Of a DNA stretch of 64,000 nucleotides, positions 1-64,000 are shown one piece after another. Below the pieces are notes generated by a model, which was given only the letters and a program-made list of their open reading frames with translations, did not search any database and was not told where the DNA came from. The position numbers and the translations under genes are program-made. Source of the DNA: an uncultured virus (IMG/VR IMGVR_UViG_3300027796_000194) (lineage: Duplodnaviria; Heunggongvirae; Uroviricota; Caudoviricetes); the IMG/VR virus record IMGVR_UViG_3300027796_000194; one strand, given 5' to 3'. Within the stretch, counting starts at the first letter, position 1, and every line of letters begins with the position of its first letter.

Positions 1-211
1 TGTCAGATATTCTAAATTCAGAAATTCATAACGAAATTATTGCTCCCGTATATAGCAATGTCATTCGCGTCAACAATGCCTTCGCGTAGTTGAGCGGCGA
101 AGCCGCGCAAGGGAGCAAAGACAACCGGCAAGGACGTTTTTTTTGGGGGGGGGGATAGAGAAGTCTTTTTTTGTGGAATAAGTCCGGCTTCGCCCTTTGG
201 GCTATGCCGCG

Positions 212-267
212 GCACTTTTTCGCGAAGCGAAAAAGTGGTGGAGGAAAGCGGAAAAAGATCGAACCAT
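212..267 (-). repeat. tRNA-3'-end-like att relic followed by a hairpin
   Basis: Minus strand reads GGTTCGATC...CCGCTTTCCTCCACCA (acceptor 3' strand with U70/A73, Ala-like). It overlaps the 11-bp inverted repeat CACTTTTTCGC-GAA-GCGAAAAAGTG. No 5' tRNA half is present. Confidence 0.55.
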
Positions 268-350
268 TCGGTGCTGAAAGAGATGGCGCGATGGGGTGCT
301 GTCCTTAGCAATAGCTCAATGATTTCTGCTCATTGCCGCACATCGGCACG

Positions 351-926
351 CTAACCATTAAAATCTTCACTACCGCCGCTTTCTAAATCCTCAATATAGC
401 AATTCAGATTGCCTGAAATTTTATCAAAAATTGGAATTAAGTATGGCTGTAAATTTCTTATGCTTATATCGTTTTCTAAAGGGAAGCCATGATAATGATT
501 TAGATGCTGCTTAATATCATTGGCTTCTGCCGTTTCAATTTTTGAAAAGGGGTCGTCAGATAGATAATTATGAAATTGTGACAGGTGAATAAAGGCACAA
601 CCAAATTTGTATACTGATTTTGTCCATCCATGGCACTTATCAGAAACACCTACCATCGTTTTATCCGTAACATTCCATCTATTTCCGTTCAAAGTTTCCT
701 TGATAAGAGCGTGTCTCTTCTCTTCTGTACAGGAAAGAAGGTATATGATCCTGACCATAGAGTCCAATTCCTGACGTAAAACTGACATGGCGTTTCCAAA
801 AAGATTGTCTCGCACAAGAGCGAGGGTTGCTTTTTTATTCTCAGAAGAGCGGCTCCGAACAATTTGACAAAACCTTTTTAAATCACTCATCGCTGTGTCG
901 GCATTTTCTTTTGACGAAGGGGACAT
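351..926 (-). CDS. Conserved hypothetical protein, possibly HEPN/DUF5677-like helical fold
   Basis: 191-aa ORF from ATG 926. Motifs 'SVLRQELDSMVRIIYLL' and 'YKFGCAFIHLS'. Confidence 0.6.
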   Translation of the reverse strand: MSPSSKENADTAMSDLKRFCQIVRSRSSENKKATLALVRDNLFGNAMSVLRQELDSMVRIIYLLSCTEEKRHALIKETLNGNRWNVTDKTMVGVSDKCHGWTKSVYKFGCAFIHLSQFHNYLSDDPFSKIETAEANDIKQHLNHYHGFPLENDISIRNLQPYLIPIFDKISGNLNCYIEDLESGGSEDFNG

Positions 927-977
927 TTTCCAAGCGCCTTTTAGGGAGAAGATTTTGTACAGTGTATTGTGGTTGCT

Positions 978-1005
978 TGGGCAGGCCAATCGGAATCGAA
1001 CCGAC
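978..1005 (-). repeat. tRNA-3'-end-like att relic (complete T-arm, C73-CCA, His-like)
   Basis: Minus strand reads GTCGG-TTCGATT-CCGAT-TGGCCTG-C-CCA. Confidence 0.5.
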
Positions 1006-1342
1006 CAATACTTTGAGTGGGCTACAGAATACAGATTTCGGTTAACGAGAACGACAATGAATCAAAATTAATCACACTTATCGAACCGCGCAAGTCATTG
1101 CAGCGATTCACAAAATCACCGATTTTGAGGAAAATAAAGTTTTGGTGGATGATAGCTTTACAGAACCGAACTCCGAAGTTCTAAATTCCTTCGCTGCATG
1201 GAGTGCAATCCTATATAAAAACCCAACCATTTCAGCCCATTGCAAGCATCTCCTATAAAGCCCAGAAACCCAACATAATTGGCCGACAACGCCAAAGTTA
1301 ACAAAGATTCCGCTTGAGTGTTTTACAAAATGACACTCGCTT

Positions 1343-1525
1343 TTATCCAAATAGATCGAATGCGTTCCTGTTCGATAAAGACGAATTTCTTTCTCGGTTG
1401 AGTCATAAATCAAAAGCCAATCCGGATCGATATGGCATTTCCAAAGCCCGGCATAATCGCCGGATAGTTTATGGGGATGGTTCTTAAGAGGTAACGGCCT
1501 GTCATCAAAAAGAAGATCAATCCTC
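1343..1525 (-). pseudogene. yafQ: YafQ/RelE-family toxin remnant
   Basis: 'PLPLKNHPHKLSGDYAGLWKCHIDPDWLLIY...LYRTGTHS'. Adding one base after His restores GTHSDLFG-stop. The N-terminus is replaced by the upstream gene. Confidence 0.75.
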
Positions 1526-1981
1526 TTGATAACTCTTCCCATATGCCGTTTCAAAAAGTAACTTAAAAAGTTCTTTTGTCGCAAATGCGCGCTCGGAATC
1601 TCCCGCCTTAGAATAATTAGCAGAACGATTTGCTAGGCTATTTAAAATTTTTGTCAAATAATGAAAGCTTGAAGCCTTTGGTATTAAAAAAAACCCGCCA
1701 ACAGTGCTCACTATCAAAATCACAAAAACAACAATAATGCCGCCGCCCCATCCATTCCCGTAGAATGTGTAGCTAATTAAGGATACAAGGCTAATCACTA
1801 CTATGAGAAATTGAGAGCTCCACGACGGAGGGCTTATAGCATCTTGGAATCCACACGGGTTCACCGCCAAAAAATCTATGGACGCTATTTTCTTCCCCCA
1901 ATAAAGACAAGCCTGACTTCTTTCAATTTGATAACGAAAAACAATGCTCAAAAGCGCGGCTATGATAAACATATAAGCCAT
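1517..1981 (-). CDS. Hypothetical membrane protein (about 3 TM segments)
   Basis: 154 aa with three hydrophobic stretches. Confidence 0.7.
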   Translation of the reverse strand: MAYMFIIAALLSIVFRYQIERSQACLYWGKKIASIDFLAVNPCGFQDAISPPSWSSQFLIVVISLVSLISYTFYGNGWGGGIIVVFVILIVSTVGGFFLIPKASSFHYLTKILNSLANRSANYSKAGDSERAFATKELFKLLFETAYGKSYQED

Positions 1982-2089
1982 TTTAGTGTCCTTTCCTGTT
2001 CCTACAGAAACAGCCCCCCTAAATGCGTAGTTTCATAATAAACATCTCAGAACGAGAAGAACAAATAAGATTTTATGAAGAAATAGTAT

Positions 2090-2215
2090 CCAAGGATGCC
2101 TTCGAATATCATCGAAAAAGTCAGAAAATTCGAACTCCGCAATCCGTTGATTGCAGGCGCATTTCTTGCGTTTTGTGTGAAAAATTCAAGATGGTGGGCC
2201 AAGGGGGATCGAATG
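2090..2215 (+). pseudogene. Relic of the C-terminus of a tRNA-targeting (probably serine) recombinase, ending in a tRNA-end-like att core
   Basis: 'AFEYHRKSQKIRTPQS...KFKMVGQGG' runs into TGGTGGGCCAAGGGGGATCGAA, the reverse complement of a tRNA 3' end. Confidence 0.4.
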
Positions 2216-2574
2216 ACTCGGATTCCCATTTTATTTACAATACGTTACAGGCTTTAAAAAATTGGATACCCCACTTTTGTACCCCCGGACCCGAACGCTG
2301 GAAATTCGAACAGATCGGGTATCGAACCCGTGATCACTTTGCTTTTTTCCACGCTCATGAGTTTAACAAAATTTGTCGATTCAGACAATTTTTTTCTGCC
2401 CTTTGATGGTTGCCTAGGCAAAGTCGTAGTTCAGCAGATTTTCTTTAGTCCCTCCACACGAACCGTCAAAGCAAATGAAAAGCCTTTATTCGAATAATTA
2501 GGCGTCACATACTGTTTTGACAATGCGCTGCCTATATGGCTCGCTTCTGCAAACAAAGGGCTGGCTCTCACCTC

Positions 2575-3531
2575 ATGACCGACTTTCCACCATATAAAAG
2601 GTTTGAGCAACAGATTGAGCGGATTCATCAGTTACTCGAACCAGATGGGACAAAAGTCGTTTGGAATGATCACATTCCAGATCCTGATAATCCGGACCAG
2701 CAAAGACAAATTGACATTGCTATTCGAAAAGATGGTTTTTTAACCATTGTTGAATGTCGCCTTCGCAAAGGGCCACAAGATGTAACATGGATCGAAGAAT
2801 TGATGGGGCGTCGGATAAGTCTAAACGCGGACTCCGTAACGGCTGTTTCTGCATCCGGATTTACTTCTACTGCAAAAGAAAAGGCCACACGATACGGCAT
2901 AATTCTTCGTGATTTAGAAACTGTATCAGATGAAGAAGTTATAGGTTGGGGAAAGAAAAGAAAGATAGCACTGAATTATTGTGAGTTCTCCCATGTCCAA
3001 TGCGTTGCAAAGGTACATATAAGCCCAGTTCCTGCACGCCCAATGATTACAGATCCAAGTGGAAAGACGATTAGCCCGATTGCGTGGAGATTGCTTTTTC
3101 AAGAAGTTATGTTTGCCCTCGACAAACAAAAATGGTCAGGAAAAAGAGCGAGTTTTGATTTGACCGTGCAAAGGCTGTTGCTTGTAAATGGCGTTGAACC
3201 GGATTCAATAAAGTTCACGGGAAAGGCGCGTCGTATAAAAGAGGACATATCACTTGTGTCTGTAGCCGTTTATGCGGACCCCGTAACGTCTAAATCACAT
3301 GCAGAAGTTGGGCATTTTGGATTAGGTTCATCAGAAATAATTGATGCACACGATCACATCTCTGTTGTTGTCGACCTTAGTGCGGTCAAGACTCCAAAAA
3401 GTTGTTGTTTTGAAACGGCCTTAGTGGATGTTGGGCGTGTCGTAAGAACAAAACCATCCTTTATTGGATATGAGCATTTAATTCGTTGTGATGTTCCGGT
3501 GGGGATTAAAGTCGAATTTCTAAAAGTTTAG
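2575..3531 (+). CDS. Mrr-like (Mrr_cat) restriction endonuclease domain protein
   Basis: 'RQIDIAIRKDGFLTIVECR...SASGFTSTAKEKA' PD-(D/E)XK/Mrr signature, plus an unknown C-terminal domain. Confidence 0.75.
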   Translation: MTDFPPYKRFEQQIERIHQLLEPDGTKVVWNDHIPDPDNPDQQRQIDIAIRKDGFLTIVECRLRKGPQDVTWIEELMGRRISLNADSVTAVSASGFTSTAKEKATRYGIILRDLETVSDEEVIGWGKKRKIALNYCEFSHVQCVAKVHISPVPARPMITDPSGKTISPIAWRLLFQEVMFALDKQKWSGKRASFDLTVQRLLLVNGVEPDSIKFTGKARRIKEDISLVSVAVYADPVTSKSHAEVGHFGLGSSEIIDAHDHISVVVDLSAVKTPKSCCFETALVDVGRVVRTKPSFIGYEHLIRCDVPVGIKVEFLKV

Positions 3532-3570
3532 CCGATAAATTGTTGTCCACTTCTTACTTGGAGATAGACC

Positions 3571-6030
3571 GTGGTAAAGAAGATTCAAAGAAAGAAAGTT
3601 CGCGCCGACGAAGTATATCATATGGGCCCCCTTAGAATGGCTCGCTTCGGCGAACTGACCGTTTTTGAAAACAAGATGGATAAAGAAGATTTTGCCAAAA
3701 TGCAAAATCGAGCCAAAAGTCATTTACCAAAAGTTATTCAAGAAGTTGACAGCCTTGTAGGCGAAATTTCGACGCTTATTAGCGAGCTTCCGCCAGAAAA
3801 ACTTCTCCATCGGGCGTGGTGGGAAATGGCGGCTAAGCATGCGAGAATCGAGGCAGAGGTTCAAGTCGGCGAAGAAGAAGGCTTGGCAATGCGCATGATT
3901 GATTATGTGCAAAGTATTGTTGCCGCTGTTCCGCCAGATCCAAATCAGCGTAGTGAGGTAACTGACGAAGAATGGGCCCTGCTTCATACTAAGATAGAAG
4001 CCTTATTTCGAACGCTTAATGTCGAATACCAAATTTGTTTAACCGCCAACAACAAGGGCAACGATCCCTCATTCGATATGAATTTTGAAGAATTTAAGTT
4101 TAAGGCACAGCTTTACTGGATGAACGTTCGCGGGGCGCGATATCAAGTCCATGAACCAGCTTACCTGCGTGATGTGTTTTTACCGCACTCAGCAATTCTA
4201 AAAGAACTGTTTAATATCACCACCGAAGAGTTTGTAGCAGAGATCATTAAAATTTGGCACACCCTCTCTTTTGGGTTGTCTGAGGCAAAGAGCGATTTTG
4301 ATAAATTTCGTGAAGAGTCGCTGGACGCTATACAAGAGAAGATTAATAAGAACCCCCAACTTGTCGGGACGCAACCACATGATTTAATGGCTCTTGTTGT
4401 CAAAGAAAATGGTTGGGAAAAGCGGAAGGATGATATTCTGGAGCGTATGCTTGGGCTGGGCTTGTTTGATGTAGAAAAGATTTGTTCTTTACCGAAGTCG
4501 CTTCTTGACAAGCTTACATGGGGTCAGGGGGAGGCTTCTCATTTTTTTGCTTCGGGAGACTTTGCCGGTTGGCCTCTTAAGATATGGCCAATATTTCAAC
4601 GGCCTTTTATCAAACTGGGAGGAAGGATCTATTGTTTTGACCTATATACCCTACTGGATCACCTGTATCGCGTGATGGAGAAGATTCTTGTAAAAGAGAA
4701 ACAAGAATACCGTGAGATATGGAATGAAACTCAAAAACAACTTTCAGAAGAACTGCCGCTTAAATATCTGCAAAAACTGCTTCCGGGAGCCACCATTTTT
4801 CGATCTATAAATTATCGTTGGTATCCCGACAAAGATAAAAAGAAAGATTGGTGTGAAGTTGACGGAATTTTGATCTATGACGATCACTTGTTCATTATCG
4901 AGGCAAAAGGCGGTGCATTTACATATACTCCGCCAGCGACAGATTTCCCTGCATACGTTAACTCCTTAAAAGAATTGGTGCTAAAGCCAACCAAACAAGG
5001 GAACCGATTTCTTGAATATCTAAACAGTGACACTCGAATTCCTCTTTTTGACAGAAACCGTCAACATATTGGTGAACTTTGTGCCGGGGATTTTAGGCAC
5101 ATCACAATATGCCCAGTCACATTGGATGCGTTTACAGAGTTAGCTGCACAAACTCAGCACTTGCGCAAAATTGGACTAGACGTCGGAGATAAACCAACGT
5201 GGTCCGTCTCTGTTGACGATTTACGCGTTTATGCCGATATTTTTGAGAATCCTTTAATTTTTCTTCACTTCGTCGAACAAAGAATGCGAGCCTTTGGTTC
5301 AGAATATGTTCAATCCGACGATGAGATGGACCATGTTGGCCTTTATTTGAAGCACAATAACTACTCCATGCACGCAAAATCCTTGCATGATGATGTGAAG
5401 GGACATGTTGGTTTTCACGGGTATAGGCTCGATGTAGATAAATTCTTTTCAAGTCGGATGCACAATCCATCCTCACCTAACCCGCTTATTCAGACCATGC
5501 CTGATCGGTTGATGGAGATTGTAAACTATCTATCCAAAAGCAATTTGCGTAAGCGAACAGAGTTAAGCAGTTATTTATTAGACCTTGCTGGGGATTGGCG
5601 AGACGAACTCGCCAGAAATATAAACGAAGAAATTAAAAATCAGCCACAAACACAAAGGCCACTGCCTTTCTCAACCTACGGGAATGTTCGGATAACAGTT
5701 TTTTGTTGGACTCCTAGTTCATTAAAAAAACAAGATGACGCTGGGGCCATAAAACATACTCGCACCGTTATGATGGTCCGGAACGATTCCGAAAGGTTGC
5801 TAGTCGAGCTTTGGTACAATGACGCCGGTGAACTCTACGACTTACGATGGTCAGAAGTGAACTTATTCGGGCTATCCGACGCGCAACTTAGCGATCTGAA
5901 AGCGGAAGCAGAGAAGTTGAAAACCGCCCGGATAAGTAAAGCACGAAAAGTCGGAGGCAAAATTGGACGTAACGATCCTTGCCCATGCGGGAGCGGAAAG
6001 AAGTACAAAAAATGCCATTTACCTCAATAA
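3571..6030 (+). CDS. NERD/PD-(D/E)XK nuclease-like protein with C-terminal SEC-C motif
   Basis: 'EVDGILIYDDHLFIIEAKGG' and C-terminal 'GRNDPCPCGSGKKYKKCH'. Confidence 0.8.
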   Translation: MVKKIQRKKVRADEVYHMGPLRMARFGELTVFENKMDKEDFAKMQNRAKSHLPKVIQEVDSLVGEISTLISELPPEKLLHRAWWEMAAKHARIEAEVQVGEEEGLAMRMIDYVQSIVAAVPPDPNQRSEVTDEEWALLHTKIEALFRTLNVEYQICLTANNKGNDPSFDMNFEEFKFKAQLYWMNVRGARYQVHEPAYLRDVFLPHSAILKELFNITTEEFVAEIIKIWHTLSFGLSEAKSDFDKFREESLDAIQEKINKNPQLVGTQPHDLMALVVKENGWEKRKDDILERMLGLGLFDVEKICSLPKSLLDKLTWGQGEASHFFASGDFAGWPLKIWPIFQRPFIKLGGRIYCFDLYTLLDHLYRVMEKILVKEKQEYREIWNETQKQLSEELPLKYLQKLLPGATIFRSINYRWYPDKDKKKDWCEVDGILIYDDHLFIIEAKGGAFTYTPPATDFPAYVNSLKELVLKPTKQGNRFLEYLNSDTRIPLFDRNRQHIGELCAGDFRHITICPVTLDAFTELAAQTQHLRKIGLDVGDKPTWSVSVDDLRVYADIFENPLIFLHFVEQRMRAFGSEYVQSDDEMDHVGLYLKHNNYSMHAKSLHDDVKGHVGFHGYRLDVDKFFSSRMHNPSSPNPLIQTMPDRLMEIVNYLSKSNLRKRTELSSYLLDLAGDWRDELARNINEEIKNQPQTQRPLPFSTYGNVRITVFCWTPSSLKKQDDAGAIKHTRTVMMVRNDSERLLVELWYNDAGELYDLRWSEVNLFGLSDAQLSDLKAEAEKLKTARISKARKVGGKIGRNDPCPCGSGKKYKKCHLPQ

Positions 6031-6052
6031 TATCAGATAGGGATTTTTCTTT

Positions 6053-6937
6053 ATGAATGAAGACAGCCCAATACCTGATCCACCGTCTTTTTCTGATGAT
6101 GACTTGCGTCGCTGCAAGGAGACGGGAGATTATAAACCCATACTATTTGAGTGGTATAAGTTTGTGGGCGCGATGGCTTTTGTGGTTTGCAACATTCAAA
6201 AAGACTCTCATGCATTCCGCGACGTGCCCGCACAACAGTACCATGTCCTCGTTGGACTAATTAACAGATGCGCAAGGTTGATGTTATCAAATGTTGCCTT
6301 ATCCCACGAAGGCAAGTTCGGAGAAACAACGGCTATCATTGATCGATGCATTTTTGAGAGCGCAATTAAAGTAATCTGGCTTTGTACAAACAATACGCGA
6401 GAAGAATTTGTACGATATTTTGCGGATGGTCTTAAAACTGAAATTGAATTAAAATGTCATATCCAAGTAAACATTCAGTCCAACGGGGGAGCACCGTTAC
6501 CAATCGAAGAACGAATGTTAAAGTCGATTCAGCGACACATTGACGCCGCTGAACTAACGGAAGCTGAAATCACAACCTCCCCAAAGCTCCGCGACTTAGC
6601 ATCAATGATTAACAATCTAGGACTAGACAGACTTCTTTATGTTGTTGCTCAAAAGATTGGGTCACATCACATTCACGGAACATGGCCGTCTCTTTTGTTT
6701 CATTACCTTGAAGAATCTGATGACGGTGCCATAACCAGATTTTGTCCACGCGGCCATGACTGCAAGACCCACATAAATCAGTACATGTTTGTTCCACTCA
6801 TTGTGCTTCACGCCATGGCTGAATACGCAAGGTTTGCACTCGATGAAGATTGTGCAAAGGCTTTTATAACTACTTTCGAATCAACAGATAAGGAAATCAT
6901 GAAGGTGTACTCCCAAGCAGGAGATACTGCTTCATAG
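6053..6937 (+). CDS. DUF5677-like (HEPN-related) protein
   Basis: 'AIIDRCIFESAIKVIWL...SHHIHG' pattern. Confidence 0.65.
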   Translation: MNEDSPIPDPPSFSDDDLRRCKETGDYKPILFEWYKFVGAMAFVVCNIQKDSHAFRDVPAQQYHVLVGLINRCARLMLSNVALSHEGKFGETTAIIDRCIFESAIKVIWLCTNNTREEFVRYFADGLKTEIELKCHIQVNIQSNGGAPLPIEERMLKSIQRHIDAAELTEAEITTSPKLRDLASMINNLGLDRLLYVVAQKIGSHHIHGTWPSLLFHYLEESDDGAITRFCPRGHDCKTHINQYMFVPLIVLHAMAEYARFALDEDCAKAFITTFESTDKEIMKVYSQAGDTAS

Positions 6938-7046
6938 GCCCCTAGAAGAAACATACTACACGAAGGGTTCCTTGTGGCTGTTTTTCCAGTGAAAGCACAT
7001 TAAGGACAACAATAAACAAACGGTACATGTTACATGCGCTGGCTAA

Positions 7047-8279
7047 TTAGCATTTTTTGATATTTTTAAATTTCTTCTCATCACGCTCAAGCTTCCTTTC
7101 TGCCTTCGAAAAAGCTGGCGGAATCATGTCTCGTAATTTGATCATCACATTGCTGCAAACGAGATAGTCGAAATTCTCCTTTATCCCGGAAGCAAACACA
7201 CAAATTTGAGTGAATGTCAGGGCTGTGTTTTGCCCTGCCTCTGTTAGCCCAGCATTGCTGCGTCCCGCAAGCAAGACTGTACGGTCGCCAATCAACCCCA
7301 AACGATAAAACGCTCCATGTACTCCGGCATGAACGTTTGAACTTGCTAAATAATAATAGGAACGCATAGCCTCGAGTTCTGCAACAATTTCTATATCAAC
7401 AAATGTTGGTTTTTTCTTCTTTAAATGGTGTGCAGCCCAGCCATACAGCCCCTTAAACTCATCACCATAAATTTTGATGACGCGGTCATATTCTTTTATA
7501 ACCTTACTTGCTTCCCGCTTAGAGAATGGGGCGTATCCTAATTTCTCATGACATTCCATATATTTCTTTAAACCATTCATTGCCTCGACGGACTGAAAAT
7601 CAATATATCTTTTCGCAATATCCTCTCCAAACTTCATGATAACGCTGAGAACAACATTAATCTCATGTAGCGTTCGCCAGCGAGCCATAGCCCCATCGGC
7701 AAAGCCATTCTCTAATAGACAAATAATTTCTTCGGTAACTTGGCATGCCCGCGCACATAGTCGGACCATGACTTCGCGCAAATGAACCGTTTTGCGGGAT
7801 TTGCTTTTCAGCATGGCTTTATTCGTTTCCCCTAACCACTCGCGGCCAACCGTCAATAGCATCCGCAAAAGATCCAGAGGTTTTCCCCATCGATCTTCCA
7901 AGTTACCTTTGAAGACTCTAATATCATTTTTCTGCTGTTGCTTCTCATCGCTCCACTTAACCAGAAGATCCTCTATGACCCAGCCAGCAGCCTGTTCGGC
8001 AACCTCTCGGACAATCTTTGAAAAAGCGTCGCTTTTTACATAATTATGGAGCTTCCCAATTTTTTCAAAATCTTCTTTTGAAAACGATATTTCTACATTT
8101 CTATCAACTTCATCTCCCTCAAAATGAAAGACGTCGCCGCCCTTCTTTTGAATAAAATCCATCAAATCTCGAGTCAGCTTTGGGTTTTGAATGCCCGCAT
8201 CACTCAATTTGTCGGAAATTATAGACTCAATGGTATCATTGAAAACCCTTTGAAGCACTTCTTCGAGAACCTTGTCCAT
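7047..8279 (-). CDS. DUF5677-like (HEPN-related) protein
   Basis: 'LLENGFADGAMARWRTLHE...YYLASSNVHAG'. Confidence 0.75.
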   Translation of the reverse strand: MDKVLEEVLQRVFNDTIESIISDKLSDAGIQNPKLTRDLMDFIQKKGGDVFHFEGDEVDRNVEISFSKEDFEKIGKLHNYVKSDAFSKIVREVAEQAAGWVIEDLLVKWSDEKQQQKNDIRVFKGNLEDRWGKPLDLLRMLLTVGREWLGETNKAMLKSKSRKTVHLREVMVRLCARACQVTEEIICLLENGFADGAMARWRTLHEINVVLSVIMKFGEDIAKRYIDFQSVEAMNGLKKYMECHEKLGYAPFSKREASKVIKEYDRVIKIYGDEFKGLYGWAAHHLKKKKPTFVDIEIVAELEAMRSYYYLASSNVHAGVHGAFYRLGLIGDRTVLLAGRSNAGLTEAGQNTALTFTQICVFASGIKENFDYLVCSNVMIKLRDMIPPAFSKAERKLERDEKKFKNIKKC

Positions 8280-8477
8280 TTTGCCCCTTTTCGTTTACCT
8301 CCGCCCCATTGATCGCGATGAATGGTTCCCAATTTAAGGTGTGGGTGTCCTATGCACAGTAAAACCTAACCCTTTTTTTGTCACTCTCCGAGGCGTAGTT
8401 GGCAAGGCTACATCAATGGCCTTACCCTTCATTGGTCTCTATAGCACCATTAACTTATCAGCCTTTTCCGAACAGCC

Positions 8478-8493
8478 TTAACAATCCGTTAAC
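8478..8493. promoter_or_regulatory. CtrA-binding box
   Basis: Exact TTAA-N7-TTAAC (TTAACAATCCGTTAAC) in a divergent intergenic region. Confidence 0.5.
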
Positions 8494-8608
8494 TATATGA
8501 TTTTCCTATTACCTTTGCTGTTTTGACGATATTATACGAAAACTACAACGCAGCTTTTTTGATTTTCTTCCCGGCATTGATTTAGGGAAGCCACGGAGTT
8601 TTTTCAGG

Positions 8609-9364
8609 GTGCCCCAACGTACACGCCCCTCAGCCAGCCAGAGACGTGCCCGTAAGTTCTATTACGTGACGTGGGACGGGACTACGCCTGTGCGCCCGGA
8701 TGATCTAATCGGCGGGGTCGTTTATGTCACCAAGGGCGGCAAGGCCATATATTGGGACGAAGAAAAAGACAAGTATGCCTTCGAGGCTTGTTACCTTTCC
8801 AAAACCCCCGAAGAACTTTTCCCCGATGGAAGAAAAAGCATAGCCGTCGCCTTCAATGACACCCGCGAGACTGGCGAGACTATCTCAGCCGAGGATAGAG
8901 AAAGTATTCTTCGAGATTTTCACGGGGAAGAAAACATAGAAGAAATTATGGCTTCGGTTAGAAAATTATCCGGGCCCTTCCGTTCTGTCCCCCCGGAGTG
9001 GAGGAGTAAGCCCCTTGCTTGGCTTGTTCAAGATGACAAACACGTTCCCGGATATGGAGAATGGGCTGGGGTCGTTTATACCTCTGAGGATGGGGCTAAA
9101 CTTATGTTCACCCCCTTTCTTTCAAAGGGAAAGCCCTCTCTCAATGAGACATATTATCTCAAGCTCGATCCTCTGGATTATGTCGAAACCGCAAAGCGGG
9201 TTGACCCTTCGTCTGAGAAAACACCCAATTTTGCCGGTTATTATTCTGAGGTCGGGAAAAGGCGCGACAGCTTCGCGACCCCCAAAGATCGCGCGTGGGT
9301 TGAACGCTGCTTGAAGAATAAAGGCGGCACACCGGCTCCTACAAAAGATATTACGCTCGGCTAA
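8609..9364 (+). CDS. Hypothetical protein with a possible internal duplication
   Basis: 251-aa ORF. 'GGVVYVTKGG...YL' and 'AGVVYTSEDG...YL' are related segments. Confidence 0.6.
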   Translation: MPQRTRPSASQRRARKFYYVTWDGTTPVRPDDLIGGVVYVTKGGKAIYWDEEKDKYAFEACYLSKTPEELFPDGRKSIAVAFNDTRETGETISAEDRESILRDFHGEENIEEIMASVRKLSGPFRSVPPEWRSKPLAWLVQDDKHVPGYGEWAGVVYTSEDGAKLMFTPFLSKGKPSLNETYYLKLDPLDYVETAKRVDPSSEKTPNFAGYYSEVGKRRDSFATPKDRAWVERCLKNKGGTPAPTKDITLG

Positions 9365-9733
9365 TCGTTTCATTCAGGAGAACGACTATGCCGCGCGTTT
9401 GGGTGCTCCCAGAAGACGTCATCGCTGAAATTGATCGCAGGGCTAATAAGCTCAAGGAACGCGCCTTTCCTCGTTAGCCAAGAGCGTTTCTTAGTTGATC
9501 GGCCCGAAGAAATGAAGGGTCCGCCATTTGCCAAGAACTCCGCAAAACATCAAATCACAGATGTTCGAAAACAGAACCGCGAAGTGCGGTTAAATCAAAT
9601 CACGTCGAAAGTTCTTCTTTTGATCGAAACTGAGATTGCCCTTATACCCCCAGCTGACCGTCCGGACTTCATCATTCCGGCTTATGTGAAAATCAGAACA
9701 CCTCGCTAATTTTGTTTGAGATCGAGAATAGTC

Positions 9734-11644
9734 TTACACAGACATACATATCTCATCATCACCAAACCACCCCTCCGACAGTACGTGTTGTTTCACAGCT
9801 TGCGGATTGGCGGAATAACAAACTATAGCCAGACTTTGTTGAGCGCGACTGCATGTAACGTACAACAAGCGGCGAGTTCTATCGATGCCAGTCTCTTCTC
9901 CTGCTTGTTCGTGTTCAATGTCCGTCTTTGTCTTTCCTTTTACACCAAACAGTTTTTCATAACTAAAAAGAAATCCGCGCGCCGATTCATCATCGATAAT
10001 AACCATCACGCGCGGGAATTGTAGACCCTTAACTCCTTGATGCGTGTCAAAATCAGCACAACCTTGGATGTACTCTATGTATCCTTCTAGCTGCGCAAAT
10101 TCGGAGATAAGCATTTTGTCCCACGCAGAAATCTGAGAGGAATCTTCTTCACTTTCCTCAGTGGTTGAGTCGATGGATTCCTCTGCGGCCTTCTGCTCTT
10201 CCTCACTTCTTGCGGCAATGGTCTGTAGTTTCCCCGGAATCTCAAAAAGCCCCGTTTTCTGAACAGAACGAAGAACATCAACAAATCGCGGCTCTTTCCC
10301 TTCCGTCCATAACAACAACAAATCTTCAACCGCCTTCCTTGCTTTGAGGATTTGTTCTGACTGCTTCTCTGGATTTGCCTTCAATGTTTCCTTGGACAGT
10401 AAAGGGGAAAACTTTCTAACGATTGCTGCAACCTTGAATTTGTCCCCGGCCTTTTGAGCCCTAATTAAAGGCAATACTTGATCGGAGAAAAACTTAATTC
10501 CTGCAAGGGAGCCATCTAAGAGACCGATGTTCAGTGTGCCTTGTTTATATAAAGGCTCGAACATCGGCAAAAAGCCCATTCGATGGGCCGCCATGTGATG
10601 TTCGAGTATAAGGGTCTTGACGCCGTTGTTTTGCCATTCCGGATCGCCAGTAACCGTTTGCATGTGGTTGGCGGCTTTTCGTTCAAGGGCCGGTTTACCT
10701 TCGGCTGCGCTGGGAAGAATGAATATCCGAACCCACCCATCTTCTTTATCTGATCTCGGCTTTTGTTCCTGTTCGTCAACAGCAGCCCGGATTTTATTTA
10801 TCAGCCGGATTATTCGCTTGGGACTACGGTGATTTATAGTTTTGGCTGGTCTAGCCCAGTCAGGGGGCAGATTGCGTCCAAGGTCAGGTTTCCCATCCGC
10901 ATAAATCCTTTGCATCATGTCGCCAAACAGACCTAAGCAGAACTGCTGTTCCCAAATTTTCTGAACTGCAAAAAACGATTCCATAAGTAATTTATTTGTG
11001 TCTTGGCTCTCATCGATCAACAGTACTGGAAATCGATTTACTAAAATTCGCTGCATTGTAGGCTTGTCTGTTAAAAACGAAGCCCCAATCTTTATCACTT
11101 CGCTATGATTTAAAGAATCTTTTCCAAGATTTTCACCATTCGGATTGTAGGTAAAAACCCTAATTTGATCGAGTTGAGCCAATCGCTCCTGTTTAGAAAG
11201 AATCGACCTCGCTCGGTCGGAAAAAGTTTTGGTTGTGTGGCTCTTCGCCTTGATTTGAAGTCCTTGGAGTTTTTCAACATCGCTGCGGAGGTTCTCTTTT
11301 AACCAAAGACGAATATCCGCGTTAAATCCTTTAATGAGAGACCAAACAAAACTATGAATCGTTGAAACTTCAATAAGCGAATCGTGATCGAGACGTTCTT
11401 CAATTTCATCCCGCGCCGCATTCGTATACGTAATAACTCCGACTCTTTGCCCCTTTAGCCGTAATTGTGAGGCACTTTCTTTGCGAAGGTCCCTTAGACA
11501 ATTAACAACCGACCGGGTCTTTCCTGAACCTGCGCCAGCAAAAAGAAAGAAGCTTTTTGGTTGAGAAAGATCAACGCACTTACCAATCTGAGCATCCACA
11601 GCTTTATCAATATCATCGTCTTTTATAAAAACTTCTGCGCTCAT
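9734..11644 (-). CDS. gajB: UvrD-like helicase, Gabija GajB-like
   Basis: Walker A 'AGAGSGKT', 'IDESQDT', 'GDMMQRIY', 'THQGVKGLQF', 'RRLLYVTCSRA'. Its start overlaps the end of the OLD nuclease gene. Confidence 0.85.
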   Translation of the reverse strand: MSAEVFIKDDDIDKAVDAQIGKCVDLSQPKSFFLFAGAGSGKTRSVVNCLRDLRKESASQLRLKGQRVGVITYTNAARDEIEERLDHDSLIEVSTIHSFVWSLIKGFNADIRLWLKENLRSDVEKLQGLQIKAKSHTTKTFSDRARSILSKQERLAQLDQIRVFTYNPNGENLGKDSLNHSEVIKIGASFLTDKPTMQRILVNRFPVLLIDESQDTNKLLMESFFAVQKIWEQQFCLGLFGDMMQRIYADGKPDLGRNLPPDWARPAKTINHRSPKRIIRLINKIRAAVDEQEQKPRSDKEDGWVRIFILPSAAEGKPALERKAANHMQTVTGDPEWQNNGVKTLILEHHMAAHRMGFLPMFEPLYKQGTLNIGLLDGSLAGIKFFSDQVLPLIRAQKAGDKFKVAAIVRKFSPLLSKETLKANPEKQSEQILKARKAVEDLLLLWTEGKEPRFVDVLRSVQKTGLFEIPGKLQTIAARSEEEQKAAEESIDSTTEESEEDSSQISAWDKMLISEFAQLEGYIEYIQGCADFDTHQGVKGLQFPRVMVIIDDESARGFLFSYEKLFGVKGKTKTDIEHEQAGEETGIDRTRRLLYVTCSRAQQSLAIVCYSANPQAVKQHVLSEGWFGDDEICMSV

Positions 11645-13956
11645 TTATTACACTCCGCCTTTGCGGTTAACCCCGTACCTTGCGATAAAATCTCTTCCTG
11701 CTTCTTCTTTAATTCGGCCCCAAGCCATTCAAGCCCCTCTTTTATGTAGGTGGGTATTTTCAAAGCTTGGGGGTCTTGCAAGAAAAGCAATTCTAACGAA
11801 AACTCTGCCTTGCTTTTGCATTCCTTCAAAATCTGAAAAAGTTCAGCCCCAAGTTCGGCACTTGTTGTTTTTGCACTGATTGCGTCCTTAAATTTCTTAA
11901 TCAACCCAGTTCCCACAAGACTTTTGAGCAATTTTAGGTTTTCATATGCAAACGCATCTTCAAAAGTGTTTGATAAAGCTTCTTCCTCTTGACCATTTTC
12001 GGCAAGAACAGCTTTTATCGGAATTTGGTATGCGACCCGAACGCCATTAGATAGGCTGTGTTTCTTCTCCTTCTTATCGGCAGTAAGACTTAGCAGGTCG
12101 TCAAGAGAACATTTTTCAGGAATCCATTTTTCTAAAGTAGCGTTTCCCGTAACAAGCCCTTGCCCGCGCACCGGCTGGCGAGATTGACGGTTAGCTTTCG
12201 GGTCTACGGCGTCAAGATCAGTGATGATTAAAGTCGTAAGACCAAGCTTATCAACAAGTGGGCGAAAACGATGGGCGTGGCTTCCGCCAATTTCAAGTAT
12301 GCTTATATACGCTTGGCTGAGTCCCTCGAACTGCGCCTGAATAAAATGTGGAACGAGCATTCGTTCCGCTGCCCCTTCAACAAGTATCGCGGCGTCTGCA
12401 AAAAATAAATCACAGTGAGTTGCTTTTAGATAGCGAGTTACAAATTTTTCCGTCTCATCTCCGGTCCCGAAAACCTCTGAAAGATTTTCGACGGTTGTTG
12501 TCGGCGCTTTACCGCCTTCTTCACAAGGCAGTCTTCGAAAATAACGAAGATCCTTAAACTCGCATTCATGGGCAATATGACTGGAGTGGGTGCTTACGAC
12601 AAGCTGCGTGCAAAGCGTCTCTTTATCTCCAAGCTGGTCGTGTTTGCGAAGGATGGCATACGCCTTGTTTATAAAAACCTGTTGCACCTGAGCATGCAAA
12701 TGAGCTTCGGGTTCTTCTATCAGAACAAGGTGCAGGGGCGCATGATCGAGGGACTCTCCTTCTTCAACGGGCCGCTTGGACGCTTTTCCAACTTTCATCC
12801 AGCTATCTCTAAAACTCATCAACCGGAAAACCATTGAGATCAGATTTTGGTATCCCAACCCGTTATATTCTTCTGGAAGACGTAAACTCTTGCCGTCGAG
12901 TTGCTGTACAACCTCATATTGAACAGCCGCACTATGATTGAGGCCATCTGTCGGACGAATCCTTGTTGCAATTGTAATTCTGGGATCGGTAACGCCGGGA
13001 TAACCTAATGCCTCGACCTCTTGAAGCGACGGCCCAAAACCGGTCTTTAGTCGTTCATCAAACAGTGATTGAGCGTCCTCGATAGCTTGAAGGGCCGCAA
13101 GATCGCTCGCCTCCGGCATATCGAATGGATCAAGATGCCTTGCATAATAAGAGCGAAGTTGTCCGGAGAGCCTTGGTTTTTCGTCACTGCTGTTAATATC
13201 GTCCTCAGCATCCGCAAATCCACTCGCGTCGGAGAACCCCCTTTGTGCATTAATTTGATTAATCCGAATTAGCCCCTTGAATGGGTCTCCATCAAGCGGA
13301 TCCGAGTCCATTGAGATAGGCTGAGGATTCGCTTTCCCACTCTCAGGCAATTTGCATTTGTCCTGATCTAAAATATAGCCCCTAACTTCAAAATGTCCCT
13401 TCAAACGACGGTCAAGAAAATCCCGCAAAGAGCAGGGCCACAGATTAACGGTTATTTTACTGGATTCGTCTTGCGGATTTTTTGCTGCTTCCTTTGCATC
13501 ACGAGCAGCGGTAGCAGCGGCAATAAACTCCTTATAAAGATTCTCAATTGATTTGGGCTCCAAGCGTAGCCGGACGCCTAATATGCCTTTTGTCCAATCA
13601 AGTGTTGGAAGCAGATGCCGAACATAATGGACTTCATTCTCCTTAACATCCAACCACACATCCAGCGCAGGCAGAAGTTTTTCCCACTTGGCAAGGTCAC
13701 GATCCTTGGCCTCATGCCCTCCTGCTTCTTCCAACCAAGCGGAACCAATCTCATTAATCGCAATCCAATTAGACAGCGTAAAATCATTTGTCGAAAAACT
13801 CTTACGCTCAACAAGAAATTGCCGGAGGGCAACCATTGCAGATGTTTTACCACTATTATTGGCTCCAACAAAAAGGGTTGTTTTTGAGGAGAAATCAATC
13901 CGAACGCTTTTCAGCTTTCGAAAGTTTTGAACTTCAACAAAAGCTATTCTCATCAT
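11641..13956 (-). CDS. gajA: OLD-family ATP-dependent nuclease (ABC ATPase + TOPRIM), Gabija GajA-like
   Basis: 'VGANNSGKT', 'IEEPEAHLH', 'STHSSH', TOPRIM 'LFFADAAILVEGAAE...ITDLD'. Confidence 0.85.
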   Translation of the reverse strand: MMRIAFVEVQNFRKLKSVRIDFSSKTTLFVGANNSGKTSAMVALRQFLVERKSFSTNDFTLSNWIAINEIGSAWLEEAGGHEAKDRDLAKWEKLLPALDVWLDVKENEVHYVRHLLPTLDWTKGILGVRLRLEPKSIENLYKEFIAAATAARDAKEAAKNPQDESSKITVNLWPCSLRDFLDRRLKGHFEVRGYILDQDKCKLPESGKANPQPISMDSDPLDGDPFKGLIRINQINAQRGFSDASGFADAEDDINSSDEKPRLSGQLRSYYARHLDPFDMPEASDLAALQAIEDAQSLFDERLKTGFGPSLQEVEALGYPGVTDPRITIATRIRPTDGLNHSAAVQYEVVQQLDGKSLRLPEEYNGLGYQNLISMVFRLMSFRDSWMKVGKASKRPVEEGESLDHAPLHLVLIEEPEAHLHAQVQQVFINKAYAILRKHDQLGDKETLCTQLVVSTHSSHIAHECEFKDLRYFRRLPCEEGGKAPTTTVENLSEVFGTGDETEKFVTRYLKATHCDLFFADAAILVEGAAERMLVPHFIQAQFEGLSQAYISILEIGGSHAHRFRPLVDKLGLTTLIITDLDAVDPKANRQSRQPVRGQGLVTGNATLEKWIPEKCSLDDLLSLTADKKEKKHSLSNGVRVAYQIPIKAVLAENGQEEEALSNTFEDAFAYENLKLLKSLVGTGLIKKFKDAISAKTTSAELGAELFQILKECKSKAEFSLELLFLQDPQALKIPTYIKEGLEWLGAELKKKQEEILSQGTGLTAKAECNK

Positions 13957-15313
13957 TCCCCCTATCATCCACAAAAACTTGGTTTTGGTCGCTCTCTGTA
14001 CCAGCTGTTGAATCTTGATGACTATGAATAACCGCCACGACAGCTTTTTTATCACGCAACACTGCATCTATAATTGTTGTAAAATCTTGGGTTTGTGCAG
14101 AAAATGAACCAATATATCCTGAGCGAAGCAGATCCATAAACGGAGATTGATGCAGAAATTGTCCATCAAGGCTTTCATACGTCAGACGAATTCCTCCGCG
14201 AGGACCTTTGCTTTTTGGGCTTTCAATATATTTCAGGTAATGATCTATGGGGAGGATAATGCCCCCGTGTCTGATGGCTCCGTCTCTTTTTACGAATTTT
14301 AGATAAAACGTTTCAGGATTAATTCGATATTCATGCGGGCCGGGGAGATGAGTTTTCGAGAACTTTTGCATCTTTTTAATTTGATCTTTTAATTTTTTAT
14401 CGGGGATATATTTCCAGTCACGCCCCCATTCTCCATCATATGGGTTAAGCATTTTATATTGCAGCATAATGATATTATTTTTTGTTTGGTTTAAATATAT
14501 AAGGTCAACCCCAAATGCCTCTTCGAGATTTCCTCGGTTCGCCGTATAAACTTCCAGTTGCTCGCCCGCTCTGCGAAAGACGGCTCGACCTGTAATGTCG
14601 CTATGAACTAGCTTATACCCCGGCATGTGTCTAGCATCATGCTCAACTACAGTGTCTTCTCTAAGACTAATCTGATCAAGCACCGATTCTCGTTTATCTG
14701 TCAGCTCAACTGATGTGGCTGGATCGTTGATCGTAAGACCAAAGGCACCCAACGCCGTACTAAGCGCATCAAGCTGGACTCCCTTAATAGTACGAAAGGT
14801 TTGTGGTGCGGAAATTGAAGCCTCAATCGCACGAAGGGTACTTTGGTTCGAGGGAAACGCCGCGAGTTTTTCTATGAGAAGACTGCTCAGTTTAGGGGTA
14901 AGATGGATAATAGAATCTGGGCTATTTAGCCTTGTTTTAAAATTCGTTGCATGTGGCTTCTCGGAGATCAGCTTTATAAGATCATCCTCAGAAGAAGGGG
15001 CAATCTGGGCGGCCTTTCTGACTTTAATTCTCGTGTCTAGCGTTGTTACACCGCCGCGTGAGCCAAGCACCCCCATAAAAAGGTTTTGTTTGTTGTCATC
15101 TCGCCCGACAAGGAGGCAAAGAGAAAGCGGGCTTATCCCATTTAATAAGCCATGAGGTTTTGCGAATGTAAATTCTGCGGTGCCATGTTTAGAACTACAC
15201 AACGCTTGCCATTCATCTTCACCAAACCGAATAACAACGACAGGTCTCTTTTCAACGGCTTTTTTAAGAGAGGAAAGCCAATCCGCCTTTATTTCTGAGG
15301 TATCAGCATTCAT
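13934..15313 (-). CDS. Putative PD-(D/E)XK nuclease with an unknown N-terminal domain
   Basis: 'LEEAFGVDLIYLNQTKNNIIMLQYKML' (D...QxK). Overlaps both neighbouring genes. Confidence 0.65.
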   Translation of the reverse strand: MNADTSEIKADWLSSLKKAVEKRPVVVIRFGEDEWQALCSSKHGTAEFTFAKPHGLLNGISPLSLCLLVGRDDNKQNLFMGVLGSRGGVTTLDTRIKVRKAAQIAPSSEDDLIKLISEKPHATNFKTRLNSPDSIIHLTPKLSSLLIEKLAAFPSNQSTLRAIEASISAPQTFRTIKGVQLDALSTALGAFGLTINDPATSVELTDKRESVLDQISLREDTVVEHDARHMPGYKLVHSDITGRAVFRRAGEQLEVYTANRGNLEEAFGVDLIYLNQTKNNIIMLQYKMLNPYDGEWGRDWKYIPDKKLKDQIKKMQKFSKTHLPGPHEYRINPETFYLKFVKRDGAIRHGGIILPIDHYLKYIESPKSKGPRGGIRLTYESLDGQFLHQSPFMDLLRSGYIGSFSAQTQDFTTIIDAVLRDKKAVVAVIHSHQDSTAGTESDQNQVFVDDRGNDENSFC

Positions 15314-16869
15314 GTTTTTCGAACCTCCGCGGGAATATCTTGCGGCATTCGCGGCAAGCTGACCTGACCCAAGGGAACTTCAAGATGAAGGTTCTTATGC
15401 AGAAATTCTACCGCATAAGACTCTGTGTCTCCATCCAGCATTGAAATGGATAAAGGAAATGTTTTCTGGACTGGCTGTGGAAGATTTGTCGCTGACAAAG
15501 TACACTTTATTGCTGTATTGCTGCCTTGCGGCATATTTTCTGGAATGGCAATCAAAAAAGAAACCCTTTTTGCCTTTTCTTGATGACGGAATTCCTCGCA
15601 ATCGAAGGAGAGGCTGTTACTACCTTCCTGACTACGCCAGTAAAATTCATCTCTTTCCCTGTTAACATCTAATGGATCAAGGCAGGAAGACAAAAAAGGT
15701 GAGAACCCATTTTCGAATAAACCCGTTTGTGACACAAAGGGATTTCGATATACTTTTTGCGGAGCCTTAGGTGGGAGAGGAAAAACAATATCATATTTGC
15801 TATTTTTATCTTTCGGTTTAGGCACACGGGAAAGCCTGATCGCTCCAAGGGCCTCTATCATTAAGATGGCATTTTGCGCAGGAACAGATCCTATATTATT
15901 AAGCGTAATAGTTATGCGCTTCACTCTCGAAGGAGCTTCAAGATTCTTGTTTAGGCATATAAAGAATGTCCGTGTTCTATCCACCCATTCAGGATATTCC
16001 TGTTCAAGATACGTTTGGATGGCTTTCTCACTTGGAGCTTCCCACTGCCTGTGAACATTCATTAGCTGAGAAATCGAATAAGCTGCTCCCGGCAACTCCC
16101 CAGCAGCAGCGGCATGCAGCTTTGACCCTGGCTTTGTTTTCTCGAAAACGGTTTGTTTAGGATGTAACTTTTGGGCTTGCTCTAACAAAGCATCAATCTG
16201 TCCATCTAGAAGTGCAGGAAAACGAACAAGGCTATGGGGTAATTTATGCGCTTTGTTCCCATCTGGATCTATCGCATCTATAACAATAGATGGGCTTTGG
16301 TTTTCTAGAACAGCTATGTGCTTTTCAAGTGCTCGGATCTTCTTTTCTGCCTCATCAGGTTCTCGAGGCAACCGCCAATGTGGACTGGTCTCATCTTCGT
16401 CCAGAGGAATATCTATAACACTTAGGCCCACATGACGTGCCGTGTCAGCCGCTCCACCATCATCGGTAAGGAATACTGCATCCGCCAAATGTGGGTTTGC
16501 CTTTTGCTGATCTAATATGTCCATAATCGCTCTATCATCTGGGCGATTTGGGTCAAGTATGTCCGGTTGAGATGCGCGAGGAACAGGCGACGGCAGCCAA
16601 AGGATTATTTTCGGATTTGTAGCCCGAAGTTCAATTTTGCCGTTCGCTCGGCTGGCATTCCGAAACTTTCCTACCCAATCTCTTGCTTTTTTCGAAATAC
16701 GTCCACGTCCAGCCGATTTAAGGCGGTCTATTTCTTCCCGTACAGTGCGGCATACAGCCAACGTTATCGTTTCTGCATCGGTGACCTCTGCCCACAGGCA
16801 TTCATCTGGAACTCGACATTCCAAGAAGAAGTTACTGTCTGGGAAAAGGATTATTTCAGAGTCCGCCAT
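15310..16869 (-). CDS. PIN-domain ribonuclease-like protein with coiled coil and beta-rich C-terminal domain
   Basis: 'FPDSNFFL...VREEIDRLK...PDDRAI...FLTDDGG' acidic PIN pattern. Confidence 0.75.
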   Translation of the reverse strand: MADSEIILFPDSNFFLECRVPDECLWAEVTDAETITLAVCRTVREEIDRLKSAGRGRISKKARDWVGKFRNASRANGKIELRATNPKIILWLPSPVPRASQPDILDPNRPDDRAIMDILDQQKANPHLADAVFLTDDGGAADTARHVGLSVIDIPLDEDETSPHWRLPREPDEAEKKIRALEKHIAVLENQSPSIVIDAIDPDGNKAHKLPHSLVRFPALLDGQIDALLEQAQKLHPKQTVFEKTKPGSKLHAAAAGELPGAAYSISQLMNVHRQWEAPSEKAIQTYLEQEYPEWVDRTRTFFICLNKNLEAPSRVKRITITLNNIGSVPAQNAILMIEALGAIRLSRVPKPKDKNSKYDIVFPLPPKAPQKVYRNPFVSQTGLFENGFSPFLSSCLDPLDVNRERDEFYWRSQEGSNSLSFDCEEFRHQEKAKRVSFLIAIPENMPQGSNTAIKCTLSATNLPQPVQKTFPLSISMLDGDTESYAVEFLHKNLHLEVPLGQVSLPRMPQDIPAEVRKT

Positions 16870-16945
16870 TAGTTAATACCCAACAATTTGCACAACAAAC
16901 CCTATACTGATCGGCTTGCCAGCACAATATTGTGGTTTTTCCCGG

Positions 16946-17030
16946 TTGACTACACGCCCGCTAATGCCCATCCTGTACAAAGAGGCGGAGAAAGTCCGTC
17001 TCTGGGGTGTAGTTACCTCTTGGTTAGCGG
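16946..17030 (+). promoter_or_regulatory. Promoter plus a1/b1-type antisense target sites (C4-like module 1)
   Basis: TTGACT-N17-CATCCT, then a hairpin. TAGTTA (17010) and TGGTTAG (17021) are complementary to unpaired regions of the downstream RNA. Confidence 0.65.
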
Positions 17031-17073
17031 TTCTAGCGTTGCCGTCACAAACGCTGCCTTTCGACCCCTATGG

Positions 17074-17154
17074 GCCGGGAGGCGGCGGTGTATGTCCAAG
17101 CCTCACGGCCAAAGGCCGTCGCAGTCGTCTAACCACGATTAACTAACTCCCGGC
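17074..17154 (+). ncRNA. C4-like structured antisense RNA, copy 1
   Basis: Three-way junction. P1 is GCCGGGAG/CTCCCGGC and the core is TGTATGTCCAAGCC-N4-GGCCAAAG. Homologous to 32585-32665 with compensatory changes. Confidence 0.7.
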
Positions 17155-17208
17155 TCGCCAGAGGAAACCTCTTCTGGCGAGCTGATTTGCTCTTAGCCGG
17201 GAGGAGTT

Positions 17209-17646
17209 ATGCAAAAAAGATCCATTCTGTTTGTTTTGTTCTTCTTGTGCGCCTGTGCAAACAGAAGTGCTCCAGCATATGCAACCAATAGCGCAACCAC
17301 AGCAAAACCAAGCCAACGATATGAACAGACCATGGCGCAAACACGCATGGATACGACAGTTTGTATTGCCAAGGCCAACGCTGCCGTTCCGGGGGCCGGG
17401 GACTTGCTTGATGCGCAGACCTTACGGGATCGGCTGCGTGTGATTGAATGGAGCAAGCTTGTTGAAGACTGTTCGAGAGAAAAAGGGCTTCCCTACCACG
17501 ACTATTCCTACCCCTCGCTGGACGATATGAAGCGTTGTGAACGTGATGGCAAAAATGAAATGCCCAATGCGAAGCGAGAAGAACAAAGTGCCTACCTTGA
17601 AAGCTGCTTAGAAGTCCAAGGCTTTACTTTCCCATGGTATCACTAA
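17209..17646 (+). CDS. Putative lipoprotein
   Basis: Signal peptide with lipobox 'LCAC'. Strong SD GGAGGAG. Paired cysteines. Confidence 0.75.
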   Translation: MQKRSILFVLFFLCACANRSAPAYATNSATTAKPSQRYEQTMAQTRMDTTVCIAKANAAVPGAGDLLDAQTLRDRLRVIEWSKLVEDCSREKGLPYHDYSYPSLDDMKRCERDGKNEMPNAKREEQSAYLESCLEVQGFTFPWYH

Positions 17647-17659
17647 TAGGAGATGGGTT

Positions 17660-18196
17660 ATGGCTCTAATCGACTGTCACGAATGCGGGAAGTCCATAAG
17701 CAGCAAGGCAAAGACGTGTCCTCAGTGCGGAGCGAAAAGAAAAAGCCATGTCGGACGGCTTCTTCTTGCCTACGTAATTCTGAGCATTATTCTCGGCAGT
17801 GGCGCGAAAACAATGATAAGCATCGAGAAAGCTGAAAAAGACAAACTAGAAACCGCTCGCGTCGCCGCTCTTACGCCTGAACAACGGGCCGCCGAAATGA
17901 AGCAACGGGCGTCCGAGCAGAAGGCACAGGCCGAAGCCGGAAAAGAAACAACGGCGGTCTATGTCTGCCGGGATTTTATCAAAAAAACGCTCAAAGACCC
18001 AGACTCTGTTGAATTTATTGGTATGTCCTCAGAAACGCCGGTCACCAAAGAAAAAGATGGCCTTTATAAAGTCGGCGTTGCCGCACGCGCTAAAAATAGC
18101 TTTGGAGCAACAGTTCCATCGGTTTTCTTGTGCCGCGCAAGATATGTTGGCGGAGATAATTGGACTCTTGTAAGCATGAAAGAAGCCCCCATGTAA
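17660..18196 (+). CDS. Zinc-ribbon membrane protein
   Basis: 'CHECGKSISSKAKTCPQCG', one TM segment, C-terminal 'LKDPDSVEF...AKNSFGA' domain. Confidence 0.8.
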   Translation: MALIDCHECGKSISSKAKTCPQCGAKRKSHVGRLLLAYVILSIILGSGAKTMISIEKAEKDKLETARVAALTPEQRAAEMKQRASEQKAQAEAGKETTAVYVCRDFIKKTLKDPDSVEFIGMSSETPVTKEKDGLYKVGVAARAKNSFGATVPSVFLCRARYVGGDNWTLVSMKEAPM

Positions 18197-18240
18197 CGTT
18201 TCCACAACTGCGGAGAGAGTGCGAGGTGGTTTCTAAGTGG

Positions 18241-18302
18241 GTCACTAGCGCAGTTGCGGGGTCGTTTCGTACCCGTATGTACGCACCCCTTCGGGAGTAC
18301 CT
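18241..18302 (-). other. Lambda-like cos (cosQ-cosN) packaging-site candidate
   Basis: Minus strand GGTACT-...-TACGGGTACGAAACGACCCCGCAACTGCGCTA parallels lambda GGGTCCT...TTACGGGGCGGCGACCTCGCGGGTTTTCGCTA. Confidence 0.45.
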
Positions 18303-18409
18303 TGGCGTTTTAAGGCCCCAGCCTGTTCCCTTTCCCCCACCCCCTATGGATATAGATGTGTAGCAAAAAATTATACCGTAGGGCACCGTCCATAGTTCCA
18401 TATTCTGAA

Positions 18410-18901
18410 CTAAACAACGTCCAATGGCGTTTGCCCCTCCTGCTTAAATTCAACTGTTGATACTGATTGCTCAGAATTTGATACCGGATTCTGATTTTTA
18501 GACTGCATGTGCCAACGCATAAATTCCTTGGTTGCAGGCATGCCGTTATATTCTTCTTCGGTCAGAATCCATGTCGTGGCATGCCTCCGCTTTAAATGAA
18601 AGCTTCCACGTTCTTTCGCTCGGATAAAACCATTCTGTTCTAACTGTTTCAAAGCCTTTGAAGCAGTTCCTATGGATACGTTGATCAATAACGCAGCATC
18701 CCTAACACTCATAAACAATTCGCCGTTATTGTGCCCATTGTACAAAAGCTTCAATTCGACATACAAAGCCCGCCCATCACTCGGTAGGTTTCGATAGGCC
18801 GGGCTGGCCGTCATATATTTATGGATCATAGCATAGCGCATTTTGCCAACACTACGGCCATTCGAGGCAACAGCTTTTCCGATTTTTCTTTTCTTCGTCA
18901 T
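18410..18901 (-). CDS. Winged-HTH protein (satellite replication/regulatory)
   Basis: 'YNGHNNGELFMSVRDAALLINVSIGTASKALKQLEQNGFI'. Confidence 0.75.
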   Translation of the reverse strand: MTKKRKIGKAVASNGRSVGKMRYAMIHKYMTASPAYRNLPSDGRALYVELKLLYNGHNNGELFMSVRDAALLINVSIGTASKALKQLEQNGFIRAKERGSFHLKRRHATTWILTEEEYNGMPATKEFMRWHMQSKNQNPVSNSEQSVSTVEFKQEGQTPLDVV

Positions 18902-18904
18902 GGC

Positions 18905-19117
18905 TTAACCCTCCGTCTGGCTAGAGGGGGCTTGCGGGCGGCTCACCCGTATGCGCATTTCGACAAAGGTATCAATTTCCTCCTCGATCCACCCGACAGA
19001 ACGTGCCGATATTTTGATGGACTTAGGAAACGTGCCGTCGATCATGCCTTGGTAGATGCTGCTTCGGGACTTGCCAGTTCGGCTGATAACGTCAGGTAGC
19101 CTGATTATTTTTTTCAT
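18905..19117 (-). CDS. alpA: AlpA-family regulator/excisionase
   Basis: 'IIRLPDVISRTGKSRSSIY...GTFPKSIKISARSVGW'. Confidence 0.9.
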   Translation of the reverse strand: MKKIIRLPDVISRTGKSRSSIYQGMIDGTFPKSIKISARSVGWIEEEIDTFVEMRIRVSRPQAPSSQTEG

Positions 19118-19197
19118 CGCGTGTATCCTTTCAAAGTTGGTTGGACTTGTCAGGATACTGGCTTTGGCGGATGCAGTTGTCAGGGTGCTGGAATAGC

Positions 19198-19746
19198 CTA
19201 TTTCTTCCCTTTCTTATATCTTTCGGGAATCGTCTCCTTGGGAAAGGACTTATAGTACTCTGGATTCCCGCATCCCTTATAGTATTCTTCGGCCTCTTCT
19301 CGCCCCATCCATCCCTCGTACATATCCGTGAGGTGTTCCCAAGAAAGCGTAGGCGCAGTTCCCCATTCTGATTCCCGATAATTTGATGCCGCCAACTTTG
19401 CAGATACTGCTTTCGCTGCCTCGTTTATTTCAAAACCATGCGCAATCAAGGCGGCAATATCTCTCAACAATAAATTGTTTCTGTAAGCTAGGTGTGCTTG
19501 CTTAAAAGGCGGTGGTTCTCCTTTAGTAGTAGATTTTAGTTCCATAATCACATCAAGACTGGTCTTCCCTTGGCTTTTATTCCAAGATCGCAAACACTTC
19601 TCGATCCATTCGAGGAAAACTGGCTCGGGATATTTACCTTTATCGCGGGCTTCTAAAAACGCCCATATTCTCTGTAACGACTCCGGTGTCTCGTAGTGTC
19701 GTACAAACTTAGCCTTACCTTTCGCCGCACCTTTGCTTTTCGACAT
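19198..19746 (-). CDS. Hypothetical protein between int and alpA
   Basis: 182-aa ORF with a GAGG SD, co-oriented with the integrase. Confidence 0.7.
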   Translation of the reverse strand: MSKSKGAAKGKAKFVRHYETPESLQRIWAFLEARDKGKYPEPVFLEWIEKCLRSWNKSQGKTSLDVIMELKSTTKGEPPPFKQAHLAYRNNLLLRDIAALIAHGFEINEAAKAVSAKLAASNYRESEWGTAPTLSWEHLTDMYEGWMGREEAEEYYKGCGNPEYYKSFPKETIPERYKKGKK

Positions 19747-19756
19747 ATCAACCTCG

Positions 19757-20980
19757 CTATGCGATCTTTCGCGATTTGAGAGAAACGACTTGTTTTGCCT
19801 CTTTCAACTTATCCAAATAATCCGCCCATTTTTGCATCATCTTTTTTCGCTCGTCCAAGTGCGCAGTGCGGTTGTAGGCGCGGCCATTGGGATCGCGGAC
19901 GGCGTGGGCGAGTTGATGTTCAATATAGTCCGGGCGGACGTGCAGTACTTCATCCAAGATCGTTCGTGCCATCGCTCGGAAACCGTGCGTTGTCATTTCA
20001 TCCTTGGAAATGCCCATGCGCCGGAATGCGGTTAGGATCGTGTTGTCGCTCATAGGGCGCGTATCGGTCAGGGCGCTTGGGAACAGATACTTTCCCTCGC
20101 CCGTTAAAGAGCGAAGTTCATTCAGGATTGCGAGAACTTGACGCGACAGTGGGACAATATGAGGCTCCCGCATCTTCATGCGTTCCGGGGGGATATTCCA
20201 TTGTTTCTCGTCAAAATCTATTTCGGCCCATTCCGCTTTGCGTAATTCGCCGGGGCGCACGAAAACAAGAGGCGCAATCCGCATTGCGCATTTGGTTGTA
20301 ATGCTGCCTTGATAAGCCTCAATGGCTTGCAGCACCGCGCCAACTTTCTTCGGGTCAGTTATCGCGGCAAAGTGTCCATCCCTCACAGGGCAGAGGGCAC
20401 CCCTTAAATCCGCTGTACAGTCGCGCGGTGCCCGTCCGGTTGCAACGGCATACCTGAAAATCTGCCCACAGTTCTGCAAAGCCCTGTGGGCCGTGTCACC
20501 GGCTCCACGGTTTTCGATCCGTCTCAGAACCATTAAGACTTCGGGAGGGGTAATCTCGGAAATGGTGCGTTTGCCAAGCCAAGGGAAAATGTCCAGTTCA
20601 AGCCGCCGGATGATCTTGCTGGTATGAGACTCGGCCCAAAGTGTGGATCGTGAGTCGATCCATTCCCGCGCAATGTTCTCAAAAGAGTCGGGGCCGCCGC
20701 CAACCTTTGCTTCCTTTGCCGCTTTCTTTTTGACCGCCGGGTCAATTCCTTGGGAAATCTCTTTGCGGGCGTAGAAACTGCGTTCCTTGGCTTCTTTAAG
20801 GCTCACGAATGGGTAGGAACCCAAGGCAAGGACTTTCTCCTTACCGTCGAAGCGGTATTTCTGCCGCCACAGCTTGCCCCCGGCAGGCGTGATCAGGATC
20901 AACAGGCCATCGCCAGCATAAAGCTTGTAAGCCTTATCCTTGGGTTTTGCATTTCTTATGGCAACGTCAGTCAGGGCCAT
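19757..20980 (-). CDS. int: P4-like tyrosine integrase with N-terminal arm-binding domain
   Basis: 'MALTDVAIRNAKPKDK', catalytic 'VRPGELR', 'HGFRAMA', 'LAH...AYNR'. Confidence 0.95.
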   Translation of the reverse strand: MALTDVAIRNAKPKDKAYKLYAGDGLLILITPAGGKLWRQKYRFDGKEKVLALGSYPFVSLKEAKERSFYARKEISQGIDPAVKKKAAKEAKVGGGPDSFENIAREWIDSRSTLWAESHTSKIIRRLELDIFPWLGKRTISEITPPEVLMVLRRIENRGAGDTAHRALQNCGQIFRYAVATGRAPRDCTADLRGALCPVRDGHFAAITDPKKVGAVLQAIEAYQGSITTKCAMRIAPLVFVRPGELRKAEWAEIDFDEKQWNIPPERMKMREPHIVPLSRQVLAILNELRSLTGEGKYLFPSALTDTRPMSDNTILTAFRRMGISKDEMTTHGFRAMARTILDEVLHVRPDYIEHQLAHAVRDPNGRAYNRTAHLDERKKMMQKWADYLDKLKEAKQVVSLKSRKIA

Positions 20981-21144
20981 AGTGGGGGTATCTCGAACGC
21001 GCTGGGGGTATGTTCGAGAAATCGTACCCCCAAATACCCCCGGATGCCAGCGATTTTCGCTGGTCGGCACTGGACGCTAAACCGTCATTTTTTGGCTGAT
21101 TTGCTGGGCTTTTTGAACTTCTTTGAACTTCCTTGGAAGTTCAA

Positions 21145-21292
21145 ATGGTGGACATAAGGGGAAAAAGATCGAACCAAAACATGCTTCAAGAACTTACCCG
21201 TTGGGGAGCCATCCTTAGTAATAGCTCAATGATTTCAGCTCGTTGTCACGCATCGACTTTTTAGCAATTCGATCCCCCTTTTGGGGATCGAA
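21145..21292. repeat. att core (tRNA-end-like), recombinase C-tail relic and hairpin
   Basis: TGGTGGACATAAGGGG, then a segment homologous to 237-354 (both encode GKRSN...E..RWGA.LSNSSMISA.C). Hairpin TTCGATCCCC/GGGGATCGAA at 21268-21292. Confidence 0.6.
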
Positions 21293-21301
21293 CAGTAAAT
21301 T

Positions 21302-21976
21302 TTAACGATTGGCCTTTTGGGAGAAACCACCAAAAATGCAGGCTGGCGTGTACCAGCGCGAATGTTCGGTCAGGCGGATGGTGTCGCCGTGAATGACAAC
21401 GGCGGGGATGTGCAAAAGGGAAAGCTGAAGGTAGGACATATGGACGGCGCGGAGGTCGATGTCGGTGGCCGTGACGTGGAGCTGGCGCTGATAGTTGAGG
21501 CCTTGGCTTTTCATCTCATGGGCCAAGGCGATGATCATGGCTCCGCCGCCGACGGCGGGTTCCCCGACCGAGACATAGCCCTTTTCGGAAATGGCGGCTT
21601 GCAGGCCGTCCCCATAAGACATTGCGGCCATAAGGCGGCACACGCAATCGGGGGTGAAGAACTGGCCTTTCCATCGGTTGCCCAGTTCAAGTTCGCTAAA
21701 GACCTGCCCCAAAACGTCGGACAGGTCATCTTCGAGAGCCAAGGTTAGCTCGGCCAACATTTTCGGAAAGATTTCGATCTCTTCCTTGTCATAGCGTTTG
21801 ACGATGGCGAGATATTGTTCTTCGTAGGCGTCGCGATCTCTAAAATCCACGGCGTTACGAATGCTGATGGCGGACATGGCGACAAAATCTTGGAACACTT
21901 GCCAAGTGTTGTGCCGACGGGACGTTTCTTCGATCAGTTTTTTGAGTTTTGCAGCATGAGAGGCCTCGGCCCTCAT
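21302..21976 (-). CDS. N6-DNA-methylase-like protein (short, type I M-like, no NPPY motif)
   Basis: 'GQFFTP', 'EPAVGGGAM', 'DIDLRAVHM'. Confidence 0.75.
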   Translation of the reverse strand: MRAEASHAAKLKKLIEETSRRHNTWQVFQDFVAMSAISIRNAVDFRDRDAYEEQYLAIVKRYDKEEIEIFPKMLAELTLALEDDLSDVLGQVFSELELGNRWKGQFFTPDCVCRLMAAMSYGDGLQAAISEKGYVSVGEPAVGGGAMIIALAHEMKSQGLNYQRQLHVTATDIDLRAVHMSYLQLSLLHIPAVVIHGDTIRLTEHSRWYTPACIFGGFSQKANR

Positions 21977-22124
21977 GCGCGGCCACCTGTGAAAAGTGGC
22001 GATCTATCCTGAATAACGAATGTCACTTAAAAGCCCGTTCCTAAAATGGTCGGGCAGCATAGCGCCGTGCAGCAGCAGCGCAATGGTCTTTTGATCTTCA
22101 TCCAAAGTTTGGGAGCTTCCCCCC

Positions 22125-22331
22125 ATGACCTACACAATTTCTCAACGCGATGCGCTGAAACAGGCGATTGCGAGTGGCGTTTTGCGGATTTCTTATGATG
22201 GGAAGTCGGTGGAGTACCGCTCCCTTAGTGATTTGAAGGCCGCTTTGGCCGAGGTGGAGCAAGGCTTGGCGCGGGATAACGGCCAGCCACAAACGCGGCA
22301 GATCAAGATTTACGCCGACAAAGACCTATAA
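22125..22331 (+). CDS. Head-tail joining protein (gpW-like)
   Basis: 'ALKQAIASGVLRISYDGKSVEYRSLSDL', directly upstream of the portal gene. Confidence 0.85.
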   Translation: MTYTISQRDALKQAIASGVLRISYDGKSVEYRSLSDLKAALAEVEQGLARDNGQPQTRQIKIYADKDL

Positions 22332-22343
22332 AAAGGATTCCCC

Positions 22344-23861
22344 ATGAACCTGTTTTCACGGATCGGCGCGGCGTTTTCCGCCGCGACCGGACGGCTTGCT
22401 ATGGCCTCTTCGATGGGGGGCTTTGAAGGCGCAATGTCAAAGCGGCGGCTGATTGCGTGGAAAGCAACCGAGGAGAATATCAATTCGCTGGTGGCCGATG
22501 GCGGCGATCTTTTACGCGCACGGTCACGGCAGATTGTGCGCTCAAACCCTTATGCTGCCAACGCGGCGAACAGTTTTTCTTCAAACGCCATTGGCGATGG
22601 CATCCGGCCTTCCAGTTTGATCGAAGACATAAAACTGAAGCAGGCCGTTCTTCAACTCTGGAAGGATTGGTCGCTGGAAGTTGACGCCGATGGACTGACT
22701 GATTTTTCGGGAATGCAGGCGCTTGTGGCGCATGCGCTCTTTGAAGCTGGCGAGTGTTTTGTGCGCTTTCGCCCTCGGAGACTTTCGGATGGACTGGCCG
22801 TGCCGCTTCAACTTCAACTCCTCGAAAGCGAAATGCTCCCGCTTTCAAAAACGGAAACCGCCGCGACGGGTAATGCTGTTCGATGCGGGATTGAGTTCGA
22901 TGGGATCGGGCGGCGTGTCGCTTATCACTTCTATCGCAAACATCCCGGCGACAATACGGAAACAGGCAACAAAGGCGAGATTGTCCGCGTTCCGGCTTCA
23001 GAAATCTTGCATATCTATCGCCCGCAGCGACCCGGACAAATCCGTGGGGTGCCGTGGATTTCTGCGGCTTTGGTAAAGTTGTTTTTGCTCGATCAATATG
23101 ACGATGCGGAGCTTGATCGTAAAAAGGTCGCGGCTTTGTTCGCGGGCTTCATCACCAAAGACTCGCCCGAAGATAAACTCATGGGTGAAAGCAATCCGAA
23201 CGAGGCCGGAGCTTCGCTGGCAGGACTTTCTCCCGGCACTATGCAAGTTCTTCTCCCCGGTGAAGACATTAAATTCTCTTCCCCCGCCGACGTGGGTGGC
23301 TCCTATGAAATGTTTCAGTACCGCACCTTGCTTGCAATCTCTGCCGCGCTGGGTGTTCCTTACACCAACGTCACAGGCGATCTGAAGGCCGCGAACTATT
23401 CCAGCATTCGGTCGGGAACGGTGGAGTTCCGCCGTCGCCTGGACCAGTTCCAAGAAATGACGATGATCTTCCAGCTTTGCCGCCCCATCTGGGCGCGGTG
23501 GTTGGAAACGGCTGTCTTGTCCGGCGCGTTGAGCCTGCCGGACTTTGTCCGTAATCCGCGCCCTTACAATCGCGTCAAATGGATCAAGCCCAAATGGGAA
23601 TGGGTCGATCCACTTAAAGACCGTCAAGCGGAAAAGATCGCGCAAGAGATGGGATGGAAAGCCCCCTCCGACATCATCGAGGCCGAGGGCAACGATGTGG
23701 ACGAAACGCATCAACGCATTGCGGCGGATCAAGCGCGGATGAAGGAACTGGGTATTCAGCGACAAGCTGCGTCTGCGCCTGCTGCGCCCGTTCAGCCTCA
23801 AGATGAGCCTGCGGACGATGATGAACAGGCCAACCCCGCACAGAAAGAAGAAAACCCATGA
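22344..23861 (+). CDS. Phage portal protein, lambda family
   Basis: 'LRARSRQIVRSNPYA', 'RPGQIRGVPW', 'NYSSIR', 'WVDPLKD'. Confidence 0.95.
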   Translation: MNLFSRIGAAFSAATGRLAMASSMGGFEGAMSKRRLIAWKATEENINSLVADGGDLLRARSRQIVRSNPYAANAANSFSSNAIGDGIRPSSLIEDIKLKQAVLQLWKDWSLEVDADGLTDFSGMQALVAHALFEAGECFVRFRPRRLSDGLAVPLQLQLLESEMLPLSKTETAATGNAVRCGIEFDGIGRRVAYHFYRKHPGDNTETGNKGEIVRVPASEILHIYRPQRPGQIRGVPWISAALVKLFLLDQYDDAELDRKKVAALFAGFITKDSPEDKLMGESNPNEAGASLAGLSPGTMQVLLPGEDIKFSSPADVGGSYEMFQYRTLLAISAALGVPYTNVTGDLKAANYSSIRSGTVEFRRRLDQFQEMTMIFQLCRPIWARWLETAVLSGALSLPDFVRNPRPYNRVKWIKPKWEWVDPLKDRQAEKIAQEMGWKAPSDIIEAEGNDVDETHQRIAADQARMKELGIQRQAASAPAAPVQPQDEPADDDEQANPAQKEENP

Positions 23862-25078
23862 ACCTATTGCCTCATATCGCTGGGCGGGTCTTTGCGACGC
23901 CGCTTATGATTTCCCGCGCCAAGCTGGATGTGATTGTCGGGATTATCGCGCCGCGCTTGCAAGGCGAGACTTTACCCCCTGCGGCCCCTGCCGCCGCCCG
24001 TGGCCTCGATATTGGAACTGGCGGTATTTCCGTTATCTCGATCACGGGAACGCTTGTGCGGCGAACTGTGGGGCTTGAGGCGCAAAGCGGTTTGACCAGT
24101 TATGCCGAGATCGCGGAACAAGTGCAACAGGCCGTAGCTGATCCGTCCGTTCGCGCCATCCTTCTCGATCTTGATAGCCCCGGTGGCGAGGCTGGTGGTG
24201 TGTTTGATCTGGCCGATCAGATTTATGCGGCGCGGCAAATCAAGCCCGTTTGGGCGGTGGCCAATGAGGACGCTTTCTCGGCGGCCTATGCGTTGGCCGC
24301 ATCCGCCAATCGTCTTTATGTTACGCGCACGGGCGGGGTCGGCTCCATCGGGGTGATTGCCATGCACCTCGATCAAAGCCAAGCCGATACCGACGAAGGC
24401 CTTAAATACTCCCCCATCTTCGCGGGTGCGCATAAGAACGATTATTCATCCCACGAACCGCTGGCCGATCCGGCGCGGGCGTCCTTGCAGGCGGAAGTGG
24501 ATCGCGTTTACGGCCTGTTTGTCGAATGCGTGGCGCGGGGGCGCAATCTTTCCCTCGAAGCCGTCCGCGCAACCGAGGCGGCCTTGTTCTTTGGCGAGAA
24601 CGGCGTGGCCGCTGGCCTTGCCGACAAAATCGGCACGTTTGAGGACGCACTGGCCGATCTTTCAACTTCTCTTTCCTCCTCAACCTTCACCCTCAACCCA
24701 AGCAGAAAGGCAATAAAAATGACGACCCAAGAAAACCAACCGCAAATCGAAGCGGCAAAGGAGCTTCCCGATCTTGAAATGCTGAAAGCGGAGTTCATCG
24801 AGAAGGCCAAGGCCGACGCACGCGCCGAGGCAATGGCCTATGTCGCGGAAGTGTTCGATCTCTGCGCCATCGCTGGCGTTCCTGACAAGGCCAAGGATTT
24901 TGTGGCCAAGTCCGTTCCTTCCGCCGAGGTGCGTCAAGCCCTCTTGGAAGCCAAGGTTAAGGAGGACGAGGCCACGGCCATCGTCGGCCTGACCTCGGAC
25001 AACTCTATCGCTACCGCTGACACCAAGATCGATACGGCGGCGATCTACCAAAACCGTAACAACCAGAAAGGAAACTAA
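23858..25078 (+). CDS. S49-family prohead protease/scaffold (gpC-like)
   Basis: 'LDLDSPGGE', 'AFSAAYALAASA', 'VGSIGV'. Confidence 0.92.
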   Translation: MNLLPHIAGRVFATPLMISRAKLDVIVGIIAPRLQGETLPPAAPAAARGLDIGTGGISVISITGTLVRRTVGLEAQSGLTSYAEIAEQVQQAVADPSVRAILLDLDSPGGEAGGVFDLADQIYAARQIKPVWAVANEDAFSAAYALAASANRLYVTRTGGVGSIGVIAMHLDQSQADTDEGLKYSPIFAGAHKNDYSSHEPLADPARASLQAEVDRVYGLFVECVARGRNLSLEAVRATEAALFFGENGVAAGLADKIGTFEDALADLSTSLSSSTFTLNPSRKAIKMTTQENQPQIEAAKELPDLEMLKAEFIEKAKADARAEAMAYVAEVFDLCAIAGVPDKAKDFVAKSVPSAEVRQALLEAKVKEDEATAIVGLTSDNSIATADTKIDTAAIYQNRNNQKGN

Positions 25079-25081
25079 AAC

Positions 25082-25732
25082 ATGACTGAAGTAACCGAAG
25101 GCCAACACAAGGCCGAGTTTATTGTGTCAGAAACCGAAGGCACGATCTCGCGTGAAAACGTGAACGTCCTTGCGGGGCAAAACCTCAAGGCGGGGCATGT
25201 TCTCGGTAAAGTGTCGGTTGGCACTGGATCGGGCGCAGCGGCAAGCGGTAACACGGGCAACGGCACGATTTCTGCCGTGACCGTGGGGCAAGGCACAAAG
25301 GCAGGCATCTATACCGTCACTTGCGTTGAACCCGCTGCCAATGCCGGAACCTTCCTTGTCGAAGATCCCGATGGGGTCACGGTGGGCACAGCCCATGTCG
25401 GGACGCCGTTCGTCGGCCCTGTTGGCTTTACGCTGACAGACGGCGCGACGGATTTTGTATCCGGCGACCGCTTCTTGATTACGGTCACGGCGGGGTCGGG
25501 CAAGCACAAGGAATATAATCCCGCCAATACCGATGGTTCTGAAACGGCTGTTGCCCTTTTGCTCGATAATGTCGATGCGACAACGGGGGATAAGGAAGCC
25601 GTGATCCTTGCCCGTCATGCCGAGGTGAATGCTGCCGAAATCGTCTGGTTCACAGGCGCGACGGAAGAGCAAAAAGCCATCGGCATCGCTCAACTGAAAG
25701 AACAAGTCATCCTCGCGCGCGCGGCGGTCTAA
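25082..25732 (+). CDS. Head decoration protein with an inserted beta domain
   Basis: 'AGQNLKAGHVLGK...YNPANTDGSETAVALL'. Lies between protease and capsid genes. Confidence 0.85.
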   Translation: MTEVTEGQHKAEFIVSETEGTISRENVNVLAGQNLKAGHVLGKVSVGTGSGAAASGNTGNGTISAVTVGQGTKAGIYTVTCVEPAANAGTFLVEDPDGVTVGTAHVGTPFVGPVGFTLTDGATDFVSGDRFLITVTAGSGKHKEYNPANTDGSETAVALLLDNVDATTGDKEAVILARHAEVNAAEIVWFTGATEEQKAIGIAQLKEQVILARAAV

Positions 25733-25751
25733 GCCTCGCGTTCTCTCACCC

Positions 25752-25795
25752 GACAAAAGCCCTGTCTCCTTGAAAAAGGTGGCGGGGCTTTTGTC
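25752..25795 (+). terminator. Stem-loop between decoration and capsid genes
   Basis: GACAAAAGCCC...GGGCTTTTGTC inverted repeat. Confidence 0.45.
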
Positions 25796-25815
25796 ATTCA
25801 AAAGGAACTCACCCT

Positions 25816-26829
25816 ATGCCTATGCTCGATATTTTCCAAAACAACGCGTTTTCGGTCACGTCGTTGACCGACGCGATCAACAAACTGCCCTTTGTTCCCG
25901 GCAAGGTCGGGCAATTGGGCATCTTTCAGGAAAGCGGCGTCTCCACGACTTCGATCATGATCGAGGAACGCGAAGGTTCGCTGACCCTTATCCCAACCAG
26001 TCATCGCGGTGGCCCTGCGGCGCAGAACAAGAACGAAAAGCGCAAAGCCCGTTCTTTGATCGTGCCGCATATTGCGCTTGAAGACACGATCATGGCCGAT
26101 GAAGTGCAGGACGTTCGATCCTTCGGCAGCGAGAATGCGCTTCAAAGCGTTCAAGCCGTGGTCAACAACCGTCTTTCGGAAATGACCACCAAGCATGATG
26201 CAACGTTGGAGCATCTGCGGATCGGTGCGCTGAAGGGAAAGATTCTGGACGCAGACGGGGTCACGGTGCTTTACGACCTTTTCACCGAATTTGGTGTTAC
26301 GCCCTACAGCGAGATTGACTTCGATCTCGACACGGTCGCCCCCGTAAGCGGCACGATCAAGAAAATCTGTCACGGCATTAAGCGCAAAATCGAGGACGCG
26401 CTGGGCGCTGCTCCTTACGTCTCGATCCATGCTTTCTGTTCGCAGAGCTTCTTTGATGCGTTGGTCACGCACCCCGAAGTCACGGCGGCTTATGACCGTT
26501 ATCAGGAAAGTATCTTCCTGCGGACGGGACAAGCGCGCGGCCAGTTTGATTTCGGTGGCATCGTGTTTGAAGAATATCGCGGAAGCATTGGGGGCGTTGA
26601 TTTCATCCCCGATGGCAAAGCGCATTTCTTCCCTGTTGGAACGCCGGGTCTGTTCCGCCAGTACAACGCGCCTGCGGATTTTGTTGAAACCGTCAATACC
26701 ATCGGTCTGCCTCGTTATGCCAAGCAAGCGATTGACGACGAGTTCGCTCGATGGGTAAAGCTGCACACGCAGGCGAACCCGCTCCCGATCTGCACACGTC
26801 CGCAAGTGTTGATGAAGGGTGCGGCCTAA
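25816..26829 (+). CDS. Major capsid protein (lambda gpE-like family)
   Basis: 'AFSVTSLTDAINKLP', 'TLEHLRIGALKG', 'QANPLPICTRP'. Confidence 0.93.
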   Translation: MPMLDIFQNNAFSVTSLTDAINKLPFVPGKVGQLGIFQESGVSTTSIMIEEREGSLTLIPTSHRGGPAAQNKNEKRKARSLIVPHIALEDTIMADEVQDVRSFGSENALQSVQAVVNNRLSEMTTKHDATLEHLRIGALKGKILDADGVTVLYDLFTEFGVTPYSEIDFDLDTVAPVSGTIKKICHGIKRKIEDALGAAPYVSIHAFCSQSFFDALVTHPEVTAAYDRYQESIFLRTGQARGQFDFGGIVFEEYRGSIGGVDFIPDGKAHFFPVGTPGLFRQYNAPADFVETVNTIGLPRYAKQAIDDEFARWVKLHTQANPLPICTRPQVLMKGAA

Positions 26830-27140
26830 TGGCCTTTGGAGCCATGATCGCGGCTCTCTTTGCCGATCCCGTGCTGGCCAAAACCGCCGAGTATCTACCG
26901 AAAGGAGGTCTCGGCGGCAAGGCCGTGCGGGTCATCGCCAAACAACCCGACACGCTGACCAGTTTTGGCGATGCGCGGATTCATAGCTCGACCACGCTCT
27001 TTGATATTCAGGCCGCCGAGGTCTCTAACCCGCAAGTGGGCGACCAGCTCACTGTGAATGGCGTGGCCTATGTCATTCAGTCCGAGCCGATGGCCGATAG
27101 CGAACGGCTGGTCTGGACGCTGGACATGGTGCCCTTATGA
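26829..27140 (+). CDS. Head-tail connector protein
   Basis: Position after the capsid gene, with coupled start. 'GDQLTVNG...ERLVWTLD'. Confidence 0.75.
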   Translation: MAFGAMIAALFADPVLAKTAEYLPKGGLGGKAVRVIAKQPDTLTSFGDARIHSSTTLFDIQAAEVSNPQVGDQLTVNGVAYVIQSEPMADSERLVWTLDMVPL

Positions 27141-27790
27141 GTCTGCGCCTTGTCGCCGCCTTGCAAGGCAGTCTTACCAAGATTGTTACGCAGGAGGTAA
27201 AATCGGCGGAACATGCCGTCACGCTGGGCGTTCACGCGGCGACCGATGGCCTCAAACAAGAACTGCGCGATCAAGTAACAGGCGCAGGCCTCGGCCAGAG
27301 GCTTGCCAAAACTTGGCGGGGCAAGGTCTTTCCCAAAGGCGAGAGCATGAACGCGGCGGGGTTTGTGTTCAGCAAAGCGCCGGAGGTCATCGACAGCTAC
27401 GCCCACGGCGCGGTGATACGCGCCCATAAAAGCGCCTATCTCGCTATTCCGCTTCCTGCGGCGGGAAAGCTGGCAGGCCGCAAGAAACTAACCCCCGAAA
27501 CATGGGAACAGGTTCACGGACAAAAGCTGGTGTTTGTGCCGCGCCGCAAAGGTCTTGCGCTTCTTGTGGCGGAAAATATGCGCGCCCGAAAAGGCAAGCG
27601 CGGTGGCTTCACAGGAGCCAGCGCGACGGCGATTCGCACAGGGCGTGGCCTCACAACCGTTCCCATATTCGTTTTGATCCCGCAGATCACGATCAAAAAA
27701 CGCTTCGACATGGAAAGCGTCGGCAAGAAATGGATCGCCCGCTTGCCGAACTTGGTGATCGAGAATTGGCAGGAAGGCGGCAATCCATGA
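27137..27790 (+). CDS. Phage neck/tail-completion protein (DUF6441-like)
   Basis: 'LRDQVTGAGLGQRLAKTWR', 'TTVPIFVLIPQ'. Confidence 0.75.
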   Translation: MSLRLVAALQGSLTKIVTQEVKSAEHAVTLGVHAATDGLKQELRDQVTGAGLGQRLAKTWRGKVFPKGESMNAAGFVFSKAPEVIDSYAHGAVIRAHKSAYLAIPLPAAGKLAGRKKLTPETWEQVHGQKLVFVPRRKGLALLVAENMRARKGKRGGFTGASATAIRTGRGLTTVPIFVLIPQITIKKRFDMESVGKKWIARLPNLVIENWQEGGNP

Positions 27791-28215
27791 CCACCCGTGA
27801 AACCGTCCTTCAAGCCTTGTTCGCACTTCTTCAAACCATTCCCGGCCCTAAAGTGACGCGCAACGACGTGTTGCCGGAAAAGATACCGCCCGAAGGTCTG
27901 CTTATCCTGCGCGATGGGGATTCCGGCGAACCAGAAACCTTGCTTTCCCCGCTTTCTTATTACTGGCAGCACCTTGCTTCATTGGAAGTCTTTGCCCAAG
28001 CCGCCGATGCGGATCAGCGCAACACCATCATGGATGGGCTGTTCCAGAGCATCGCCGCCGCCTTATCCGCCGACCCAACGCTGGACGACCTATGCGATCG
28101 CGTAACGCCACAAGCACCGGACACCAACTCAATCGCTATCGAGGGCGCAGCCAACATCCGCGCCGCCATCGTGCCGATTGAACTGATTTACACGACCGCC
28201 AGCCAGCTCGGCTAG
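27787..28215 (+). CDS. Tail terminator-like protein
   Basis: 'RNDVLPEKIPPEGLLILRDGD', 'ADPTLDDLCD'. Confidence 0.75.
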   Translation: MTTRETVLQALFALLQTIPGPKVTRNDVLPEKIPPEGLLILRDGDSGEPETLLSPLSYYWQHLASLEVFAQAADADQRNTIMDGLFQSIAAALSADPTLDDLCDRVTPQAPDTNSIAIEGAANIRAAIVPIELIYTTASQLG

Positions 28216-28249
28216 GTAGCCCCTTTCACCACAAAAACGGAGGAGTATC

Positions 28250-29188
28250 ATGGCCCGTGCCTATGGCGCGAACGCGCAACTATTGGGTTCTTTTGAAAGC
28301 GTCTATGGGACGCCGCCCGCCGGAAACTTTATCAAGTTCCCGTTCGTTTCTTCAAACCTTGGCTCCGAACAAGGACTGATTGCGTCCGACCTCTTGGGGC
28401 AAGGCCGTGATCCGGCGCAGCCGATCCGTGACGTGATCAAAGTCGATGGCGATGTGGTTGTGCCAGTTGACGCTCGAAACTTCGGTCACTGGCTTAAGGG
28501 ATTGCTTGGCCTTCCGACAACAACGGGGGTTGGGCCTTATGTCCATACCTATCAGTCCGGCGCGGCAAGTCTGCCAAGCCTGTCTCTTGAGGTCGGGATG
28601 CCGGAGCCGTTTTCATTCATGATGAATGCGGGCGTTATGCTCAATTCTCTGCAATTGAGCTATTCACGAAGTGGCGGCGCAAGCGCGACGATCAATTGCA
28701 TCGCGCAAAGCGAAACGCGCAATCCCACGAGTCATGGCGGCACGCCAACCCAAGCGTTGCTGACACGGTTTAATCAGTTTCAAGGGGCTATCAAGAAAGA
28801 CGGGGCGCAACTTGCCAACGTCACGGGTGCGCAACTAACCTACACCAACAATCTGGAGCGCATCGAAACCATCCGCTCGGACGGCAAAATCGATGGGAGC
28901 GATCCGACGATTGCCGCCTTGACAGGTTCCATCGATGTGCGTTTTGCCGATACGACTTTGATCGACGCGGCAACCGACAACACACCTGTCGCGTTGGAGT
29001 TCAGTTATGTCATCGATGTAAACCGTTCGCTGGTTTTCACGGCGCACGAAGTCTATCTGCCCAAACCCAAGCTTCCTATCGATGGCCCCGGTGGTGTGCA
29101 GGCCAGTTTCAACTGGCAAGCGGCCAAGCCTTCCGTGGGTCAAATGATGACCGTTGTTTTGACCAATGATGTGGAGGATTACGCATGA
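28250..29188 (+). CDS. Phage tail tube protein
   Basis: 'MARAYGANAQLL', 'VYLPKPKLPIDGPGGVQASFNWQAA'. Confidence 0.88.
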   Translation: MARAYGANAQLLGSFESVYGTPPAGNFIKFPFVSSNLGSEQGLIASDLLGQGRDPAQPIRDVIKVDGDVVVPVDARNFGHWLKGLLGLPTTTGVGPYVHTYQSGAASLPSLSLEVGMPEPFSFMMNAGVMLNSLQLSYSRSGGASATINCIAQSETRNPTSHGGTPTQALLTRFNQFQGAIKKDGAQLANVTGAQLTYTNNLERIETIRSDGKIDGSDPTIAALTGSIDVRFADTTLIDAATDNTPVALEFSYVIDVNRSLVFTAHEVYLPKPKLPIDGPGGVQASFNWQAAKPSVGQMMTVVLTNDVEDYA

Positions 29189-29532
29189 TCAAGCTGAACC
29201 TGAAACGCGAAGATTATTGGCTTGATCTTGGCCATGGGGTGCGCGTGAAAGTGCGCCCCGCGTCCACCGCGCTCGTTATGGCCGCGCGCGTCGCGGCTCT
29301 GAAAGACACTGACGAAACGGCCAACACAGGAACGCGCAGCGCCACGTTGCTCAAACAACTGGCCGTGGCTTCCGTCCTTGAATGGGAAGGCGTTGGCGAT
29401 AGCGTGGACAATCCCGCCGAAGTCACGCCGGAGGCTATTTCTGCGCTTATGGACTTATGGCCTCTTGCCGATGCTTTCGAGCGTCTTTACCTCGCCCCGA
29501 CGCTGATATTGGAACAGGAAAAAAACGGCTGA
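29185..29532 (+). CDS. Tail assembly chaperone (gpG-like)
   Basis: Lies between tube and tape measure genes. Ends in the slippery sequence A AAA AAC. Confidence 0.8.
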   Translation: MIKLNLKREDYWLDLGHGVRVKVRPASTALVMAARVAALKDTDETANTGTRSATLLKQLAVASVLEWEGVGDSVDNPAEVTPEAISALMDLWPLADAFERLYLAPTLILEQEKNG

Positions 29533-29882
29533 CGGCCCGCTGTAAATGGCATTTCGGCGGCGGGCCGGATTATTGCGGCGCTTGCGCGGACGCGGAACTG
29601 CCGTGCAGCAAAGGCAAAGAAAATGCGGAAGGCGAACGCTGCCCCTATTGCACGTCCGAGCCTCAAACGATGGAAGGATGGCAAGCGTGGGACGTGGCCT
29701 TGCGCTGCGCAGGGCAGCTTCGCATGGCGCAATTTGCCGTGATTGGTCTTGACATGGGCGCGGCCATCAAGATCGGTGAATCCCTCGGCTATGACGCGAC
29801 AGGTCTGGCCGAGCTTCTCCCCTCCTGCGAGTCAGGCATGGCCACCGCCATCAACGCAAAAGTTAATGAGGGCTTAAAGTAA
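29520..29882 (+). CDS. -1 frameshift extension of the tail chaperone (gpGT-like)
   Basis: The -1 frame is open from the slippery heptamer 29520-29526 to the tape measure start. 'CPYC...PQTMEGWQAWD'. Confidence 0.75.
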   Translation, partial: KKRLTARCKWHFGGGPDYCGACADAELPCSKGKENAEGERCPYCTSEPQTMEGWQAWDVALRCAGQLRMAQFAVIGLDMGAAIKIGESLGYDATGLAELLPSCESGMATAINAKVNEGLK

Positions 29883-32422
29883 TGGCTGAACGCAATCTCG
29901 CAATTCGCCTGTCCGTCATGGATGGCGGCAAGGTCAAGGCTGAGCTGAAAGAGATTGGGGAATCCGGCGAAAAGTCGCTCAAGAAGATCGAGCTTGCCGG
30001 AAAGCCTGCCTCTAAATCGCTTATCGCCTTGAACGCCGCCGCCAATGATGTGAAATCCGGTGCAGTCGGGTTAAGCGGACAAATCGGCCCCTTGGGTTCG
30101 GCTATGGCCGCGCTCGGCCCCGTGGGGCTTGCCGTTGGTGCGGCGCTGGGCGTGGTAACGCTTGGTTTAACGGCGAGCATTCAGGAAGCGGCTGAAGCGG
30201 AACGGTCTTACAATCGCCTTCAAGCCGTTCTACGCGCCACGGGGCATTCCTCCGGCCTGACGGCGCGGGAACTCAGCTCGTTTGCCGACGAGATGGAAGC
30301 GACGACTCTCACCACGGCTGAAGGCGTGATGGATGCCGCATCCGTTCTGGCGACCTTCCGCTCTGTGTCCGGCGAGACGTTTACGCGCACCATTTCTCTG
30401 GCGCAGGATTTATCATCTGTTTTTGGCAAGGATTTGAACGCTTCGGTTCTAGCGCTGGGCAAGGCGTTAGAAAATCCTGTCGATGGGCTTGGCGCACTGA
30501 AAAAGATTGGTGTCGATTTCTCGCCTGTCGAACAACAAATGCTGCAAGATATGGTCGATGTTGGAAATGCGGCGGAAGCGCAACGGATCATTCTGGACAA
30601 AGTCGCCCATTCTCTCGCTGGCACAGGGGGTGCGGAAGCGACAGGCGTGACGGGCGCGACCCATCAGCTTTCTGTCGCGTGGAAAAACATGCTGGAAGCC
30701 ATTGGCGAAACCTCCGTTGTGGCTGGAGCGGCGCAAGGCTCCCTTGAGGTTCTCGCCGCGACGTTTCGTGGCATGGGAAGCCTTTTCAAAGATGCGCCGC
30801 TTGGCGAACAATTGAGCGAGGCCAAAGCCGAACTGACCGAGGCGCAGGCGGTTCTTGAGCGCCTGTATAATTTTGATCCCAAGGGCATGATGAATATCGC
30901 GCCCCTTATCGAAGATCAGAAAGAGAAGATTTCAGAACTTCGCGCAGAAGTCGAAAAACTCACAGCGGCCTCGCAAAAAGAATCCGCTGCTATTGCTGCC
31001 GAGAAAGCGGAAGCCCTGAAGGGACAACAAACCGCCGCGCGCGCGAGCAACGCGGAGCTTGTTTCCAACGAGCGCAGAAAATTGGATGAGGCGCTGGACA
31101 AGCTGGTGAGTGATCCCGCCGCAAAGATTGCCAAGATCAATGCCGAGCTTGAAAAAACACGGGAGCGCATGGAAAAGCTCCGGGCGCGGGACGGCAGCGA
31201 TTCAAGCGCCATTGATGGGGTTATTAAACAGGCTGAAGAAGCGGCGCGTCTGCAAATTGAGGCCATTCAAAAGCCAATCAGCGAGACCGCACGAAAAGAA
31301 TCCGAGGCCAACCAGAAAATTATTGACGATTTAAAGCGGCAGCTTCTTGGGCTTGGCAATGAACGGCAAGCCTTTATCGATCAAGCGGTCTCGCGCCTTT
31401 CGGACAAGGCGGATGCAGGCAAAGTCGGGCAGACCCGCGATCTGGCCGCAAAATTGTTCGATCAAAAGGCGTTTTCGCAAGCCGAAAAAGTCATTGGCGA
31501 TCTTGGCAAGCAAATGGACGTGCTGGGCGACAAGCGCAAAGCGTTCATTCAGGGCGAACTTGCCAAACTTCCTGAAACGGTCTCGCAAGAACAAATCGAG
31601 CGGACAAAACAATATGCGGCGGCATTGTTTGAACGCACCGAAGCGCAGGAAAAACTCGACAGGCTGAAACAGGAAGGCAAGCAAATCACAGAAGGTGCGC
31701 GAAGCGCCGAAGAATCTTATGCCGAGCAAATTGCGCGGCTCACTGAAATGCTGAACGCGGGCGCAATCAGCCAAGACGTTTTCAATAAGGCCAAAGGCAA
31801 GGCTTACGACGAATCCCTTGCCGGACGCACGGACGCACAGGCCGGAGCGATCCGAGCCTTTCACGCCTACCAAAAGGAAGCCGAAAACACGGCGGGTGCG
31901 GTTGAGGAAGCCTTTACGGCGGCATTGAAGGCAACCGAGGACGCCATTGTGAACATGGTCACGTCCGGCGAGATTAGCCTCAACAGCCTCAATGATCTGG
32001 CCAACAGTATTGTTGCCGACATAACCCGCATGGTGGTGCAACAATCGATCACGGGGCCTCTATCGAAATGGATGGGCAGCAGCATGGAGAGCGGCGGGTT
32101 TTTGGACAGCGTGTTCAGCTCGATCTTCCATGAAGGCGGCACAGCTGGTGAAACCGCCCCCTCTCGGCAAGTTCCGGCCTATGTGTTCGCTGGCGCGCCG
32201 CGTTACCACGGCGGTGGCATTGCAGGACTGAAGCCCAACGAAGTTCCGGCGATTCTTGAGCGCGGCGAAACCGTGACCCCCAAAAACAAGCGCGGCGCAC
32301 GTTCAAGTGTGAATGTCGTCATGAACATTACAACGCAGGATGCAAACTCTTTCCGCGCCAGCCAAGGTCAGATCGCCGCCAAAGCCGCACGAGGCATCAG
32401 CCGGGCCAAGCGGAATATGTAG
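29882..32422 (+). CDS. Tail tape measure protein
   Basis: 846-aa helical A/E/K-rich protein. C-terminal 'FHEGG...PRYHGGG...DANSFRASQGQI'. Confidence 0.92.
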   Translation: MAERNLAIRLSVMDGGKVKAELKEIGESGEKSLKKIELAGKPASKSLIALNAAANDVKSGAVGLSGQIGPLGSAMAALGPVGLAVGAALGVVTLGLTASIQEAAEAERSYNRLQAVLRATGHSSGLTARELSSFADEMEATTLTTAEGVMDAASVLATFRSVSGETFTRTISLAQDLSSVFGKDLNASVLALGKALENPVDGLGALKKIGVDFSPVEQQMLQDMVDVGNAAEAQRIILDKVAHSLAGTGGAEATGVTGATHQLSVAWKNMLEAIGETSVVAGAAQGSLEVLAATFRGMGSLFKDAPLGEQLSEAKAELTEAQAVLERLYNFDPKGMMNIAPLIEDQKEKISELRAEVEKLTAASQKESAAIAAEKAEALKGQQTAARASNAELVSNERRKLDEALDKLVSDPAAKIAKINAELEKTRERMEKLRARDGSDSSAIDGVIKQAEEAARLQIEAIQKPISETARKESEANQKIIDDLKRQLLGLGNERQAFIDQAVSRLSDKADAGKVGQTRDLAAKLFDQKAFSQAEKVIGDLGKQMDVLGDKRKAFIQGELAKLPETVSQEQIERTKQYAAALFERTEAQEKLDRLKQEGKQITEGARSAEESYAEQIARLTEMLNAGAISQDVFNKAKGKAYDESLAGRTDAQAGAIRAFHAYQKEAENTAGAVEEAFTAALKATEDAIVNMVTSGEISLNSLNDLANSIVADITRMVVQQSITGPLSKWMGSSMESGGFLDSVFSSIFHEGGTAGETAPSRQVPAYVFAGAPRYHGGGIAGLKPNEVPAILERGETVTPKNKRGARSSVNVVMNITTQDANSFRASQGQIAAKAARGISRAKRNM

Positions 32423-32455
32423 CTTATCAAGACCTTGGAATAGTTCGTTTTTATG

Positions 32456-32545
32456 TTGACCCAAGAAGGACTTACCTTCATTCTGGGCGCATGAAGGCAA
32501 GTTTCATACGCTTGCCTTCTGAGGATTCAAACCTCCGTGAGCGGT
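32456..32545 (+). promoter_or_regulatory. Promoter plus a1/b1-type antisense target sites (C4-like module 2)
   Basis: TTGACC-N17-CATTCT, then a hairpin. GAGGATTCAAA (32521) and CGTGAG (32536) are complementary to the downstream RNA. Confidence 0.65.
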
Positions 32546-32584
32546 ATGACATCATCCGTTAAGGATGTCGCCTTTCGGCTATGA

Positions 32585-32665
32585 CGCCGGGGGGCGATAC
32601 TGTATGTCCAAGCCGTAAGGCTAAAGAGTATCGCACCGATCTCACGTCGGTTTGAACCTCCGGCG
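32585..32665 (+). ncRNA. C4-like structured antisense RNA, copy 2
   Basis: P1 CGCCGGGGG/CCTCCGGCG, P2 GCGATAC/GTATCGC, core TGTATGTCCAAGCC-GTAA-GGCTAAAG, P3 ACCGA/TCGGT. Confidence 0.7.
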
Positions 32666-32716
32666 ACCAGCGGAATTTGCCGCTGGTCGATAAAATCAAA
32701 CCGAAGGGAAACACCG

Positions 32717-32881
32717 ATGAACGACATCTCCACTTGGCAACTTTGTTCGGACTTTTTGAAAGCCTATTTGGGCGATCCGATCATATTGACGCTTTTACTT
32801 CTCCTGATTATGGGCGTAGGCGTGAGCCTGCGCTTTAAGAAAATCGAAAAGAAACTGCTGCCAAATCGTAAGGCACCATAA
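32717..32881 (+). CDS. 54-aa single-TM peptide with basic tail (not in ORF track)
   Basis: MNDISTWQLCSDFLKAYLGDPIILTLLLLLIMGVGVSLRFKKIEKKLLPNRKAP, with SD-like AAGGGA upstream. Confidence 0.6.
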   Translation: MNDISTWQLCSDFLKAYLGDPIILTLLLLLIMGVGVSLRFKKIEKKLLPNRKAP

Positions 32882-32924
32882 CTGAACGAACATATTTGTT
32901 TTTTTTAAAAGAGGAGTGCAAAAT

Positions 32925-33140
32925 ATGCGCTTGAATTTTCTTGATGCTGATGTTTCTGCCCCTTGTCAACGCATGTCGCTTGCTATCGCAAGCATTATTC
33001 GAGCAAAAGGTTCCTGCCGACGAAGCGACCTACAGGATAATAATTTTTCGGCAGAAGAGATTCGCTCTTGCTGGAACATTGCATACGGGCTTGCTCATGT
33101 TGAATTAATGGGAAGCCGTAATGATATAGTTTTTCATTGA
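32925..33140 (+). CDS. Small hypothetical protein (paralogue of 53977-54249 and 55493-55729)
   Basis: Shared 'M..AI.....G.C...DL....F...EI...W..A'. SD GAGGAG. Confidence 0.7.
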   Translation: MRLNFLDADVSAPCQRMSLAIASIIRAKGSCRRSDLQDNNFSAEEIRSCWNIAYGLAHVELMGSRNDIVFH

Positions 33141-33270
33141 GTTCCTTTGAAAAGGCACGCCAAAAGGAACTGTTGCCTTCATAGTCCCGCATGGTCTTAT
33201 ATGAGGGCAACAACAAAGAGAGCGGGTCGTGTCCTCGCGGCCACGCTCTTTCTTTGAAAGAGAGTTTGAT

Positions 33271-33681
33271 ATGTCCTTGATCCACTGGAACAACGATTTG
33301 AGCGTCGGCATCCCCTCTATCGATGCGCAGCACAAAAAGCTCTTGGATTTACTCAACGAGCTGCACGGTGCGACCTATCAGGGAAAAGGACAGGAGGTCG
33401 TTGGCAACACGTTGGCCGGACTTATCAGCTACACGGTTGAACATTTTCAGTATGAAGAGAAGCTGTTCAAAGAAACAGGCTATCCCGAAGCGGAAGCACA
33501 CGCAGCCGAGCATGTTATCCTGACCAAGAAAGTCATGGACATTCACGAGAAATTCAAAAGCGGCATCACAACAGCGTTGACGCAAGAAGTCCTCCTGTTC
33601 TTGGTCAATTGGCTTATGGACCACACGATGGACAGCGACAAAAAATACAGCGCGCATTTAATCGCCGCTGGGGTTCAATAG
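33271..33681 (+). CDS. Bacteriohemerythrin
   Basis: 'W...LSVG...ID.QH', 'HFQYEE', 'H...H', 'WLMDH....D': the di-iron ligands appear complete. Confidence 0.92.
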   Translation: MSLIHWNNDLSVGIPSIDAQHKKLLDLLNELHGATYQGKGQEVVGNTLAGLISYTVEHFQYEEKLFKETGYPEAEAHAAEHVILTKKVMDIHEKFKSGITTALTQEVLLFLVNWLMDHTMDSDKKYSAHLIAAGVQ

Positions 33682-33704
33682 CCCCCTATATCCAAGGATA
33701 AACC

Positions 33705-34304
33705 ATGACCTTTCACGAAGTCCGCTTTCCGGACGACATCGCCTATGGGGCAACGGGTGGGCCTGCCTATTCGACTTCTGTTGTCGCAACGGCATCGGGG
33801 TACGAGCAACGAAATATGAACTGGTCGGCTGCGCGCGGGGCTTGGGATGTGTCATCCGGCCTCAAGAAACCAAGCCAGCTTGATCTATTGATCGCTTTTT
33901 TCCGTGCGCGTAAGGGCAAGGCTTATGGCTTTCGCTTCAAGGACTGGACGGATTACAAGGCCACGGACCAATTGCTTGGCACGGGCAATGGGGCAAACAA
34001 AGTCTTTCAGCTTGTCAAAATCTATGCCTCCGGCGCAGGAAGCGAGACGCGCACGATCACAAAGCCTGTGTTGGGAACGGTGAAGCCTTATCTTGCGGGC
34101 GTTTTGCAAGCCTCCGGCTGGTCGATCAACACAGCGACAGGTGTTCTGACTTTTTCCACCGCGCCCGCGCAAGGTGTGGCGGTCACGGCGGATTTTGAGT
34201 TTGACGTGCCTGTGCGCTTCGACACAGACAGCATGGAAGCGACGATTGAGAACTTTAACATCAATGAATGGTCGTCCATTCCTATTGTAGAAATCCGCGT
34301 ATAG
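33705..34304 (+). CDS. Distal tail protein (DUF2460/TIGR02217, RcGTA-like)
   Basis: 'FHEVRFPDDIAYGATGGP', 'FEFDVPVRFDTD'. Confidence 0.92.
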   Translation: MTFHEVRFPDDIAYGATGGPAYSTSVVATASGYEQRNMNWSAARGAWDVSSGLKKPSQLDLLIAFFRARKGKAYGFRFKDWTDYKATDQLLGTGNGANKVFQLVKIYASGAGSETRTITKPVLGTVKPYLAGVLQASGWSINTATGVLTFSTAPAQGVAVTADFEFDVPVRFDTDSMEATIENFNINEWSSIPIVEIRV

Positions 34305-34307
34305 CCC

Positions 34308-35150
34308 ATGAAAACAGCCTCAACCCAACTTGCCGCGCATATTGCGGGCGAGACCACCAGCCTTGCGACCTGTTGGAAGGTCACGCGCAAGGACGGGGCC
34401 GTGTTTGGCTTCACGGATTTTGATCGGGATCTCACGATTGACACTGTGGTTTATCAGGCTCGGACGGGCTATACGCGCTCGGCCATCCAGACGATTTCTG
34501 ATTTGTCGGTGGATAATCTCGATATTGAAAGCGCGTTTGATAGCGAGGCCATAACAGCCGCCGACTTGCGCTCCGGCTTTTGGGATAATGCCGAAGTGCT
34601 GATCTTTCTGGTCAACTGGAACGCGCTCTCGCAAGGCAAGATTATCTTGAAGCGTGGCACCATCGGCCAGGTGGAGATGAAGGATACTTTCTTTAAGGCT
34701 GAACTGCGCGGCCTCACACAAGCCCTCGCGCAAAATATCGGGGAGCTTTATACGCCCAACTGCCGCGCCGATCTGGGTGATAGCCGCTGCAAGATTGATC
34801 TGGCGGCTTTGACAATTTCTGGAACAGTCACGGTCGCGACGGATCGGTATGGTTTCACCGACACAGCCAGAACCGAAGCCGATGACTATTGGAGCGGTGG
34901 CCTTGTCACATGGACAAGCGGCGCGAACACAGGGCGTAAGATGGAAGTCCGCAGTTTCACGGCTGGGTTCTTTGAATTGTTCCTGCCCATGCCTTCAGAA
35001 ATAGCGGTGGGTGACGGGTATGCCGTTCAGCCCGGATGCGATAAGGCATTTTCGACTTGCTGCGGGCGTTACGACAACGCCGTAAACTTTCGCGGCGAAC
35101 CCCACGTCCCCGGCACGGACGCTGTTTTGAGTTATCCTGATGGAAAATAA
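34308..35150 (+). CDS. Baseplate hub protein (DUF2163)
   Basis: 'CWKVTRKDGAVFGFTD', 'CRADLGDSRC', 'GCDK...NFRGEPHVPG'. Confidence 0.92.
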   Translation: MKTASTQLAAHIAGETTSLATCWKVTRKDGAVFGFTDFDRDLTIDTVVYQARTGYTRSAIQTISDLSVDNLDIESAFDSEAITAADLRSGFWDNAEVLIFLVNWNALSQGKIILKRGTIGQVEMKDTFFKAELRGLTQALAQNIGELYTPNCRADLGDSRCKIDLAALTISGTVTVATDRYGFTDTARTEADDYWSGGLVTWTSGANTGRKMEVRSFTAGFFELFLPMPSEIAVGDGYAVQPGCDKAFSTCCGRYDNAVNFRGEPHVPGTDAVLSYPDGK

Positions 35151-35592
35151 CCCCTCCCGTATGGACGTGTTGGCAGAAGCCCGCGCATGGCTCAACACAC
35201 CGTTTCATCACCAAGCCTCGGTCAAGAGGGCTGGCTGCGATTGCATCGGCCTGATCAAAGGCGTCGGCGTTGCGCTGGGGCTGGTGGATTATGATCCGTC
35301 CTCACCACAGGCACAGGCCTTCGCCAATTATTCCATGCTGCCCAACAGCCGCCGCATGCGCGAAGGACTGGCAACATGGCTGGTTGAAATCCCCGTGGCC
35401 GAAGCGACGTTGGCGGACATCTTGTTTATGGCGTGGGGCCGCGAACCGCAGCATGTCGCGCTGATAACGGACAAAGGTATCATCCACAGCTATTCCGGCG
35501 TCGGCAAAGTGGTCGAGCATGCGCTGGACGAAAGCTGGCGGTGTCGGATTGTCGCGGCTTACCGTTATCCTGTTTTCTGCAAAAGCGAATAA
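35140..35592 (+). CDS. NlpC/P60 tail peptidase
   Basis: 'ARAWLNTPFHHQA...GCDCIGL...HVAL...IIHSY'. Confidence 0.9.
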   Translation: MENNPSRMDVLAEARAWLNTPFHHQASVKRAGCDCIGLIKGVGVALGLVDYDPSSPQAQAFANYSMLPNSRRMREGLATWLVEIPVAEATLADILFMAWGREPQHVALITDKGIIHSYSGVGKVVEHALDESWRCRIVAAYRYPVFCKSE

Positions 35593-38500
35593 ATGGCCGT
35601 TCTTGCTCTTGGTCTTGTTGGCGCAGGGTTGACTTCCGCCATCGGGATCGGTGCGTCTATCGGCTGGATGGGCGGTGTCGTTCTCGGCAACCTTTTGTTC
35701 GGGGGCAGCAAAGGATCGAACACTGAGGGGTCACGCCTTAGCGATCTATCGGTTCAGACGTCCACTTATGGCGGCACGATCCAACTTGTTTACGGCACCA
35801 TGCGCGTGTCCGGCAATGTGATCTGGTCAACGCCCCTCAAAGAAACACGGCACGTCTCCCGCCAAAGCGGCGGCAAAGGCGGCGGCGGCAGCGCGACCAG
35901 CACAACCTATACCTATTCGGTTTCGTTCGCCGTTGGCCTGTGCGCGGGGCCTGTCTCGACCATCCGGCGCGTGTGGGCAGATACCAAGCTGATTTACGAT
36001 GCAACAGCCAGCAACACCCAAGCGACCGAGAAATATCCGGGCGTGATCCGTATTCATACGGGCACAGAGAATCAACAACCCGACAGCACGATGGAAATGC
36101 ACCTTGGCGCGGGCAACGTGCCTGCCTATCGTGGGCTTTGCTATTTGTCCTTCACGGATTTGCAATTGGCCGACTTCGCCAATCGCATCCCCAATATCAG
36201 CGCCGAGGTCGTAGCCTCCGGCGCAATGGATTGCGACGCTTTCGTGATGACGAAGGTTTCCGGCATGTTTCGTGAAGGCGGCGTGATTAATCCCGCACAC
36301 GGAACTTTGATTGGCACGTCGGCTGACCGCATCTTTCGCTATGATCTTGTGAGTGGAACCTTGGCGCTTAATGCGCCGCTTGTTGATGACGTTTATGGCG
36401 ATTTGCGCGGGCTGGACAGCGAAGGTTATCTCTATCACGCGACAAACGCTTATGGCGTCGGGATGCACCTTTGCAAAAGAAACCCCGACACTTTGGCTGT
36501 GGTGGCCAAAACGACGAAGCGTGTGGACTTCAGCGTTAGCGGCTTTGTGTTGGGCGACAAGATTTTTGTGCATCGTTCGCGCAAGATTTATGATCTCGAC
36601 TTTGGATTGATTGCAGACCTATCCGAATGGTTCCCAAGCGCGAACGAAGCGCCCATGTGCGCCGATCCTGATGGGCGCTATTGGCAAGCGGCATCCGACA
36701 AAATCCGGCGCGTGGAAGTGGACATTCTGGGTAATGGCGACGTAGCCGAATGGGACGTAGCGGCTTGGACGGGCGGCCAGCGTCCCAATATCATCTTTTG
36801 GGACGACACAACGGGTCATTTGTATTTTAAGGTCAATATGCTCCACCGGATCGTCAAGTGGCATCCCGATAATGGGTTTGTCGCTTATGTGGATGGCGTT
36901 TCGTTTGCGGTAGGTTACACGCTCCAAGATGACTATACCTTTCCGCAAAAGGGGCGGCTCTGGGCGACGAATGACACAACCGCGACGCTGGTTGATCTTG
37001 TTTCGATGCGGGTTGAAAAAACCATTGATCTTTTGCCGTACCTCCCAACCCACGCGACGCATTTTTGTGGCTGCTATGAGAAGTTCACGCATAGTGCCAT
37101 CATCATGACAGGCGATGGTGAGGTTAAATATCCTCTTGAGCGTTATGGCTCGGATCAAGTCGCCTTGGCCTCCGTTATCACTGATCTTTGCTTGCGGGCG
37201 GGCCTCAAACAAACCGACATTTTGACAAGTGAGATTGATCAATCCATGCGCGGCTATGTCATGAACCGCCGCTCTTCCATGCGCGACGTGTTGGAACCGC
37301 TTTTAGGGACGTTCTTTATTGACGCGGTGGAAACGGACGGGGTTCTACATTTTATCCCGCGTGGGCAAGAAACGGTGGCCGTGATCCCTTACGACGACCT
37401 TGGCGCGGTGGAAGGGGAGGCCGAAGAAAACCCCGTCCGACTCACGGAAACAAGGGATCAGGAGCTTGAGCTTCCCCTTCGTATTGATCTGACCCATTAC
37501 GATCCTGACCGCGATTATCAAAGCAACACGCAAAACGCGGCGCGCAACAGCAACGCCGTCACGACCAAAGACCAGCAGACGGTGGAACTGTCCATCGTTC
37601 TATCCGCCGACGAAGCCGCTCAAGTGGCTGAAAAGACTCTGACAAACGCATGGATCGGACGGACAACGGCCAACTTCAACCTTCCTCCGAAGTGGCTGCG
37701 ACTAAATCCGACCGATGTGATCGAGCTGGCACTGAAGGACGCGGCGCTCAAGCTACGCCTGACGCAAGTGGATTTTGGCGGCAACAATATCGTGGCTTGC
37801 CAAGCCGTCTTTGAAGACGAGATTGCCTATAGCTCTTCGGCCAAGGGCGCGGAAGCGGCCTTGCCCTCCGTCCTTATCCCCATCGCAACGCCGATTGCCG
37901 CGCTTGTTTTGGATCTTCCCATGTTGCGCGATGGCGACGATGGGCTGGGGCTTTACTATGCCTTCGGGATCAAGGATGCGGGCGGTGCAAGCCTTTACCG
38001 CTCCCCCGATGGAGTGACATGGGACATTATCGGCACGGGTTCTGAAATCCCGACCTATGGCTGGGCATCAAGCGTTCTAGCCGCGCCACTTAGCCCGTGG
38101 TCGTGGGATGAAACGAACAAGATTCAAATCTCGCTTTCAAGCGGGGCACTGGATAGCAAGACGGCGCTGGAGGTTCTGAATTGGGCCAATGTCGCTTTGC
38201 TCGGCAATGAGATCATTCAATGGCGCAATGCGACCCTGCTGGCCGCAAACCTTTATGAGTTATCCGGCCTCCTGCGCGGGCGGCGTGGTACGGAAGGATC
38301 GGTTGGCACCCATGCGATTGGTGACAAGTTCGTGGTTCTGGCCGCAGGCAGTCTTTACCGCATGGCAATGGCTTCAACCCAAATCGGCCAGACAGCCTAT
38401 TACAAAGCCTTGCCGTCGGGCGGGGATTGGGACGATGCGGCACAAACAAGCCTCAAATACAACGCGGCCAGCTTGCGGTGTTTCTCGCCCGTTCACGTTA

Positions 38501-38799
38501 AAGGAAGCCGTGATGGTTTGGGCAACATAACCCTCACATGGGCGCGCCGGACACGGTGGCACGGCGAATGGCTGGACGAGATCGACATTCCGTTGTTCGA
38601 GGATAGCGAGGCTTACCAAATCGACATTTTGAAAAGCGGCGCAGTCGCCCGAACACTTGAGGCCAGCACTACGACGACAACCTATAGCGCCGCCGATCAA
38701 ACAACCGATTTCGGCGCGGCGCAGAGCGTCTTGTCCATCGCCGTCTATCAAATCAACAGCACCATCGGGCGAGGCTATGCCGGAACCGCGATTGTTTGA
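35593..38799 (+). CDS. Large tail-tip/baseplate protein (GTA megatron/gpJ-like)
   Basis: 'STYGGTIQLVYGTMRVSGNVIWS', 'PAYRGL', 'LSGLLRGRRGTE'. Confidence 0.9.
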   Translation: MAVLALGLVGAGLTSAIGIGASIGWMGGVVLGNLLFGGSKGSNTEGSRLSDLSVQTSTYGGTIQLVYGTMRVSGNVIWSTPLKETRHVSRQSGGKGGGGSATSTTYTYSVSFAVGLCAGPVSTIRRVWADTKLIYDATASNTQATEKYPGVIRIHTGTENQQPDSTMEMHLGAGNVPAYRGLCYLSFTDLQLADFANRIPNISAEVVASGAMDCDAFVMTKVSGMFREGGVINPAHGTLIGTSADRIFRYDLVSGTLALNAPLVDDVYGDLRGLDSEGYLYHATNAYGVGMHLCKRNPDTLAVVAKTTKRVDFSVSGFVLGDKIFVHRSRKIYDLDFGLIADLSEWFPSANEAPMCADPDGRYWQAASDKIRRVEVDILGNGDVAEWDVAAWTGGQRPNIIFWDDTTGHLYFKVNMLHRIVKWHPDNGFVAYVDGVSFAVGYTLQDDYTFPQKGRLWATNDTTATLVDLVSMRVEKTIDLLPYLPTHATHFCGCYEKFTHSAIIMTGDGEVKYPLERYGSDQVALASVITDLCLRAGLKQTDILTSEIDQSMRGYVMNRRSSMRDVLEPLLGTFFIDAVETDGVLHFIPRGQETVAVIPYDDLGAVEGEAEENPVRLTETRDQELELPLRIDLTHYDPDRDYQSNTQNAARNSNAVTTKDQQTVELSIVLSADEAAQVAEKTLTNAWIGRTTANFNLPPKWLRLNPTDVIELALKDAALKLRLTQVDFGGNNIVACQAVFEDEIAYSSSAKGAEAALPSVLIPIATPIAALVLDLPMLRDGDDGLGLYYAFGIKDAGGASLYRSPDGVTWDIIGTGSEIPTYGWASSVLAAPLSPWSWDETNKIQISLSSGALDSKTALEVLNWANVALLGNEIIQWRNATLLAANLYELSGLLRGRRGTEGSVGTHAIGDKFVVLAAGSLYRMAMASTQIGQTAYYKALPSGGDWDDAAQTSLKYNAASLRCFSPVHVKGSRDGLGNITLTWARRTRWHGEWLDEIDIPLFEDSEAYQIDILKSGAVARTLEASTTTTTYSAADQTTDFGAAQSVLSIAVYQINSTIGRGYAGTAIV

Positions 38800-38808
38800 G
38801 GAAAAGCC

Positions 38809-39531
38809 ATGACCACAACCCCCAATCTTCTCATAGACCACATCGCCGCCAGCCAAGCTCAAAAGGAAGTCACGGCCAACACGGCCTTCGACGTTCTGGA
38901 CAAGGCCTTGTGCCAATTTACGAGCATCGCGCTGACGGACGCCAATCTGACGCTGACCGACGCGCAAATGATCGGCAATATGGCGTTAAAGTTTACGGGG
39001 ACATTGACGGCGGCGCGAACGGTCACGGTTCCGGCGCGCGCGAAGTTTCTTTATGTCGAGAACGGAACCACGGGCGGCTATGCGCTCTCGGTCAAAACGC
39101 CATCCGGCACGGCCATCTCTCTAGGGAGCGGCGAAAGGAAGCTCCTTTATTGCAACGGCAGCGACTTCACGATTGCTGCCGAGGCCGGAGCCGCGCCCTA
39201 TGATATTGGCGGCTCTTTTGTCGGCAAGCCCAGCGCGGGAACCATCATTATGCGCTTTCCCATGCCGCGCGCCGTCCGCTTTCTCTCCGGCATGGCGCTC
39301 AGCAAGGGCGTAGCAGCGACAGCCGCAACGGCTGCCGTGTCTTTCTCTCTCCGCAAAAACGGGATTGAGTTCGCCACCATGAACTTCGCTGCATCCGCCA
39401 CAAGCGCGATATTCATTTGCACTGCCACGACCGACTTTGTGGCTGGGGACATCCTGACGCTTGTGGCTCCGGCCACCCCTGACGACACGCTTTCGGACAT
39501 CGGCTTCGCCTTCGCGGGCCTTCGTATTTAA
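38809..39531 (+). CDS. Tail fibre-associated protein
   Basis: N-terminal 'TPNL...ASQAQKEVTAN' typical of GTA-like fibre genes. Confidence 0.7.
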   Translation: MTTTPNLLIDHIAASQAQKEVTANTAFDVLDKALCQFTSIALTDANLTLTDAQMIGNMALKFTGTLTAARTVTVPARAKFLYVENGTTGGYALSVKTPSGTAISLGSGERKLLYCNGSDFTIAAEAGAAPYDIGGSFVGKPSAGTIIMRFPMPRAVRFLSGMALSKGVAATAATAAVSFSLRKNGIEFATMNFAASATSAIFICTATTDFVAGDILTLVAPATPDDTLSDIGFAFAGLRI

Positions 39532-39543
39532 GGAGAACAATCT

Positions 39544-40569
39544 ATGGCCTTACGCTTTCTCGACGGGTTCGATCATTACACCACGGCGGCATCATTCGGT
39601 TACAAATATAACACCTATACAATCTCAGCAGTGCCAACCGCAGGGCGGCGCAGCGGGAGCAACGCCGCAAGACTTGGAAACTATGGCGGCGACTACATTA
39701 TGAAAACGTTAGACGATCAAACGACATGGATCGTTGGATTTGCCTATAAGCGCGAAGCTGCCGGAAATTCAGAGCTACCCCTTGTTCAGCTTAGGGACAG
39801 CTCAGGATCCATACAAATTGGCCTTTATATGCATTGCATCGATGGTCTTTTAAGGCTCTGGCGAGGAGATATGTCGACCTTGCTTGCAACGTCATCTTCG
39901 GCCATTCCGCTCAACACTTGGTGCTACATCGAACTAAAAACATTCATCAACGATACGACCGGAACGCTTGAACTTCGTGTTAATGGCACGACCGTCGCGA
40001 CCTACACGGGCGACACCAAACAATCGTCCTCGCTCAACACAGCTCGCACAATCCGTCTTGCTGGTGGGGTTTATTCAAACGCCTATGGCTATATCGACGA
40101 TCTCTATGTTTGCGACGGCACAGGCACGACCAATATCGACTTCCTCGGCGATTGTCGCGTGGACACGCTTTATCCGAACGGGGTCGGCAACAGTGCCCAG
40201 TTCACGCCGACAGGCAGCGCGACCAACTGGGAAAACGTGGATGAAATCCCGTCGGACGAAGACACAAGCTATAACGCCAGCGGCACAGCGGGAGCCATAG
40301 ACAGCTTTGCCTTCACGGACGCGACGATCTTGAACGCCTCGGTCTTCGGCGTACAGGCGAACATTCTGGCAAGAAAAGACGATGCGGGATCTCGGACGCT
40401 TCGAGCCATAGCGCGTGTCAACAGCACGAACTACGAAGGGAGCGACCAATCCCTTGGAGACACCTATCTCAATCAACAACAAATCTGGGCGCTCAATCCG
40501 GCCACGTCCGCAAGCTGGACGGAAGCCGACATTAACGCCGCAGAGTTTGGTTACAAGGTGCAAGCCTAA
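39544..40569 (+). CDS. Virion protein with ConA/LamG-like beta-sandwich (possible receptor binding)
   Basis: 'FLDGFDHY', 'WCYIELK...ELRVNG', 'IDDLYVCD'. Confidence 0.7.
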   Translation: MALRFLDGFDHYTTAASFGYKYNTYTISAVPTAGRRSGSNAARLGNYGGDYIMKTLDDQTTWIVGFAYKREAAGNSELPLVQLRDSSGSIQIGLYMHCIDGLLRLWRGDMSTLLATSSSAIPLNTWCYIELKTFINDTTGTLELRVNGTTVATYTGDTKQSSSLNTARTIRLAGGVYSNAYGYIDDLYVCDGTGTTNIDFLGDCRVDTLYPNGVGNSAQFTPTGSATNWENVDEIPSDEDTSYNASGTAGAIDSFAFTDATILNASVFGVQANILARKDDAGSRTLRAIARVNSTNYEGSDQSLGDTYLNQQQIWALNPATSASWTEADINAAEFGYKVQA

Positions 40570-40778
40570 TGTTGCGCGTAACGCAAAACGCCATCGAAGT
40601 CGTTCGCAAACCGACGACAGCCGATCTGCGCATCACGGCCTACGCGGCGGAAGTTCTGCGCCGCCCAGCCGCGCCCCACGTTTGCGCCAGCCAGATCGCC
40701 GTCGAAATCCTGCGTGCCAATGCAGCCATCCCTTCCGGCAATAGCCAACAGCCCCTCATCATTATCGTCGCGGGATAA
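40569..40778 (+). CDS. Small virion-associated protein with three 'EV(L/V)R'-like repeats
   Basis: Coupled start. Repeats 'QNAIEVVR', 'YAAEVLR', 'QIAVEILR'. Confidence 0.6.
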   Translation: MLRVTQNAIEVVRKPTTADLRITAYAAEVLRRPAAPHVCASQIAVEILRANAAIPSGNSQQPLIIIVAG

Positions 40779-40839
40779 GCCCATGACAAAAACCCAAGCG
40801 CAACCCGTTTTCGAAGAACGGGAACAGGAGAACACGCCC

Positions 40840-41085
40840 ATGAGTCCGAACGAGCAGATCGAATACTTCCGTAGCATCGGGCGGCTGGAAGCGCAAGTCG
40901 CCAGCCTTATCGCTGCCGTGTCCGAACTCAAAACCAAGGTGGATGGAATCGATACGCGCCTCGATCAACTCGACCGCTTGGCGAACCGCTGGAAAGGCGG
41001 CTTCGCCGTCATCCTGACGCTGGGCGCGGTGAGCGGCTTTGTTCTCGATAACGTCATCCGCTGGCTTATGTCGCGTCCATCTTAA
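40840..41085 (+). CDS. Holin-like (XhlA-type) coiled-coil plus TM protein
   Basis: AGGAG SD, coiled coil, C-terminal TM. Alternative start at 40783. Confidence 0.6.
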   Translation: MSPNEQIEYFRSIGRLEAQVASLIAAVSELKTKVDGIDTRLDQLDRLANRWKGGFAVILTLGAVSGFVLDNVIRWLMSRPS

Positions 41086-41194
41086 CAGCTTGTAAACACG
41101 ACCAAAAACAGCCTCAAAGACCTCGTATCTTATTGATATTGCTGGCTCTTTATGCTATAATGATCGGATAATAAAGCGGCGGTTTTTTCAACTT

Positions 41195-41506
41195 ATGGAG
41201 GCAAAGATGGAAAGCAGAATTTACAAAAACCCCAGCACCTATGACATCAAAAACAAGGGGTGTGGTTCTGAAGAGATTGAAGTCCTTTGCGACATTTTTG
41301 AAAGCCTGATGATGCAGCAAACAGGCAAAATGCTTCGCAAGGCGGTCTATAATCTCAAAGATTTTGAAAGTGCCGAGCAATTAGAAATCGACGCATTCAC
41401 CCTGACGTTAGAGCGTCACGATCATCCAGACCAAGATGAATGGCAAGGTCTTTTTGAGGCCAACAACCGCACCCTAGAGGTCTGGGGAACGGTAGAAGAA
41501 ACCTAA
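41195..41506 (+). CDS. Hypothetical moron protein
   Basis: 103-aa acidic ORF with its own TG-n-TATAAT element near 41153-41161. Confidence 0.6.
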   Translation: MEAKMESRIYKNPSTYDIKNKGCGSEEIEVLCDIFESLMMQQTGKMLRKAVYNLKDFESAEQLEIDAFTLTLERHDHPDQDEWQGLFEANNRTLEVWGTVEET

Positions 41507-42459
41507 TCCGCCACTTTGTATGTAAAGAGTGGGCGGAAAGCCCTATCGAATTTTTCCAGCTTATCTTGCATCCATGCGAATTGTTCCGGCCATGCCTTTT
41601 CGTCATTCGGGTCAACGGACGTATAAAGTTGAACACGTGAAGACTTATTGTCCGGCATCTCGCGCCATTCCATTTCCTCCCCGACAATCGCCTCGATAGT
41701 TTCTTTTTGTTTTATAAGCTCTGCAAAAAGTTCCTTCGCGTTATCTGAATTAATGGTTAGGCCAACGCCGATTCTGTTGTCCTTTGCAATAAGAAGGGCT
41801 GATGTGTGGGCACGGCTTGTCCCAATTCCGAAACTGTACCAGTGATCCCGCGACGGTTTTTGTGGACGCAGTTTGCTCTTTTGCTGATGCAAAAAGGCGC
41901 GGAAGGCCGTCCAGTATTTTAAGCGAAGGTTCTGTGTTGGCGTAGCGTCCTCGGATATGGCCTCGGCGGCATGCCGCACTGTGTTTTCCCAATCATTGGG
42001 TTCGCAGATAACATTAAAACGCGGGGCGGCAGGAGAGTCGCCTATTTTCCAAAGTTCAATCTCCAACCCAAAGAAACGAACAGAGCTGTCCGTCATCTGA
42101 TTGAGCCAATCCAAAGCGGCACGATGCTCCTCGCTAAAGTCAGCCGAGATCCAAACGATTGTTTGCGCCTTTAATCCGGCGGCATAGGTCAAGAGCTGGC
42201 CCAGATGTTTGTGATCAGTTTTTTCGATCTGGTTTTCGATCACAACCCAGCTGTCTTTCTCGGCTGTGTTCTTACACAAAAGATCGGCGCGGAACGGCCC
42301 AACGTCTTTCTCTTGGGCTTCAAGTTCCAGCTCCATTCCAAGAGTATCGCCCAAAATTTCGAGATTCTCCGGCTGCGCCAACCAAGGCGTGAAGTGCCGA
42401 TCTTCGCTTGTCCAAATTGACCGCAGATCAACGCTCTCGATACGACCCAGCTTTTCCAT
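41503..42459 (-). CDS. DUF4268 domain protein with N-terminal PD-(D/E)XK nuclease-like domain
   Basis: 'FTPWLA', 'RADLLC...VVIENQ...DHKHLGQLLTYAAG', C-terminal 'LKYWTAF...WRE'. Confidence 0.8.
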   Translation of the reverse strand: MEKLGRIESVDLRSIWTSEDRHFTPWLAQPENLEILGDTLGMELELEAQEKDVGPFRADLLCKNTAEKDSWVVIENQIEKTDHKHLGQLLTYAAGLKAQTIVWISADFSEEHRAALDWLNQMTDSSVRFFGLEIELWKIGDSPAAPRFNVICEPNDWENTVRHAAEAISEDATPTQNLRLKYWTAFRAFLHQQKSKLRPQKPSRDHWYSFGIGTSRAHTSALLIAKDNRIGVGLTINSDNAKELFAELIKQKETIEAIVGEEMEWREMPDNKSSRVQLYTSVDPNDEKAWPEQFAWMQDKLEKFDRAFRPLFTYKVAD

Positions 42460-42490
42460 TTTTCAGCCTTTAACAACAGGAGGTTAACCT

Positions 42491-43156
42491 ATGACGAATC
42501 AAGAAAAACTATCACGAGGCATCCGTAACAACAACCCCGGCAACCTACGCCGGACGGATGATCCGTGGCAGGGCTTGGCCAAGACCCAAACGGATACGGC
42601 CTTTTTCGTGTTTCAAACCCCAATTTATGGCATCCGCGCGTTGGCTCGGACGCTTATCAAATATCAGGACAAGCATGGTCTGAAAAGCATTCGCCAGATC
42701 ATCGGTCGGTGGGCACCCAGCACTGAAAACGATACCGTGGCCTATATTAAGGCCGTTTCTGAAGAGGCCTGTTTTGCGCCGGACGTTGTGCTGGATATGC
42801 ACAAATACGAACATCTGAAAGCAGTCGTCACGGCCATCATCCACCATGAAAACGGGCAACAGCCTTACACAGCCGCGCAAATTGACAAGGCGTTGGTTCT
42901 GGCTGGCATAGAGCCTCCGACCAAGAGCCTACAGCAAACGCGCACAGTCAAGGGCGGACAAGCGGCTACGGCGGCAACGGTGGGGCTTGGAGCCATCGAG
43001 GCCGTTAATAGCGCCATCACCCCAGCTCGCGACAGCCTTCAAATGCTGGTTCCTTATTTGGACATCGCTAAGTGGCTTTTGCTGGCCGTCACACTCATCG
43101 GTGTTGGAGCCATGATCTGGGCGCGGATCGACGACCACAGGAAAGGGCTGCGCTAA
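42491..43156 (+). CDS. Endolysin-like lysozyme-fold protein with C-terminal TM segments
   Basis: 'RGIRNNNPGNLR', 'GIRALARTL', 'RWAPSTENDT..Y', 'IIHHENG'. Confidence 0.8.
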   Translation: MTNQEKLSRGIRNNNPGNLRRTDDPWQGLAKTQTDTAFFVFQTPIYGIRALARTLIKYQDKHGLKSIRQIIGRWAPSTENDTVAYIKAVSEEACFAPDVVLDMHKYEHLKAVVTAIIHHENGQQPYTAAQIDKALVLAGIEPPTKSLQQTRTVKGGQAATAATVGLGAIEAVNSAITPARDSLQMLVPYLDIAKWLLLAVTLIGVGAMIWARIDDHRKGLR

Positions 43157-43395
43157 TGTGGACGCTCCTGACAAGCTGGTTATCCAGCAATCTCATTAAA
43201 ATCATTGGTTGGGGCGCATTAGCCCTGTCCGTCCTCGCCATTCTGCTCGGCGCAAAGCAATCAGGCCGCACAGCCGAACGCTATGACCAACTCAAAAAAA
43301 TAGTAGAGGTAAAAGATGCTCAACTTCGTGCAACGATGGACGCTCCTCGCACTCGCGCTGACCTTGCTAAACGCCTGCATGATGGGAAGCTCTAA
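43156..43395 (+). CDS. i-spanin (Rz-like)
   Basis: N-terminal TM and helical tail, directly after the endolysin. Confidence 0.6.
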   Translation: MWTLLTSWLSSNLIKIIGWGALALSVLAILLGAKQSGRTAERYDQLKKIVEVKDAQLRATMDAPRTRADLAKRLHDGKL

Positions 43396-43549
43396 CGCAC
43401 CTTCCGCCTGTCCACCGATCAAGGAATACAGCAGAGCGTTTCAAAACAGGCTGGCGGCAGAAATTGAGGCCGCACCTGAGGATGCAGCGTTCGCGGAAGC
43501 ATTAAAAGATTATGCTGTGCTTCGTGATCAAGTTCGTGCCTGCAGATGA
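43316..43549 (+). CDS. o-spanin (Rz1-like) lipoprotein
   Basis: Lipobox 'LNAC'. Overlaps the i-spanin in another frame. Confidence 0.6.
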   Translation: MLNFVQRWTLLALALTLLNACMMGSSNAPSACPPIKEYSRAFQNRLAAEIEAAPEDAAFAEALKDYAVLRDQVRACR

Positions 43550-43629
43550 CAATGCGAATTTTGTTTTTCTGAATTGAGAAAAAATAACGGCGGTCATATA
43601 TTACTTTGAAACTAACAAAGGAATCCCTC

Positions 43630-43974
43630 ATGCAAAGCGAGCAAATGAAACGCAAACAAGTATCGGAGTACGACATCGTCTCTATGCGTGCTCAAGCCAT
43701 AGGATTTAGGATAAAGGCTGAAAGTCCTGAAAATGCCCTTAAAAGGCTTCAGGCACGGAATAAAACGCATCTCACGCCTGACGTGCCGGAAAACGCAAGA
43801 GTCATCACCTCCACATGGCCTGATCCAAGCGAACACGGCGAAGCATGGCTTATCCGTGGCGGCGATCTTCCCCAAGACCCGACTGGAAAAACCGTCCTTG
43901 CATGGGACGGCGAAAAGATCGTAAGGCAAGAATTGCCTGAAGGCTTTACAGAAGCCCTTCTTTTTGGGGATTAG
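43630..43974 (+). CDS. Hypothetical protein
   Basis: ORF after the lysis cassette. Start uncertain. Confidence 0.5.
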   Translation: MQSEQMKRKQVSEYDIVSMRAQAIGFRIKAESPENALKRLQARNKTHLTPDVPENARVITSTWPDPSEHGEAWLIRGGDLPQDPTGKTVLAWDGEKIVRQELPEGFTEALLFGD

Positions 43975-43989
43975 ATTCAAGTCACCGAG

Positions 43990-46900
43990 TTACATAAAAT
44001 CAAGATTATCCCAAGAACCGCGCCGTCTTCTGTGTCCCCCTCTGAGGATAGGCTCATATTCAGAAAAGGACGAAGGAAAGATAGGCATAAAGAAACACAT
44101 CGACGAACCGCCGCCACCCGCGCTGCCGCCCGAACCTACGCTCATGCTCGTAACTTGGGCGGCTGCTATTGTAAAATCCTCTCTTTTCTCTTCTTGCTTC
44201 GTTTCAGAAGAAGCAGAAGCCGAGGATGTTTCAACTTCAGCGGTAGATCTGGAACTATCGTCAACAGTTTGCTGCACGGCCTGTTGAACGGCAGGCTCTT
44301 CCTCCTGGTCTGATGATTTGCCCGCATTCTGCGATCCGGAAGGTGCTTCCTCCTCATCAGCCTGACTCTCAACCGTTTCGAGAACTTCGTTCTTGTCAGA
44401 AGATACGGGGGGATCGCCTTGCGTCGCAAGTTCGGCGGATTCCTCTTGAGAACTTTGCCCCATTGCCATGTTATCTTCCAATTGTACGGCAGCATCAGTG
44501 CCTTCTTCATAACCTGCATCAGCGGCCAAGTTTGTCTGCTTATCCCCAGAAAGAGCCTGATCTGCGACGTTGTTTTCTTGGGCTTCCTCAACTGTCGTCA
44601 CAGAAGCGTTTTGTCCAACCGTATCGGATAAATTAGCTGTTTCATCCGCTTGCTCAACCGCGTCCGTAGCTTGGGCCATTTCCGCTGTTTGTTGTTGAAT
44701 GTTATCTTCCGAGGCTACATGTTCTGCTGTTTCATTCCCATCGAGCGCGGGTTCGGTTTGGGCAGCATCGGTGGCCGAATGGGCAATCTCCGCCTTTAAT
44801 TCTGCGATTTCGGCTTGATGGCTTTCGTAGGTTCTTTCATAAGTCGCCGCCTCATTAGGGGACAGCTCTTCCATTCCATCTTTCAGAAGCTGGGAGGAGT
44901 ATTCCAGTTGCTCAAGCTTTTTTTCTGCGGCGGTCTTCTCGGTGTTCTCGTCCAAAGCAAAAAAATCTGCTTTATCTTGAAGCGAAGATTCGTTTTGCTC
45001 AGCTTGAGCCACATCCTCTGTGGCAGCGATTTCCTGAACATCGTTTTGAAGCGCTTTCTCGGCTTCAGTTCCTTCCGCTGTGGCAAGAGCGGCTTCTTCC
45101 ACCAACTGAGGCTTCTCGCTCGTTTGTTCCGTTTGGCTTGCCGTGATTTCCTTCGCGGCAGCAACCTCTTCAGTATCCAAATTTTGAGCCGTTGCATCTT
45201 CGGCAAGTGCGGCTTTTTCTTCTTCCGTCAGTTGGGCTTCCTCGTTCGCCTGTTCTGCCTGTTTGGCCGTAAGCTCCTGCGCGGCAGCTTTTTCCTCCGC
45301 CTCAATGGTTTCGGGCGTTGCCTCTTCTGTAAGTTCGGCTCTTGCTTTTTGAGCTTCCGCCGCTTTTTCTTCAGCAACGGCTTCGGCCTGCTGGGCTTCT
45401 TCCGTTTTTAGCGCGGCATCCTCTTTGGCCTCTACCGCTTCTTCGGCCTTTTGTTTGGCAACCTCTTTGGCCTCTTTAGCTTCCTCGGCCTTTTGGTCAG
45501 CCTCAGCTCTAGCTTCTTCTGCTTCTGTCGTTTTCTGTTTTGCTTCCTCTTGCGCCTGCAGAAACTCTTTGGTTTCTTGCTCTTCTTCAGTCGCCTGTTT
45601 GACGACTTCTTCCGCCTTTTGGGCTTCTTCCTCTTTTTCTAGGGCAATCTCCTCAGCCTTTTCCGCTTCCTTGGCTTTCTGTTGCGCTATTTCTTCGGCC
45701 TCAAGGGCTTCTTCTTCCTTCTTCTCCGCAAGCGCTTCGGCTTTTTGCGCCTCTTGCGATTTTTGCTGCGATTCCTGTTCCGCTAGTTCGGCCACTTCTT
45801 CCTTTTGCTGGACGGCTTCTTCGGCTTTTTTAGCTTCCTCGGCCTGTTGCGCTTCTTCTTGGGCGCGTTGTTCCTCAAGCGCCTTTTGTTCTTCTTCCTG
45901 ACGGCGGGCTTCTTCCTCTTTGAGGGCTGCTTCAGCCGCAAGCGCAGCGGCTTCGGCCTGCTGTTGTTCAGGCAAAATGGTTTCGACGATCTCTTGGGCC
46001 GCTTCGGCCTCGGCGGCGGTGCGGGCGATCTCCGCATTTAATTCCGCAATCTCAGCTTGATTCTTCTCGCAAACCCTTTCGTTAACCGCCGCCTCGTTAG
46101 GGGGCAGGTCTTCCATTTGGTCTTTCAAGAGCTGGGTGGAATATTCCAATCGCTCAATTCTCTCCGCCGCAGCCGCCGCTGTTTGCTCGGCAATCTGTGC
46201 CTTTTCATCGGCAAGAGCTTGGGCTTGCTCCAGTTCGGTTGTCTTCTGATCCGCCAAGGCGCGGGCTTCAGCGGCTTCTTGGTTTAGAACCTCTAATCTG
46301 TTTTCAGCTTCTTGTTGTTTTTCTAAAGCGTGCTTTTCTTTTTCTAATCTTACAGCTTCTTTTGCCTCCTCAACTAGTTCATGTATTTTTTTGTTGGCAT
46401 CAGGTGTCCCTATCTCAAGTGCTGCTCCTTCGAGATGCGCCTCAAGTATCCTTTTCTTGCTAGATTCGTCTAAACACACGTCTTGATCTACAATATCTGC
46501 ACCAACCTGATGCAGATAGTTGCTGACCACACCATTTATTTCGAGTTCTTTCTCCTGTTCCGGCGTGAATTGTGGGGCAGGGTATCCATTCTTTTCAGCG
46601 TCCTCATTTGCTGCACGTTCAATTTCTTGAGTTTTCTCGTAGATATAGTGAGTCATCTTGCCGTACTCCACCATATCTTCTTGCTCAAATCTAAACTCAG
46701 CAACGTGGCCGTTGCTGAGCCGGATCGTCATATTTACATCACGAAAGCCACTTTCGGTTGGGGTGGCAAAACGGTCTTTCAAGCTTGTGACATCATATTC
46801 GTCGGACATTTTTTGGGCATAGTCGCGGACGATTTGAACTTCCTCTAACGGACCAACAATTATTCTGCCGCGGATGATGTCAGTTATACGAGAACAAACC

Positions 46901-47112
46901 CCCTCGTAGTCTCCTTCAACCTTTTCTATGATGCGATTTTCGGCTTTCTCATTTATTTCTACAGTTGCGCTGTTAAAAAGATCTGGGTGAGCCTCCTTAA
47001 GATCTGAAAAGATGTTATGCACAACTTCTTGAAACTCAGGAAGAGCTTCCTTTCCTTGAGCAATTAATTCTTGCAGGCTAAAATTGGGGTTCTGCTTATA
47101 ATAGTCCGCCAT
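43990..47112 (-). CDS. RelA/SpoT-type small alarmone synthetase-like domain fused to a long acidic coiled-coil stalk
   Basis: 'KAENRIIEK..GDY', 'TDIIRGRII', 'KDRF..P..SGFRD', 'NGHVAEFR', 'HYIYEK', followed by ~750 aa rich in E/A/K/Q and an Arg-rich C-terminus. Confidence 0.8.
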   Translation of the reverse strand: MADYYKQNPNFSLQELIAQGKEALPEFQEVVHNIFSDLKEAHPDLFNSATVEINEKAENRIIEKVEGDYEGVCSRITDIIRGRIIVGPLEEVQIVRDYAQKMSDEYDVTSLKDRFATPTESGFRDVNMTIRLSNGHVAEFRFEQEDMVEYGKMTHYIYEKTQEIERAANEDAEKNGYPAPQFTPEQEKELEINGVVSNYLHQVGADIVDQDVCLDESSKKRILEAHLEGAALEIGTPDANKKIHELVEEAKEAVRLEKEKHALEKQQEAENRLEVLNQEAAEARALADQKTTELEQAQALADEKAQIAEQTAAAAAERIERLEYSTQLLKDQMEDLPPNEAAVNERVCEKNQAEIAELNAEIARTAAEAEAAQEIVETILPEQQQAEAAALAAEAALKEEEARRQEEEQKALEEQRAQEEAQQAEEAKKAEEAVQQKEEVAELAEQESQQKSQEAQKAEALAEKKEEEALEAEEIAQQKAKEAEKAEEIALEKEEEAQKAEEVVKQATEEEQETKEFLQAQEEAKQKTTEAEEARAEADQKAEEAKEAKEVAKQKAEEAVEAKEDAALKTEEAQQAEAVAEEKAAEAQKARAELTEEATPETIEAEEKAAAQELTAKQAEQANEEAQLTEEEKAALAEDATAQNLDTEEVAAAKEITASQTEQTSEKPQLVEEAALATAEGTEAEKALQNDVQEIAATEDVAQAEQNESSLQDKADFFALDENTEKTAAEKKLEQLEYSSQLLKDGMEELSPNEAATYERTYESHQAEIAELKAEIAHSATDAAQTEPALDGNETAEHVASEDNIQQQTAEMAQATDAVEQADETANLSDTVGQNASVTTVEEAQENNVADQALSGDKQTNLAADAGYEEGTDAAVQLEDNMAMGQSSQEESAELATQGDPPVSSDKNEVLETVESQADEEEAPSGSQNAGKSSDQEEEPAVQQAVQQTVDDSSRSTAEVETSSASASSETKQEEKREDFTIAAAQVTSMSVGSGGSAGGGGSSMCFFMPIFPSSFSEYEPILRGGHRRRRGSWDNLDFM

Positions 47113-47150
47113 TTTGTCCTCAGCTTAAATTCAAATCACACTATATAAAC

Positions 47151-47453
47151 TTAATCATTTTTAAATTCAGATCTTGGAAGATGCTTGCGTCTGTTCGACA
47201 TGTAATCACGAACAAGATCCACGAATTCTTCTTTTGTAACAGATGTCACATCATCCTCTTTCCGGATCACAGACAGCATATGAATGTTAGGCATCAGAAC
47301 CCCGTCTTTCTTGTGATCTGGGCACTCAGCAAATATTTTTAATTTACGTTTATTGATTGTAACTCTAACGGGTATGATGGACCCCACACAGTAATATTTG
47401 TAATTTCCATCGGCTTCCGGTGAAGGGGAGATATAGGGTTTTTCTTCAGTCAT
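47151..47453 (-). CDS. Putative immunity/antitoxin protein
   Basis: 100 aa, 'YKYYCVGSIIPVRV...LSVI....V..VTKEEF'. Directly upstream of the synthetase. Paralogue of the N-terminus of the next gene. Confidence 0.65.
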   Translation of the reverse strand: MTEEKPYISPSPEADGNYKYYCVGSIIPVRVTINKRKLKIFAECPDHKKDGVLMPNIHMLSVIRKEDDVTSVTKEEFVDLVRDYMSNRRKHLPRSEFKND

Positions 47454-47501
47454 TGTCTTCTACCTTTCTGGTTATTGCATTCGAGTTTCCGAAAGCCGAG
47501 T

Positions 47502-48395
47502 TTATTTCACAGCACGCCAATGTGTACAACGAATGTCATCTCTTATTTTTACAACTATCTTTTTCTTTTCCGGCGTCAGCTCTTTGCCAAGATTGTTGCT
47601 TTCAAGGTCTTGCGCGATTTCATGAGGTAAACTCGTCAGTTTTCGTGCGGACATCATTTTTGTATATTCGATGCGAAATTCTGCTACATGCCCATTTTTC
47701 AATTTCACGTTCGTCAATACATCGCGATAAAGGTCATTCGCTGGCGTCTCAAAGCGATTCCTAATCCTTACAAGATTAAGAGCCTCTGCATATTTTTTGA
47801 TGTATTCTATGGCAAGGCCAACTTCTTCAGCTGTGTTCACAACGATCCAACCACAGCATAGGTTTACGGCTCTCCACAGCTTTCCATCGTAGTCCCTTCG
47901 AAGTTTTGCCTCAGCTTTGCCTTTGTCCTTTAAGTTGGCCGTCTCAAATCTGGCGTCTTCAAACTTGCCTGGAAATTTTGTTCGAAGATCATCCAGAACA
48001 TTGTCACCAAACTGACTCAGAAGCGGGGTGGACTCGACGGCTTTAGCATACAACTCATCAAAATTTAGTTCTCGATTCTGAAAACAAGCGCTGTCCTCAA
48101 CGCGAGGGGTGTTTGACAAAGCCATTCTTTTGCAATAGGTGGCGTACCCCTCACAAAATCCGATAAAGTCCTCTTTTGTAATCTCATCAGCATATTCCTC
48201 CTTAAATATCATTGAGAGCATAGAATTGTTGACCTTCATTTGTCCCGGCATGCCATCGTTCGGCATTTCCGCAAGACACTCATGTTTGTTCTCATCAAGT
48301 TTAACCCGAACAGGCATATCTCCTGCGACCAGATAATACTTGTAATCTCCATCGGCTTCCGGTGGAGGGGCGATATAGTTCTTTTCTTCTGTCAT
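47502..48395 (-). CDS. Immunity-like domain fused to a degenerate RelA/SpoT domain
   Basis: N-terminus matches 47151-47453 at protein and DNA level. C-terminus 'RDYDG...NLCCGWIV...RNRFETP..LYRD..NVKLKNGHVAEFR' has the conserved Asp replaced by Asn. Confidence 0.75.
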   Translation of the reverse strand: MTEEKNYIAPPPEADGDYKYYLVAGDMPVRVKLDENKHECLAEMPNDGMPGQMKVNNSMLSMIFKEEYADEITKEDFIGFCEGYATYCKRMALSNTPRVEDSACFQNRELNFDELYAKAVESTPLLSQFGDNVLDDLRTKFPGKFEDARFETANLKDKGKAEAKLRRDYDGKLWRAVNLCCGWIVVNTAEEVGLAIEYIKKYAEALNLVRIRNRFETPANDLYRDVLTNVKLKNGHVAEFRIEYTKMMSARKLTSLPHEIAQDLESNNLGKELTPEKKKIVVKIRDDIRCTHWRAVK

Positions 48396-48406
48396 TTTTC
48401 CATTCC

Positions 48407-51400
48407 TCACTTCGGCGGCGCGATTGCTTTTAGCTCAGGGCGCTGCCTTGGCAGTTTTGGCGGAACCAGCGGCCCGCGTATTCTTAGTCTTTCGCTTTGC
48501 GCGTCGAAAGCGCGTTCCATGTCCTCCATGTCCCTGATCGCACGGGCGTGGGCCCGATGGTGCGCGGCGGCGCGGGCCTCGTCCAAACGTCTAGCAAAGC
48601 CCTCGAAGCTTACCTGCGCTTCGTTGAGGCGCATGACCTGTCCGTTGAACTGCCTTATCTTGCCGATGGTACCCATCACGTTCTGCTGACCTTCACGGAT
48701 CTGCTTGCGCAAAAGCTGATGATAGGAGTCTTCATCCTCACGAAGACCCGTGACGTATCCCCGGACAAGGCCGTCGAACTTTTCGAGGTGTGGGTCTTTC
48801 ACCGACTCCAGCGCGGCATCCATCAGCATAACGTCTTTGCGATCACGCCGCTTTTTGGAAGGTGCCAGTTCGGCACGACGCGACACGGCGTCGCCAACCG
48901 TCTTGATGTCGTCCGGCAGATCATATCCGGTCAAGGGCGTGTCAAAATAGGCCTCCAGCTCCTTGCGCGTTTCCACGCCCTTTTCAGGGAGAACGGCAAG
49001 TTCTTGCGAGACTTCTGGGGCCAACACCTCGGCCTCGAACATCTCCGGCATCGGAGCCGTGCGACTTGTTAAAGCGCGTGGTGGTGGCGGGCCAAGTTTG
49101 GTGGGCGTGACCAAAGGGGGCTGGACAAGATAATCGCCTCTGTCGAAGTCAAAGAACTTCTCGCGGACTCTCCCATATTTGCGCAATTTGTTGGCGTAGC
49201 GCACCCAATCCCCCGAAGACCAGCCACTTACGGCACCGCTTCGGATTTCTCCAAATAACTCACGGCTGGTTGCTAGATTGGCGCGGTGCTCTTCCAACAG
49301 TTCCGTCAATACCTCATGACTGTTAGCCAGAGCGGACTCCATCTTCCCGTTTCCGGTAACGAGTTCATGCTGCCGCTCGACGGTTTCGTTTATATACTCC
49401 TTGGTGGCATCGTGAGCTTCCATGACGGGATCAAGTTGATCCCTGACCATCTTCATGGCCGCACCGCGCATGTCCGTGTAGTCCTTCCAGCAAACAAACT
49501 TCTCGCGTACCAGTTTGTATCGCTGCCATGAGGCGGCGGCTATGCCCGTCAACATCAACGCGCCAAACGTGATTCCGGCAGCCATAATTGAACCGCCGAC
49601 ATAGCAAGTCGTAGCGACTCCGGCTGCGGTCGCGGCCTTGACGTATGGACTGCGGAAGAAACTGTTAAAGAAGCCGGGCTTTTCATTGAACTTGTCCAGC
49701 CGATACCGCGCTCCGAGATACCTTTCGCAGGTCTCTTTAACGCCTTGCCCCCATTCGGAAAGCTTCGCGGGAGCCGTCCACGCGACAGGATTCTTAGGCA
49801 CCCAATTCAGCTTGCTTTCGTCCAAATTGAACCCCTCCAGATCAACGGGCGGCATCGGCTTCAGCCGTACAACCGTCTTCTTGGGCGGATCGGGGAAAGC
49901 AGGAGCTTCAGGTATAGGCGGGCCTTCCGCACGCTCCCTCAAAAACGGTATTTCATAGTATCGCGCCTGCTGGTCCAAAGTGCAATGGCTCTGCTTCCTG
50001 CCGCTGATAAAAAGGATCTGTTTTTCACCGGAAAAACAATCTTCTATCTGACGGGCATCCATTCCATCTATGACAATGGGCTGATAAGACAGGTTATAAT
50101 TCGTGCTCCAACTCTCGTTGTTGTTGCGCCCCTTTTGCGTGGTTTCGCTTTCAGCGGTGCCTCCCCCCTTGGAATCGGTCTTGCCGGACTGGGTTGACTC
50201 ACCTTGCGTGTCAGCCGTGCCGTGGGAGGTCGATGTCGAGCCACCCGATCCGGAACTTGATCCACCGGGACCGGACATGCTGCTCCAAAAGTTAGAAAGC
50301 GTTGTTACGATGGAGTTCGTTTTTTGGGCCGTCCTTCCGACAGAGTTTGAGACCGCGACTTGCCAAGTATTTTGGTCAACCGTTCCCTTGGCGACAGACT
50401 CTTGCTCCCCAACGCCGAGTTGGATTCCCTGTCCTTCGCTCACGGTCGGCACATAGACCATGTAGCGGCCAAGACGCTTGCTGATATATTCAATCGATTT
50501 GGGTTCGTGACTGCGAAGAAACTGGACGACTTCCGAAGACCCAAGAAAAGCGGCGGCTCGTTCTTCGCCGTAAACATCCCTCAGACTTGCGTAGTCCTGA
50601 AACAAGCTCCAAAAGATGATGCCTTTTTGGCGTACCGTTTGAGCGCCCGTCGCAATGGCCTGAAGATGCCCCAGTTGCGTTAACTCATCGATCATGAACA
50701 GGATGCGGTCTTCCTTCTTAAAGTCTTTTCCTCCATTGCCCGGATTAGGCGTGCCATCAATTGCGCTTTGCAAAATAAGACGAAGCCACGGCTGATAATT
50801 GATATACTCGTCAACGTTCGGCATGACGATGTAGATCGTCGTTTTTTTGCCACGCAGGTCCATCATGGAGAAGTCCGAGGAAACCATGTGCTGACCAAGA
50901 CAATCATCAGCCATCCATTTGTCTAACCATTGGGAAGTCGCCGTGACGACGGAGCGCACGTTCTGGTCTCCGGGTTGGGCCGTGCTAAGATAATTTCCGA
51001 ACTTATTCAGCAATCTTTGATGCGGGCCGCGCCACCCTGTTAGCTCTGCAATGTGTTTGTCCCACGCTTCCGACGGAAACTCGCTGAAGATTTTTGCCAT
51101 ATAAACAAAATTCTTGTGCTCATAGGGTATTGTGTCTGCCAGCTTCAGATAGACGATCATCGCCGCAATAAGACCGCTCGGATTTTCCCTAAAATAGGGA
51201 TTTTGCTCCTTATGTCCCTGCGAATCTGATATGAGAGCAGATGACATTGTTAGAATGCGGCTATAAAAATCAGGCTCCTTTGGATCTAGATCGTCCATAG
51301 GATTGTAGTTGCTTGATCCCAATCCGATGATGTTCTGGGGATCAAAAATATAAATATCCTGCCCAAGAGTCCATTTGCGATGATTGTAAGTCCTCTTGAA

Positions 51401-51739
51401 CGTAGCCCCGCCGATCTCAAGGGAAACAACGGAGCCTGCATAGGATAAAAGGTTAGACGTTGCCGAAGCGGCGGTCTTTCCCGATCCTGTATTGCCTATG
51501 ACGTTCCCGTGCGTTTCAACATCCTGATAAATAGGCACGCCATTATACGCGCCGACAATGAGACCATGGGGATCAGCAAGACAATCCGATCCATTGTCCA
51601 TGACGTTCTGGACGGAAATGAGTGCCTTGTTGTCGGCATGGTATTGAACGGGGGCTATATTGAAAGGCCGTTCAATTGCCCTGTCCAACTTCGTGAGGAC
51701 TTGGAGTTCCTCTTTTTTCTTTTCCAAAACTGGGAGCAT
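48407..51739 (-). CDS. VirD4/TraG-like coupling ATPase with Ser/Thr/Gly-rich insert and C-terminal TM/coiled-coil extension
   Basis: Walker A 'GNTGSGKT', 'YNPMDDL', Walker B 'FMIDELTQLG', 'FQDYASLRDVYG'. Confidence 0.85.
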   Translation of the reverse strand: MLPVLEKKKEELQVLTKLDRAIERPFNIAPVQYHADNKALISVQNVMDNGSDCLADPHGLIVGAYNGVPIYQDVETHGNVIGNTGSGKTAASATSNLLSYAGSVVSLEIGGATFKRTYNHRKWTLGQDIYIFDPQNIIGLGSSNYNPMDDLDPKEPDFYSRILTMSSALISDSQGHKEQNPYFRENPSGLIAAMIVYLKLADTIPYEHKNFVYMAKIFSEFPSEAWDKHIAELTGWRGPHQRLLNKFGNYLSTAQPGDQNVRSVVTATSQWLDKWMADDCLGQHMVSSDFSMMDLRGKKTTIYIVMPNVDEYINYQPWLRLILQSAIDGTPNPGNGGKDFKKEDRILFMIDELTQLGHLQAIATGAQTVRQKGIIFWSLFQDYASLRDVYGEERAAAFLGSSEVVQFLRSHEPKSIEYISKRLGRYMVYVPTVSEGQGIQLGVGEQESVAKGTVDQNTWQVAVSNSVGRTAQKTNSIVTTLSNFWSSMSGPGGSSSGSGGSTSTSHGTADTQGESTQSGKTDSKGGGTAESETTQKGRNNNESWSTNYNLSYQPIVIDGMDARQIEDCFSGEKQILFISGRKQSHCTLDQQARYYEIPFLRERAEGPPIPEAPAFPDPPKKTVVRLKPMPPVDLEGFNLDESKLNWVPKNPVAWTAPAKLSEWGQGVKETCERYLGARYRLDKFNEKPGFFNSFFRSPYVKAATAAGVATTCYVGGSIMAAGITFGALMLTGIAAASWQRYKLVREKFVCWKDYTDMRGAAMKMVRDQLDPVMEAHDATKEYINETVERQHELVTGNGKMESALANSHEVLTELLEEHRANLATSRELFGEIRSGAVSGWSSGDWVRYANKLRKYGRVREKFFDFDRGDYLVQPPLVTPTKLGPPPPRALTSRTAPMPEMFEAEVLAPEVSQELAVLPEKGVETRKELEAYFDTPLTGYDLPDDIKTVGDAVSRRAELAPSKKRRDRKDVMLMDAALESVKDPHLEKFDGLVRGYVTGLREDEDSYHQLLRKQIREGQQNVMGTIGKIRQFNGQVMRLNEAQVSFEGFARRLDEARAAAHHRAHARAIRDMEDMERAFDAQSERLRIRGPLVPPKLPRQRPELKAIAPPK

Positions 51740-51754
51740 CGCTTTTTCCTCCTT

Positions 51755-53173
51755 TTACGGTGCAGGCGTGTTGTTAGGCTTGTTGCCAGAGGCAGCGTCT
51801 TTTCGTCTTTGAGCCAAGCTCACAACCGTCCCCATTAGGCCTGATTGATTTTTGTCATCCTCCTCAAATCTTTCACGGCGAGGATGAACGGCGTCTTTCA
51901 CCATTTGTGCTCCCGTTTGTATGGCCGTCCCCATATTTTCTCCGGAGAAAAGAGTATCGATTTCGCACAAACGAGTTTTGACTTCCTGCGCGACGGGATT
52001 CTTTTTGCAGGCATTCGTCATGGCATCACGATAGCGGTGAACCATGTCGCCGACCGCGACTCTGGCGGCAGCTTCGCCACGCGAGGATTCCAGATCATGA
52101 ACGAACAGTTCTTTAACCCGACGCTGCGCCGTTTCTTTCCGCCCTTTTCGGAAAGTCGAAGCTGCGTGCGCAATGACCGTCGCAACAACCAACTGAGAGG
52201 CAATGAGCCAAGCCCCCAGATAACCCGCTCCAAGTATCTGCCCCCACCATGTGGCGGGGCTTTCCGCATCTGTCTTCTTCTTGTTTGATGTCAGACTCGC
52301 TGCTGTTGCTTTGGCTTCGCCAAGAAGTTTTTCATCTTCGGGAATGGTCACGTTTATCAATTGTCGACCCTGTTCGTCGTTGCCTGTGTAGCCGTCGCCC
52401 AAGATGGGTTTTCCACCGATGCCGCCGTGATCAAGCGTGTCCCTGTCTCTTGCGAGTTTCTCGGTGAAGTGAATGGCTTGCGCCTCTGCCTTGGCCAAGC
52501 TCTCGTCAGCCGTATAGGATTGTGAGCGCAAACTCTGCGGTAACATGTTTGCAAAATGACCTTTGAAGTTCGGATTGTCCGCCGCGAGCATTGAAGCGCC
52601 GATACTTGCAGTAACCAGCAATCCTCCGAGAAACACTCGAAATCCTTTATGCTCGGACAAGCCAATGCCCGCCGCGAAAACGAGAGAGCCTCCCGCAAGA
52701 GCCGTAAACCACGGGTTGTTTTGCATAAGGCCATTTGCGGCACCACCGAAGATCGCGACGTCAATAGCGCCGCCAGCGATCAGGGCCACGACAGGAACCG
52801 TGCAGGTCAACAGACGGCTTCCCATCATATGCGCGCCGAGCTGCCACCAGCGTGCGCCGACTTCCGCCTTCGCCGCCCGGTATTGCGCCAAAACGGCTGA
52901 ACCAGCCATATGTCCCAAACCTTCTGGAGATAATTTTCCTCCCTCGCGTTCGATGCGATATGCTTGGTCAATGGTCTCGGCAGGCTTGGATGGGCCATCG
53001 AAATCCGGCTTTTCGACTGTATTGAGCGTGCGTTCAGCAAAAGTGTGCTCCGCCTCCGGCGGCATCACCCCCGTTTCGTTTTCAGAGGCGGCTTTGCTTT
53101 CCGCTTTTTCCTGCTTTTTCCCCTGATCTTGTTCTTTATCTTTTTCCTGAACTATTGCTTCGCCTTCGCTCAT
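51755..53173 (-). CDS. Multi-pass membrane protein with coiled coil
   Basis: About four hydrophobic segments. First gene of the operon. Confidence 0.75.
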   Translation of the reverse strand: MSEGEAIVQEKDKEQDQGKKQEKAESKAASENETGVMPPEAEHTFAERTLNTVEKPDFDGPSKPAETIDQAYRIEREGGKLSPEGLGHMAGSAVLAQYRAAKAEVGARWWQLGAHMMGSRLLTCTVPVVALIAGGAIDVAIFGGAANGLMQNNPWFTALAGGSLVFAAGIGLSEHKGFRVFLGGLLVTASIGASMLAADNPNFKGHFANMLPQSLRSQSYTADESLAKAEAQAIHFTEKLARDRDTLDHGGIGGKPILGDGYTGNDEQGRQLINVTIPEDEKLLGEAKATAASLTSNKKKTDAESPATWWGQILGAGYLGAWLIASQLVVATVIAHAASTFRKGRKETAQRRVKELFVHDLESSRGEAAARVAVGDMVHRYRDAMTNACKKNPVAQEVKTRLCEIDTLFSGENMGTAIQTGAQMVKDAVHPRRERFEEDDKNQSGLMGTVVSLAQRRKDAASGNKPNNTPAP

Positions 53174-53244
53174 TTTTAGCTCCTATTTGAATGTGTTTTG
53201 TCAGTATCTCTCGTTACGGAAATGCCTGTTTTTGCAGGACTTTT

Positions 53245-53493
53245 TTAGGCACCACTTTCTCGTCCGGAAGTTGCATAACTACCATAAAAGGGCAACCCAA
53301 ACAACACAGAGATATGGTTAACACATTGATATAATGTGCATTTCTCTATTTTTGGGTAGGCCGTCTTTATCGAAAAACGCCATCCATTATACTCAAAACC
53401 GTTCTTTTCCATGAAGTTGCTCCTTTTCAATACTTCCCATATCGTTTTTTGCGCCTTCCTAAATTGGGAAGTCAGTTTTTCGCGTCCCGTCAA
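53245..53493 (-). CDS. Hypothetical protein
   Basis: ATGA overlap with the upstream NUDIX gene. Confidence 0.4.
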   Translation of the reverse strand: MTGREKLTSQFRKAQKTIWEVLKRSNFMEKNGFEYNGWRFSIKTAYPKIEKCTLYQCVNHISVLFGLPFYGSYATSGRESGA

Positions 53494-53984
53494 AAGAGAG
53501 AGCGAAGATTGTACTTTTCGCGCCCGAATTGGGCCGTTTCGGCCTGTTCATCCTTGATTTCCTCCGAAACCAGAACGCGATGAGCGGCCTCGACCAGCGA
53601 ACGGACAAGATCGCCTTGGCCGCTGGGCGTATTGAGAAACGTTTCCTTATTCATGAAGCGGCGGTCGTCGCCGGATGCCTGACCCTCGCCGCACAAACGT
53701 CCGACAAAGACGATGGTTTGAGCGTTTTGGTTCTTGCGGCTCTTGGTCTTGATAACCGTCACGGGCTTCACGAGGCCGAGGGCCACGTTTGCCGCTTCAA
53801 ACACTTCACGCCGCGATGCGGCTTCGGCATCGTCGTCGTCCCACTCCACGCAGCCACCGGGCAAGACGAAACGGTTCTTGCTTTTAATCAGCAACACGCG
53901 GTTCAAAGCGTCAAAGACGACGATTTTAACGTATCTGGGGTCGCTCTCGGCTTGCGCTTCAACCTGCATCTTGGCTTCAGGCAT
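53490..53984 (-). CDS. NUDIX-like hydrolase
   Basis: 'LPGGCVEWDDDDAEAASRREVFEAANV' (variant Nudix box). Confidence 0.75.
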   Translation of the reverse strand: MPEAKMQVEAQAESDPRYVKIVVFDALNRVLLIKSKNRFVLPGGCVEWDDDDAEAASRREVFEAANVALGLVKPVTVIKTKSRKNQNAQTIVFVGRLCGEGQASGDDRRFMNKETFLNTPSGQGDLVRSLVEAAHRVLVSEEIKDEQAETAQFGREKYNLRSLF

Positions 53985-54249
53985 AACGCACCTCCCGTTC
54001 ATAAGAGGAACAGATGCCATTCGCGCGACACTTAAGCTCGATGGCGGCCAGCGCGTTGGCAAAGTGCCAAAGGACGGTTATGTCCTGACGCGCAAAGCCC
54101 ATCGTATGAAGATCCTGCTGTGTGCAATCGCCAGTTTCCAATGTCGCTCTGACGATGGCGTCAGCCATGCGCGCGACTGGCTCGAACCTCTTGTCTGTCG
54201 TGGTTGTAATTTGATCCACGATGCGACGTGGGGGGCTGGCTTTAGTCAT
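53977..54249 (-). CDS. Small hypothetical protein (three-copy family)
   Basis: 'RMADAIV...GDCTQQDL...GF...DI...W..A'. Confidence 0.65.
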   Translation of the reverse strand: MTKASPPRRIVDQITTTTDKRFEPVARMADAIVRATLETGDCTQQDLHTMGFARQDITVLWHFANALAAIELKCRANGICSSYEREVRYA

Positions 54250-54598
54250 GACCTTCCTCCCCGATTTCTGGGACAAAGGCCGTTACGCGAACTGCTCCAG
54301 CGTAAGAAAGGGCCTGCAATTTGCCAACCGCGTCCTTTCCATCAGGAACGGTGACAAGCGTTTCATAGTGGACGAACTGAATGCCATGGCGCAGAAGGAT
54401 TTCGACAATTGCCGCAATTGTTTCCTTCTTCGGTACATAAATCCCGTGCTCAATGTTCTTGATCGTCTCCGCAGACGTTCCCGCCTTTTGAGCAAGCTCA
54501 TTGCGCGACCAGTCCAATAATCCTCTGGCCGCCCGCAACTGTTCAGGAACGATTGAGTAGTCCTTAAATTGCGGCTGCAATGGTTCGTACTTGGTCAT
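54242..54598 (-). CDS. XRE-family HTH regulator
   Basis: 'EQLRAARGLLDWSRNELAQKAG...TIKNIE'. Confidence 0.85.
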   Translation of the reverse strand: MTKYEPLQPQFKDYSIVPEQLRAARGLLDWSRNELAQKAGTSAETIKNIEHGIYVPKKETIAAIVEILLRHGIQFVHYETLVTVPDGKDAVGKLQALSYAGAVRVTAFVPEIGEEGHD

Positions 54599-55008
54599 TG
54601 CTGCCTCCCAGTCGCCCGATCCGCCAATAGCTTCGTGATAAGCCTTAAAAACCTGCGCTCATCCTTGTCGGCTATATTGACGTAGGCGCGCAAAAGCTCT
54701 TGATTCTCGCGCCCGTTAAAAAGTGTCAGATCCATTTTGAATGTCTGTTTCCCGACACCTTTCTCTTCGGTGAGTTTCTCGATAAAGCGCGAGGCCGATA
54801 CGCCCAAACATTCCGCCATGTGCATCAGTCGGCTGACGCTAACGCGGTTGTCACCACGCTCGTACTTTTGGATTTGTTGGAAGGTGAGCCCATTCATCGT
54901 TCCAAGTTTCTCTTGACTTATTCCGCAGGCAGTACGAGCTAACCGCAGAAGTTCGCCGAGCCGCAGATCAATTGGGTCGATGGATTTCTTTTCGAGAGAG
55001 GGTGTCAT
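54595..55008 (-). CDS. XRE-family HTH regulator
   Basis: 'SQEKLG...LTFQQIQKYERGDNRVSVSRL'. Confidence 0.88.
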   Translation of the reverse strand: MTPSLEKKSIDPIDLRLGELLRLARTACGISQEKLGTMNGLTFQQIQKYERGDNRVSVSRLMHMAECLGVSASRFIEKLTEEKGVGKQTFKMDLTLFNGRENQELLRAYVNIADKDERRFLRLITKLLADRATGRQQ

Positions 55009-55517
55009 TGCCGGCCTCTCTTTGAAAAAGAAAGCGCGGCACCTATGCTTTCAAGGCAGTCCTGTTGAAACTCTGGGATGCTTTCCATGGCCGCTTTGAC
55101 CGTGTTTTGAACCGTCCCGATTTCGGTGCGATAGTGAACAAGAAACTCTTCAGGCTCTAAAAAGAGCCGCGCAAATCTAGTGCGCATGGGGTCTTGACGC
55201 GCTATCCGAGCGGCGACGACTAACGTGCGGTGTTTGCGCCCCGTCGCATCTATCACGTCGATGGTGTTAAGAAGAATGAGGGTTCCCAACGTAACACAGG
55301 CAACTTCCCACGCCACGCGGTGCGCCGTGTCCAAGGCATCGCGATCATCCAAATCGAAAAAATCGGATGGAAGGCTGATGCCGTCTGCCGTTACCAAGGT
55401 CAAGATGCGGCCCTTTTCGTCAAAGGCGATGACCTTCGTGCAATCAACGTCCTTTGTGTTGATGGCTTCCCTAAAATCGACAGGGACGCTTGTTATGCCG
55501 AAAGAAGTGTTTTCCAT
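55005..55517 (-). CDS. Degenerate NUDIX-like protein (paralogue of 53490-53984)
   Basis: 'KVIAFDEKGRIL...SLPSDFFDLDDRDALDTAHRVAWEVA'. The Nudix box is eroded. Confidence 0.6.
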   Translation of the reverse strand: MENTSFGITSVPVDFREAINTKDVDCTKVIAFDEKGRILTLVTADGISLPSDFFDLDDRDALDTAHRVAWEVACVTLGTLILLNTIDVIDATGRKHRTLVVAARIARQDPMRTRFARLFLEPEEFLVHYRTEIGTVQNTVKAAMESIPEFQQDCLESIGAALSFSKRGRQ

Positions 55518-55729
55518 TTGAAATTTTCCTGTAAATCAAATTGCGTGAAAAAGTTGGCCGCGTCCCAAAAGCGATCAATCTCTTCCGGCGAAAAAGCGTG
55601 AGACAAAAGATCTCCCTGCTCACAAGTCCCCTTCGTTTTGCGGATCGAAAGGACGGCCTCGACCATCTTCTGGCAGGAAGAAAAGTTTGAAGTTGCATCT
55701 TCTGAAAGAACGTCAATAATCATCATCAC
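55493..55729 (-). CDS. Small hypothetical protein (three-copy family)
   Basis: 'CQKMVEAV...KGTCEQGDL...FSPEEI..FW.AA'. Confidence 0.65.
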   Translation of the reverse strand: MMMIIDVLSEDATSNFSSCQKMVEAVLSIRKTKGTCEQGDLLSHAFSPEEIDRFWDAANFFTQFDLQENFKWKTLLSA

Positions 55730-55941
55730 TCTCTCTTTTCGCTTTCTCTCCGGCGTCGGTTATCGACCTCGCATAAGTCCATAAACGCCAGTTCTCCTGT
55801 CACAAACAACGTGTTTTTCCGTCGGTTTTCGGCGGTGTTTCTGTAGGTTTTCGTTAGTTTGAAGGAGGAAACGCAAACCCATCGAAAAGCGACGGTCTAG
55901 CCGTTGGTTTTGTGCGCGGAGCCTGAAGCGTGAAGGCATAA

Positions 55942-55967
55942 AAAATGCGGCCCGAAGGCCGCATTTT
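55942..55967 (-). terminator. Rho-independent terminator
   Basis: AAAATGCGGCC-TTCG-GGCCGCATTTT(T) on the minus strand, after the 55987 stop. Confidence 0.8.
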
Positions 55968-55986
55968 AGGGGGAAGAAAATTGGAA

Positions 55987-56715
55987 TTAAACGGAGGCGT
56001 GGCCCAATGCTTTCATCAAATCTTCTGCGGCAGGTTGTCCGTCATGAGCTGCCTGTTTTAGTTTCTGGATAAAGTCCTTCAGCTTCTTCCCGCTCCAAAT
56101 GTCCTGGAACTCTTCGCGAAGCTGTTGGGTGTTGCTGGGCATGTTGAAAATGACGAATTGGTAATCGCGCCCGTCTCGCGGGAGAATCAGCGCGTGTTTT
56201 CCTCCATACACATAGTATTGCGCCTTTCCCATGATGGCCGCAAAATCATATCGGATGTTCACAAGCGGGTCTGCTTTTTTCGGCAACCCGCCTTCATGCA
56301 CGAGGCATTTAATGTTGACGTAGTTGCGTAGCGTTTTCACGCGAGCGCGGCCTTCTTCTTCGCTAAGGCCGAGCGTTTCAGCGATGATGTGGTAAGAGGG
56401 AGCAAAGGCCAGAATCTCATCAACGCCCGCATGGGCGGCTTGCAAAAGCTCATCATAAAGCCTCTGGCAACTATCTGCTCCTTCCAGCAATCTAAACTGG
56501 TCAGTGCGGCGGCGAACGCCTTCATTCGCTATGAATTCAAGCCCAGCGTTTTCAAAAGTTCCGCAAAGGCTGATCGTCGTGTTTCTGCGGGAGGCATAAC
56601 CGCTTTCGATCTGGCGAATGGTCGTAATGCCGATTCCCGAACGGTCTGCAAGCTCTTCCTGAGACCAATTCAATATCGCCCTTGCGGCTCTAACCTGTGT
56701 TGCTTGAAGTTGCAT
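55987..56715 (-). CDS. XRE HTH fused to a C-terminal sensor-like domain
   Basis: 'QVRAARAILNWSQEELA'. C-terminal domain is paralogous to 57768-58415. Confidence 0.8.
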   Translation of the reverse strand: MQLQATQVRAARAILNWSQEELADRSGIGITTIRQIESGYASRRNTTISLCGTFENAGLEFIANEGVRRRTDQFRLLEGADSCQRLYDELLQAAHAGVDEILAFAPSYHIIAETLGLSEEEGRARVKTLRNYVNIKCLVHEGGLPKKADPLVNIRYDFAAIMGKAQYYVYGGKHALILPRDGRDYQFVIFNMPSNTQQLREEFQDIWSGKKLKDFIQKLKQAAHDGQPAAEDLMKALGHASV

Positions 56716-56748
56716 TGCTTTCCCCAAAAATAACTTTTTTCTCTATCT

Positions 56749-57132
56749 TCAGTTCATTATTCTTCTTGGGTCAAAATCGACCAGATAGTTAATCACTTCC
56801 ATGTACCTTTGCTTGGGGAGCATTCTAATTTCCTCAAGTCCGAATTGTTGTTCTACGATAGCGCAGGCTACCGCTTCGCTAAGTTTGTGCTCGTGCGCGA
56901 CGTAGGCGACTAATGCACGAATTGACATAGCTTCGTTCTTGTTCACGTAATCATCGCCAACAAGGGCATCGAATTCTTCCATAAGCGCGTCTAAATGCTT
57001 TTGATAGACATTTGCCGAGCCATCCCTCTGGCAGCTAGTGTGTTCAGCAAAATATTCCTCGGCGGGCTTGGCATTCTCGATAAGGTCGCGGATATTGTCT
57101 AATTTCTCTTTCATGGGAGAAGAATCCATCAT
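56749..57132 (-). CDS. Protein with antirepressor ORF6C-like C-terminal domain
   Basis: 'QFGLEEIRMLPKQRYMEVINYLV'. Confidence 0.6.
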   Translation of the reverse strand: MMDSSPMKEKLDNIRDLIENAKPAEEYFAEHTSCQRDGSANVYQKHLDALMEEFDALVGDDYVNKNEAMSIRALVAYVAHEHKLSEAVACAIVEQQFGLEEIRMLPKQRYMEVINYLVDFDPRRIMN

Positions 57133-57143
57133 TGTGTTATCCT

Positions 57144-57515
57144 TTACGCCTGTGCAGTAGGCTCAATTGTTACGAGATACTCAACGGCGCGGACAAAATC
57201 ACATCGGCGCAGGTCTTCCATTTCCTCAACTTTCATTGTCGCTAAGAAATTGCATGCAGTAACCCAAAGCTCCTGACCCAAACGTTTAGCGCGGTATTTA
57301 ACCATATCCATAATGGCAGTCATTTCATCGGCGCAAAGAGGGGCACTCAGGCGGTGCATGATGATGTCGTCTACAGTTGTCTCAGAAACAGTTTCTGTGG
57401 TTGTTTGCGGAAAGCTGCAAGGAAAAGACAAAATGATGGCCTTCTGGCCGGAGCAAGCATGATAGCTAGAGTTCTGCTCGCTCTGATTCTTATAAGCTGT
57501 ATTAAAATCAATCAT
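57144..57515 (-). CDS. Paralogue of 56749-57132 (ORF6C-like)
   Basis: 'MKVEEMEDLRRCDFVRAVEYLV'. Confidence 0.6.
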   Translation of the reverse strand: MIDFNTAYKNQSEQNSSYHACSGQKAIILSFPCSFPQTTTETVSETTVDDIIMHRLSAPLCADEMTAIMDMVKYRAKRLGQELWVTACNFLATMKVEEMEDLRRCDFVRAVEYLVTIEPTAQA

Positions 57516-57565
57516 TTAGTTATCTCCCCGAACAATGGATTGGTTCAAATATGTCCTGAATTGTA

Positions 57566-57599
57566 TAAACCGCAACTCGCTTCTCATTAAACCGCAACT
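57566..57599. promoter_or_regulatory. 12-bp direct repeat operator candidate
   Basis: TAAACCGCAACT at 57566 and 57588 (22-bp period) in a divergent promoter region. Confidence 0.55.
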
Positions 57600-57767
57600 A
57601 TCTTACGATTTGTTATATCATTGACACAAAGCGAAAGTCAATGTAGTTTTTGCCGCAAATTACTTTCGTTTCTGTTGACTTTGGGGCTGAAATCGGGTAA
57701 AAAGGGTCGTGCCTACCCATTTTCGGTACATAACTACCTAAAAATGGCAATCAAAGGGGAGGTCGTA

Positions 57768-58415
57768 ATGATTAGTGCTGCACAAGTTCGAGCTGCCCGC
57801 GCCTTATTGAAATGGGAGAATACCGATCTTGCCGAAAAGACAGGGTTCGGAAGCAATACCATTAGCCTTATTGAAAATGAGAAAACTCAGCCCCGCAGTT
57901 CAACTATGGAAAAGCTGCAATCCGTCTTTGAAGAGGCTGGGGTCGAATTTACGGGTAATGGCGGCGTCCAATGGGCTGGACATCAAGTCAGAACCCTAAC
58001 GGGGGTAAGCGGTCTTAAAGCCTTCTTCGATGATGTTAGGTATGTAGCGCAACATTCAACAGAAGAAATCGTTATCTGCGGCATTGCTGAAGAATATCTT
58101 GAAAAAAAGCTCGGAGATTTTGTTGATTACCAGCGAAAAGAGATGGCTTCATACGACAAACTAAGAATGAGATGTCTTATTGAAGAAAGCGATCTCGATC
58201 TTGGCGCATCAGACTATTGTAAATATCGTTGGCAAGCTAAAGAAAATTTTTCAAATGTTCCTTTTTATATATATGGGGACAAAATGGCAATCATCGTAAC
58301 AACCGCACCGGAAGATCCTCTTATTCTTTTAATACAAAACAAAACCATTACGAGTGCCTATCGCCGTCAATTTGAAGCTATGTGGGCGGCGGCAAAAGAA
58401 CCAAAAGTAAAATAA
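57768..58415 (+). CDS. XRE HTH fused to a TrmB/PLD-like sensor domain
   Basis: 'ISAAQVRAARALLKW', C-terminal 'PFYIYGDKMAI...AYRRQFEAMW'. SD GGGGAGG. Confidence 0.8.
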   Translation: MISAAQVRAARALLKWENTDLAEKTGFGSNTISLIENEKTQPRSSTMEKLQSVFEEAGVEFTGNGGVQWAGHQVRTLTGVSGLKAFFDDVRYVAQHSTEEIVICGIAEEYLEKKLGDFVDYQRKEMASYDKLRMRCLIEESDLDLGASDYCKYRWQAKENFSNVPFYIYGDKMAIIVTTAPEDPLILLIQNKTITSAYRRQFEAMWAAAKEPKVK

Positions 58416-58427
58416 GGATCATTTATT

Positions 58428-59363
58428 ATGAACGCACAAATCCAAAAACAAATTGAGGCTTCTGCTTTTAATCAAGCCATACACGAATGGCTTTCCGGTC
58501 AAACTACAGGACATCTTGGCGCTTACATGTACACAGAGGATCGAGATGATCATCGCTGGAAAGATGGGCATAGCGCAGAATCCTATTATCTTGGCCGCGA
58601 TGACAAAGCAACTTTTGATCTTGCCGTAAAAGAGCTCAACCTTAATGTGAAACATTTTTTTGATCTTGGCCCTGGCGGAGAAGCCTCTGTCCGAGCCAAA
58701 AGCCTTCCTTTCATGAAGGCGTTGGGTGCAACAGAATATTTCCCCGTTGATTTGTCCCCGACACTAGCGAATGAAGCGCTGTCAACTATGAAGATGAACA
58801 TTCCTGCTGTGAGTGGGAAACCGTTAATCGCTGATTTTTTTGATAGTATCCCTGAGCACAGAAACAACTCCCTTCTTGCTATCGTGGGGGGAACCATTGG
58901 CAATTTTGAAACACATACAAGCAAAGCAGATTTGCTAACCCGATTGTCAGAAATCTTCTCCATCTACAGAAGTGCTGTTGGCGAAAACAGTTATTTTCTT
59001 GTTAGCTTTGATGCAAACACGAATGAAAAGGAAATTGTGGGCGCTTATGATTGTCCTCAATTCGATTATCTAATTCGGGGCTGCGTTGAGCGCGCGATTG
59101 ATACCAACGGTTTTGATTATCATGTCAATTGGACGCCTGATAACTATCAGCTTGCCTTGGGATTTAAGTCCAATAGAGATCAAATAGTCTTTTTTGATGG
59201 TGCTCAATATGCAATCGAGGAAGGCGAATATCTGCCTGTCCTTAATTCCTATCGCTTCCCTGTTTCTTTTGTTGCCGAGGCTGCAAAAAAAGCAGGATGG
59301 GGTTATAAGAACACATGGTCGGCCACGGGGCGCACTCATTATATGTTATTTGCTGCTGTTTAG
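58428..59363 (+). CDS. EgtD-like SAM-dependent methyltransferase
   Basis: 'YYLGRDD', 'DLGPG', 'PVDLS', 'ADFF', 'GGTIGNF', 'AYD', 'NSYRF'. Confidence 0.8.
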   Translation: MNAQIQKQIEASAFNQAIHEWLSGQTTGHLGAYMYTEDRDDHRWKDGHSAESYYLGRDDKATFDLAVKELNLNVKHFFDLGPGGEASVRAKSLPFMKALGATEYFPVDLSPTLANEALSTMKMNIPAVSGKPLIADFFDSIPEHRNNSLLAIVGGTIGNFETHTSKADLLTRLSEIFSIYRSAVGENSYFLVSFDANTNEKEIVGAYDCPQFDYLIRGCVERAIDTNGFDYHVNWTPDNYQLALGFKSNRDQIVFFDGAQYAIEEGEYLPVLNSYRFPVSFVAEAAKKAGWGYKNTWSATGRTHYMLFAAV

Positions 59364-59411
59364 TTTTAAGCCGTTTCTTGCAATAAACAGGTAACGACAT
59401 TTACGTTTTTT

Positions 59412-59440
59412 GCTGGTTTTTCAACGCGATAAAAACCAGC
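59412..59440 (+). terminator. Stem-loop after the methyltransferase gene
   Basis: GCTGGTTTTT...AAAAACCAGC. Confidence 0.4.
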
Positions 59441-59525
59441 CCTTTAATCAGCACGGCATCATTTTTCATTGCTTTTCAGGATATCCCCTGAAGCCAGTGC
59501 GATTTTTATTGCTTTCGCCGCAATG

Positions 59526-59544
59526 TGTTGGCATATTACCAACA
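59526..59544. promoter_or_regulatory. Palindromic operator, copy 1
   Basis: TGTTGGCATATTACCAACA. Exact inverted copy at 60478-60496. Confidence 0.7.
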
Positions 59545-59610
59545 TTGTTGCCCGCTGGGCAGTGGCCTAATTGAGGAGGAGCCTCTTCGCTGGAGAGGTC
59601 TGGTTTGTTT

Positions 59611-59886
59611 ATGAGTTTTAAGAACGACTTGCTTCAGAATGGCGTAACAGAACAAAAAGCGGCTTATGTAACGCAAGGCTTCCTCGAATTACTTAGCGGA
59701 CAAATGACTCTTGCCTCGGAAGACGCAGACCTTGCCGTCAGTCTTTTCAAAGCTGGCCGAGCGGATGAGTTGAACGCCGCGCTTCAAGCGATGGGGCGGA
59801 GACTTGCCGAAGCTGTCTTTTCGTATAGGACAGCCTCTTTGTTGATAGAAAAAGACGGTGATGACAGCCAGATCAGGCTGCTTTGA
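59611..59886 (+). CDS. Hypothetical protein
   Basis: 91-aa ORF downstream of the operator, convergent with the repressor gene. Confidence 0.55.
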   Translation: MSFKNDLLQNGVTEQKAAYVTQGFLELLSGQMTLASEDADLAVSLFKAGRADELNAALQAMGRRLAEAVFSYRTASLLIEKDGDDSQIRLL

Positions 59887-60300
59887 TTAAGCGGCCCCTT
59901 TTTGTTTTTGGGTCGTCCTCACGATAGAAAAAGCCAGTTCTCTTGTCTGCTCAACGCTTAAGTTATGGCGGATGGTATCGTTATAGATAAACGAAATCCA
60001 CGAAGCGAGTTCTTTGGGGCCGAGTATCGCGCCCACCTCTTCGCAAGCCTCAAAGATAAAACCTATCACAGAGCCTAAGAGCGCCTGATCGCAAGTCGAA
60101 GGCAACCCAAGATCAATATCAACGATTTCATTCGGTGAGAGATTCAGCACCCTGCTGAACTTAAGAAGCCACTCGATGGTGAGCTTTCTTTGTCCGTTTA
60201 CAACGCGGCTGACCTCCGAATAATCCTCTCCCATCTGCTTTGCCAATGGGCGGATTCCGAGATCCCGTGTCGTCACAATTTCTTTAAGTCGATGTTTCAT
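59887..60300 (-). CDS. XRE-family repressor candidate (no S24 domain)
   Basis: 'HRLKEI...LAKQMG...VSRVVNGQRKLTIEWL'. Divergent from the replication operon. Confidence 0.8.
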   Translation of the reverse strand: MKHRLKEIVTTRDLGIRPLAKQMGEDYSEVSRVVNGQRKLTIEWLLKFSRVLNLSPNEIVDIDLGLPSTCDQALLGSVIGFIFEACEEVGAILGPKELASWISFIYNDTIRHNLSVEQTRELAFSIVRTTQKQKGAA

Positions 60301-60477
60301 ACCCTGATCATTCCCGAAGATTCCTGAGAGAACATTATAGACAGTTCTCGGCCTCATTTCAACGGAGACGATGCCATAACGCCAACGATATAGCAAGGCG
60401 GAAGCTGGCTGTTTTACTTTCGTTCACCATGAACCACGCTGTTTTTTAAACTTTTAGAAGATTCCTGCTTGCCTAGC

Positions 60478-60496
60478 TGTTGGTAATATGCCAACA
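60478..60496. promoter_or_regulatory. Palindromic operator, copy 2
   Basis: TGTTGGTAATATGCCAACA, between the repressor and primase-like genes. Confidence 0.7.
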
Positions 60497-60595
60497 CTTA
60501 GGAACGGGAACAAGCAAAGACAGAAATGATTCTGCCAGAAGGCCATACAGTTTTTGCTGATCGTTCTGATTTCTCTCACTTTTTCGGGTATTGCC

Positions 60596-61657
60596 ATGAA
60601 CGAACGTAGGACAGATACGGACGCAATTGCGTCTGCTTTCAGAGAAAAAGCATCAGTAAAACGGGTCGAAGCCAATCGCTCGATCCGGCTTCAGGATATA
60701 GATCAAGCTAACGCGGCGCATGACCTTGTCGCACTGGTAAGCGAGAAAGTCCGCCTTGCCCGAAGTGGTGACACATGGCGCGGCTTTTGCCCCTTTCACG
60801 GCGATCAACGCCTTTCAACATTTACCGTTAACCCCAAGGCGAACCATTACGCCTGCTCTGTTTGTGGCGCGGAAGGTGACGCTCTTTCTTGGATTATGGA
60901 AACTCAAGGATTGAGTTTTGCCCAAGTGGTAGCTCTGTCGCTTAAAAAGCCTCTCATCGAACCCCGTACCCAGCAAGAAACTATTGGCGCGGCGTTGCAC
61001 TACGCGGACTTGCCCCCGTCTGACGAGGCCATCAGGCAGCATAAGCGTGAAATGGCAGAAAAAATCTGGAAAGAAAGTCGGTCGCCTGCACACAGCCTTG
61101 TCGAACGCTATCTTTTTACGCGCGGGCTTATCTTCAACGACTCTTTTCCAGAGAGCATTCGTTTTCATTCAAATCTTTATCATGACCCCACCAGAATGCA
61201 ATTTCCTGCAATGGTCGCTATGGCGCAAACCATAGACGGCGGGTTTGCCGGAATTCATCGCACCTATCTTGCTCCAAGCGGCATTGATACGGCGCATGTC
61301 GCGCAAGGCACCATTCGCCGCATGTTTGGTGAATGCTTCGGTGCTTATGTCCATGTTCAAGAGAGCAATCCAGAAAAAATCGTCATTACCGAGACGATTG
61401 AATCGGCGCTGACTATTGCGCGCGCCTGTCCAGACCTAACGGTCTATGCGTCAATGACCTTGAATAATCTGAAAGCACCTGTGCCAAAAGGGGCCAAGGA
61501 ACTGATTTTGTGCCCAGAGGGGAACAACAGCAATCCGCATATGGCCGAGCGCATTTTGGTAGAAGCCTCGCTGGAGCATAGCCAGCGAGGACACCGCGTG
61601 TTTGTTGCTCGCGCTCCGCAAGGGTTGGAGTTTTCCGACCTGCTTTTGGTAGAATAG
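60596..61657 (+). CDS. CHC2 zinc-finger primase-like protein with degenerate TOPRIM
   Basis: 'CPFHGD...CSVCGAEGDAL', 'GIHRTYL', 'ITETIESAL'. Confidence 0.8.
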   Translation: MNERRTDTDAIASAFREKASVKRVEANRSIRLQDIDQANAAHDLVALVSEKVRLARSGDTWRGFCPFHGDQRLSTFTVNPKANHYACSVCGAEGDALSWIMETQGLSFAQVVALSLKKPLIEPRTQQETIGAALHYADLPPSDEAIRQHKREMAEKIWKESRSPAHSLVERYLFTRGLIFNDSFPESIRFHSNLYHDPTRMQFPAMVAMAQTIDGGFAGIHRTYLAPSGIDTAHVAQGTIRRMFGECFGAYVHVQESNPEKIVITETIESALTIARACPDLTVYASMTLNNLKAPVPKGAKELILCPEGNNSNPHMAERILVEASLEHSQRGHRVFVARAPQGLEFSDLLLVE

Positions 61658-61661
61658 GGGA

Positions 61662-62657
61662 TTGAATGTTCTCGATCTCTTCTCAGGCATCGGCGGATTC
61701 TCTCTCGGTCTCGAAGCCGCAGGAATGCGAACCGCCGCTTTTTGCGAGGTTGAACCTTATTGCCGCGCCGTCTTGCGAAAGCACTGGCCGGACGTGCCGA
61801 TCCACAAGGACGTGCGCGCGCTCGACGGCGGGCAATACAGGGGCGCAGTCGAGCTTGTTTGCGGGGGATACCCTTGCCAGCCCTTCAGCATGGCAGGACG
61901 AAGGCGTGGCGAGGAAGATGAAAGACATCTCTGGCCGGAGATGTATCGCCTTGTTCGAGAGATCAGGCCGCGATGGGTCGTTGCCGAAAATGTTGCTGGA
62001 CATATTAGCCTCGGCTTCGACGAAGTTGCCTCATCGTTGGAAGCTGAAGGCTTCACCGTCTGGCCGTTTATTGTTCCAGCTTGCGCCGTTGGCGCGCCGC
62101 ACAGACGAGACCGCGTGTGGATTGTGGGCCATGCCCAACACAATGGACCATCTTCCGCAGCGGTCGCCGGAAGCACTCTTGCATCAAGCCCAGACAACGC
62201 GGAAAGGACGCACGAGGCCGGCCAATCTATGGGAGCAAGTCAATCCAACGACGATGGCCTTATGGCCAACGCCGGATGTTCGGGGATTCACGAACGATGG
62301 GGCGCTCCTCATGCTGAAGGAGAAATGCCACAGCCGCGAAGAATGGGCGGCGATGGCTTATCGGTCAGGATCGGCGCAGAAGCAGAAGCTTTGGCCGACG
62401 CCAAACGCCAGCGATTGTCGAGACAGGGGGAATCTGAGCCATCCTGTTGTGCAGCGCCGCGCTGCCAAGGGGAAGCAGCTTGGCTTGAGCATGGTCGTGT
62501 CGGAGAGCAGTGGTCAATTGAACCCAACGTGGGTCGAGTGGCTCATGGGATTCCCAACCGAGTGGAGCGTTTGCGCGCCCTCGGCAATGCCGTCGTACCG
62601 CAAATCCCGTTCCTCATCGGGCAAGCCATTTTGCGATACGAGCAGGAGATGAGCTGA
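61662..62657 (+). CDS. dcm: C5 DNA cytosine methyltransferase, alpha polypeptide (motifs I-VIII and X)
   Basis: 'DLFSGIGG', 'GGYPCQPFS', 'ENV', 'PHRRDRVWI', 'RLRALGNAVVP'. Confidence 0.9.
   Translation: MNVLDLFSGIGGFSLGLEAAGMRTAAFCEVEPYCRAVLRKHWPDVPIHKDVRALDGGQYRGAVELVCGGYPCQPFSMAGRRRGEEDERHLWPEMYRLVREIRPRWVVAENVAGHISLGFDEVASSLEAEGFTVWPFIVPACAVGAPHRRDRVWIVGHAQHNGPSSAAVAGSTLASSPDNAERTHEAGQSMGASQSNDDGLMANAGCSGIHERWGAPHAEGEMPQPRRMGGDGLSVRIGAEAEALADAKRQRLSRQGESEPSCCAAPRCQGEAAWLEHGRVGEQWSIEPNVGRVAHGIPNRVERLRALGNAVVPQIPFLIGQAILRYEQEMS
61918..62652 (+). CDS. Overprinted +1-frame C5-MTase beta polypeptide (TRD-like repeats and motif IX)
   Basis: Frame is stop-free from 61666 to 62652. Three 'LW(P/A)(T/M)P' repeats and 'LNPTWVEWLMGFPTEW'. 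Start uncertain. Confidence 0.7.
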   Translation: MKDISGRRCIALFERSGRDGSLPKMLLDILASASTKLPHRWKLKASPSGRLLFQLAPLARRTDETACGLWAMPNTMDHLPQRSPEALLHQAQTTRKGRTRPANLWEQVNPTTMALWPTPDVRGFTNDGALLMLKEKCHSREEWAAMAYRSGSAQKQKLWPTPNASDCRDRGNLSHPVVQRRAAKGKQLGLSMVVSESSGQLNPTWVEWLMGFPTEWSVCAPSAMPSYRKSRSSSGKPFCDTSRR

Positions 62658-62911
62658 TGCACTATCAGCGTTTCTTCGCACTGTGTACTCATCTTGATGG
62701 CAATCGTATCGTTCCTTCCAATATAGACCCCATAGCAAGTTTACCGCTTGGGGAAGCCAGTGACTTATGCTGTCGCGACTCTTCAGGAAAGGGTCGCGTT
62801 AGCGAAGAGTCCTTTCAGAAGATTCGTTCCTTCCGCAAGAAAATGGCGGAATGGGATCGCGATTACGGCTGGGTTGGCTCCAAGGATTATCAGGGGAGCC
62901 GCCCCAAATGA
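62657..62911 (+). CDS. Hypothetical protein
   Basis: Translationally coupled on both sides. Confidence 0.55.
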   Translation: MHYQRFFALCTHLDGNRIVPSNIDPIASLPLGEASDLCCRDSSGKGRVSEESFQKIRSFRKKMAEWDRDYGWVGSKDYQGSRPK

Positions 62912-63957
62912 AATTATCCTACCCATGGAGCAAATTCTATTGGAGCGACTGGGAAAACGACCCAGCGCTTCGCGTGTGTTCGCTTAACGCACAAGGCCTT
63001 TGGATGCGGCTTCTGTGCATCGCGGCAAGATCCATCCCGACCGGGTTCATAGTCATAGCTGGACGACCTTGCTCCTCTACGGACATCGCTCTTTTGACCG
63101 GTGTTGCCGAACAGGAGGTTGAAAGGCTGCTTGATGAGCTTTCCCGAAACGGTGTTTTTTCCCGCGATGTTAAAGGTCGCATTTTTTGCAGGCGCATGGT
63201 GCGCGACACACACATACGAGCCAGATTGCGCAAGAATGGCGCGAAAGGAGGGCAGAGCAGCTATTTGAATCAGAAAGGCATTTTTGCGCCGGACGAGCAA
63301 ACGTCCGAGCAAGGCTCCGAGCAGGAGTCCGAGCCTAAGAAACAAGAGTCAGAAATTCAGAAAAGAATAACCCCCGAAAGCCCCCCTGTGGTTTTTGACG
63401 GCAACGCTGGAGGTGCGTCTTCCGTCGAAAAACGAGGCAGGCCGAAAGCCGTTGTCAGCAACCTTCCGCAGGATTGGTCTTTGCCTGACGAATGGCGCGA
63501 GACAGCGCTTGAGCGAAATTGGGCAAGCGGGGCAATCAGCAAGCAGGCCGTGAAGTTCAAACAGTATTTTGGATTTGGCAAAGGCAGCGACATTCGTCGC
63601 AGCGAAAAAGGCTGGCGACAAACGTGGCTCAATTGGCTAGATCGAGCGTTGAAGATTGATCCTAACGCGGCAACCTTTGGTCAAGCGGATAGCCCAGCAG
63701 TGCCTACAAGCTATCCGCCCTTGCCGGAACCCGTGCGCCAAAAATTGCAAGGGCATTTTGTCTTCAACGAAAGTTTCGTTCAGCGATGGTTGTCGCCTTG
63801 TCTCATTGACCTTGAGGCAGGCCGCATCATCGCGCCCTCACGTTTTCACGCCGACTATCTGGAAGGTCGTCATGGAGCGGCGCTGGAACACGCGCTGGGC
63901 CGCCTCCTTACTTTCACCGTCTCCCAAGACATACATACACAGGAAGGCAAGAAATGA
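62908..63957 (+). CDS. Phage replication initiator-like protein (N-terminal wHTH, C-terminal DnaA-N-like domain)
   Basis: 'WSKFYWSDW..DPALR.CS..AQGLWMRLLC', 'GVFSRD..GRIFCRRMVRD', 'APSRFHADYL'. Confidence 0.8.
   Translation: MKLSYPWSKFYWSDWENDPALRVCSLNAQGLWMRLLCIAARSIPTGFIVIAGRPCSSTDIALLTGVAEQEVERLLDELSRNGVFSRDVKGRIFCRRMVRDTHIRARLRKNGAKGGQSSYLNQKGIFAPDEQTSEQGSEQESEPKKQESEIQKRITPESPPVVFDGNAGGASSVEKRGRPKAVVSNLPQDWSLPDEWRETALERNWASGAISKQAVKFKQYFGFGKGSDIRRSEKGWRQTWLNWLDRALKIDPNAATFGQADSPAVPTSYPPLPEPVRQKLQGHFVFNESFVQRWLSPCLIDLEAGRIIAPSRFHADYLEGRHGAALEHALGRLLTFTVSQDIHTQEGKK
63291..63337 (+). repeat. Four 12-bp-period repeats (iteron/origin candidate)
   Basis: CGAGC core at 63294, 63306, 63318 and 63330, inside the initiator gene. 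Confidence 0.5.
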
Positions 63958-64000
63958 TGGAAAAACAGCCATTCTTGGCAAAATATCTTTCCATAATCAA
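63954..64000 (+). CDS. Partial ORF running off the window
   Basis: ATGA overlap with the initiator stop; AGGAAGG SD. Confidence 0.45.
   Translation, partial: MMEKQPFLAKYLSII

Follow-up and report, generated by a model that had tools for sequence, protein, structure and literature searches.

A conserved cloverleaf RNA cassette with cognate upstream targets in an uncultured virus and its predicted role in the control of downstream genes

The leader of a putative lipoprotein gene in an uncultured virus (IMG/VR record IMGVR_UViG_3300027796_000194) is a real, conserved regulatory RNA cassette, here called copy 1, for which a mechanism is predicted. From sequence comparison it is evident that the cassette combines a cloverleaf RNA ending in NCCA with upstream sites complementary to it and with a strand (anti-P1) that can pair with its closing helix P1, that the 3' strand of P1 overlaps other elements of the transcript, and that a downstream target is absent. 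In our judgement there is about an even chance that the cassette is a self-priming latch that turns its cargo on with a delay.

Copy 1 and its surroundings

The window, which is the whole stretch of 64,000 nucleotides analysed, lies within a 73,292-base virus record and represents a prophage stretch, and from the titles of the records containing homologues the host of the virus probably belongs to the Alphaproteobacteria. Lambda-like head and tail genes begin at 22125, and to their left are found an integrase, AlpA and a helix-turn-helix gene on the minus strand as well as a defence-rich stretch with Gabija. Copy 1 is placed between this integrase/AlpA/defence side and a divergent PIN-like gene, and the lipoprotein and zinc-ribbon genes follow (Table 1). 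DNA contigs bear out the stretch, and a diverged relative spans positions 16302-17713. Among 15 runs listed, none with RNA appeared, which counts as evidence for neither side. In distant blastn searches no phage record matched copy 1 and one 24-nt plasmid match to a homologue was obtained, and a tRNA search found none in the window.

Several further features were seen in the record. A 113-nt direct repeat (76% identical, 233-345 and 21143-21255) flanks a 21-kb defence-rich stretch beside the integrase, and the repeats are possibly attachment sites or duplicated target sites. The Gabija GajA/GajB pair is located at 9734-14067 and shares this stretch with two DUF5677 genes, an Mrr-type nuclease and a PIN-like gene. 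In the divergent intergenic region there is a perfect 12-bp palindrome (16923-16934), separated by 11 bp from the -35 box that follows it, and this is a possible operator. Inside the tail operon, copy 2 is followed by a hemerythrin gene (33229-33681), and a gene for a VirD4-like coupling protein (48407-51739) is present within the virus record.

Table 1. Features of copy 1 and copy 2 and their positions in the window
Feature	Position	Strand	Basis or remark
Likely sigma-70-type promoter, TTGACT-17-CATCCT	16946-16974	+	sequence and family position; TTGACT at 16946-16951
5' hairpin H1, predicted transcript start	16981-17003	+	present in all folds modelled
Upstream target block GGGG-b-CCTC-a-GCGG	17004-17031	+	exact complements of b' and a'
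b site TAGTTA	17010-17015	+
a site TGGTTAG	17021-17027	+
Hairpin H2, without U-tract after it	17034-17056	+	fold; 3' strand overlaps anti-P1 strand
Anti-P1 strand, pairs with 17072-17087 (helix H3)	17052-17067	+	fold and family duplex energies
Predicted mature cloverleaf RNA, 89 nt, GCCA end 17157-17160	17072-17160	+	fold, RF02221, covariation
P1 of cloverleaf, ten pairs, then GCCA (tRNA-like)	17072-17081/17147-17156	+
P3 loop a' (CTAACCA)	17129-17135	+
Junction b' (TAACTA)	17140-17145	+
Hairpin absorbing CCA and the P1 3' end	17151-17184	+	fold; family overlap 77/83; weak U tail in copy 1
SD region AGCCGGGAGGAGTT	17195-17208	+	can pair with P1 3' strand and junction, or with free target block
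145-aa putative lipoprotein, hydrophobic N-terminus, Cys14/Cys16	17209-17646	+	without family
178-aa zinc-ribbon protein with hydrophobic segment, PF13240	17660-18196	+	second gene of likely operon
Copy 2, after the tape-measure gene	32456-32881	+	RNA 32585-32669; different a/b code
54-aa membrane ORF of copy 2	32717-32881	+	downstream of copy 2 RNA

A preliminary description had placed a C4-like antisense RNA switch at this site, and all sequences that it named were present at their positions when checked against the DNA. As to its promoter, the TTGACT box is there, the -10 box reads CATCCT (8/12 consensus bases in all) and a promoter scan gave 0 sites and did not call the copy 1 promoter. 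Because of this, the assignment rests on the position at family level, where a promoter-like site lies 21-36 nt 5' of the target in 40 of 62 homologues as compared to 7.3 by shuffling. The hairpin noted before the targets corresponds to H1, and a' and b' are the exact reverse complements of the a and b sites in antiparallel order, an arrangement reached by 1 of 100,000 shuffles of 16952-17071 in a post hoc test. The a' and b' segments had been described as unpaired, which is mostly correct, one base of each (17135 and 17140) being inside the P3 stem. The three-way junction, with P1, P3 and a P2 stem that contains a conserved internal loop, is the minimum free energy (MFE) fold of 17066-17160 (z -3.4). 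The predicted RNA is longer than the approximately 80 nt foreseen, and its tRNA-like end had no place in that description. The P2 internal loop (17090-17113) is strongly conserved across the family and may serve protein binding or tertiary contacts.

Two alternatives to the cloverleaf can be formed by the same transcript. In an SD-occluding fold of 17140-17215 (z -6.5), the P1 3' strand CTCCCGGCT (17147-17155) pairs with its complement AGCCGGGAG (17195-17203) over the SD, and another fold (z -3.05) has the targets paired in cis with the RNA. Both the anti-SD pairing and the pairing of the upstream strand with the 5' side of P1 were part of the early proposal and both are found family-wide. The second copy was also recovered, and copies 1 and 2 cross-pair poorly, with cross-copy duplexes of -11.4 and -14.6 kcal/mol as compared to cognate duplexes of -22.9 and -30.1 kcal/mol. 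The leader of copy 1, with its -22.9 kcal/mol, ranks first among 85 upstream regions for its own RNA.

The RNA family and its target sites

Relatives were collected with a search motif common to copies 1 and 2, whose patterns predetermined the internal loop and some of P1, and 43 metagenome loci, 61 genome loci and 15 viral loci were obtained. The viral pattern matches were mostly copy 2 or chance, only two of them (L109 and L113) being new members. Duplicates, one false match and 13 loci failing a P1 test were filtered out, and by eye two false passes were removed and two broken-P1 loci restored, which left 92 members; the 85 distinct ones with enough leader were used for the leader tests. 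A covariance model was built, and it finds 2 copies in the virus record and scores copy 1 at 81.7 bits (in-sample). When 151 genomes from the order of genome G001, whose locus L050 is titled Micavibrio, were searched with this model, matches were detected in 96 of the 151 genomes of this one alphaproteobacterial order, with up to 15 per genome and mostly private codes, and in five genomes 2, 10, 3, 15, and 4 copies were counted. For a second set, 60 of the 150 listed matches were taken, about one per genome down the ranking, and its 59 new loci were chosen on the RNA alone. In the pooled set, from which one misparsed locus was dropped, 138 of 143 loci have NCC(A/G). As members share ancestry, the family counts, which ignore kinship, are not independent.

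Conservation of the RNA is evident from its pairing. In P1 and P2, 92.3% of cells pair and 16 of 24 pairs show two-sided changes, which was reached by 0 of 500 shuffles (slid controls 41-48%), and pairing in P3 (61.9% paired) is under-counted because of MAFFT misalignment of this stem. The isolated RNA folds P1 in 61 of 61 cases. CCA directly follows P1 in 84/92 members of the first set and in 55/59 of the second, G is found at +1 in 127/138 and U at -1 in 96/138 family members. A CCA end, G at +1 and U at -1 are determinants of RNase P, and with them the transcript may be processed by RNase P to a discrete RNA. A coding role for the RNA was considered and rejected, since an ATG is located at the 5' end in 90/138 members but the ORFs comprise from 4 to 100 codons. 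At the gathering score, Rfam gave nothing in the window, nor in 16 homologous loci.

In the leader test, the P3-junction segment of each RNA was paired against all 85 leaders, and the own leader ranked first for 63 of the 85 RNAs, copies 1 and 2 included. An exact b site occurred in 77/85 cognate pairs as compared to 89/6794 non-cognate pairs, with 29 different b' codes among the 85 members, and the complement to a had a mean length of 6.8 nt in cognate versus 3.2 nt in non-cognate pairs. Similarly, b was exact in 53/59 cognate versus 120/3210 non-cognate pairs of the second set. Within single genomes, in a test that covered 30 of 34 matches in five genomes, the cognate leader was the best for 7/10, 8/11, 4/4, 3/3, and 2/2 copies. 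The anti-P1 strand forms a duplex of -22.6 kcal/mol with the cognate RNA, of -18.1 with non-cognate and of -13.3 with shuffled RNA, and with its own RNA it beats the row average in 73/80 cases (median rank 11). What had been suggested, an antisense RNA of the C4/CI kind whose upstream targets are cognate, thus holds across the family.

The full working layout of C4 and CI, which had been transferred to copy 1, is not supported, as the family lacks a cognate downstream target. A downstream a2/b2 target was put to four tests and, for the family, rejected. Among 83 members the cognate region was first in 1/83 with a median rank of 39 (chance), an exact downstream b was present in 2/62 members and in 3/59 of the second set, and a downstream complement of at least 7 nt was found in 14/138 family members versus 6.1% of non-cognate pairs. 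In the positive control, which consisted of 24 loci over the sRNA-Xcc1 cut-off (L152-L175), 21 of them parsed, such a complement was detected in 12/21 versus 10.1% of non-cognate pairs. Downstream of copy 1 there is only a 5-nt AGTTA match before the start codon (rank 74/83), and downstream of copy 2 a longer junction match was seen by eye (rank 10/83). A U5 tract before the RNA occurred in 2/138 family members versus 13/21 true sRNA-Xcc1 loci, a count to which Rho-dependent sites are invisible. Because there is no cognate downstream target, direct repression by the RNA is not expected, and control of the cargo must be conformational and may be activating.

Some loci depart from the common pattern. 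L065 has the same antisense segment as L013 and a related cargo gene, and its leader has lost the b site, which amounts to a natural target deletion. Tandem RNA pairs about 400 nt apart and with the same a'/b' code occur in three genomes (L219, L221, and L222), and in these the parsed copy has no SD-linked ORF after it.

Relation to known RNAs and nature of the cargo

Statements on published systems follow the excerpts of the cited papers. The Rfam models C4 and c4-2, whose use had been proposed in the preliminary description, and also IsrK gave no match at E up to 10, and the sole relevant match of the relaxed search was a sub-threshold one to sRNA-Xcc1 (RF02221), copy 1 scoring 31.7 and copy 2 33.6 bits (cut-off 53) with model positions 1-87 aligned for both. 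The family shares with sRNA-Xcc1 the three-way junction, including the presence of an internal loop in P2, and a similar size (88 nt; PMC2996969), and true members carry GGGG-b-CCC-a-GCGG upstream, with a complement of at least 7 nt in 17/21. The sequence of the internal loop, in contrast, is unlike that of the cloverleaf family. True sRNA-Xcc1 loci have downstream sites around the SD (12/21) and a U-tract terminator before the RNA (13/21) and rarely RCCA (2/24), whereas the cloverleaf family has NCCA, the anti-P1 strand and the anti-SD instead; 2/19 of the former precede Bro-N or Rha proteins. The most fitting place for the cloverleaf family is that of a sister branch of sRNA-Xcc1 that is so far uncatalogued, and a description of this branch was not found in the literature covered, most subscription papers being outside it.

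Most of the true sRNA-Xcc1 loci L152-L175 show the full C4 layout with downstream b and a flanking the SD of the next gene. According to this control comparison, sRNA-Xcc1, which was published as an sRNA acting in trans, seems mostly to regulate the operon it belongs to in the manner of C4. No report of such a role was found within the same literature coverage, and it is directly testable in cultured bacteria.

C4 of P1/P7 (RF01695) resembles the family in its three stems, variable a' loop, b' junction, location in a leader and G at the predicted RNase P site (PMC5320573), and c4-a1b1 in its upstream a1/b1-type sites (motif in PMC2864571). C4 is processed by RNase P and occludes the ribosome-binding site (PMC5320573), whereas the cloverleaf family has neither an RBS-occluding downstream target nor icd/ant genes, and the RNA of copy 1 has 89 nt versus about 77 nt for C4. 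In the case of P4 CI, a processed leader RNA pairs with a site further upstream in the transcript from which it derives, and downstream seqC is required (PMC4825925); the cloverleaf family differs in lacking an equivalent of seqC and a U-tract terminator between target and RNA, and its cargo is not a replication operon. For IsrK from Salmonella Gifsy-1 (RF01394), a structural homologue of P4 SeqA, it was demonstrated that a short RNA from the locus switches on a self-trapped transcript in trans (PMC4825925). IsrK is the upstream, SeqA-like part, whereas the predicted effector here is the CI-like cloverleaf; copies 1 and 2 have no Rfam IsrK match and the family has no conserved internal ORF. 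The cloverleaf family resembles C4/CI in the predicted action of a leader RNA on upstream sites and possibly IsrK in the outcome, trap and relief of the IsrK type having been modelled for P1 folding, with a mixed modelled effect on the SD. The Group 1 C4-like sRNAs of Acinetobacter baumannii are likewise present in many copies per genome with variable a' loops, and RNA-seq indicates their processing, but they are discussed as acting in trans on phage or host RNAs, not on cognate leader and cargo (PMC5320573).

In phages, C4/CI RNAs are known for their part in immunity, in which they repress antirepressor or replication operons. Here the same chassis, below the Rfam cut-off, stands before surface and anti-phage genes and forms sets of several copies with private codes. 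Among the first downstream proteins of at least 90 aa, a hydrophobic N-terminus was present in 36/53 versus 57/288 neighbouring ORFs and a lipobox in 18/53 versus 3/288, counts that depend on crude rules and start calls in related lineages, and in the second set the values were 36/48 and 14/48. The envelope bias of the cargo, noted before for copy 1, is therefore a property of the family. Antirepressor families (Bro-N, Rha, Ant, KilA) were found in none of 83 proteins or 48 more. PADLOC, applied to 12 cytoplasmic cargo proteins, identified two UzuA and one PD-T4-3 (E < 1e-90), and other cytoplasmic cargo has Mrr-type or GIY-YIG domains. The cargo is unrelated between copies, and an SD-linked ORF is missing in 11/59 of the second set. 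Flanking ORFs (100 of 198 scanned) encode recombinases, ArdC, methylases and transposases, but core genes are found as well, among them relA, lepA, and corA.

The copy 1 lipoprotein has one clear relative (46% identity), no Pfam, PHROG or PADLOC match and no fold match over TM 0.5, and a strict lipobox rule did not score it. Its weak matches to large Fn3 proteins and Atlas feature matches (0.80-0.81) were taken as noise. Superinfection exclusion, put forward earlier for this cargo, would be a guess for a protein with one clear relative and no family, and no similarity to a known Sie protein was found in the Pfam, PHROG, PADLOC and fold searches. The zinc-ribbon protein matches PHROGs of unknown function, and a search with it gave 20 proteins at E up to 1e-10, the query among them. 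In genome G004, which has 15 copies, several of these (L137, L142, L146, and L149) precede ORFs that by eye start like prepilin N-methylation proteins, the SD following about 5 nt after the RNA end without a terminator.

Folding models and possible modes of action

The 3' strand of P1 is shared with two other elements. A hairpin starting at CCA is present in 83 members of the pooled set, has a U-rich tail in 71/83 and reaches three pairs into the P1 strand in 77/83, and the P1-end bases at the base of this terminator form 2.41 Watson-Crick pairs in cognate versus 1.50 in non-cognate combinations. The SD is GGGAG in 41/68 members with a CUCCC P1 strand versus 8/42 others, and in 16/137 background genes. 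Members with a CACCC/CATCC P1 strand lack the anti-SD and have a GGGAG SD in 3/16.

A bound RNA was modelled by equilibrium folding with the target block forced unpaired, which is a crude stand-in. In transcripts ending at CCA, the median cost of closing P1 fell from 11.3 kcal/mol in the free state to 0.2 kcal/mol with targets blocked, the drop exceeding 2 kcal/mol in 98/100 members and in 57/61 of a smaller set, and P1 stayed unformed (0.001) when a control stretch was blocked instead. Because of this fall in cost self-priming is predicted, that is, within these models the cloverleaf RNA likely promotes its own maturation, copy 1 being the exception. Copy 1 is the only member of 100 with a low naive P1 cost (1.0 naive and 1.7 bound at the CCA stage). 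Its SD is mostly paired in every modelled state (0.04-0.20), and its AUG opens (0.92) only when the transcript is bound and P1 closed, which costs 9.5 kcal/mol at full length. In the full-length form the RBS is covered by the P1 strand or, when P1 is closed, by the free target block.

Since the RNA likely promotes its own maturation, it would probably also switch the cargo on after a delay. According to the folding predictions, a naive transcript would trap itself by the anti-P1 helix and by pairing of a/b in cis with a'/b', so that no cloverleaf would form and the terminator or the anti-SD helix would be complete. A mature RNA of the same code could cover a/b in trans, and P1 could then close. 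By analogy to C4, RNase P would cut at G17072 and yield more RNA. Closing of P1 would release both brakes, as terminator base and anti-SD use the P1 3' strand and would be withheld, and cargo expression might not rise until the element has become established, or might do so in a subpopulation only. With private codes, many cassettes could latch independently. Delayed activation, to which we lend half of our confidence, is favoured over a tentatively considered repression because the P1 3' strand serves both as the anti-SD and as the base of the terminator.

Repression of this kind would be C4-like and allosteric, without downstream targets: in the naive transcript the anti-SD strand would be held by a GGGG-b helix and the cargo translated, and mature RNA would then free the anti-SD or route the transcript to processing, so that a burst of expression is followed by shut-off. 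This course is possible, though rather doubtful. Target blocking lowered SD access in 53/100 and raised it in 3/100 members, while anti-SD pairing rose from 0.22 to 0.59, and the GGGG flank is conserved. Equilibrium SD access over 100 members was 0.33 for naive transcripts; in the bound state it was 0.15 when P1 was open and 0.27 when P1 was forced shut, so forced P1 fails to restore the naive value (it was below naive in 39/100 and above in 19/100). C4 and CI repress (PMC8198154, PMC4825925), and in integron cassettes sRNA-Xcc1 lies ahead of symE, a toxin gene (10.1101/2025.06.18.660453), which are also in line with repression. However, CACCC/CATCC members have no anti-SD to free, and where they possess a terminator, the naive transcript leaves the base of this hairpin free, so that a bound RNA could only weaken the terminator. 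Terminator-less members (13 of 14 parsed, seven of the 13 from one genome) open on processing, with SD access increasing from 0.18 naive to 0.35 processed (up in 8/13, down in 1/13), and it would be hard to rationalise why defence genes, UzuA and PD-T4-3 for example, should be shut off for good. Against delayed activation, in turn, P1 survives in only 20/62 processed long transcripts.

It is unlikely that self-priming sets the RNA level only, the RNA acting on other targets or on same-code incoming elements and the cargo being expressed by unregulated read-through. Such a role would suit cargo that is unrelated between copies or, in 11/59 loci, without an SD-linked ORF, a conserved internal loop that could bind protein, and the description of sRNA-Xcc1 as trans-acting (title of Chen 2011, cited in PMC12189769), but the P1 strand covaries with the terminator base and the SD word, which ties folding to cargo expression, and 29 b' codes in 85 members fit private better than shared targets. 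That the repeats act as DNA (a recombination site or the end of a mobile element) or have decayed and yield no functional RNA, as many copies in mobile or variable regions might suggest, is highly improbable given the G-U-tolerant covariation in P1 and P2, the NCCA ends, the strand-specific promoter and SD, and the 88-nt RNA seen on northern blots for the relative sRNA-Xcc1 (PMC2996969).

Returning to delayed activation, a more speculative extension is that a C4 branch lost its repression targets and became a portable, protein-free positive-feedback latch with private two-part codes and memory in the RNA pool, by which as many as 15 genes per genome, for surface proteins or defence, could be switched independently. 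Were the latch real, it would offer an RNA-only delay of toxic defence genes after transfer, such as an establishment delay for defence nucleases, RNA-based variation of surface proteins between cells (phase variation), and a natural library of orthogonal riboregulators. Minimal variants of the cassette were seen in genome G002 (L145 and L150), in which H2 is missing and the anti-P1 strand comes directly after the a site.

Follow-up and report, generated by a model that had tools for sequence, protein, structure and literature searches.

The described systems closest to the loci considered here are the c4 RNA of phage P1, the CI RNA of the satellite phage P4 and the small RNA sRNA-Xcc1. In phage P1, c4 is cut out of a longer transcript by RNase P to give a discrete RNA of about 77 nt, and Citron and Schuster reportedly found in 1990 that P1 and P7 differ in specificity through matched changes in the RNA and its sites. 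The CI RNA of P4 is a processed, leader-encoded small RNA that is complementary to seqA and seqC, which lie upstream and downstream of it on the same transcript; the immunity types covary, and the outcome is premature transcription termination. The third system, sRNA-Xcc1, is said to be presented as a trans-acting small RNA in the title of a 2011 paper by Chen et al. The annotation of the immI region of phage P1 (AF234172) gives the overall order a1, b1, c4 RNA, a2, b2, icd/ant, with a1 in a hairpin loop and b1 after it. Within c4 itself the element b' corresponds to the second hairpin's loop and a' to the junction that precedes the closing stem's 3' strand, with CCACC as the tail. Northern blots have detected sRNA-Xcc1 as a discrete RNA of about 88-100 nt (PMC2996969).

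Here we compare these systems with two loci in the window, by which we mean the whole 64,000-nucleotide stretch of DNA, from an uncultured virus, that was analysed. We give a probability of roughly 0.6 to the reading that each locus is a self-contained antisense-RNA cassette of the c4/sRNA-Xcc1 type carried on mobile DNA, which would tie a whole family of RNAs, together with sRNA-Xcc1, to the mechanism of P1 c4 and would offer a concrete hypothesis for RNAs that have been published as trans-acting.

Two copies of one RNA scaffold in the window

The same three-helix RNA scaffold occurs at 17073-17160 (copy 1) and at 32585-32669 (copy 2), both on the + strand. As the original prediction held, the two share an identical 14-nt core, TGTATGTCCAAGCC, which has two occurrences and no more in the window (17089 and 32601, + strand), with shuffled sequences averaging 0.29 matches when up to two mismatches are allowed, and their P2 arms differ in a compensatory manner (GCGATAC/GTATCGC in copy 2, GCGGCGG/CCGTCGC in copy 1). 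A covariance model built from homologues, R1, scores 95.4 bits on copy 1 and 82.0 bits on copy 2, and everything else in the 64 kb scores 10.6 bits or less, so that the two-copy observation is confirmed far beyond chance. The elements of the two loci up to and including the hairpin that follows each RNA are as follows.

Copy 2:
32456..32484, + strand: promoter-like string TTGACC-N17-CATTCT, read directly, of a form common to copy 1
32493..32519, + strand: 5' hairpin of the leader, from minimum-free-energy folds
32521..32535, + strand: small hairpin GAGG-AUUCAAA-CCUC, the loop of which presents a1 (UUCAAACC)
32536..32541, + strand: site b1 (CGUGAG)
32568..32597, + strand: predicted P0 hairpin, the upstream arm of which pairs with the 5' strands of P1 and P2
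32585..32669, + strand: structured small RNA, with P1 at 32585-32593/32657-32665, P2 at 32594-32601/32627-32634, P3 at 32635-32640/32646-32651, loop b' at 32641-32645, junction a' at 32652-32656 and the tail ACCA
32664..32689, + strand: predicted hairpin CGACCAGCGG/CCGCUGGUCG after the RNA, without a U-run

Copy 1:
16946..16974, + strand: promoter-like string TTGACT-N17-CATCCT, read directly
16981-17003, + strand: equivalent of the leader 5' hairpin, from predicted folds
17004..17027, + strand: leader sites, as hairpin GGGG-UGUAGUUA-CCUC and then b1
17010-17015, + strand: a1, UAGUUA
17021-17027, + strand: b1, UGGUUAG
17073..17160, + strand: structured small RNA, with P1 at 17073-17081/17147-17155, loop b' at 17129-17134, junction a' at 17141-17146 and the tail CGCCA
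17151..17194, + strand: terminator-like hairpin called by a scan, with 15 pairs and the T-rich tail ATTTGCTCTT

The promoter that had been proposed for both copies, TTGAC(T/C)-N17-CAT(C/T)CT, stands in part. The strings are present, and exact TTGAC is enriched in the matching upstream window of homologues (-190..-115; 35/105, versus 3-8/105 in four control windows of equal size), but a scan for E. coli-type promoters calls neither string because the -10 box matches at only three of six positions. Within copy 2 the conserved internal loop carries the hairpin GCC-GUAA-GGC. The hairpin at 32664-32689 is not called by the terminator scan, which makes read-through into the following gene plausible.

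Both loci are predicted to adopt alternative folds. Isolated, the two RNAs each fold compactly at -39.7 kcal/mol, whereas over the longer transcript the extended fold is favoured over one in which helix P1 is forced, at -100.4 versus -87.9 kcal/mol for copy 2 and -105.7 versus -98.7 kcal/mol for copy 1. P0 takes up the 5' strands of both P1 and P2, so that its formation excludes the compact fold.

The copies differ in their surroundings. Copy 2 lies between a tape-measure gene and a distal-tail gene. Copy 1 has a PIN-like gene on one side and a small lipoprotein-like gene on the other, within a defence island that is linked to an integrase and adjoins a Gabija system. The suggestion that a satellite carries one of the copies is not supported, no satellite hallmark having been found for copy 1 and its island. 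The nearest virus record (G001) contains copy 2 only.

Comparison with c4 and sRNA-Xcc1

Both loci share with P1 immI an order in which the promoter is followed by a small hairpin with a1 in its loop, then by b1, the structured RNA and the first gene. With c4 itself they share the placing of the recognition elements in one hairpin loop and in the junction just ahead of the closing stem's 3' strand, as well as a C/A-rich, CCA-type tail past that stem. Matched changes in RNA and sites define specificity types here, as they do between P1 and P7. The central domain, in contrast, differs from that of c4, the window's family having a conserved AUGUCCAAGCC-NNNN-GGCYAAAG core, and the competing hairpin P0 is an addition. 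Unlike immI, the window copies and most of the family lack the full downstream a2/b2 pair, which defines c4 functionally and in which b2 overlies the ribosome-binding site of the first gene, and in place of icd/ant the first genes of the window encode a peptide of 54 aa and a lipoprotein-like protein of 145 aa; no operon for an antirepressor or a cell-division inhibitor was found downstream, and these genes of the window match no family. No similarity is seen in sequence or by covariance model. Neither C4 (RF01695) nor c4-a1b1 (RF03163) matches either locus at E up to 10, in a search that recovers both in P1 (68.8 and 51 bits), and P1 c4 goes unmatched by R1. As described, the leader-encoded CI RNA of P4, with its matched sites, also resembles the cassettes of the window.

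The nearest Rfam family is sRNA-Xcc1 (RF02221), below its threshold. No other Rfam family can be aligned over its full length with both copies; the alignments (1-87) score 33.6 bits for copy 2 and 31.7 bits for copy 1, short of the gathering score of 53, and none of 20 homologous loci reaches that score (best, 39.3 bits). No match was found in the whole window at Rfam gathering thresholds, and no member of the family that we collected reached any Rfam threshold. The likeness to sRNA-Xcc1 extends to the closing stem, a stem with an A-rich internal loop and a tetraloop hairpin, a third hairpin, the junction and a CaCC tail, and to a multi-copy and patchy distribution; in the other direction, R1 weakly matches 10/14 of the loci that pass the RF02221 cut-off, at the same places. 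Genuine members have the same leader, GGGG-a1-CCCC-b1-CGG, and by our count two upstream complementary sites of at least 6 nt are present at 12/14 of these loci and two downstream complementary sites adjoining the start codon at 9/14. The core sequence of sRNA-Xcc1 differs from that of the window copies. Genuine members have also mostly kept a2/b2 at the downstream ribosome-binding site (those 9/14) and, in the loci viewed, often have a U-run terminator between leader and RNA, both of which the window's subfamily is without.

Other classes of element were considered and set aside. The downstream proteins, 71 of them distinct, fall into unrelated families and 50 have none, which does not suit a metabolite riboswitch; no reverse transcriptase lies nearby, as a retron msr/msd would have; and a guide of the IS110 bridge RNA or IS605 omega RNA type is discounted by the lack of an adjacent recombinase or nuclease and of any Rfam match.

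Distribution and covariation of the family

More than 100 distinct homologues were collected, mostly from Alphaproteobacteria and with some from viral contigs, and they amount to a large structured-RNA family that current catalogues miss. R1 matches 24/151 sampled alphaproteobacterial genomes (23/150 when the unpublished genome G046 is left out), at 1-10 matches per genome, and viral records hold 1-3 copies each. Tandem arrays of complete units also exist, one of which (L124) has three at a 297-nt period. At least 120 matches came from an exact 14-mer scan of viral contigs, and among those listed a single locus (L039) carries the RNA, the others being chance or coding matches; blastn in distant mode with both modules against 50,697 phage records gave zero matches. 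In the literature, the core sequence string was not found in a relevant context among the matches listed, nor were "c4 antisense RNA" together with Alphaproteobacteria or "c4-2" together with "c4 antisense".

Covariation across the family supports the scaffold. When RNAalifold is run on 102 distinct sequences, P1, P2, the inner hairpin and P3 all emerge, with 19/27 pairs compensatory, and a CCA lies within 8 nt after P1 in 54/102 sequences, including both window copies. In A3, a 37-sequence alignment of the subfamily that contains both window copies, 96.8% of cells are paired in the compact fold and 15/31 pairs are compensatory; its covariation score is reached by 0/500 shuffles, and slid controls are only 33-50% paired. 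P0 is also maintained there, with 7/14 pairs compensatory and 90.3% of cells paired. Covariation links column 90 of A3 to column 65, in P0, as well as to column 161, in P1, which is a genuine three-way alternative between the two helices.

The same alignment bears on whether the element acts as RNA at all. It might instead be an inverted-repeat element at the level of DNA, serving as a recombination, replication or single-strand DNA site and having no function as RNA, for the leader and the 3' half of the RNA form a long imperfect inverted repeat and sRNA-Xcc1 was originally found within an integron cassette. We regard this as very improbable. Many G-U pairs are conserved on the + strand (columns 6/161 in 33/37 sequences, columns 133/153 in 24/37), which points to RNA rather than DNA, as these would be A-C mismatches on the opposite strand; an attC-like DNA was rejected because such strand-specific pairs contradict it. 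The orientation is moreover fixed, with a promoter-like box upstream and a gene downstream, and no recombinase gene adjoins copy 2, which sits between tail genes.

Pairing of the RNA with its own leader

Two guide regions of copy 2 had been predicted to match sites upstream of the RNA, and both do so. CTCACG (32641-32646), which in the RNA is the P3 loop CUCACG, complements CGTGAG (32536-32541), and TTTGAACCTC (32651-32660) complements GAGGATTCAAA (32521-32531) with one bulged A. In terms of leader elements, a1 of copy 2 is complementary to the junction GGUUUGAA at 32650-32657, with a1:junction pairs that covary in 37 homologues, and a1 and b1 of copy 1 complement its own junction UAACUA and its own loop CUAACC(A).

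This complementarity is kept by covariation in homologues, as had been foreseen. The longest exact complement averages 7.96 nt with the RNA's own upstream region and 5.19 nt with those of other loci, and complements of at least 9 nt are found in 41/109 own pairs versus 0.9% of other pairs, three controls being flat. Duplex energies tell the same story, with a mean of -16.3 kcal/mol for the own upstream region versus -10.3 kcal/mol with other loci, and own-leader pairing ranks within the top 5% for 68/102 loci. Both sites lie upstream, in the order a then b, in 73/102 loci; with swapped loci the count averages 0.7 and never exceeds 3. In the A3 alignment 6/6 pairs of the b1:loop helix are compensatory, with changes on both sides, and so are 10/14 pairs of the helix made of a1:junction, the GGGG:CUCC pairs and the b1 extension.

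The two copies thus combine one scaffold with different specificities, and by predicted duplex energy they are orthogonal, copy 1 RNA pairing at -22.9 kcal/mol with its own leader and at -6.5 kcal/mol with that of copy 2, and copy 2 RNA at -24.0 kcal/mol with its own leader and at -9.6 kcal/mol with that of copy 1. That a single genome naturally contains two such orthogonal copies offers a ready pair for specificity swaps. The pairing with matched upstream sites is real, but the sites, which had been taken for targets, lie in the RNA's own leader and are counterparts of a1 and b1 of P1, so that the pairing shows specificity and not what is regulated. Nor does the arrangement amount to a new principle of programmable guides, being instead the c4 logic of the 1990s on another scaffold.

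Candidate targets in the window

The first genes after the two copies, and the one candidate site that precedes them, are these.

32696..32704, + strand: a2-like site UCAAACCGA, abutting the Shine-Dalgarno sequence AAGGGA of the 54-aa ORF
32717..32881, + strand: 54-aa ORF after copy 2, coding for a small hydrophobic peptide
17209..17646, + strand: first gene after copy 1, 145 aa, with a lipoprotein-like N-terminus

The 54-aa transmembrane peptide gene that had been proposed after copy 2 is borne out, with 54 open codons, the Shine-Dalgarno sequence and a hydrophobic stretch, but its suggested likeness to Icd/Kil is positional only, the peptide having no family in Pfam, PHROGs or PADLOC and as relatives only itself and one protein of 89% identity. 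The a2-like site is a perfect 9-nt complement of UCGGUUUGA (32647-32655), and the ribosome-binding region of this gene is predicted to pair at -16.1 kcal/mol with copy 2 RNA versus -5.4 kcal/mol with copy 1 RNA; no b2 partner was found downstream. A type I toxin-antitoxin system is a candidate reading at most, the observations being a hydrophobic peptide of 54 aa, a copy-specific 9-nt complement at its ribosome-binding site and no family match. Four runs that are labelled as RNA or possibly RNA gave contigs of 151-251 nt at 32402-32752 and 33054-33300, but some of these libraries may be DNA, the contigs also cover the promoter, and two begin upstream of the predicted transcription start; they are uninformative about transcription, strand and ends.

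The 145-aa protein after copy 1 had no family match in database searches. Its ribosome-binding region GGGAGGAGUUA partly complements the RNA segment UAACUAACUCCC, in a pairing that shows no copy specificity (-10.1 kcal/mol for its own RNA versus -11.2 kcal/mol for the other), and no a2/b2 site of at least 6 nt and no copy-specific site was found downstream of copy 1.

A different possibility is that the small RNA stands alone, acts in trans and has its true targets among host or phage mRNAs encoded elsewhere, the leader pairing serving maturation or stability and the next gene being cargo. This would accord with the published view of sRNA-Xcc1, as conveyed by the title attributed to Chen et al., with a terminator-like hairpin after the RNA in 19/105 loci under a strict rule, copy 1 included, and with the anti-Shine-Dalgarno sequence CUCCC, which would fit many mRNAs. 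We nevertheless think it distinctly unlikely, because the variable segments follow the local leader and not any shared target, copy 2 has its copy-specific complement at the adjacent ribosome-binding site, and the window itself holds no convincing trans target. In an RNAduplex scan of the window the own leaders rank 4th and 9th among a GC-rich background, and a two-site word search gives co-occurrences at chance level except for those leaders.

A proposed mechanism

The reading that we prefer, of a self-contained c4/sRNA-Xcc1-type cassette, starts from the observed scaffold, the covarying pairing of a'/b' with a1/b1, the competing P0 and the orthogonality in predicted energy. A transcript would run from the promoter through a leader in which a 4-bp hairpin carries a1 in its loop, with b1 directly after it, and on into an RNA of about 85 nt made up of the closing helix P1, P2 capped by the conserved internal loop and hairpin, and P3. 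Recognition would fall to the two parts of this RNA that are single-stranded and variable, namely the loop of P3 (b') and the junction between P3 and P1 (a'). The leader would mask both of them in the primary transcript, the extended fold being predicted as 7-12 kcal/mol more stable, and processing would release the compact RNA, the NCCA tail after helix P1 being the sole hint of an RNase P route like that of phage P1.

Once released, the RNA would act on transcripts of matching specificity. For copy 2 the most likely event is that a' pairs with the 9-nt site beside the Shine-Dalgarno sequence and holds the 54-aa gene untranslated, which we propose by analogy with c4, since c4 acts in this way on icd/ant. 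The leader sites may serve as a cis decoy or as an autoregulatory site, and the distinct a'/b' sequences would let the two cassettes coexist in one genome without cross-talk.

Diversity of the downstream genes

Beyond the window, both downstream sites, a2 and b2, are present at 9/102 loci, versus 0.5 expected, and the genes that follow these minority-clade loci include a P22-type antirepressor (P22_AR_N, at L195) and a Rha-type regulator (in the L130 provirus). In the A3 subfamily the own a1 hexamer recurs downstream in 2/37 sequences and the own b1 word in 1/37, which is no higher than the swapped-locus rate. A subfamily with upstream but without downstream sites makes the role of a1 and b1 in c4 itself testable. 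The 71 distinct downstream proteins include nine ECF sigma factors, five GGDEF proteins, three HEPN plus nucleotidyltransferase proteins and one antirepressor, beside the 50 without a family, and this diversity makes a single "immunity" role for the whole family unlikely.

The scarcity of a2/b2 also fits a cis-acting leader, be it an attenuator, a riboregulator or a riboswitch-like element, in which two conformers of one transcript would set the efficiency of a terminator or the access of ribosomes to the next gene, no trans RNA would be involved and the core would bind a protein or a ligand. Several observations agree with such a leader: the three-way covariation of P0 and P1; a same-strand ORF that nearly always begins within a few hundred bases, at loci with 1.5-kb flanks; the anti-Shine-Dalgarno sequence CUCCC in the 3' strand of P1 and the Shine-Dalgarno-like GGGAGG in its 5' strand; several downstream ribosome-binding sites that read GGGAGUU, the complement of AACUCCC, in the sequences viewed; and a following terminator whose stem overlaps the last bases of P1 in many members. 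We hold it to be unlikely all the same. The downstream genes have no common function, which argues against a metabolite riboswitch; tandem complete units, as at L124, and 1-10 copies per genome are typical of small-RNA genes; the sister sRNA-Xcc1 was seen as a discrete RNA by Northern blot, as cited above; and those relatives that do have a2/b2 show an antisense layout.

A more speculative reading, and one that we think unlikely, is that in most family members a c4-type RNA has lost its downstream sites and pairs with its own leader only, as a portable, self-addressed switch. If so, the P0/P1 and leader/guide helices, which are mutually exclusive and all covary, would determine whether a small RNA ends at a terminator or a cargo is read through or translated, which would be lipoproteins, membrane peptides, ECF sigma factors, or GGDEF or HEPN proteins. 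Free RNA from the copies already present would act back only on leaders that share its specificity type, which would be an RNA-based recognition of own type, gauging the copy number or the presence of kin elements, and the conserved core would be a platform for binding a protein or a ligand.

A lipoprotein theme among the downstream genes is suggestive only: a crude lipobox pattern is present in 9/71 of the proteins, one of which is probably a false match, and a hydrophobic run at the N-terminus is present in 13 more.

Two copies of one RNA in the window

The original prediction, that a second copy of an RNA motif in the window carries target sites of its own, was correct, and the co-variation on which it was based holds in homologues. 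The window contains exactly two occurrences of the 14-nt core TGTATGTCCAAGCC, both on the plus strand (at 17089 and 32601) and each in one of the small RNAs referred to here as copy 1 and copy 2. The P2 arms with their compensatory changes are present at both modules, as are the strings proposed as promoters, TTGAC(T/C)-N17-CAT(C/T)CT, and the two proposed guides of copy 2, CTCACG and TTTGAACCTC, match CGTGAG and GAGGATTCAAA approximately 100 nt upstream. The 54-codon ORF said to lie downstream was also confirmed. The principal features are:

16946-16974, promoter-like string of copy 1
17073-17160 (+), copy 1 RNA
32456-32484, promoter-like string of copy 2
32585-32669 (+), copy 2 RNA
32717-32881, 54-codon ORF

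Pairwise alignment of the two modules gives 73% identity across about 300 nt, and both fold far better than shuffled sequence (z = -7.7 and -5.9). Some short metagenome contigs, from runs labelled as RNA, overlap the copy 2 locus; they are uninformative on transcription, ends and strand.

At gathering scores, no Rfam family matches any part of the window; the sole consistent match at permissive settings is sRNA-Xcc1 (RF02221), whose full length aligns to both loci, with 33.6 bits for copy 2 and 31.7 bits for copy 1 against a gathering threshold of 53. This alignment yields a compact fold consisting of a closing stem (P1), a P2 helix that ends in an A-rich internal loop with a tetraloop hairpin, and a hairpin (P3), followed by a short junction that leads into the P1 3' strand and a CCA-type tail. 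The two guides correspond here to the P3 loop (b') and the P3/P1 junction (a').

An alphaproteobacterial RNA family

The exact 14-mer is a poor probe, with one real locus among the at least 120 listed from viral contigs, and a looser pattern gave 7 true viral loci of 33. The probe ATGTCCAAGCCNNNNGGCYAAAG matched at least 120 genome contigs, nearly all alphaproteobacterial, with Sphingomonadales, Caulobacterales, Rhizobiales, Micavibrio and Magnetococcales among the matches listed. The resulting alignment, A2, holds 102 distinct sequences; left out were a chance match (L174), a 5'-truncated locus (L222), a locus that duplicates the window sequence (L128) and 12 variants. These variants have an extra hairpin between the P2 5' strand and the conserved core (L150, L169, L206, L217, L228, L245, L247, L252, L268, L270, L271 and L273). 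Invariance of the core within A2 is by construction, because the probe fixed it. RNAalifold recovers the compact fold from A2, and 19 of its 27 pairs show compensatory changes.

A covariance model built from A2, termed R1, scores 95.4 bits at copy 1 and 82.0 bits at copy 2, and at most 10.6 bits in the rest of the window. It finds one to five copies in five source genomes, one to three in five viral records and one to ten in each of 24 of 151 genomes sampled from the class of a Rhodopseudomonas genome (23 of 150 without G046, an unpublished genome). RF02221 passes its cut-off at none of the 20 family loci tested, the best reaching 39.3 bits.

Genes downstream of the RNA are heterogeneous across the family. 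In Sphingopyxis and relatives (L158, L182, L187, L190, L192, L198, L205, L230 and L233) the RNA lies about 100 nt before an ECF sigma-factor gene, which looks like a conserved chromosomal arrangement and not phage cargo. Seven contigs labelled as Sphingomonas, Novosphingobium, Thiobacillus, Stakelama, Croceicoccus and Bradyrhizobium (L157, L164, L165, L191, L201, L207 and L213, the last with one base different) share one RNA sequence followed by a GGDEF gene, which points either to a mobile element that spread very recently or to binning contamination. One viral contig (L124), among the 7 true viral loci, carries three tandem complete leader-plus-RNA units, spaced 297 nt apart and differing in their junction sequences; the viral record L293, P2-like and 95% complete, has them upstream of genes for an HTH_3 regulator and an Ogr/Delta zinc finger.

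Pairing between the RNA and its leader

The variable part of each RNA was compared with its own flanks and with those of every other locus. In the upstream interval -110..-36 the longest exact complement averages 7.96 nt at the RNA's own locus and 5.19 nt at others. Upstream complements of at least 9 nt occur at 41/109 own loci and in 0.9% of other-locus pairs, and the upstream duplex energy is -16.3 as against -10.3 kcal/mol. Own upstream pairing falls in the top 5% at 68/102 loci, compared with 5/102 in the far-upstream control, and both sites (at least 6 nt each, in order) are found upstream at 73/102 own loci, whereas swapped loci give a mean of 0.7 and a maximum of 3. The far-upstream, far-downstream and same-sense controls are flat.

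In A3, an alignment of leader plus RNA from 37 sequences, the pairs specified by the analyst are paired in 90.6% of cells (78% in shuffles, 35-55% with partners slid); all six pairs of the loop:b1 helix are compensatory, as are 10 of 14 in the helix holding junction:a1. Guide/leader complementarity, the loss of which would have counted against the original prediction, is therefore maintained in homologues. A stand-alone trans-acting RNA is a less likely reading.

A3 supports the compact fold just as well (96.8% paired, 15 of 31 pairs compensatory). There is also a third helix, P0, which joins an upstream arm to the P1 and P2 5' strands and shows covariation at 7 of 14 pairs. Column 90 has covarying partners in both P0 and P1, and alternative structures are therefore conserved. 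An element acting at the level of DNA is also less likely, as conserved strand-specific G-U pairs speak against it. The main rival to the antisense reading given below is a purely cis-acting conformational switch. Primary transcripts of both copies are predicted to favour an extended fold over one with P1 forced (-105.7 vs -98.7 kcal/mol for copy 1, -100.4 vs -87.9 kcal/mol for copy 2); a compact fold is predicted for the excised RNAs.

By predicted energy the two copies are orthogonal, each RNA pairing with its own leader at -22.9 (copy 1) or -24.0 (copy 2) kcal/mol and with the other's at -6.5 and -9.6.

Relationship to phage P1 c4 and sRNA-Xcc1

The scaffold, leader sites and competing P0 helix are shown, and the biology they serve is, by analogy, probably antisense control of the c4 kind. 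The alphaproteobacterial scaffold is absent from the catalogues and is a relative of sRNA-Xcc1; control of this kind is already known from a different scaffold. The annotated record of phage P1 has the order promoter, a1, b1, 77-nt c4 RNA, a2, b2, icd, ant, with a1 (TTGACAG) in a hairpin loop and b2 over the icd Shine-Dalgarno sequence; in c4 itself, the second hairpin has b' as its loop, a' forms the junction that precedes the closing stem's 3' strand, and the RNA terminates with CCACC. The window cassettes share this topology, and their leader, GGGG-a1-CCUC-b1-CGG, parallels CCGG-UUUUGACAG-CCUG...GUUAGUGCGG in phage P1. The C4 and c4-a1b1 models do not match the window, nor does R1 match phage P1.

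The downstream a2 and b2 sites of phage P1 have counterparts in 9/102 family members (0.5 expected). These form a clade (L130, L144, L195, L200, L218, L232, L240, L258 and, doubtfully, L169) in which b2 ends in AGG or GGA and the downstream genes include a P22-type antirepressor and a Rha-type regulator. The window copies have the leader sites and lack the full downstream pair, and in their 37-sequence subfamily the a1/b1 words recur downstream no more often than in swapped loci. Copy 2 does have a single a2-like site, UCAAACCGA (32696-32704), which abuts the AAGGGA Shine-Dalgarno preceding the 54-aa ORF and complements 32647-32655 of its RNA without a mismatch, with a predicted duplex of -16.1 kcal/mol as against -5.4 with the copy 1 RNA. 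At copy 1, pairing of the ribosome-binding region is confined to the RNA's conserved anti-Shine-Dalgarno segment and is not copy-specific.

A bridge to c4 is provided by sRNA-Xcc1. In a phylum-wide sample RF02221 is above cut-off in 24/151 genomes, and R1 matches 10 of the 14 best such loci in the same places. By our count, 12 of 14 genuine sRNA-Xcc1 loci (L278-L291) have two complementary upstream sites and 9 of 14 have two downstream sites flanking the Shine-Dalgarno and start codon; many have a U-run terminator between leader and RNA, like IsrK. The portions of the sRNA-Xcc1 literature available to us regard it as a small RNA whose target is unknown and describe no c4-style matched sites; they place it in integron cassettes beside symE, in Xylella as tandem arrays, and in APSE phages.

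Judging from fold energies, the primary transcript would prefer the extended fold, which would mask the recognition segments; on the c4 model, processing would release an active RNA. The CCA-type tail is present in 54/102 sequences. It resembles the RNase P determinant of c4. The released RNA may then bind transcripts with matching sites, the likely one for copy 2 being the ribosome-binding region of the 54-aa peptide gene, and the leader sites could be a decoy or serve autoregulation.

Genomic surroundings

The two copies belong to different elements. Neighbouring features are:

9734-11644 (-), GajB of Gabija (636 aa, 832 bits)
11641-14067 (-), GajA of Gabija (808 aa, 980 bits)
19757-21070, integrase downstream of copy 1
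29882-32422, lambda-type tape-measure gene, left of copy 2
33229-33681 (+), hemerythrin-domain gene (Pfam E 1e-12), in the same insert as copy 2
from 33705, distal tail genes, right of copy 2

The Gabija defence pair is complete (9734-14067, -) and has beside it, upstream of copy 1, minus-strand genes for proteins of 459 aa and 519 aa, both without family and the latter weakly PIN-like. Copy 1 begins about 75 nt past this block on the opposite strand, followed by genes for a 145-aa protein with a lipoprotein-like N-terminus, a zinc-ribbon protein, a winged-helix protein and the integrase. The nearest available virus record (G001) starts just right of that integrase and contains copy 2 only. 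No phage-satellite mark was found in the left element by the tests made.

Copy 2, the 54-aa ORF, a 74-aa ORF and the hemerythrin gene form an insert within the prophage tail module, at the boundary between tape-measure and distal tail genes. A type IV secretion coupling protein (TraG/VirD4-like) is encoded right of the tail genes, and is one of several mobile or defence genes elsewhere in the window:

1108-1584 (-), 2536-3531 (+), 6053-8279 and 48407-51739 (-), genes for a YafQ-type toxin domain, an Mrr-like nuclease, two DUF5677 proteins and the coupling protein

Two RNA copies also occur 5.6 kb apart in a provirus (G296; loci L294 and L295), where the gene following each encodes a protein with a lipoprotein-like signal at its N-terminus, as at copy 1.

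What the first reader, a model, noticed from the sequence alone, without database searches (positions are those of the whole stretch)
47151..48395. Duplicated immunity-like domain, one copy fused to an apparently dead synthetase
Seen: 'MTEEK.YI.P.PEADG.YKYY.V....PVRV' begins both ORFs, and DNA 47395-47453 closely matches 48337-48395. The fused RelA/SpoT domain has N in place of the conserved Asp (NLCCG vs DIIRG) and lacks H..YE. The gene order X-SYN*, X, SYN suggests an ancestral X+SYN pair was duplicated and one copy fused and decayed. Inference: SYN* could be a decoy or sensor, loosely analogous to the pseudo-domain antitoxin logic of CapRel.
Basis: partly seen in the sequence, partly recalled or inferred. 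Interest (0 to 1): 0.7.

Follow-up and report, generated by a model that had tools for sequence, protein, structure and literature searches.

The report
Antitoxin fused to its disarmed toxin
Beside phage genes lies a bacteria-poisoning enzyme gene with its small antidote gene, and next to them an older antidote welded to a disarmed but still well-folded copy of the poison, which may serve as a spare shield against rival poisons.

Summary
X (47151-47453) is an unnamed immunity family: a Tas1/Apk-like synthetase lies within 1.5 kb in 28 of 30 X loci of one bacterial order. Its model's top PDB match is Tis1 (Z 3.9, weak). The downstream 1040-aa gene keeps the catalytic residues. The 297-aa fusion X*-SYN* has lost Syn2 Asp, Syn2 Arg and Syn5 His, kept in 59, 56 and 56 of 59 relatives, yet keeps 43 of 47 hydrophobic core columns and an open frame over a long branch. 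So it looks disarmed rather than decaying. A two-chain model docks X* on SYN* at the acceptor site (0.74, best control 0.00), possibly from memory of Tas1-Tis1. The copies are old paralogues (45% and 33% identical), not a recent duplication. The genes sit in a VirD4-linked toxin/immunity cassette whose layout recurs with another toxin in 4 of 320 genomes. The fusion was found only in its own cluster of three variants. Best reading: accessory immunity with a pseudo-enzyme scaffold. CapRel-like sensing has no direct support.

The parts
48108..48395 (-). X*: Tis1-like immunity domain, residues 1-96 of the fusion
   Evidence: 45% to X; 46 of 90 identical to free-standing P0027; predicted to dock on SYN* mainly through residues 54-68
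47502..48083 (-). SYN*: whole Apk/Tas1-like synthetase domain without export tail; Asn178, Cys181, Leu227 and Ser255 stand where the family has Asp, Arg, Asn and His; Lys156, Lys164, Arg224 and Glu239 are kept
   Evidence: RelA/SpoT fold
47151..47453 (-). X: free-standing 100-aa immunity protein, probable cognate of the synthetase behind it
   Evidence: 41 hits among cluster representatives; model pLDDT 85; top fold match Tis1, Z 3.9; linkage to SYN
43990..47112 (-). SYN-long: 1040 aa; N-terminal Apk/Tas1-like synthetase with intact motifs, long acidic Ala/Glu/Gln/Lys-rich stalk, Ser/Gly-rich and Arg-rich end
   Evidence: 8 of 8 core residues kept; profile of SYN, SYN* and 12 relatives hits Tas1 best, E 2.9e-11; composition
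48407..51739 (-). VirD4/TraG-like coupling ATPase with long C-terminal extension; ends 11 nt before the fusion's ATG
   Evidence: PF02534 E 1.5e-45; homologues head toxin/immunity-like cassettes in 4 of 320 genomes
51755..53173 (-). 472-aa gene of no known family at the head of the putative operon
   Evidence: no Pfam, NCBIfam, PHROG or PADLOC match
47392..47454 (.). 63-nt repeat, 87% identical to 48334-48396; the conserved N-terminal coding stretch of X and X*

Best explanation
The cassette encodes an Apk/Tas1-type alarmone synthetase toxin (SYN-long), probably making (p)ppApp and probably handed to a type IV secretion machine by the VirD4-like protein. X binds it at the acceptor-nucleotide site and protects the producer. 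X*-SYN* is a second, old immunity-toxin pair that fused, lost the export tail and lost catalysis, but is still kept folded by selection. It most likely works as accessory immunity: SYN* is a dead scaffold that holds and stabilises X*, and X* can move onto an active synthetase of its own lineage arriving from a rival or encoded elsewhere. Shown: sequence anatomy, family linkage, loss of conserved residues, kept core. Modelled: X*-SYN* docking. Inferred: toxicity, product, export, docking within one chain, and exchange onto a live toxin.
For: X-SYN linkage: 28 of 30 X-centred loci hold SYN within 1.5 kb and 25 of 30 SYN-centred loci hold X (overlapping sets); 9 of 17 X loci from a GTDB-wide motif scan have SYN directly behind X. 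HD hydrolase-X-SYN triples and HD-X fusions mirror the Apk2 / Tis1-like / Aph1 three-gene systems (PMC10083569, passages), and the fusion occupies the slot before X that the hydrolase fills there. Residue loss: none of 59 other full domains loses two of Asp, Arg and His; SYN* loses three, or two in variant P0003. The equivalent Asp change inactivates SaEAS, and R330 and N370 bind ATP in Apk1 (PMC12691689 section 5; mapped through the Tas1 alignment with an offset of 21 that I inferred). Kept fold: 43 of 47 hydrophobic columns, against 44 in the intact neighbour and a background of 0.42. The 17 P0001/P0003 differences in SYN* are more conservative than neutral change, p 0.004-0.013. A neutrally decaying frame stays open with probability 0.086 to 0.004 while losing 3-4 of 8 core residues. 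Docking score 0.74, best of 3 controls 0.00; that mark was reached by 116 of 157 solved and 2 of 215 mismatched pairs; runs agree in at least 90% of contacts, partner pLDDT at least 83. The interface lies on the Tyr223 loop and C-terminal hairpin, the side Tis1 is reported to block (PMC11782079, passages).
Against: The fusion was found only in its own cluster of three proteins, so there is no family-wide conservation. Selection tests are mixed: the 9 P0001/P0002 differences are not conservative (p 0.34-0.39); loss at conserved polar against non-polar columns is not significant (8 of 14 kept against 10 of 13, p 0.42); variable sites avoid conserved columns only at p 0.05. No dN/dS was possible. 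The long branch may date from when the ancestor was active, since the intact neighbour's branch is as long. If X* docks on its own SYN*, it is occupied, which works against immunity unless the bond is weak. The docking pass may come from likeness to the solved Tas1-Tis1 complex and used family alignments. The Tis1 fold match is weak (Z 3.9, rmsd 4.0, 62 aligned). No VirB gene appeared among the 30 window ORFs scanned with Pfam.
Confidence: 0.45

Rival explanations
1. Relic of a toxin/immunity array. A spare X*-SYN cassette fused by chance. Only X*, or uninterrupted translation into the downstream X gene, is selected, and SYN* is a passenger drifting under weak constraint against misfolding.
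For: Arrays of X with truncated synthetases exist (L119; an internally deleted synthetase behind X in L059). Free-standing P0027 is the sister of X* and their likeness ends at residue 90. The fusion is confined to one cluster. The Asp-to-Asn change differs among the three variants, so erosion is continuing. Two of the selection tests are not significant.
Against: The relic synthetases in L119 are truncated and keep Syn2, whereas SYN* is whole, ends at the domain end and has lost catalytic residues. The core is as well kept as in the intact copy. All three variants, which differ at 13-31 of 297 positions, keep the frame, although a protein cluster can only show unbroken ones.
Confidence: 0.27
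2. SYN* is a nucleotide-binding or altered enzyme: a sponge for (p)ppApp or ATP that replaces the missing HD hydrolase, or, in the P0003 allele, a still active synthetase held shut in cis, that is, a fused toxin-antitoxin of the Tis1 type.
For: Lys156, Lys164, Arg224 and Glu239 are kept in all three variants, and P0003 keeps the Asp too. HD hydrolases stand beside X in 11 of the motif-scan loci, but none is encoded between VirD4 and SYN-long here.
Against: The ATP-binding Arg and Asn named for Apk1 (PMC12691689 section 5) and the Syn5 His and Tyr are gone in all three variants. The docking model puts X* over the acceptor site.
Confidence: 0.15
3. Decoy or sensor: SYN* is bait for a phage or rival protein that targets such synthetases or their antitoxins; binding opens the fusion and changes how much X-type protein is free, switching SYN-long on or off.
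For: A closed state is modelled. The cassette adjoins phage lysis genes. Fused CapRel senses phage proteins (PMC11782079, passages).
Against: Opening a dead enzyme releases immunity, not toxicity. No PADLOC match for X, the fusion or SYN-long. The stalk, VirD4 and the sister cassettes point to export rather than abortive defence. No trigger was identified.
Confidence: 0.13

Closest known systems
Tas1 (Apk1) - Tis1 of Pseudomonas aeruginosa, PDB 6OX6
   Same: Best PDB sequence hit of the family profile (E 2.9e-11); Tis1 is the top fold match of X among 48,161 chains (Z 3.9); predicted binding on the acceptor side.
   Different: Toxin domain is N-terminal with a C-terminal stalk, with no PAAR; immunity lies upstream; Syn4 reads E-F-R instead of E-I-Q in this subclade; VirD4 next door; an extra immunity fused to a dead synthetase.
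Apk2 / IapK (Tis1-like) / Aph1 three-gene prophage systems (PMC12226406, PMC10083569)
   Same: Synthetase plus small binding immunity; many relatives add an HD hydrolase; phage-associated; best phage hit is a portal-linked gene of this layout in phage PHB04.
   Different: No MuF domain, not in the head module, and no HD gene in this cassette; the fusion takes that position.
CapRel fused toxin-antitoxin (PMC11782079)
   Same: Synthetase fold and an antitoxin-like domain in one chain, with a modelled closed state.
   Different: CapRel is an active tRNA pyrophosphokinase with a C-terminal pseudo-zinc-finger at the donor site; here an N-terminal Tis1-like domain sits on a dead Apk-type domain.
Polymorphic toxin loci with orphan cassettes and polyimmunity proteins (PMC3482391)
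   Same: Immunity arrays, tandem X-repeat proteins, swapped toxin heads on similar loci.
   Different: The passages read describe immunity-immunity fusions and toxin cassettes, not an immunity domain fused to a whole inactive copy of its toxin.
Antibacterial type IV secretion effectors (Xanthomonas, Bartonella; search listing only)
   Same: VirD4-like gene, immunity gene before effector gene, N-terminal toxin with C-terminal tail.
   Different: No XVIPCD or BID family hit in Pfam; no VirB gene among the 30 ORFs scanned.

Membership tests
RelA/SpoT synthetase fold (SYN*) | SYNTH fold | tested here: met
   Atlas model pLDDT 0.77 matches RelA_SpoT clusters; top nine VIA hits are RSH enzymes, Z 6.3-7.9, on a poor model of pLDDT 44; profile hits
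Active alarmone synthetase (SYN*) | Syn2 Asp and Arg, Syn3 Asn/His, Syn5 His | tested here: not met
   Asn178, Cys181, Leu227, Ser255; P0003 keeps only the Asp
Active alarmone synthetase (SYN-long) | Syn1-Syn5 residues | tested here: met
   8 of 8 core residues; Syn4 Gln replaced by Arg, as in intact-looking relatives such as L024 and L030
Apk (p)ppApp synthetases | Asn at the Syn3 site (GxN in PMC12226406) | tested here: met
   SYN-long has Asn aligned with Tas1 N370; that paper shows motifs alone do not fix specificity
Apk (p)ppApp synthetases | Makes (p)ppApp from ATP | not testable with these tools
   Needs an assay; a related exported synthetase makes only (p)ppGpp (PMC12691689 abstract)
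Apk1 / Apk2 | N-terminal PAAR or MuF domain | tested here: not met
   The synthetase starts at residue 7; no Pfam or PHROG hit
Tis1-like immunity (X, X*) | Tis1 fold | tested here: inconclusive
   Rank 1 of 48,161 but Z 3.9, rmsd 4.0, 62 aligned, tied within 1 Z with unrelated chains; Foldseek found nothing at E 0.001
Tis1-like immunity (X, X*) | Small gene adjacent to an Apk-like synthetase | tested here: met
   28 of 30 and 9 of 17 loci
Tis1-like immunity (X, X*) | Binds at the acceptor-nucleotide site | tested here: inconclusive
   Model only: 0.74 against control 0.00, interface on the Tyr223 loop and hairpin; may be recalled from Tas1-Tis1
CapRel | Active synthetase with C-terminal pseudo-zinc-finger antitoxin | tested here: not met
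   The chain ends at the synthetase domain end, the extra domain is N-terminal, and catalytic residues are lost
CapRel | Activation by a phage protein | not testable with these tools
   No trigger known
Type IV secretion effector | Coupling protein and VirB machine in the genome; C-terminal signal | tested here: inconclusive
   VirD4-like neighbour and Arg-rich end present; the whole genome is not held

The most novel reading that the evidence does not exclude
X*-SYN* is a selected 'holstered' antitoxin: a Tis1-like domain docked in cis on a purpose-kept dead copy of its toxin, released by exchange onto a live synthetase or by a trigger protein. It would be a pseudo-enzyme layer of immunity that replaces the usual (p)ppApp hydrolase, inside an undescribed VirD4-linked polymorphic toxin system of Micavibrio-like bacteria.
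Probability: 0.22. Interest if true: 0.8.

Novelty: new variant of a known kind. Interest (0 to 1): 0.55.

Why it matters
Known toxic alarmone synthetases are checked by a binding immunity, a product hydrolase, or a fused pseudo-zinc-finger. An immunity domain carried on a dead copy of its own toxin would be a further arrangement, and it is cheap to test in E. coli with two natural alleles that differ at the catalytic Asp. As a non-toxic single chain it may also ease solving the structure of this immunity-toxin family. Apart from the fusion, the work outlines an unnamed immunity family in 31 of 320 genomes of one order, and a VirD4-linked cassette with exchangeable toxin heads, which makes these little-studied bacteria's weapons testable. 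If the fusion is a relic, what remains is a new member of the Apk/Tis1 kind.

Tried and rejected
Other X-SYN fusions were not found: single-protein search, 952 candidates; X profile against longer proteins, 7996 candidates scored, weak evidence; 9239 frames of 125 loci; 401 genomes of the class with the fusion as query, 3 matches, all to SYN only. A search for longer SYN relatives returned nothing, not even the window's own protein. Motif scans for close X relatives gave no confirmed locus in genomes or metagenomes. In viral contigs they gave only the window's own record, three methyltransferase false hits and two matches with no X hit, so the genomic context of the closest X subfamily, including P0027, is unknown. 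Three broader alignments were too diverse for the locus finder. The metagenome SYN motif scan gave 1 real locus of 11. Pfam, NCBIfam, PHROGs and PADLOC name neither X nor SYN; no X match in plasmids. The single-sequence fold of the fusion was poor (pLDDT 44) and says nothing on docking in cis. No RNA holder was listed, and laid contigs gave no variant across the fusion, so no dN/dS. The promoter and terminator scan gave nothing usable. Three look-ups in earlier findings were empty. Dropped rows: 3 of 41 X hits judged spurious repeats by eye (P0025, P0031, P0039); L031 dropped as a motif-only X hit; 5 short or truncated domains left out of the SYN tree; the AU test used 26 of the 63 rows. Rejected: assembly artefact, recent tandem duplication, membership of CapRel.

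Full report
What is there. On the minus strand, right after a phage lysis module (endolysin 42491-43156; portal and integrase further left), run five genes: a 472-aa unknown, a VirD4-like ATPase (PF02534, E 1.5e-45), the 297-aa fusion X*-SYN*, the 100-aa X, and a 1040-aa protein with an N-terminal synthetase domain and a long acidic stalk. An IMG/VR record holds the same DNA. The X/SYN block is lower in GC (0.39-0.44) than VirD4 or the phage genes (0.53-0.56). Contigs of three runs agree with the window letter for letter, but may be its source.

X is an immunity family. It has 41 hits among cluster representatives; I judged three spurious, and the rest are mostly small free-standing or tandem-repeat proteins. 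A motif scan of GTDB genomes gave 27 loci, 17 with X, and 9 of these have a synthetase gene directly behind X. An HD hydrolase stands beside X in 11 (PF13328 for one of them). In the order of a genome titled Micavibrio sp., 31 of 320 genomes hold X; 28 of 30 X-centred loci have a synthetase within 1.5 kb, and 25 of 30 synthetase-centred loci have X (the sets overlap). Small genes behind distant synthetases in Deinococcus and a metagenome contig hit the X profile weakly (E 0.0012, 0.11, 0.0017). The X model (pLDDT 85) ranks Tis1 first among 48,161 chains, with a weak Z of 3.9. A profile of 14 synthetase domains hits Tas1 best (E 2.9e-11). This matches the Apk / Tis1-like / Aph1 layout described in PMC10083569 (passages) and PMC12226406 (parts 1-3 of 4 read).

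SYN* is disarmed. Among 59 other full domains the Syn2 Asp is kept in 59, the Syn2 Arg in 56 and the Syn5 His in 56, and none lacks two of them. SYN* lacks all three and the Syn3 Asn, while SYN-long keeps all 8 core residues. PMC12691689 (abstract, sections 5 and 9, passages) reports that D121A inactivates SaEAS and lists R124/R330, N169/N370 and E182/E382 as ATP-binding; by the alignment, with an offset that I inferred, SYN* keeps only the Glu. Variant P0003 keeps the Asp but not the others. The E-F-R form of Syn4 is shared with intact-looking relatives and is no sign of decay. The Syn labels are my recalled shorthand for the RSH motifs.

Is it decaying? SYN* covers the whole domain and stops at its last helix. 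It keeps 43 of 47 family-hydrophobic columns, against 44 in SYN-long. It sits on a stem of 1.4-2.2 changes per site with three short tips. A neutral simulation keeps the frame open with probability 0.086 to 0.004 while 3-4 of 8 core codons change; one of those positions, the Syn1 Arg, varies in the family anyway (41 of 59), so this is moderate support. The 17 differences to P0003 are conservative (p 0.004-0.013), the 9 to P0002 are not (p 0.34-0.39). Polar against non-polar loss is not significant (p 0.42), and variable sites avoid conserved columns only at p 0.05. On balance, selection on the fold is likely but not proven; no dN/dS could be computed.

Origin. SYN* is 35-37% identical to the Micavibrio L024 enzyme and 28% to its neighbour. 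No bootstrap tree of 200 joined SYN* with SYN-long, but the AU test does not reject one clade (p 0.574). X* groups with free-standing P0027 (SH-aLRT 97), and X and X* fall in one 21-row subfamily. The pair is therefore an old paralogue, from an ancient duplication or re-acquisition. No second X-SYN fusion was found, although HD-X and HD-SYN fusions occur.

Docking. With X* and SYN* as two chains, each with my own family alignment, the score was 0.74 against a best control of 0.00; that mark was reached by 116 of 157 solved and 2 of 215 mismatched pairs; runs agree in at least 90% of contacts and the partner's pLDDT is at least 83. Contacts map to fusion residues 167-178, 219-227 and 258-285, against X* 54-68: the Tyr223 loop and the C-terminal hairpin. 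PMC11782079 (passages) states that Tis1-like domains block the acceptor site. The pass may come from likeness to the solved Tas1-Tis1 complex; it supports family-level binding, not that this copy binds or does so in cis. Several altered residues (178, 227, 258) lie in the interface, which could loosen the self-bond; that is inference.

Context. The VirD4-like gene has homologues in 4 of 320 genomes of that order. In all four it is followed by one to five smaller genes, several paralogous, and then a 517-711-aa protein with a related N-terminal domain and a Ser/Gly-rich end; HTH genes like the window's lie nearby in three. One of these proteins hits ADP-ribosyl cyclase (E 3e-4, below cut-off) with an Imm74-like gene upstream (E 0.005). 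The window thus looks like the same cassette with another toxin head, and the fusion stands in the immunity slot. The tails are not homologous by BLAST, no VirB gene appeared among 30 of the window's ORFs scanned, and the genome is not held, so export and host are inferred.

Mechanism and rivals. Most likely (0.45) the fusion is accessory immunity on a dead scaffold. Rivals: a relic kept for X* or for read-through (0.27), a nucleotide sponge or residual enzyme (0.15), a decoy or sensor (0.13). The anatomy itself, a Tis1-type immunity beside an Apk-type toxin with an inactive fused paralogue, I hold at about 0.85.

Novelty. Five literature searches (listings and abstract starts only) and the passages read in five papers showed no immunity domain fused to an inactive copy of its synthetase; subscription papers and supplements were not seen and could list such proteins. 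PMC3482391 (passages) covers cassette arrays and polyimmunity proteins. I rate it a new variant of a known kind, interest 0.55, held down by the fusion's single lineage and the untested function.

Noticed in passing
L047:1714-2124 (-) and L011:4356-4793 (+): Immunity-like genes behind synthetases that join an X-like N-terminal part to a stretch resembling the synthetase's own C-terminal hairpin (L047: X E 0.0017, SYN profile positions 157-196 E 0.0009; L011 by eye). A second case of immunity plus toxin-fragment mimic.
   Followed up: partly
L127-L130: VirD4-like gene, array of small genes, then a toxin-like protein with a weak ADP-ribosyl cyclase hit, in 4 of 320 genomes; an apparently undescribed polymorphic cassette.
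   Followed up: partly
L121, L122 and L063-L113: A recurring arrangement of a 255-400-aa synthetase, a 110-165-aa gene, X and often a second synthetase; it lies between ndk and alaS in the two contexts fetched (gene names recognised by eye). Many of these synthetases vary at the Syn1 Arg but keep Asp, Arg, Glu and His.
   Followed up: partly
L119:5896-9195: Tandem array: truncated synthetase, X, truncated synthetase, X, full synthetase.
   Followed up: partly
L030, L058, L103, L104, L106: HD hydrolase-X fusions and HD hydrolase-synthetase fusions followed by X.
   Followed up: no
L019:3144-4613, L037: HD-X pairs left without a synthetase; a zeta-toxin-like head (PF06414, E 5e-8) or another head sits on a similar glycine-zipper tail.
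   Followed up: partly
window 9734-14067 (-): Gabija-like pair: GajB E 8.6e-251, GajA E 1.6e-295, with a PIN-domain gene upstream.
   Followed up: no
window 41503-42459 (-): PDC-S11 / DUF4268 defence candidate inserted between tail and lysis genes.
   Followed up: no
window 44765-44915 and 46007-46157: 151-nt internal repeat (75%) within the SYN-long stalk.
   Followed up: no
L012:5552-6037 (-): A small ORF on the opposite strand inside a large phage protein, just behind its synthetase domain, that may be an embedded immunity gene (by eye).
   Followed up: no
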